From the NCBI RefSeq assembly GCF_006345805.1, contig NW_021824555.1:1-17919 (forward strand): a stretch of DNA of 17,919 nucleotides, in the 5' to 3' direction. Source of the stretch: Octopus sinensis (taxonomy: Eukaryota). Shown one piece after another: positions 1-17,919 of this stretch. The translations under genes were made by a program, and so were the position numbers. The stretch's first letter is position 1, and the number at the start of each line of letters is the position of its first letter. The notes beneath the pieces were generated by a model. It was not told the DNA's origin. It searched no databases and saw nothing but the letters and a program-made list of their open reading frames with translations.

Positions 1-77
1 GAGTAAACACATAAATGAAACAAGGTGAAAAAAGAGTACTCACATACCAGTGGTAGAGTAAAATGCTTTAAATAAAG

Positions 78-109
<32 letters not shown>

Positions 110-325
110 ATTATTACGGAGATGTACTTGCATAGCAAGTGATTTGATCTGAGATCGTGTGTTGAAATGAAAACAATTGCAGCGTGGAAGGTGTTTGTAA
201 GCCATTTAAGAAACACACAAAAGCCGTTCGATTCACTTCAACATTTAAGTTTAATTTGTCAAAATATTTTCGTCGCTTTAAGACCGCGACCTGTTCACTG
301 ACAAAAATCCGTGCTGCATCTCGGA

Positions 326-647
<322 letters not shown>

Positions 648-988
648 TAAATGTAACATTATAGGTACACATTGCTATGATGTTATCAAAAGCCAGAAAT
701 TTAAATATATTATACAGTGTAGCTTCATTAAATAATTGTCAGTTACAGCATCTAGAATCATTAAGACGCAACTGTCAAATGCAGATTTTCTGAAATCCTA
801 TCACCCACTATCGGGTTGCATCGATCTCAAGAAGACAGAAAATATTAATACCAGAGTTAGTCCTCTATTTCATAAATCTCAATATTTTATTCATTATCTT
901 CGTCTTAATCATTGTCTTTTATTAACTTTCACCTTCCTACCTGTTTCACCTGGTCACAAAACAATATGAAAACTTGTACGGGTTCGAA

Positions 989-1125
989 ATAGGCGTAGAT
1001 CTTTGGCTGAAGAGGTTACTACGTAACTACTCCGATTCAGTTTCAGTCACACTGCACAGGTGAATATCTACTATAGCCCCCGGGTCGACTAAGGTCTGGC
1101 GAGTGAATTTGATCGACGGACATTG
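989..1125 (+). mobile_element. Highly diverged copy of the head/body of SINE family A
   Basis: ATAGGCGTAG..TGGCTG..TTCAGTCACACTGC..TCTACTATAGCCCCGGGTCGACTAAGG..GTGAATTTGATCGACGGA aligns by eye with the intact copies at 8166, 10137 and 16101. Confidence 0.7.
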
Positions 1126-1440
1126 TGCAACTTGAAAATACCCTCTTCCCAGAATTGAGGTAGTTTCATGGCAAATAATTCAACAAGGTACCTTTTTACG
1201 TCATCCAAAGGATTGAAATTTTTACCATTAAGACTATTCTGCAGAGACCTGAATAAGTGGAAATCCGAAGAGGCAATATCTGGTGAATATGGAGGGTGGG
1301 GTAACACATTCCAACCGAGCTGCAGCAATTTTTGTCTGGTTCCCAAAGCATCAAGTGCCGAAAATGAACTTTCTTATCTATCATTTTAAAGGGTTACAGA
1401 AATATCACAGGTTATAGGAACATAAACCTTCTTCCACGAA
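1125..1440 (-). mobile_element. Internally deleted mariner (Tc1/mariner) transposon relic
   Basis: The minus strand encodes a mariner N-terminus (MIDKKVHFRHLMLWE from 1384) fused to the C-terminus TRQKLLQLGWNVLPHPPYSPDIASSDFHLFRSLQNSLNGKNF...FWEEGIFKL, which includes the YSPDLAPSD-type motif with the third catalytic D. Terminal inverted repeats were not clearly resolved. Confidence 0.92.
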
Positions 1441-1517
1441 AAGATAGCTTAACTGTGCTCTAAATGGAGGTGTAGTCCAATACTATTTTATGGACTCAAC
1501 CATGTTCTAATATTATG

Positions 1518-1550
<33 letters not shown>

Positions 1551-1568
1551 ATATATATATATAATAAT

Positions 1569-1822
1569 AAATGCGCCCTTTAAAGCCTAGCCAGGCTCAT
1601 TGGCCCGGTTTCCCGGTTTCCTGGTTTTAATAGCGTATGTGTTCCCGAGCTGGACGGAACGCCAGTCCATCGCAGCGTTACTCATTTTTGCCAGCTGAGT
1701 GGACTGGAGCAACGTGAAATGAAGTCTTTTGTTGAAGAACACAACGCGTCGCCCGGTTCAGGAATCGAAACCATAATCTACGATCATAATGCTGACAGCC
1801 TAAGCACTAATCAACGCGCCTA
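1569..1822 (-). mobile_element. tRNA-derived SINE (family C) with a (TAT)n/(TA)n tail
   Basis: The minus-strand head carries B box GGTTTCGATTCC followed by TGAACCGGGCGA, nearly identical to the head of the 2569 element. The body has GCTGCGATGGACTGGCGTTCCGTCCAG, which resembles the V-SINE domain (from recall). Confidence 0.75.
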
Positions 1823-1835
1823 CAGACACACACAC

Positions 1836-1868
<33 letters not shown>

Positions 1869-1897
1869 CATATATCTTATTGTGTCTGAGAAGAGAC

Positions 1898-2077
1898 ATT
1901 CTCTCTTAGTGCCCTTATTAATTTAACACACACACCGGTCTGATTTCCTCTCAATAGCTTATTCATTTTTACTAAAACTTTCGTTGCAACTCGCAACCTT
2001 TTCAATATTCGTTGACTATTAATGAGAGGAAATCAAACCGGTGAGTGTTGTAAATTAATAAGGCATTAAAAGAGAAT
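1898..2077. mobile_element. Foldback/MITE-like element with ~60-bp imperfect inverted arms
   Basis: 1898-1958 (ATTCTCTCTTAGTGCCCTTATTAATTTAACACACACACCGGTCTGATTTCCTCTC) is the near reverse complement of 2017-2077 (GAGAGGAAATCAAACCGGTGAGTGTTGTAAATTAATAAGGCATTAAAAGAGAAT). It is flanked by TA/CA microsatellites. Confidence 0.7.
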
Positions 2078-2156
2078 CACTCACCCCAGATAAAATATGC
2101 TTCAACACACGAATTCCCATAAAGAATCCTGTAAACCAAATACAAAAATGAAATAT

Positions 2157-2193
2157 GCATGTGTGTGTGTGCGTGCATGTGTGCGTGTGTTTG

Positions 2194-2232
<39 letters not shown>

Positions 2233-2257
2233 TGTGTGTGTGTGTGTGTGTGTGTGC
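2157..2257. repeat. (TG)n/(TA)n microsatellite
   Basis: Directly visible. Confidence 0.95.
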
Positions 2258-2284
2258 ACAAACACATGGGTGTTTGTGTAAGTG

Positions 2285-2500
2285 TATGTGGATCTGTGTT
2301 CGTCTCCCGCCAAAGCTTCACAACCGGTGCTGGTACGCTTACGTCCCCGTACCTAGTGTTTCAGCAAAGGCGACTGATAGAGTAAGTAACAGACTAACAA
2401 AACGTAACTACTGGGATCTATTCATAGGACTAAAGCTACTTCTACGCGGTGCCCCAGCATGGCCACAGTCTGATGACTGAAACAAATGAAAGATAAATGG
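2285..2500 (+). mobile_element. Old diverged 3' half of SINE family A
   Basis: ACAACCGGTGCTGG..TACGTCCCCGT..GCAAAGGCGACTGATAGAGTAAGTA..GGTGCCCCAGCATGGCCACAGTC..TGACTGAAACAA matches the tails at 8400-8560 and 16350-16510. Confidence 0.75.
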
Positions 2501-2568
2501 TGAACAGTAAAAAAAAAAAATGGGTTGCTGGGTGGATTGGAGGAAGTCTACATCCAGTTGTTTTATGT

Positions 2569-2950
2569 GGAGGCGCAATGGCCCAGTGGTTAGGGCAGCG
2601 GACTCGCAGTCGTAGGATCGCGGTTTCGATTCCTAGACCGGGCGATGTGAGTGTTTATTGAGCGAAAACACCTAAAGCTCCACGAGGCTCCGGCAGGGGA
2701 TGGTGGTGATCACTGCTGTATTCTTTCGTCACAACTTTCTCTCACTCTTACTTCCTGTTTCTGTTGTACCTGTATTTCAAACGGCCGGCCTTGTCACACT
2801 CTCTGTCACGCTGAATATCCCCGAGAACTACGTTAAGGGTACACGTGTCTGTGGAGTGCTCAGTCACTTACACGTTAATTTCACGAGCAGGCTGTTCCGT
2901 TGATTCGGATCAACCGGAACCCTCGTCGTCGTAACCGACGGAGTGCTTCC
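2569..2950 (+). mobile_element. Full-length tRNA-derived SINE (family D) with a 13-bp target-site duplication
   Basis: A box TGGCCCAGTGG and B box GGTTTCGATTCC. ACATCCAGTTGTT flanks it at 2550-2562 and 2951-2963. A second head copy lies at 6339. Confidence 0.92.
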
Positions 2951-3216
2951 ACATCCAGTTGTTCTACCTGATGGCTGTAGACAAATGTCTATTACACCCC
3001 GCCTTCTTCCTCATCTCATTCCTGTTCTTTTATCTCTTCATGTTCTTCTTCCCATTTGTCCTCTGCTTCATCCTTTCTCTTCTATCTTGTCCTTTGTGTA
3101 CCCTCCTCATCAATATCACCATCATTATGTAGTTTCTGTCTCATACACGTGGTAGTATCTATCTTATTGCCTATCTGCTTGTCTGCCTGATTGTACGTCT
3201 GAATGCATGTCTGTCT

Positions 3217-3220
3217 ATCC

Positions 3221-3270
<50 letters not shown>
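3217..3270. repeat. (CTAT)n microsatellite, left flank of the 3271-3591 element
   Basis: Directly visible. Confidence 0.95.
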
Positions 3271-3591
3271 GACCGAGGTTACCGTGGTCTTTTCCGTAGA
3301 CTTTTCTTTCCACGGGTAAACCTCACCTGTCCTCCCCTTTACACTTCATATTGACATTTCTGTGATTACGATCCCTATTGATCAACTTTTTTTTCCTCTC
3401 CCCTTTTCTTTTTTTTCCTCTCCCCCCCCCCCCCCTTTTTTTAAAATCCTCCCCTTTTTTGTCCTCTTTCTTTCCATTTACGATCCCTTTTGATCGAAAA
3501 CCAAACCCCCTTCTTTTACCCCCAAAAGAAAAGCTCTACCTTGTAATTTTGTCCTGTCTGTGTGCAGCCCTGTGTGGCTAATAAAGAAACA
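3271..3591 (+). mobile_element. Headless retroposon fragment (probable LINE 3' UTR) embedded in (CTAT)n
   Basis: It has no tRNA boxes. The last 42 nt (3550-3591) match the family-B SINE tail at 14921-14962 at 33/42 positions, ungapped. It contains a pyrimidine-rich interior, a 5' hairpin and an internal 17-nt duplication. Confidence 0.55.
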
Positions 3592-3612
3592 TATCTATAT
3601 ATCTATCTATCA

Positions 3613-3679
<67 letters not shown>

Positions 3680-3680
3680 G
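3592..3680. repeat. (CTAT)n microsatellite, right flank
   Basis: Directly visible. Confidence 0.95.
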
Positions 3681-3760
3681 ATCTGGCTGTCTATGTATCG
3701 ATAGACAAGTAGAGATATAGACATATAGACGTAGATATAGATAGATAAATGTAATATCGA

Positions 3761-3937
3761 TTACGAAGTTTCCTGGAAATGAAGGTATCTATCTATATAT
3801 ACATCTATCTGTCTGTGTGTCTGTCTGCCTGTCTGTCTATCTGTCTGACTATGTGTGTGTGTGTATGTGTAAATATATAAATACACACACACACACATAT
3901 ATTTAGTGAGAGAGAGATAGGTAGATAGATAGGTAGG

Positions 3938-4021
<84 letters not shown>

Positions 4022-4060
4022 TGTAGTCTCTTTTACGAAGTTGCCTGGAAGTGAAAGTAT
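3761..4060. repeat. Compound microsatellite block bracketed by 28-bp direct repeats
   Basis: TTACGAAGTTTCCTGGAAATGAAGGTAT (3761-3788) and TTACGAAGTTGCCTGGAAGTGAAAGTAT (4033-4060) are 25/28 identical. They enclose (TCTA/TCTG)n-(GT)n-(AC)n-(GATA)n-(GA)n. Confidence 0.85.
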
Positions 4061-4413
4061 ATGGGAATGTTTCTGTATAAAAATCTTGTAAGTTTGTCGT
4101 ATTAGTTCATGATAACGATTTCCTGCGTGTATCTGCCACGGAATCATGCTTCGACTAGATATATTCATTTGCCAAGAATTTAATGGGAAAGTCTAGAAGA
4201 TTTTGTTGATTAAACGACGTATCAAAAGAGAAACACTTATTGAATTCTGTTAGAAATCTTGGCATATTTCAGCCATGTTCAGTATAGTTTAGCCAAAAGA
4301 AAATAAAATGCGTTCTTGTGAAAGTTTAATATCAAGATTAAGATTTTTAAAACTGTTTCAGCCTGATCATCGTTAGTGTTATCCTTGTTAATGGTTTTAT
4401 TATTACAAAGATA

Positions 4414-4495
4414 TTTGCTTAGCGGCATTTTATCCGTCTTTACGATTTGAGTTCATATTCAGCCGTCGCCGATTTTGCCTTCCATCCTTTCGATG
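4414..4495 (+). mobile_element. Diverged fragment of SINE family B
   Basis: TGCTTAGCGGCATTT..TTTACGATTTGAGTTCATATTC..GATTTTGCCTTCCATCCTTTCG resembles 14770-14850. Confidence 0.6.
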
Positions 4496-4499
4496 AAAA

Positions 4500-4720
4500 A
4501 ACAAGTTGAGCATTGCTTAAGCGAAGGCTGATCTGCATGTTGCGAGCCAATTGACGTAGGCTGGCAAAGTCTTGTGAGGCATTGACACAGCGAAGCTCTG
4601 CCTGAGCGTGGAGATATTGGTACATCTAGGTAGAGAGAGCAAACGATCCATCACAGAATCTGAAGTGAAGGCCCCTAGGTGGCAGTTTTCAGGTAGGGAG
4701 CTATCAGTATCATTAGCATC
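4500..4720 (-). mobile_element. Very decayed RTE-like LINE C-terminal fragment
   Basis: The minus strand reads ENCHL..MDRLLSLPRCTNISTLRQ..SMPHKTLP..WLATCRSA. This resembles the post-RT region of RTE ORF2 (FHLRCLR.IL.I.WQDR...VL.RA..TSI.TLL.Q...RM....LP...GELA.G.R). Confidence 0.4.
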
Positions 4721-4726
4721 ACTGAC

Positions 4727-4850
4727 AAATTATGTCGGTGTCATCTTCCATCCTTTTCGTGGTCGATAAGTTAAGTATCATTCAAGTACGTGGCATCAAT
4801 ATAATCAATTTCTCCCTCCCCTCAAAAGCTAGTGGCACTGAGACCATTAT
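4727..4850 (+). mobile_element. Diverged fragment related to SINE family B
   Basis: TTCCATCCTTTTCGTGGTCGATAAGTTAAGTATCA..TCAATATAATCAAT resembles TTTCATCCTTTCGGGGTCGATGAATTAAGTACCAG..TCGATGTAATCGACT at 14836-14898. Confidence 0.55.
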
Positions 4851-4864
4851 TAGTAACAGATATT

Positions 4865-5069
4865 CTCTTTTACACTTTTACTTGTTTCAGTCATTTGACT
4901 GCGGCCATGCTGGAGCACCTCCTTTAATCGAGCAACTCGACCCCGGGACTTATTCTTTTGTAAGTCCAGTACTTATTCTATCGGTCTCTTTTGCCGAACC
5001 GCTATGTAACGGGGACATAAACACACCAGCATCGGTTGTCAAGCAATGCTAGGGGGACAAACGCACACA

Positions 5070-5107
<38 letters not shown>

Positions 5108-5272
5108 TACGACGGGCTTCTTTCAGTTTCCGTCTACCAAATCCACTCACAGGGCTTTGGTCGACCCGAGGCTATAGTAGAAGACACTTGCCCAAGGTGC
5201 CACGCAGTGGAACTGAACCCGGAACCATGTGGTTGGTAAACAAGCTACTTACCACACAGCCACTCCTACGCC
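4865..5272 (-). mobile_element. Full-length tRNA-derived SINE family A
   Basis: Reverse complement of the 8169-8584 copy: head GGCGTAGGAGTGGCTGTGTGG (A box) and GGTTCAGTTCC (B box), a central domain, an internal TA/CA microsatellite and a tail ending in (AAAAGAGT)-like repeats. Confidence 0.93.
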
Positions 5273-5559
5273 ATACATTAACACAAAATTGTTTTGAGAT
5301 ATTGTGAATTATTAACTGCCGCATACATATCATATTACCATATACAGGCACCCTTCAAAGGAAGACGAAATGGAAAGACCAGCCTGAACTGGATGGAATT
5401 AAAAACGTATCACAACAAATTAAATACAATCAAATATTTTTTCTTTAAATTTAGCAAATTAGAAATAAATTCCCGATCACTGCTTTTAAGGCGCCAAATG
5501 CTTTGCATAATTTCCACCTTAATTGAGATACCGCCTAGAATATTTTTACTCTTTATTCA

Positions 5560-6950
5560 TCTGGGAACGACATGTGGGTAATCCTGGGGTTCCCTCACCT
5601 AAATTCCCGGCCCTACCCTACCACTTGTCTTGAAATTGATTACATTTAGTTGTGAGAAGGAAGTGGACTGAGACCACACGCACGCGCGGTATTTGTTTCT
5701 CAAGAATGCTGAATTGTTCAACGCTGAGTCAACAACCTATTCTCGTCTAGTGAAGGATCAGCATAGTTTTTATTGAACGGGAGTTCAGCTACCTCGTAGT
5801 AGAAACAAAACTGATATGCTACTGGATAAAAATCAAACGAGAAGTAGAGAATCTTGGTGTAAAAGGACTTCAGACTTATCCATTCGTATTAAGAAAGGAA
5901 GTAAAATAAGACTTTTCTCCCCACCTCATTCCGATACTGGGAGCTACTGTTACGTCAGGATTACTGGATCCATCAAAGGAGGAGACGATTTCAAGAACAT
6001 CATAGAACAGAAATGAAGAGAGATAAAAATATTTAATTAATTCTGTTTCTTTTCCGCCATCGCTTTTGTAATGGGTCCGATTTTAGACGCAGAGGGAGCG
6101 TGTGTGTGTGAATGATATTAAAATATGCCAGTGATAATTTGGTTGTAATATGGGAAAAGTTTGTTGCTGTGGTGTACCTCCATAACCCGGAGATCTACTG
6201 CAAGAGAGCGCAGGCTCAAATTAAGGCCTCTCATACTGGACAATTCAAAGAATAGAGTCCAAGACCAATGTGGACAATCTATTCCCAAAGGTAAACATGA
6301 GCTTGCATACGTGCAACGCCCCTACGTTTTTACGTTGTGGAGGCGCAATGGCCCAGTGGTTAGGGCAGCGGACTCGCGGTCGTAGGATCGTGGTTTCGAT
6401 TCCCAGACCGGGTGTTGTGAGTGTTTATTGAACGAAAACACCTAAAGCTCCACGAGGCTCCGGCAGGGGATGGTGGTGATCCCTGCTGTACACTTTCATC
6501 ACAAATTTCTCTCACTCTTACTTTTTTACAAGCAAAGTTGTAGAAGTATCGATAACAACTGAAAGTCAACAAGACCAGGGAGAAAGCCTGCAACCTGGGA
6601 AACATAATGTTGTGCCGCCCCTGAACTGGAAGCCAAAAGGGAGGTGGGAGAGAGGTCACCTTAAAAATATCTGGGGTGAAGTTACTTAGGCAGTATTGAA
6701 AAATCAGAGATCCAAGAAGGGAAAAGCAGTAAAGAGGCACTAGATTCGAGAGCAGTGAGGTAAAGTTGTCAATGATCCATACTCCACAGAGAGTGATAGG
6801 CTAAAAAAATAGATTATATGATAGTTTGCCCAAATCATTGTTTTACTTTACCCAGCGTCGGAGCCCCAGGGTTGAATGCGAATTTGCGGCGCCTACTGAG
6901 CACGGAAATAAATTGCATGCCGACAGATGGCGTTAATGGAATAAATCATC
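5560..6950 (+). mobile_element. Possible extremely decayed Ty3/Gypsy pol relic (protease-RT-RNase H order)
   Basis: Scattered motifs in the expected order, across frameshifts: VILGFPHL, IKREVENLGV, PFVLRK/KGSKIRLF, VCVNDIKI (at the YxDD position), RERRLKLRP, RRLLSTEINCM. No intact catalytic motif is present, so this is weak. Confidence 0.25.
6339..6523 (+). mobile_element. 3'-truncated copy of SINE family D
   Basis: Nearly identical to 2569-2752. A possible 7-bp TSD TTTTTAC lies at 6327-6333 and 6523-6529. Confidence 0.92.
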
Positions 6951-6955
6951 ATACA

Positions 6956-7554
6956 TATTTCTTTACTACCCACAAGGGGATGAACACAGAGGGGACAAAC
7001 AAGGACAGATAAACGGATTGAGTCGGTTACATAGACCCCAGTGTGTAACTGGTACTTATTTAATCGACCCCGAAAGGTTGAAAGGCAAAGTCGACCTCGG
7101 CGGAATTTGAACTCAGGACGCAGCGGCAGACGAAATACCTATTTATTTACTACCCACAAGGGGCTAAACACAGAGGGAACAAACAAGGACAGATAAACGG
7201 ATTGAGTAGGTTACATCGACCCCAATGCGTAACTGGTACTTATTTAATCGACACCGAAAGGTTGAAAGGCAAAGTCGACCTCGGCGGAATTTGAACTCAG
7301 AACGCAGCGGCAGACGAAATACCTATTTCTTTACTACCCACAAGGGGCTAAACACAGAGGGGACAAACAAGGACAGATAAACGGATTGAGTCGGTTACAT
7401 CGACTCCAGTGCGTAACTGGTACTTATTTAATCGACCCCGAAAGGTTGAAAGGCAAAGTCGACCTCGGCGGAATTTGAACTCAGAACGTAGCGGCAGACG
7501 AAATACTGCTAAGCATTTCGCCCGGCGTGCTAACGTTTCTGCCAGCTCGCCGCC
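6956..7554 (-). mobile_element. SINE family B with its body triplicated (3 x 184 bp), under one TSD
   Basis: Units start at 6956, 7140 and 7324, with a single head at 7507-7554 (minus strand GGCGGCGAGCTGGCAGAAACGTTAGC). AATAAATCATCATACA (6940-6955) and AATAAATCATTATACA (7559-7574) flank the whole array. Confidence 0.93.
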
Positions 7555-8168
7555 GCTTAATAAATCATTATACAAAAAGATAAGAGCTAAATTGGACTTG
7601 TTGGATTGAACTCAAAACTTAAACCATAAATATCTTTTGTACGTCAGTCTTTCCCCCCCCCCCTTTCCCATGTCCCTAGACATCGTTAACGATAAATGAT
7701 TGATGTACTTCTGCGAGACACCGAGTCTGTGTGTTAGTATGTGAGGTTTTGTACGTTACAGACTCTACAGAGTAAATTGTCCAGTGATTAAACACAGAAA
7801 AATAACACCACCAAGACAACAAAGCGTAAAAAAAAAATAATAATTTTAAAATTCCATGTTGCTAGGAAATCGATACTTTGTTGACTTTTTGGCTCAGATC
7901 GATATTATTAGATTATTTGACTATTTGATAAAATGTGTGGTTTTTAAAAAAAAAAAAGAATATTTACAAAGCCAAGTCCTTTATGTGTGTGTGTGTTTTG
8001 AAATTTTGTTGTTTTCCTACGCTTAATATTTCAGTTTCTGGTTAACTAAGGAATTTCAATAATGCACTTGGTTTTTCATTATGGAGCTGAATGCTGGCGG
8101 TGAGGTCGATAGAAGCTGATATTGGGACCCATGTTCCAATCAGGATTAACCATTTCAAGACATTTATA

Positions 8169-8584
8169 GGCGCAGGAGTGGCTGTGTGGTAAGTAGCTTG
8201 CTAACCAACCACATGGTTCCGGGTTCAGTCCCACTGCGTGGCATCTTGGGCAAGTGTCTTCTGTTATAGCCCCGGGCCGACCAATGCCTTGTGAGTGGAT
8301 TTGGTAGACGGAAACTGAAAGAAGCCTGTCGTATATATGTATATGTATATATAAGTGTGTGTGTGTATTTGTTTGTGTTTGTCCCTCTAGCATTGCTTGA
8401 CAACCGATGCTGGTGTGTTCACGTCCCCGTCACTTAGCGGTTCGGCAAAAGAGACCGATAGAATAAGTACTGGGCTTACAAAGTATAAGTCCCGGGGTCG
8501 ATTTGCTCGACTAAAGGTGGTGCTCCAGCATGGCCGCAGTCAAAATGACTGAAACAAGTAAAAGAGTAAAAGAGTAAAGAGAGT
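8169..8584 (+). mobile_element. Full-length tRNA-derived SINE family A
   Basis: A box TGGCTGTGTGG, B box GGTTCAGTCCC, central domain, internal microsatellite and (AAAAGAGT)n tail. Confidence 0.95.
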
Positions 8585-8739
8585 ATTTACTTTTCATACA
8601 TGTACGGTTTGAAACTTGTCAACGAATTAATAGAAAAGTTTCTTGGTGGTTGTTCAGCATCTAGGAATAGCAGCCAAATTGCACTCGATTTATACACAAT
8701 CGTCCGAAATGAAGAACACGTTGGCTAATGGGTTAGTAA

Positions 8740-8898
8740 CAAGCATGGCTGTGTGGTTAAATAACTATTCAACCATCTGGTTTCGAGTTCTGTCTAATTA
8801 CGTGGCATCTTGGGCAAATGTGGACTACCATAGCTCCAGACCAAACAATGCTTTGTGTGTGAATCTGATAGACGGGGACTGTGTGGAAGCCGCTCGTA

Positions 8899-8939
<41 letters not shown>

Positions 8940-9040
8940 GCATGTATATGTGTGTGTTTATGTATGAGTGTAATACTGGGCTCGGTCTGTTAAATTCAGA
9001 CCTTGGGTGGCTCAGCGTGGCCGCAGTCTAATACCGGAAT
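8740..9040 (+). mobile_element. Old diverged SINE family A copy with a (CA)n linker
   Basis: CATGGCTGTGTGGTTAA..CGTGGCATCTTGGGCAAATGT..TGATAGACGG head and a GGTGGCTCAGCGTGGCCGCAGTC tail remnant. Confidence 0.7.
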
Positions 9041-9170
9041 CGAACACTGATCTGATGCCTCATCTTATGCCTTCTATCTATAGATCCTTTTAAGCAAACT
9101 GATCCCAGCAAGAAAGCCACAATTTTGGTTAAATAATGTTTTGAAATTCACCTGATGCGCATATATATAT

Positions 9171-9275
9171 GCGAGACAGTAAAAACGATCTGCCGGATTT
9201 GCAAGGACACATGAGACCTAGCGTTGTCCAGAAGACACCGCCCTTTCAATTGGTTAGTTCTGGATGTTATTCACC
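9171..9275 (-). repeat. ~105-bp local duplicate of the mariner segment at 11026-11134
   Basis: Near-identical direct repeat: a 4-bp indel plus a few substitutions. The minus strand encodes HPELTN..DNARSHVSLQIRQ and shares the same inactivating stops. Confidence 0.9.
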
Positions 9276-9704
9276 TTCGAAACGCAGAGTAGATGAAACC
9301 ATGGCGACTGAAGAAGGTCAATTTTCCTTGTGTTATTTGTCCTGTACTCTATTCTTTCATTGTTTAAGAAAAATTTCCAGTTCTTTGGTTTTGTGTTTAT
9401 GTTTTCGTTTCTCATTGTGTTTGGCGTTTTTTTTTTGTGTCCTGCATCCATATATGTATGTATATATACATGTAGAGGTAGGTACGTACATATATGTATT
9501 ATATATGCATATGTTTTATTTATTAATTAATTATATGACGGAACGCACGCATCCATTTCTAAGTAAGATCTTTCTATACATATATATATATTAGTATAGT
9601 ATTTTTATATTATATTTATATATTATATATGTAAGCATGTTGGTACAAACAGGAGAAACAGAACTCAAAATATGAGTATATATGTATATTTTTATCAATA
9701 TGTA

Positions 9705-10083
9705 GGAGAAGCAATGGAGTGACTCAAGATCTAAGACTGCCATAAAAGAAGTCAACTGTGGCAAAGCCCCGGGAGCAGATGGAATTTTTGCAGAACTGTA
9801 CAAGAGCTTGATATTACAGCTTTTAGTGCATCATGTCATCATTCTATTCATTTGGGAAGTAGTCTTTCGGGATTCCACAACAATTACACTCTACAAGAAC
9901 AAAGGAGCCAAAACACAGTGGCACTTACAGGGGTTTTCCCCTGTTTTATATAAGTGGAAAAATCCTAACCCGCATCACTAGCGTCTCCGAGGGCAACTTG
10001 CCTGAAGCCCAGTATGGATTCCATCTTGGTGCTTTCTGTGTGTCAGGTCAAGGAGAAAAGTATCGAACAAAAGATGTTCTTGA
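9705..10083 (+). mobile_element. RTE (BovB-like) LINE reverse transcriptase, N-terminal piece A
   Basis: KTAIKEVNCGKAPGADGIFAELYK (from 9733) ... ITLYKNKG ... YRG ... GKILTRI ... SEGNLPEAQYGF ... QVKEKSIEQKM, with frameshifts. This matches RT domains 0-2 of RTE ORF2 and stops just before FIDLTKAFD. Confidence 0.9.
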
Positions 10084-10136
10084 CCCAGTGATTTGTTTTG
10101 TTTTGGTTTTGGTTTTGTTTCTTTACAGTTCTTTAC
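10084..10136 (-). mobile_element. Mariner relic 2, segment 3' of the SINE insertion
   Basis: The minus strand CTGTAAA-[CAAAA-type repeats]-AAATCACT resembles DCKNHL interrupted by a microsatellite. It is collinear with the 10970-11445 piece and with 17789 onward. Confidence 0.45.
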
Positions 10137-10139
10137 ATA

Positions 10140-10969
10140 GGCGCAGGAGTGGCTGTGTGGTAAGTAGCTTGCCTACCAACCACATGGTTCTGGGTTCAGT
10201 CCCACTGCGTGGCATCTTGGGCAAGTGTCTTCTGCTATAGCCTCGGGCCGACCAATGCCTTGTGAGTGGATTTGGTAGACGGAAACTGAAAGAAGCCTGT
10301 CGTATATATACTCTTTTTACCTGCTTCAGTCATTTGACTGCGGCCATGCTGGAGCACCGCCTTTAATCGAGCAACTCGACCCCGGGACTTATTCTGTTGT
10401 AAGCCCAGTACTTATTCTATCGGTGTCTTTTGCCGAACCGCTAAGTAACGGGGACATAAACACCCCAGCATCGGTTGTCAAGCAATGCTAGGGAACAAAC
10501 ACAGACACACAAACACACACACGCATATACATATATATATATATACATATATACGACGGGCTTCTTTCAGTTTCCGTCTACCAAATCCACTCACAAGGCT
10601 TTAGTCGGCCCGGGGCTATAGTAGAAGACAGTTGTCCAAGGTGCCACGCAGTGGGACTGAACCCGGAACCATGTAGTTGGTAGACAAGCTACTTACCACA
10701 CAGCCACTCCTGCGCCTATATGTATATATATATATATGTGTATGTATATGTTTGTGTGTCTGTGTTTGTCCCTCTAGCATTGCTTGACAACCGATGCTGG
10801 TGTGTTTTCCTCCCCGTCACTTAGCAGTTCGGCAAAAGAGACCGATAGAATAAGTACCGGGCTTACAAAGAATAAGTCCCGGGGTCGATTTGCTCGACTA
10901 AAGGCGGTGCTCCAGCATCGCCGCAGTTAAATGACTGAAACAAGTAAAAGAGTAAAGAGTAAAGAGAGT
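10140..10969 (+). mobile_element. SINE family A (host copy) split by a nested copy
   Basis: Head/body at 10140-10303 and tail at 10745-10969 are in the same orientation. The nested element sits in the internal (TA)n linker. Confidence 0.92.
10311..10716 (-). mobile_element. Full-length SINE family A nested antisense in the host copy
   Basis: Complete reverse-complement copy (tail 10311-10510, head ending at 10716), flanked by TA repeats. Confidence 0.93.
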
Positions 10970-11445
10970 CCTCAAAAGAATTGAGGTTATTCCTGAGAGT
11001 ACGTTGGTTGTGGTGTGACATTCCAGCGAGACAGTAAAAATGATCTGCCGGATTTGCAAGGACACATGAGACCTAGCGTTGTCCAGAACGGAGACACCGC
11101 TCTTTCAATTGGTTAGTTCTGGATGTTATTCACCAATTGCCTCCTTTAATTCGTCTCTTTAATATACAACAATAATTGTTTGAATTGAACGTCTGATTTT
11201 GCGGAAGGAGTTCATACTACACAATGCCTTTCTAACCCACCAGATACAGAGCAACATGTTTCTCCATATAGTGACGGGCTTCGGAGCGATTAAAGTTGAA
11301 GTATTTTATATCGATTGTAATTCTTCCTTAAATACGCCTGACCTTGAACCAAACGTTAAACTCTATTTTAGAAACAGATTACTGGAATAGCCAGAAGAGA
11401 ACACGAATTTCACATAATAATTAACCTTTTTCATTTAAATTCATT
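10970..11445 (-). mobile_element. Mariner transposase relic 2 (main part)
   Basis: The minus strand reads PKP..MLLCIWW (11237-11251), then GIV*YELLPQNQTFNS, YC..DELKEAI, GE*HPELTN*K..DNARSH (11066-11083) and WNVTPQPTYSQE, matching mariner PKP..VMLCVWWD.KG.IYYELL..NQTINS..HDNARPH..WDVLPHPPYSPD. A weaker N-terminal similarity (HFRYL) may extend it to about 11545. Confidence 0.85.
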
Positions 11446-11641
11446 TTGTTTTATTTTATAATTTTATTTCCATTCTTTCTTACCAAGAAGATAAATTCCA
11501 ATATTAAATACCGGAAATGCTATTTTATTTCATCGGAATTTCATATTTTTCAAATCAATTTTATATATCTCTATCGAGAAATAGAATTACAACAAAAGGA
11601 CAAAAATTAAGCTCATAACAAAAGCAACACTTAAATAATAA

Positions 11642-11649
11642 TCATAACC

Positions 11650-11727
<78 letters not shown>

Positions 11728-11733
11728 TGATGA
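11642..11733. repeat. (AAT)n microsatellite
   Basis: Directly visible. Confidence 0.95.
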
Positions 11734-12009
11734 TTATCGTCATTGTTATGAATAACCTTTGCAATATTAATAATTCTCTTACTACTAAAAAACAAAGAAT
11801 ATCTTCAAAAATTCTAGGTATGGAATTGGTTAGCTATACCGATAGTCTGATAAATACATGTTCTTCATTTTCGTTATTTTTGTTCTTTCAAAACATGTGT
11901 TGTGTTTTTAATTGTGACTCGACTCGAAATAAAAGTATTTAACTACATAACTTTTGATCAATTTATTTCAAAAATTTTAAGATTTAAGTATAATTACAAC
12001 GCGACGTAG

Positions 12010-12527
12010 ATTGCTTCTTCCTCTCTTTCTCAAATGCTCCTTTCCTATTTCTTAACCATGCTTCCTTGTTTCTGTCTCCTCTGTTAACCGTTCTGTCTGT
12101 GCCTTCTTCTCACTCTTCTCCTCTTTCGTCCCCTCTCTCCCCTCTCTGTCCTTTTCTCTTTCAGAACACACACACATATAGGCACATCCATTCATACACA
12201 CAGTACCCATACCTATATATATGTGTATATATATACATACGTACATATATATACCTGTAAGTATATAATATATATATATATAATATATAATATATATATA
12301 TATAGAGACAAATATACACACATATATATATATATATATATATCTATATTATATACATATATATATAGATAAACAGATATATACACACACACACACAACA
12401 CACACCATATATATATATATATATCTATACACACACATATATATATATATACACACACAATACACACACATATATATAGATATAATATATATATCCTGTA
12501 AGTATATAGAAATAATGTATGTATGTG

Positions 12528-12575
<48 letters not shown>

Positions 12576-12620
12576 GCTTGTGAATTGTATGCGTGTGTGA
12601 GAGTGTGAGTGTGTATGTTT
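12010..12620. repeat. Pyrimidine-rich tract followed by a long degenerate (TA)/(CA) microsatellite
   Basis: Directly visible. It explains the YI/CV-rich spurious ORFs. Confidence 0.9.
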
Positions 12621-13348
12621 ATACATTTGTTTTAATTAAATACACCTCGTGTATAGAATCATTTTCTAAGGTCTTAGAATACAATACAATTAAATGTGAA
12701 TTATAAACTTCCATAAAATCTTTACTCTTCAACTGAACTTATTTCAAATTTAATTATATAGCCAACAGGATTGGAAAATTTCCTCTTTGAAATTTTGGCA
12801 TACATTTTTATTTATATTTATTCCATTTAAATTTAACTTATTTTCCAATATTTTATTTTGTATTCTTTGTTTCTGCGTTGGAATTGTTGTTTTTCTTCTG
12901 CTCTTTCCTTAGCTTAAGGTTATAGCCATTTTGCAGCAGAACAAGAATGAATTAAGCGATAAATAATTTTGTTAGTATAAAGTCTTTAAAAGCTCCAACG
13001 TTCGCTGTGGAATTGATTCAATGCTGGTCTGTACAAATTTGTGAACTTGATAATTGATAGCATTGGGAAGATTTAACATTTTGTTGCTAAATTTTAAACA
13101 AAATAAGACAAAATTCTAAATACGTAGAAGGACATAGAAAACTTGTCCTTATATCAGGCGTTAGATATTTTGACATCTGCTAATAACATTTCGGTTTTGT
13201 GTAACACAAAACAAAACTTGCTGAACACTGTAGGTGCATTGTCTTTGTTTAAGCGTCTTGAACAGTTTCAAACCCGTAACGACGCCTCGATATTTGAAGA
13301 GCAAAAGAGCACGTATTTATATAACAGATTTCTTTTGTTTTATTGCAG

Positions 13349-13651
13349 ACTAGCAGTATTGCCCGGCGTTGCTCGGGTTTGTAAGGGAAATAACTATATA
13401 AGCATTTTTAGAGAGTTACTTCCCTTATATAATAGCAAAAATGCATTAAAAATGGGAAAAAATGATGGTAATTTTTTTTTTTAATCGTAGACTCATCGTA
13501 GACGCGCGCTAATACTCAGAAGGGCTTGATATGAATCACGACTATAAGGTACCCGCTTTTGGTTAAACTGCACCGCAAAATGTGGGAGTAGTTAGGAATC
13601 TAAATCGTAGGAGACAGACACTCACACAACTTCACTTTTATATATAAAGAT
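13349..13651 (+). mobile_element. Non-autonomous Helitron-like element (Lep1/HINE-type termini)
   Basis: It starts ACTAGCAGTATTGCCCGGCGTTGCTCGGG, with a subterminal CCCG..CGGG hairpin, and ends CACAACTTCACTTTTATATATAAAGAT. This end architecture is typical of Lep1-like Helitrons. It has no coding capacity. Confidence 0.65.
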
Positions 13652-13835
13652 ATTGCCATACTCGGCTGGACTTGTGTGTTTATTATTCATGGCTTCCTGG
13701 GTTCCAACGTCATTAACATTTTTTTAGCCCTTTGCCTTTTTTTTATCGTCGGTGTTGCTGTTATTAGCCAAGTAATAGTGTCGATTTAATCGACTGAACC
13801 CTTCCCTAAATTTACGCTCCTGTATTATATTAGAA

Positions 13836-13894
13836 ATAACGACGACGACGACAACAACAACAACAACAACAACAACAACACTAATAGAAAAAGA

Positions 13895-13938
<44 letters not shown>

Positions 13939-13950
13939 AAAGAAGAAGAG
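13836..13950. repeat. Compound trinucleotide microsatellite (GAC)n(AAC)n(AAG)n
   Basis: Directly visible. Confidence 0.95.
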
Positions 13951-13989
13951 GCTCGGGGTGAGCCAGAAAACTACATAAAAATGCAACGG

Positions 13990-14235
13990 TGTGTGTATGC
14001 ATTCATGTATGTATGTATGTATGCATGTATGTATGCTTGAATGTATGAATGTATTTATGTACGTGTGTATGGTGGTAGGTAATTATATATGTATATAAGT
14101 ATGTAGGTAGGTAGGTTGCTATCTGTATATTTATATACATATATACATACATACATGCATACATGTATGTGTTTATGTATTACTATACACACATATTAAA
14201 TATATGCATATACACATACATACACACACATACTT
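13990..14235. repeat. Degenerate (TATG)/(CATA) microsatellite
   Basis: Directly visible. Confidence 0.9.
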
Positions 14236-14503
14236 ATGTAAAGAAATGAGAGAAAATGGAATGAACGAATTATTTAAAATCACTACAATTGATTCGACAG
14301 ATTCTCACACCTGTAGTTCATAGGTGAGATGCCGTGCAGTCATTATCTTACATCCCAGGTGTAGGATGCGCCTCTTCAGGTGATTGCTTAAATAAGTTGC
14401 TCGTTAGACACTCTCGCCATTTCAATCTGTTTTATACTGTATACCAAGATGGATGTGTTAATTCTAGCAGCTCACAGATAAAACCAAAACCATAGATACA
14501 CCC

Positions 14504-14540
<37 letters not shown>

Positions 14541-14731
14541 ACACACACACACACACATCCATTTTTTCGTTCTCTCGCCATTTTTGTCTCCTTATCCCTT
14601 TCGGTCGAAGACCGTAGACTCAAAACTTTAAAGACTTTTGCATGCTTTCTGTGCGTCAACATAATACACTTGCTTATTGTTCTCTCACGTAACTTCGCCT
14701 TTTTTTTCTGTAAATTTGAACATGCATGAAA

Positions 14732-14962
14732 GGCGGCGAGCCGGCAGAAACGTTAGCACGCCGGGCGAAATGCGTAGCCGTATTTCGTCTGCCGTTACGT
14801 TCTGAGTTCAAATTGCGTCGAGGTCGACTTTGCCTTTCATCCTTTCGGGGTCGATGAATTAAGTACCAGTTACGCACTGGGATCGATGTAATCGACTTAA
14901 TCCGTTTGTCTGCCCTTGTTTGTCCCCTCTGTGTTTAGCCCCTTGTGGGTAGTAAAGAAATA
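14732..14962 (+). mobile_element. Monomeric SINE family B
   Basis: Head GGCGGCGAGCCGGCAGAAACG, B-box-like GAGTTCAAAT and tail ending GTAAAGAAATA. A probable TSD ACATGCAT lies at 14720-14727 and 14970-14977. Confidence 0.93.
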
Positions 14963-14992
14963 TATATATACATGCATATAAATATATATTAA

Positions 14993-15319
14993 CCGGCCGC
15001 CTAAACGTTTTTCTGCCAAATAGGGGTAGCTTATCCTTACATTTGAGAATTTAAAATCACTTCTTTAACTTTCTAAGACATCTCAACGCTTCTAAAGCAA
15101 ACTTCCTTTGTTTACGTTCATCGTAATTTGAATTTAACGCATGATAGCGTCTCATAAAGCGAGATTTCTATTTATCTTAAATTTGCAGAGGAATTTGTGG
15201 TGTTGGCGGTTTAGCTTAATGGTTCAGAGCACCACGACGCGTAACCACTGAGTTGTGAGTTCGTGTCTCATAGCCAGCCGCCAACACTTCTTTTCTGCAA
15301 AATACGGGTAGCTTATCCT
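14993..15319 (+). repeat. Tandem duplication with ~281-bp period (45-bp diverged direct repeats)
   Basis: CCGGCCGCCTAAACGTTTTTCTGCCAAATAGGGGTAGCTTATCCT (14993-15037) versus CCAGCCGCCAACACTTCTTTTCTGCAAAATACGGGTAGCTTATCCT (15274-15319). Confidence 0.85.
15200..15294 (+). ncRNA. Pol III type-2 small RNA-like unit (tRNA-like or vault-RNA-like; may be a pseudogene)
   Basis: A 12-bp terminal stem (15200-15211 with 15276-15287), A box TAGCTTAATGG (15212-15222), a D-like stem, a T-arm GTGAG-TTCGTGT-CTCAT (15255-15271) and a TTCTTTT terminator. The anticodon stem is unpaired. Confidence 0.45.
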
Positions 15320-15374
15320 GTTCAGGCTATATTATTAGCATTATCCTGCGCTTGATTATTATTATTATCATTAC

Positions 15375-16013
15375 TTCTTTTTTCTTCTTTCAAATTTGCT
15401 TCCATTTCTTGCCGAGTGTCTTCCCGACTCCTAGGGCAAAGAAACTCATAGTATACATTGGTAGGCCATTAAACCAAACTCAATAGTTCGTTCATTAAAA
15501 AAAATTTTTTTTTAAGTTAAATTAAATACATGAGCAGCAACAGTTCTCACATCGACAATGCTCTTCTCAATACGTGTGATGTACCAGTTAAGACAATCTT
15601 TTGCACTTCTTGCAGGGATGGTAAGCCAGGGATCATTCTCATATAATTTTCGGTTCCCTTCTTGATCATTCCTAGTGCTCCTACGATCACTGGTATTGTA
15701 ACCGCCTGAGATGCCACAATTTTCTCAATTTCAATGAGTAGGTCTTTATATTTTCTGAGCTTGTCAAACTCTTTCGCTGAGATGTTATGATTACAGGGGA
15801 TGCTCATGTCGATCAATAAGCAAACTTTATTGTTTTGGTCTTTCACAACAATATCTGGTTTATTGGCCTTGATGGTTCGGTCTGTATGTACTGGAAAGTC
15901 CCACAGAATGGTTACATTTTCTCCTTCAGTTACAGCCTCAGGGTGGTGATTATACCACTTGTCGGCAGTTTTGATATTGTAATGCCTACTTATTAGCCAG
16001 TGTAGATATTGGC
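15375..16013 (-). mobile_element. 5'-truncated R4/Dong-type non-LTR retrotransposon (restriction-like endonuclease domain plus 3' UTR)
   Basis: Open frame 16011 to 15547: QYLHW..KWYNHHPEAVTE..TILWDFPVHTDRTIKANKPDIVVKD..LIDMSIP..KEFDKLRKYKDL..TIPVIVGALG..LQEVQKIVLTGTSHVLRRAL*. This is a PD..D-type RLE C-terminus. (TAA)n tracts lie on both sides. Confidence 0.92.
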
Positions 16014-16014
16014 G

Positions 16015-16032
16015 TTATTATTATTATTATTA

Positions 16033-16090
<58 letters not shown>
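16015..16090. repeat. (ATT)n microsatellite, 5' flank of the R4/Dong copy
   Basis: Directly visible. Confidence 0.95.
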
Positions 16091-16096
<6 letters not shown>

Positions 16097-16103
16097 GTAC
16101 ATA

Positions 16104-16271
16104 GGCGTAGGAGTGGCTGTGTGGTAAGTAGCTTGCTTACGAACCACATGGTTCCGGGTTCAGTCCCACTGCGTGGCATCTTGGGCAAGTGTCTTCTACT
16201 ATAGCCTCGGGCCGACCAAAGCCTTGTGAGTGGATTTGGTAGACGGAAACTGAAAGAAGCCCGTCGTATAT

Positions 16272-16310
<39 letters not shown>

Positions 16311-16526
16311 ATGTTTGTGTGTCTCTGTTTGTCGTCCCACTAACGTCGCTTGACAACCGATGCTGGTGTGTTTACGTCTCTGTAACTTAGCGGTTCGGCA
16401 AAATAGACCGATAGAATAAGTACTAGGCTTACAAAGAATAAGTCCTGGGGTCGATTTGCTCGACTAAAGGCTGTGCTCCAGCATGGCCACAGTCAAATGA
16501 CTGAAACAAGTAAATGAGAAATGAGA
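16104..16526 (+). mobile_element. Full-length SINE family A
   Basis: Same head, central domain, linker and tail as the 8169 copy. Confidence 0.95.
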
Positions 16527-16584
16527 TATATTATACTACATTATATTACATACATCCTATCTTATTTGTTTTGATAAAATATGA

Positions 16585-17788
16585 CAGGTCAAAACTGGAA
16601 GAACACGGGGGTTCACAGATGTCGCAGCGACAGTCTGTTGATCGGACTGAGGCGGATGCTGCCATGTGACGTCTTTCTCTGGATCATTGAGACGCTAACG
16701 CCGGTCCTCTTCGAAGGCAGCTGTTGCTCGTGTGGTGAGAGACCGCCACGCTGATCTAACTGCGGCAGGGTCTACCGCTCCAGTTGATGTTATTTTTCAG
16801 AGTGTCTTTGTAGTTCAGGTTACGACTTCCTCGTTTGTGTGAGCTCTGCATGATCTCGCAGTACAATAGCGGTCAGTTTTAAAGCATTCTGATGACATTA
16901 TCAGTCCAGCGTAACTGAGCCTTCAGCAACATTGATTCAATATTCGTTGAACATGCTCTGTGCAATACTTTATAGGTTTGTCACATTGTCCTGCCAGCAA
17001 ATGTCCTTGTGTGAAACAGTTCCAGTGTTTGATTTGCCGACGTCCATAAAGTAGTGTAGCGATGGCTTCATCCTTGTAGATCTTGAGCTTTGTCGATAGT
17101 TTGATACCTTTCTACTGGTGAACTTTCACTTTCAGTGTTCCAAGTGATTGGCTGGCCTTGTGGATTCTGAATAAAATTTTGCTGTCTAATGATCCATCAA
17201 CAGAGATTGTGTTGCCAAGGTACTTGAAACTTTCCACACACTTAAGCTGGACTGCTTCAATGGTGATATTTGGTTTGGGGTGAATTTTGTTCGAGGCCGC
17301 TTGAAGTAGAACCTCAGTTTTCTCAAGGCTCGTGGTCAGTTCAAAGAGACTTGATGCTTTTGCAAAGCGATCGACAATGGTCTGCAAGTGATTTTCCTTG
17401 TATGCCATAAAGACACAGATATATGCAAAACAGGAATTCCGCGATGAGTTTCCACTGACTTGGTTCGAGCAGAGAGTCAGCGGAGGTTAAAAACAGAGCC
17501 GTCTTAGCGATATTTAAGGCATGTGCACAGGTCTAGGTCTTTCACTGAGTAAAATACGCCCTGTGTGAAGAACAAGTTGAGCAAGACGGGAGCGAGTACG
17601 CAGACCTGTTTCACACAATTGGAGTTGTTGAAAGAGTTGGTGTAATCGCCATTGCAACGAATTTGACCGGCCATATTCTTAAGAAAGTGTCTTATCAGTG
17701 TGGTGAACTTATGTGGGCAACCAAGCTTAGTTAGGATGGGCCAGAAATCTTCTCTGTCGACTTGTCTACAGCTTTGGTCAGTTCATGA
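16585..17788 (-). mobile_element. RTE (BovB-like) LINE, piece B: RT C-terminal half to the 3' end
   Basis: The minus strand reads ELTKA..VDREDFWPILTKLGCPHKF..VKQVCVLAPVLLNLFF..YR*DGSVFNLR..LQTIVDRFAKA..KTEVL..FKYLG..RIHKASQSLG..GIKLSTKLKIYK..WQDNV..LLKAQLRW..YKDTLK..CRCDIC, with many stops and frameshifts. Confidence 0.93.
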
Positions 17789-17919
17789 TCAAGAAAGATT
17801 TCTGGGAGGATAGAATCAAGAAGCTACTTCAAAGATGGCAGAATGTAGTGGAACGAAATGGGACATATATGGATGAATACAGGTATCTTTTATCATTTAT
17901 ATTTCATTTGCTTCATTTA
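17789..17919 (+). mobile_element. Mariner transposase C-terminus and 3' region
   Basis: From 17791: KKDFWEDRIKKLLQRWQNVVERNGTYMDE, matching the mariner end (FWEDGIMKLPQRWQKVVEQNG.Y). Confidence 0.8.

What the first reader, a model, noticed from the sequence alone, without database searches (positions are those of the whole stretch)
10077..17795. Probable ~7.7-kb inversion shown by two reciprocally split transposon fossils and an inverted microhomology
Seen: RTE piece A (+, 9705-10083) ends at ..IEQKM, and RTE piece B (-, 17788 downward) begins at (D/E)LTKA. These are adjacent segments of the RTE RT (EQNMDLYAVFIDLTKAF, established) lying in opposite orientations. Independently, the mariner running on the minus strand from 11445 (..DNARSH..WNV.P.P.YS.., interrupted by the SINE nest, then a DCKNH-like remnant at 10136-10084) lacks its C-terminus. 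That missing end (FWED..QRWQ.VVE.NG.Y) starts on the plus strand at 17789. TTCTTGA (10077-10083) and TCAAGAA (17789-17795) are exact reverse complements. Inference: flipping 10084-17788 repairs both elements at once, which points to a microhomology-mediated inversion that could be dated by the TEs it cuts.
Basis: partly seen in the sequence, partly recalled or inferred. Interest (0 to 1): 0.75.

Follow-up and report, generated by a model that had tools for sequence, protein, structure and literature searches.

The report
7.7-kb inversion splitting two transposon fossils
A 7.7-kb piece of octopus junk DNA was flipped end to end at some time in the past, cutting one dead retrotransposon and one dead mariner transposon in two; this is real in the assembled sequence but is an ordinary small rearrangement.

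Summary
The core observation holds. An RTE-like reverse-transcriptase fossil and a mariner fossil are each split. Their halves lie in opposite orientation at about 10080 and about 17782.

Evidence for the inversion:
- Seven independent intact RTE-family copies from the same genome give two opposite matches on the window. After flipping 10084-17788 in silico they give one collinear match.
- The two mariner pieces are collinear on more than eight genomic copies.
- On solved mariner transposases the pieces cover SETMAR residues 64-159 and 199-226.
- Both junctions are unique in the genome, lie outside high-copy repeats and contain no N.

- Mariner sequence runs unbroken from 17782, so TCAAGAA (17789-95) is internal mariner sequence, not the crossover.
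- The right switch is at 17781|17782, where CAG is shared, inside a 20-nt patch that both families match.
- At the left junction about 24 nt of RTE and about 5 nt of mariner are missing.
- Ten bases there (10077-10086, including TTCTTGA) cannot be assigned.

The best reading is a two-break inversion repaired by error-prone end joining.

The window is a whole unplaced 17.9-kb scaffold of an assembly whose statistics match Octopus sinensis. No second copy of the locus and no reads were available, so an assembly artefact, polymorphism and age remain untested. No gene is involved. Interest is low.

The parts
9733..10076 (+). RTE-like non-LTR reverse-transcriptase fossil, 5' piece (A). It is 5'-truncated at about 9733 and ends ..IEQKM (ATG 10074-10076).
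   Evidence: Collinear DNA matches of 66-71% to genomic copies L002-L012, all ending at 10070-10076. Copies of the family carry Pfam RVT_1.
10077..10086 (.). Ten unassigned bases at the left junction (TTCTTGACCC).
   Evidence: Match to the 24 nt that follow ATG in the RTE family is at chance level, 6/19. The 7-mer is the exact reverse complement of 17789-17795. Chance is 0.03% at fixed positions and 1.5-3.4% with slop.
10087..10136 (-). Mariner remnant next to the left junction. It reads ..ACTGTAAAG..AAATCACT on the minus strand. It contains a (GTTTTG)n expansion at about 10095-10125 and the left target-site copy of the outer SINE (10124-10136).
   Evidence: Compared by eye with the mariner-family sequence GACTGTAAAAACCACTTAG in the copies; the automatic fragment placement in that call put this piece elsewhere. 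Collinear HSPs. Target-site duplication read.
10137..10966 (.). SINE nest inside the mariner. The outer SINE (+) is 10137-10309 plus 10717-10966. It is split by an inverted inner SINE (-) at about 10310-10716.
   Evidence: Matches of 87-95% to the SINE carried in L003, L007 and L018. The tail and target-site copy are at 10960-10979.
10967..11450 (-). Mariner transposase fossil, catalytic-domain part (..CIWW..LDNARSHV..WNVTPQPTYS..), with stops, frameshifts and a deletion of about 47 nt.
   Evidence: Translation. DNA matches of 70-74% to L015, L020, L021, L023 and L024. SETMAR transposase residues 64-159 of 226 at E 1.5e-4 and Mos1 184-278 of 345.
10084..17781 (.). The inverted segment, with limits good to about +/-10 nt. 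It carries the mariner's 5' part, simple repeats, a young LINE 3' fragment, a SINE and the RTE's 3' part.
   Evidence: Flip test. Junction analysis.
16585..17781 (-). RTE-like RT fossil, 3' piece (B). It starts at LTKAVD (CTGACCAAAGC, reverse complement of 17771-17781) and runs to the element's 3' end at about 16585.
   Evidence: Matches of 68-79% to more than 10 copies, all ending near 16585-16590 and at 17780-17791. Weak RVT_1 hit at profile positions 81-136.
17772..17791 (.). A 20-nt zone at the right junction that both families match. The best switch point is 17781|17782, with CAG shared.
   Evidence: RTE copies reach at most 17791 and mariner copies start as early as 17772. 17772-17781 matches RTE 10/10 against about 7/10 for mariner. 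17782-17799 matches mariner 16-17/18.
17782..17890 (+). Mariner C-terminal tail (QFMIKKDFWEDRIKKLLQRWQNVVERNGTYMDEY). TCAAGAA at 17789-17795 is native mariner sequence. The scaffold ends at 17919.
   Evidence: Matches of 75-85% to 18 genomic copies. SETMAR residues 199-226 of 226 at E 0.016, the top hit.

Best explanation
A balanced two-break inversion of about 7.7 kb occurred in TE-rich, non-coding octopus DNA.

Inferred ancestral order: 5'-truncated RTE-like element (A then B, plus strand), then about 5 kb of other sequence, then a mariner copy (plus strand).

One break fell in the RTE between the codons ..EQKM DLYSVFID and LTKA... The other fell in the mariner between ..CKNHLD and QFM.., about 105 nt before the end of its reading frame. 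The segment between the breaks was re-ligated in reverse.

The right junction (17781|17782) is clean. It lies on a shared CAG/CTG inside a patch where the antisense mariner and the RTE happen to resemble each other (about 14-15 of 20-21 nt).

The left junction is untidy. About 24 nt of RTE and about 5 nt of mariner are gone, and 10 unassignable bases sit in their place. Seven of these are an exact inverted copy of mariner sequence lying 8-14 nt inside the other junction.

This pattern is that of error-prone end joining of two double-strand breaks: short microhomology at one junction, and a small deletion plus short filler, possibly templated, at the other. It is not homologous exchange between inverted repeats.

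Shown: the reciprocal split, the collinearity after flipping and the uniqueness of the junctions. Inferred: that the breaks were simultaneous, the repair pathway and the origin of the filler.
For: RTE:
- On the window as given, each intact genomic copy gives two oppositely oriented HSPs, 9733-10076 and 16585-17791.
- After flipping 10084-17788, each gives one HSP across the junction. Examples are L002 at 761 bits, L009 at 728 and L036 at 710. This holds for seven independent loci.
- A and B are about equally diverged from the same copies: 68/71%, 71/71%, 69/68% and 70/70%.

Mariner:
- With the SINE nest left out and 17789-17919 appended, more than eight copies match collinearly on one strand. 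The true neighbour used as a control gives no tail match.
- On solved structures the two pieces cover SETMAR 64-159 and 199-226 without overlap.
- The window's two pieces diverge from the family in the same way as the copies diverge from each other.

Junctions:
- Both are unique in the 2.72-Gb assembly.
- There is no N in the window.
- No long inverted repeat lies at the breakpoints.
- Mariner continuity from 17782 is shown in the alignment. The uniform RTE family sequence across the junction is shown.
Against: - No reads, no second haplotype and no orthologous locus could be examined.
- The window is an entire 17.9-kb unplaced scaffold of a long-read assembly with only 86% of its bases placed in chromosomes. 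Such scaffolds are enriched for problem sequence.
- The right junction lies only 131-138 nt from the scaffold end.
- The left junction can be aligned in at least three ways (filler; a short inverted duplication followed by a 12-nt deletion; or RTE with two small deletions running through TGACC). The repair mechanism is therefore an inference from about 30 nt of old, mutated sequence.
Confidence: 0.78

Rival explanations
1. Assembly artefact. The true genome has the un-inverted order, and the assembler or a chimeric long read flipped the internal 7.7 kb of this small unplaced scaffold.
For: The window is a complete 17,919-bp unplaced scaffold. Only 86% of the assembly's bases are in chromosomes. 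The right junction is about 135 nt from the scaffold end. No independent copy of the locus exists in the assembly to cross-check.
Against: - A wrong flip needs two false joins that are reciprocal to within about 25 nt.
- Both junctions lie in old, effectively unique sequence (70-80% identical to the nearest copies), not in the 88-98% identical SINE or LINE copies where mis-joins arise.
- There are no Ns.
- Missed-adapter or foldback artefacts give inverted duplications, not a balanced inversion. No such palindrome is present.
- The deletions and filler at the left junction look like a repair scar rather than a software join.
Confidence: 0.12
2. Exchange took place within a pre-existing 7-bp inverted repeat (TTCTTGA in the RTE, TCAAGAA in the mariner), with breakpoints 10083|10084 and 17788|17789 and no loss of sequence.
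For: The 7-mers are exact reverse complements flush with the left junction. Only 0.03% of random breakpoint pairs show this at fixed positions.
Against: - Mariner-family sequence continues without a gap from 17795 back to 17782 (TTCATGA, 7/7). Under this model those bases would be RTE.
- TTCTTGA matches the corresponding RTE-family sequence only at chance level.
- The model needs a private deletion of about 10 nt in the RTE and about 12 nt in the mariner, each abutting the 7-mer.
- With realistic uncertainty in the breakpoints, the chance of a 7-nt inverted match rises to 1.5-3.4%.
Confidence: 0.07
3. No rearrangement. Two unrelated RTE fragments and two unrelated mariner fragments happen to lie where they do, or the RTE halves result from twin priming at insertion.
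For: The genome is packed with decayed copies of both families.
Against: - The end of A and the start of B coincide on the family to within 24 nt out of the roughly 1.55 kb of the element that this 5'-truncated copy covers.
- The two mariner pieces coincide to within about 10 nt out of the roughly 0.6 kb of the element that the two pieces cover.
- Each A or B end abuts the matching mariner end.
- Twin priming leaves the two halves touching. It does not leave them 7.7 kb apart, and it cannot split a neighbouring mariner.
Confidence: 0.03

Closest known systems
Small balanced inversions with end-joining scars (NHEJ / alternative end joining, including polymerase-theta-type templated insertions), as catalogued in human, Drosophila and other genomes. 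This comparison rests on established knowledge and was not tested here.
   Same: Two breaks in non-homologous sequence. A few nt of microhomology at one junction. A deletion of a few to tens of nt plus a short filler at the other junction, and the filler matches nearby sequence in inverted orientation.
   Different: The repair pathway cannot be shown from sequence alone. The junctions are old and mutated, so the scar is read through noise.
Inversions with short inverted duplications at both breakpoints, produced by staggered breaks
   Same: A short sequence (TCAAGAA, or 9 nt if one gap is allowed) is present at both ends in inverted orientation.
   Different: The left copy would need a later 12-nt deletion to fit. 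The duplicated stretch is only 7-9 nt, which is close to what chance allows.
NAHR inversions between inverted repeats (SINE/SINE or segmental duplications).
   Same: Inverted SINE pairs do exist in the window, for example 10547-10730 against 16090-16273 at 93%.
   Different: The breakpoints are not in those repeats. Only 7 nt of exact inverted identity lies at the junctions.
LINE 5' inversion by twin priming.
   Same: Two parts of one non-LTR element lie in opposite orientation with a small loss at the break.
   Different: The parts are 7.7 kb apart, and an independent DNA transposon is split reciprocally.

Membership tests
Balanced two-break inversion | Two unrelated sequences are each split, with the halves in opposite orientation and paired reciprocally at the two junctions. 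| tested here: met
   RTE A(+)/B(-) and mariner left(-)/tail(+).
Balanced two-break inversion | Reversing the segment restores collinearity of both sequences with intact relatives. | tested here: met
   A single HSP across the junction for 7 independent RTE loci. Collinear mariner HSPs, with a negative control. SETMAR 64-159 then 199-226.
Balanced two-break inversion | Support from reads, the other haplotype or an outgroup showing the ancestral order. | not testable with these tools
   No reads are available. The assembly holds no second copy of the locus. The collections hold no other cephalopod genome. The junction ORF is absent from the protein database.
NAHR between inverted repeats | Inverted repeats of tens to thousands of nt spanning both breakpoints. 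| tested here: not met
   None of the 25 longest inverted pairs listed (of 304 found) lies at 10080 or 17785. Only a 7-nt exact match is present there.
Microhomology-mediated / error-prone end joining | Junction microhomology of 1-20 nt, with small deletions or templated filler. | tested here: inconclusive
   Right junction: CAG is shared inside a patch where antisense mariner and RTE agree at about 14-15 of 20-21 nt. Left junction: about 24 nt and about 5 nt are missing and 10 nt are unassigned. Alternative alignments exist.
mariner (Tc1/mariner superfamily) | Transposase homologous to Mos1/Hsmar1, including the catalytic-domain motifs. | tested here: met
   SETMAR transposase domain at E 1.5e-4 and Mos1 at E 9e-4 over about 96 residues including ..DNARSHV... 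The C-terminus matches the last 28 residues of SETMAR at E 0.016, the top hit.
mariner (Tc1/mariner superfamily) | Terminal inverted repeats and a TA target duplication. | not tested
   The 5' end is lost in simple repeats at about 11500-11750. The scaffold ends about 30 nt after the open-frame tail.
RTE clade of non-LTR retrotransposons | A reverse-transcriptase domain. | tested here: met
   RVT_1 in family copies at E 1.3e-10 and 1.3e-6. A weak hit in window piece B at E 0.01.
RTE clade of non-LTR retrotransposons | Placement in the RTE clade, by phylogeny or by a single ORF with an APE endonuclease and no ORF1. | not testable with these tools
All copies fetched are decayed, with the longest frames about 175 aa. 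Database relatives carry no clade names.
Assembly mis-join | A junction in a gap or in a high-identity repeat. | tested here: not met
   There are 0 N in the window. The junction sequences are unique in 2.72 Gb.

The most novel reading that the evidence does not exclude
The inversion is young and still segregating, or is fixed only in the O. sinensis lineage. Its structural difference from the other haplotype would then be why this scaffold stayed unplaced. It would give a base-resolved cephalopod example of an inversion scar with a templated insertion, and a clean presence/absence marker between O. sinensis and O. vulgaris.
Probability: 0.15. Interest if true: 0.35.

Novelty: new member of a known kind. 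Interest (0 to 1): 0.2.

Why it matters
This is a tidy worked example of inferring a micro-inversion from one genome alone, using two transposon fossils as built-in markers. It also shows that breakpoints proposed by eye need checking against family copies. Here the apparent 7-bp crossover turned out to be internal mariner sequence on one side.

Biologically the event is of a common kind. It lies in repeat-rich, gene-free DNA on an unplaced scaffold, so little follows from it unless it proves polymorphic or lineage-specific. In that case it could serve as a structural marker.

Tried and rejected
- Pfam on the window's own ORF pieces gave only one weak RVT_1 hit and nothing for mariner. Solved-structure searches worked instead.
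- A search of the 5.8-billion-protein database with the ORF spanning the left junction, made in the hope of finding independent assemblies of the junction, found nothing, not even the query itself.
- Naming the RTE clade from database relatives failed, because none carries a clade name.
- Rfam found no match in the window.
- A scoring script with wrongly set end gaps gave unusable numbers.
- The forced fitting-alignment profile is noisy outside true homology. I used it only qualitatively.
- An ungapped continuation of the mariner through 10074-10086 gives 7/14 matches. That is about P 0.06, and too diverged for a same-age duplicate, so I did not adopt it.
- RTE twin priming and a chance arrangement of independent fragments were considered and rejected (see the rival explanations).
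- NAHR between the window's inverted SINE pairs was rejected because the breakpoints are not in them.
Full report
**What the window is.** The window is the whole of contig C1026 (17,919 bp) of an assembly with 2,719,151,902 bases in 13,516 sequences. Those figures equal the published statistics of the Octopus sinensis assembly GCA_006345805.1: 13,516 scaffolds, 2719.2 Mb, and 86% of bases in chromosomes (Table 1 of PMC10700109). The finding therefore sits on a small unplaced scaffold. The window has no N. Its unique parts, 8600-9270 and 12650-15355, have no second copy in the assembly, so there is no alternative haplotig to compare.

**Checking the observation.**
- On the plus strand an RT fragment runs to ..SIEQKM, with ATG at 10074-10076.
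- On the minus strand from about 17791 downward an RT fragment reads ..ELTKAVD..DFWPILTKLGCPHKF... It has a weak RVT_1 hit at profile positions 81-136.
- The minus strand from about 11450 to 10967 reads as a decayed mariner transposase (..CIWW....LDNARSHV....WNVTPQPTYS..).
- The plus strand from 17779 reads QFMIKKDFWEDRIKKLLQRWQNVVERNGTYMDEY.

**RTE test against real copies.** The genome holds many decayed copies of this RT family, 66-82% identical to the window. They carry Pfam RVT_1.
- In every intact copy, piece A (9733-10076) and piece B (17791 down to about 16585) are collinear and almost touching.
- On the window as given, each copy yields two opposite HSPs.
- After reversing 10084-17788 in a script, each yields one HSP running across the junction. 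Examples are L002 at 761 bits, L009 at 728, L036 at 710, L043 at 666 and L048 at 676. This holds for seven independent loci.
- A and B are equally diverged from the same copies, so they do not look like different subfamilies.

**Mariner test.** Eighteen copies match the tail.
- In L015, L020, L021, L023 and L024 the middle piece and the tail are collinear on one strand.
- The SINE nest accounts for the gap. It consists of an outer SINE at 10137-10309 plus 10717-10966, flanked by a diverged target-site duplication of about 13 nt at 10124-10136 and 10967-10979, and split by an inverted inner SINE.
- A control in which the tail is replaced by the window's real neighbour gives no tail match.
- On solved structures the middle piece covers SETMAR transposase residues 64-159 of 226 (E 1.5e-4) and Mos1 residues 184-278 of 345. 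The tail covers the last residues, 199-226 (E 0.016, the top hit). The pieces are ordered and do not overlap.
- The tail is about 10 points more similar to other copies than the middle piece is. The copies show the same difference among themselves.

**Where exactly the junctions are, right side.** The RTE family is very uniform here. It reads ..GAACAAnnATG, then 24 nt (GATTTGTACTCTGTGTTCATAGAC, coding DLYSVFID), then CTGACCAAAGCTTTTGAC. The mariner family reads ..GACTGTAAAAACCACTTAGACCAGTTCATGAyCmAGAAAGAT...
- Window 17771-17781 (GCTTTGGTCAG) is an exact antisense match to the RTE.
- Window 17782-17799 (TTCATGATCAAGAAAGAT) matches the mariner at 16-17 of 18 positions without a gap.
- Genome-wide, RTE copies reach at most 17791 and mariner copies begin as early as 17772. 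No locus other than this one spans both.
- The switch is therefore at 17781|17782, on a shared CAG, inside a 20-nt patch where the antisense mariner and the RTE happen to resemble each other.
- TCAAGAA (17789-17795) is native mariner sequence 8-14 nt inside the junction. It is not the crossover.

**Where exactly the junctions are, left side.**
- RTE homology is solid up to 10076 and is at chance level afterwards (6/19).
- Mariner homology (antisense) is solid from AGTG at 10087. It then continues through a (GTTTTG)n expansion of the mariner's GTTTTT to TTTACAG.
- The ten bases 10077-10086 (TTCTTGACCC) cannot be assigned.
- Relative to the families, about 24 nt of RTE and about 5 nt of mariner are missing.
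- The left junction sequence is unique in the genome.

**The 7-mer.** At fixed positions, an exact 7-nt inverted match occurs in 0.03% of random breakpoint pairs in this window. With 6 or 10 nt of freedom at each end it occurs in 1.5% or 3.4%. The match is therefore suggestive, not compelling. I see three readings:
- a short filler copied in inverted orientation from the nearby mariner end, as seen in alternative end joining;
- a short inverted duplication from staggered breaks, followed by a 12-nt deletion;
- RTE sequence with two small deletions that runs through TGACC.

I cannot separate these readings. It makes 17782-17788 RTE-derived although those bases match the mariner 7/7 in register. 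It also needs a private deletion of 10-12 nt in each element, flush against the 7-mer.

**Mechanism.** The best-supported account is two double-strand breaks, one in each fossil, with the intervening 7.7 kb rejoined in reverse by error-prone end joining. That gave a clean microhomology join on the right and a deletion-plus-filler scar on the left.
- NAHR is excluded as the cause. The inverted SINE pairs and the inverted 184-bp repeats in the window are not at the breakpoints.
- Twin priming is excluded by the 7.7-kb separation and by the reciprocal mariner split.

**Could it be an artefact?** That cannot be excluded without reads, and a small unplaced scaffold deserves suspicion. Several points argue against it:
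- Two false joins reciprocal to within about 25 nt would be needed.
- Both joins lie in old sequence that is effectively unique for an assembler.
- There is no gap and no palindromic duplication.
- One junction carries a repair-like scar.

I put the artefact at about 12%.

**Age.** The inversion is younger than both insertions. Both fossils are old, about 70-80% identical to their families, and all copies fetched are decayed. Nothing gives a lower bound. The SINE nest is near a junction but not across it.

**Verdict.** The inversion is real in the assembled sequence and well supported. The proposed base-exact breakpoints and the crossover role of the 7-mer are not. The event is an ordinary instance of a known kind in gene-free repeat DNA, so interest is low.

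**A note on method.** The elements are cellular transposon fossils, not viruses. The flipped sequence was used only inside scripts for alignment.

Noticed in passing
window 1-17919: The window is the complete unplaced scaffold C1026. The assembly's size and scaffold count equal the published figures for Octopus sinensis GCA_006345805.1.
   Followed up: yes
window 10137-10966; also 4856-5273, 8162-8581, 16082-16525: Six pieces of one SINE family of about 430 bp with a tRNA-like head, 87-95% identical to genomic copies. At 10137-10966 one copy is split by a second, inverted copy, and the outer copy has a target-site duplication of about 13 nt. Rfam does not recognise the head.
   Followed up: partly
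window 15355-16013 (minus-strand ORF 15547-16014); L034:3-1964: A young repeat of about 660 bp, 95-98% identical to more than 40 genomic copies. At another locus (L034) it is the 3' end of a 654-aa open frame with RVT_1 and zf-RVT, so it probably belongs to a recently active non-LTR element. It is followed by (TTA)26 at 16015-16092.
   Followed up: partly
window 6951-7554 and 14732-14967: A 184-bp unit repeated three times in tandem (95% matches), with an inverted partner inside the inverted segment (93% complementary). The two would have been direct repeats before the inversion. The unit also occurs elsewhere in the genome, for example in L007.
   Followed up: no
window 9270-9640: A high-copy repeat of about 370 bp, 87-93% identical to the 40 best genomic copies scored among 4,926 first-look candidates, often found in inverted pairs. 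It lies just upstream of the 5'-truncated end of the RTE fossil.
   Followed up: no
window 10095-10125 and about 10990: Inside the mariner fossil, a (GTTTTG)n microsatellite appears to have grown out of the element's own GTTTTT. About 47 nt covering the ..LAPSDYHLF.. codons are deleted.
   Followed up: partly
window 1193-1348; L014:1627-1781, L022:1633-1763: A stretch of about 150 nt in the far left of the window is 74% identical to sequence lying directly upstream of the mariner tail in two other loci. This may be another element that inserts into this mariner family, or an internal variant of the family.
   Followed up: no
G000 C18:52703663-52704328 and C18:52731178-52731843: Two RTE copies 27.5 kb apart on the same chromosome give identical scores and coordinates. 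This suggests a recent local segmental duplication.
   Followed up: no
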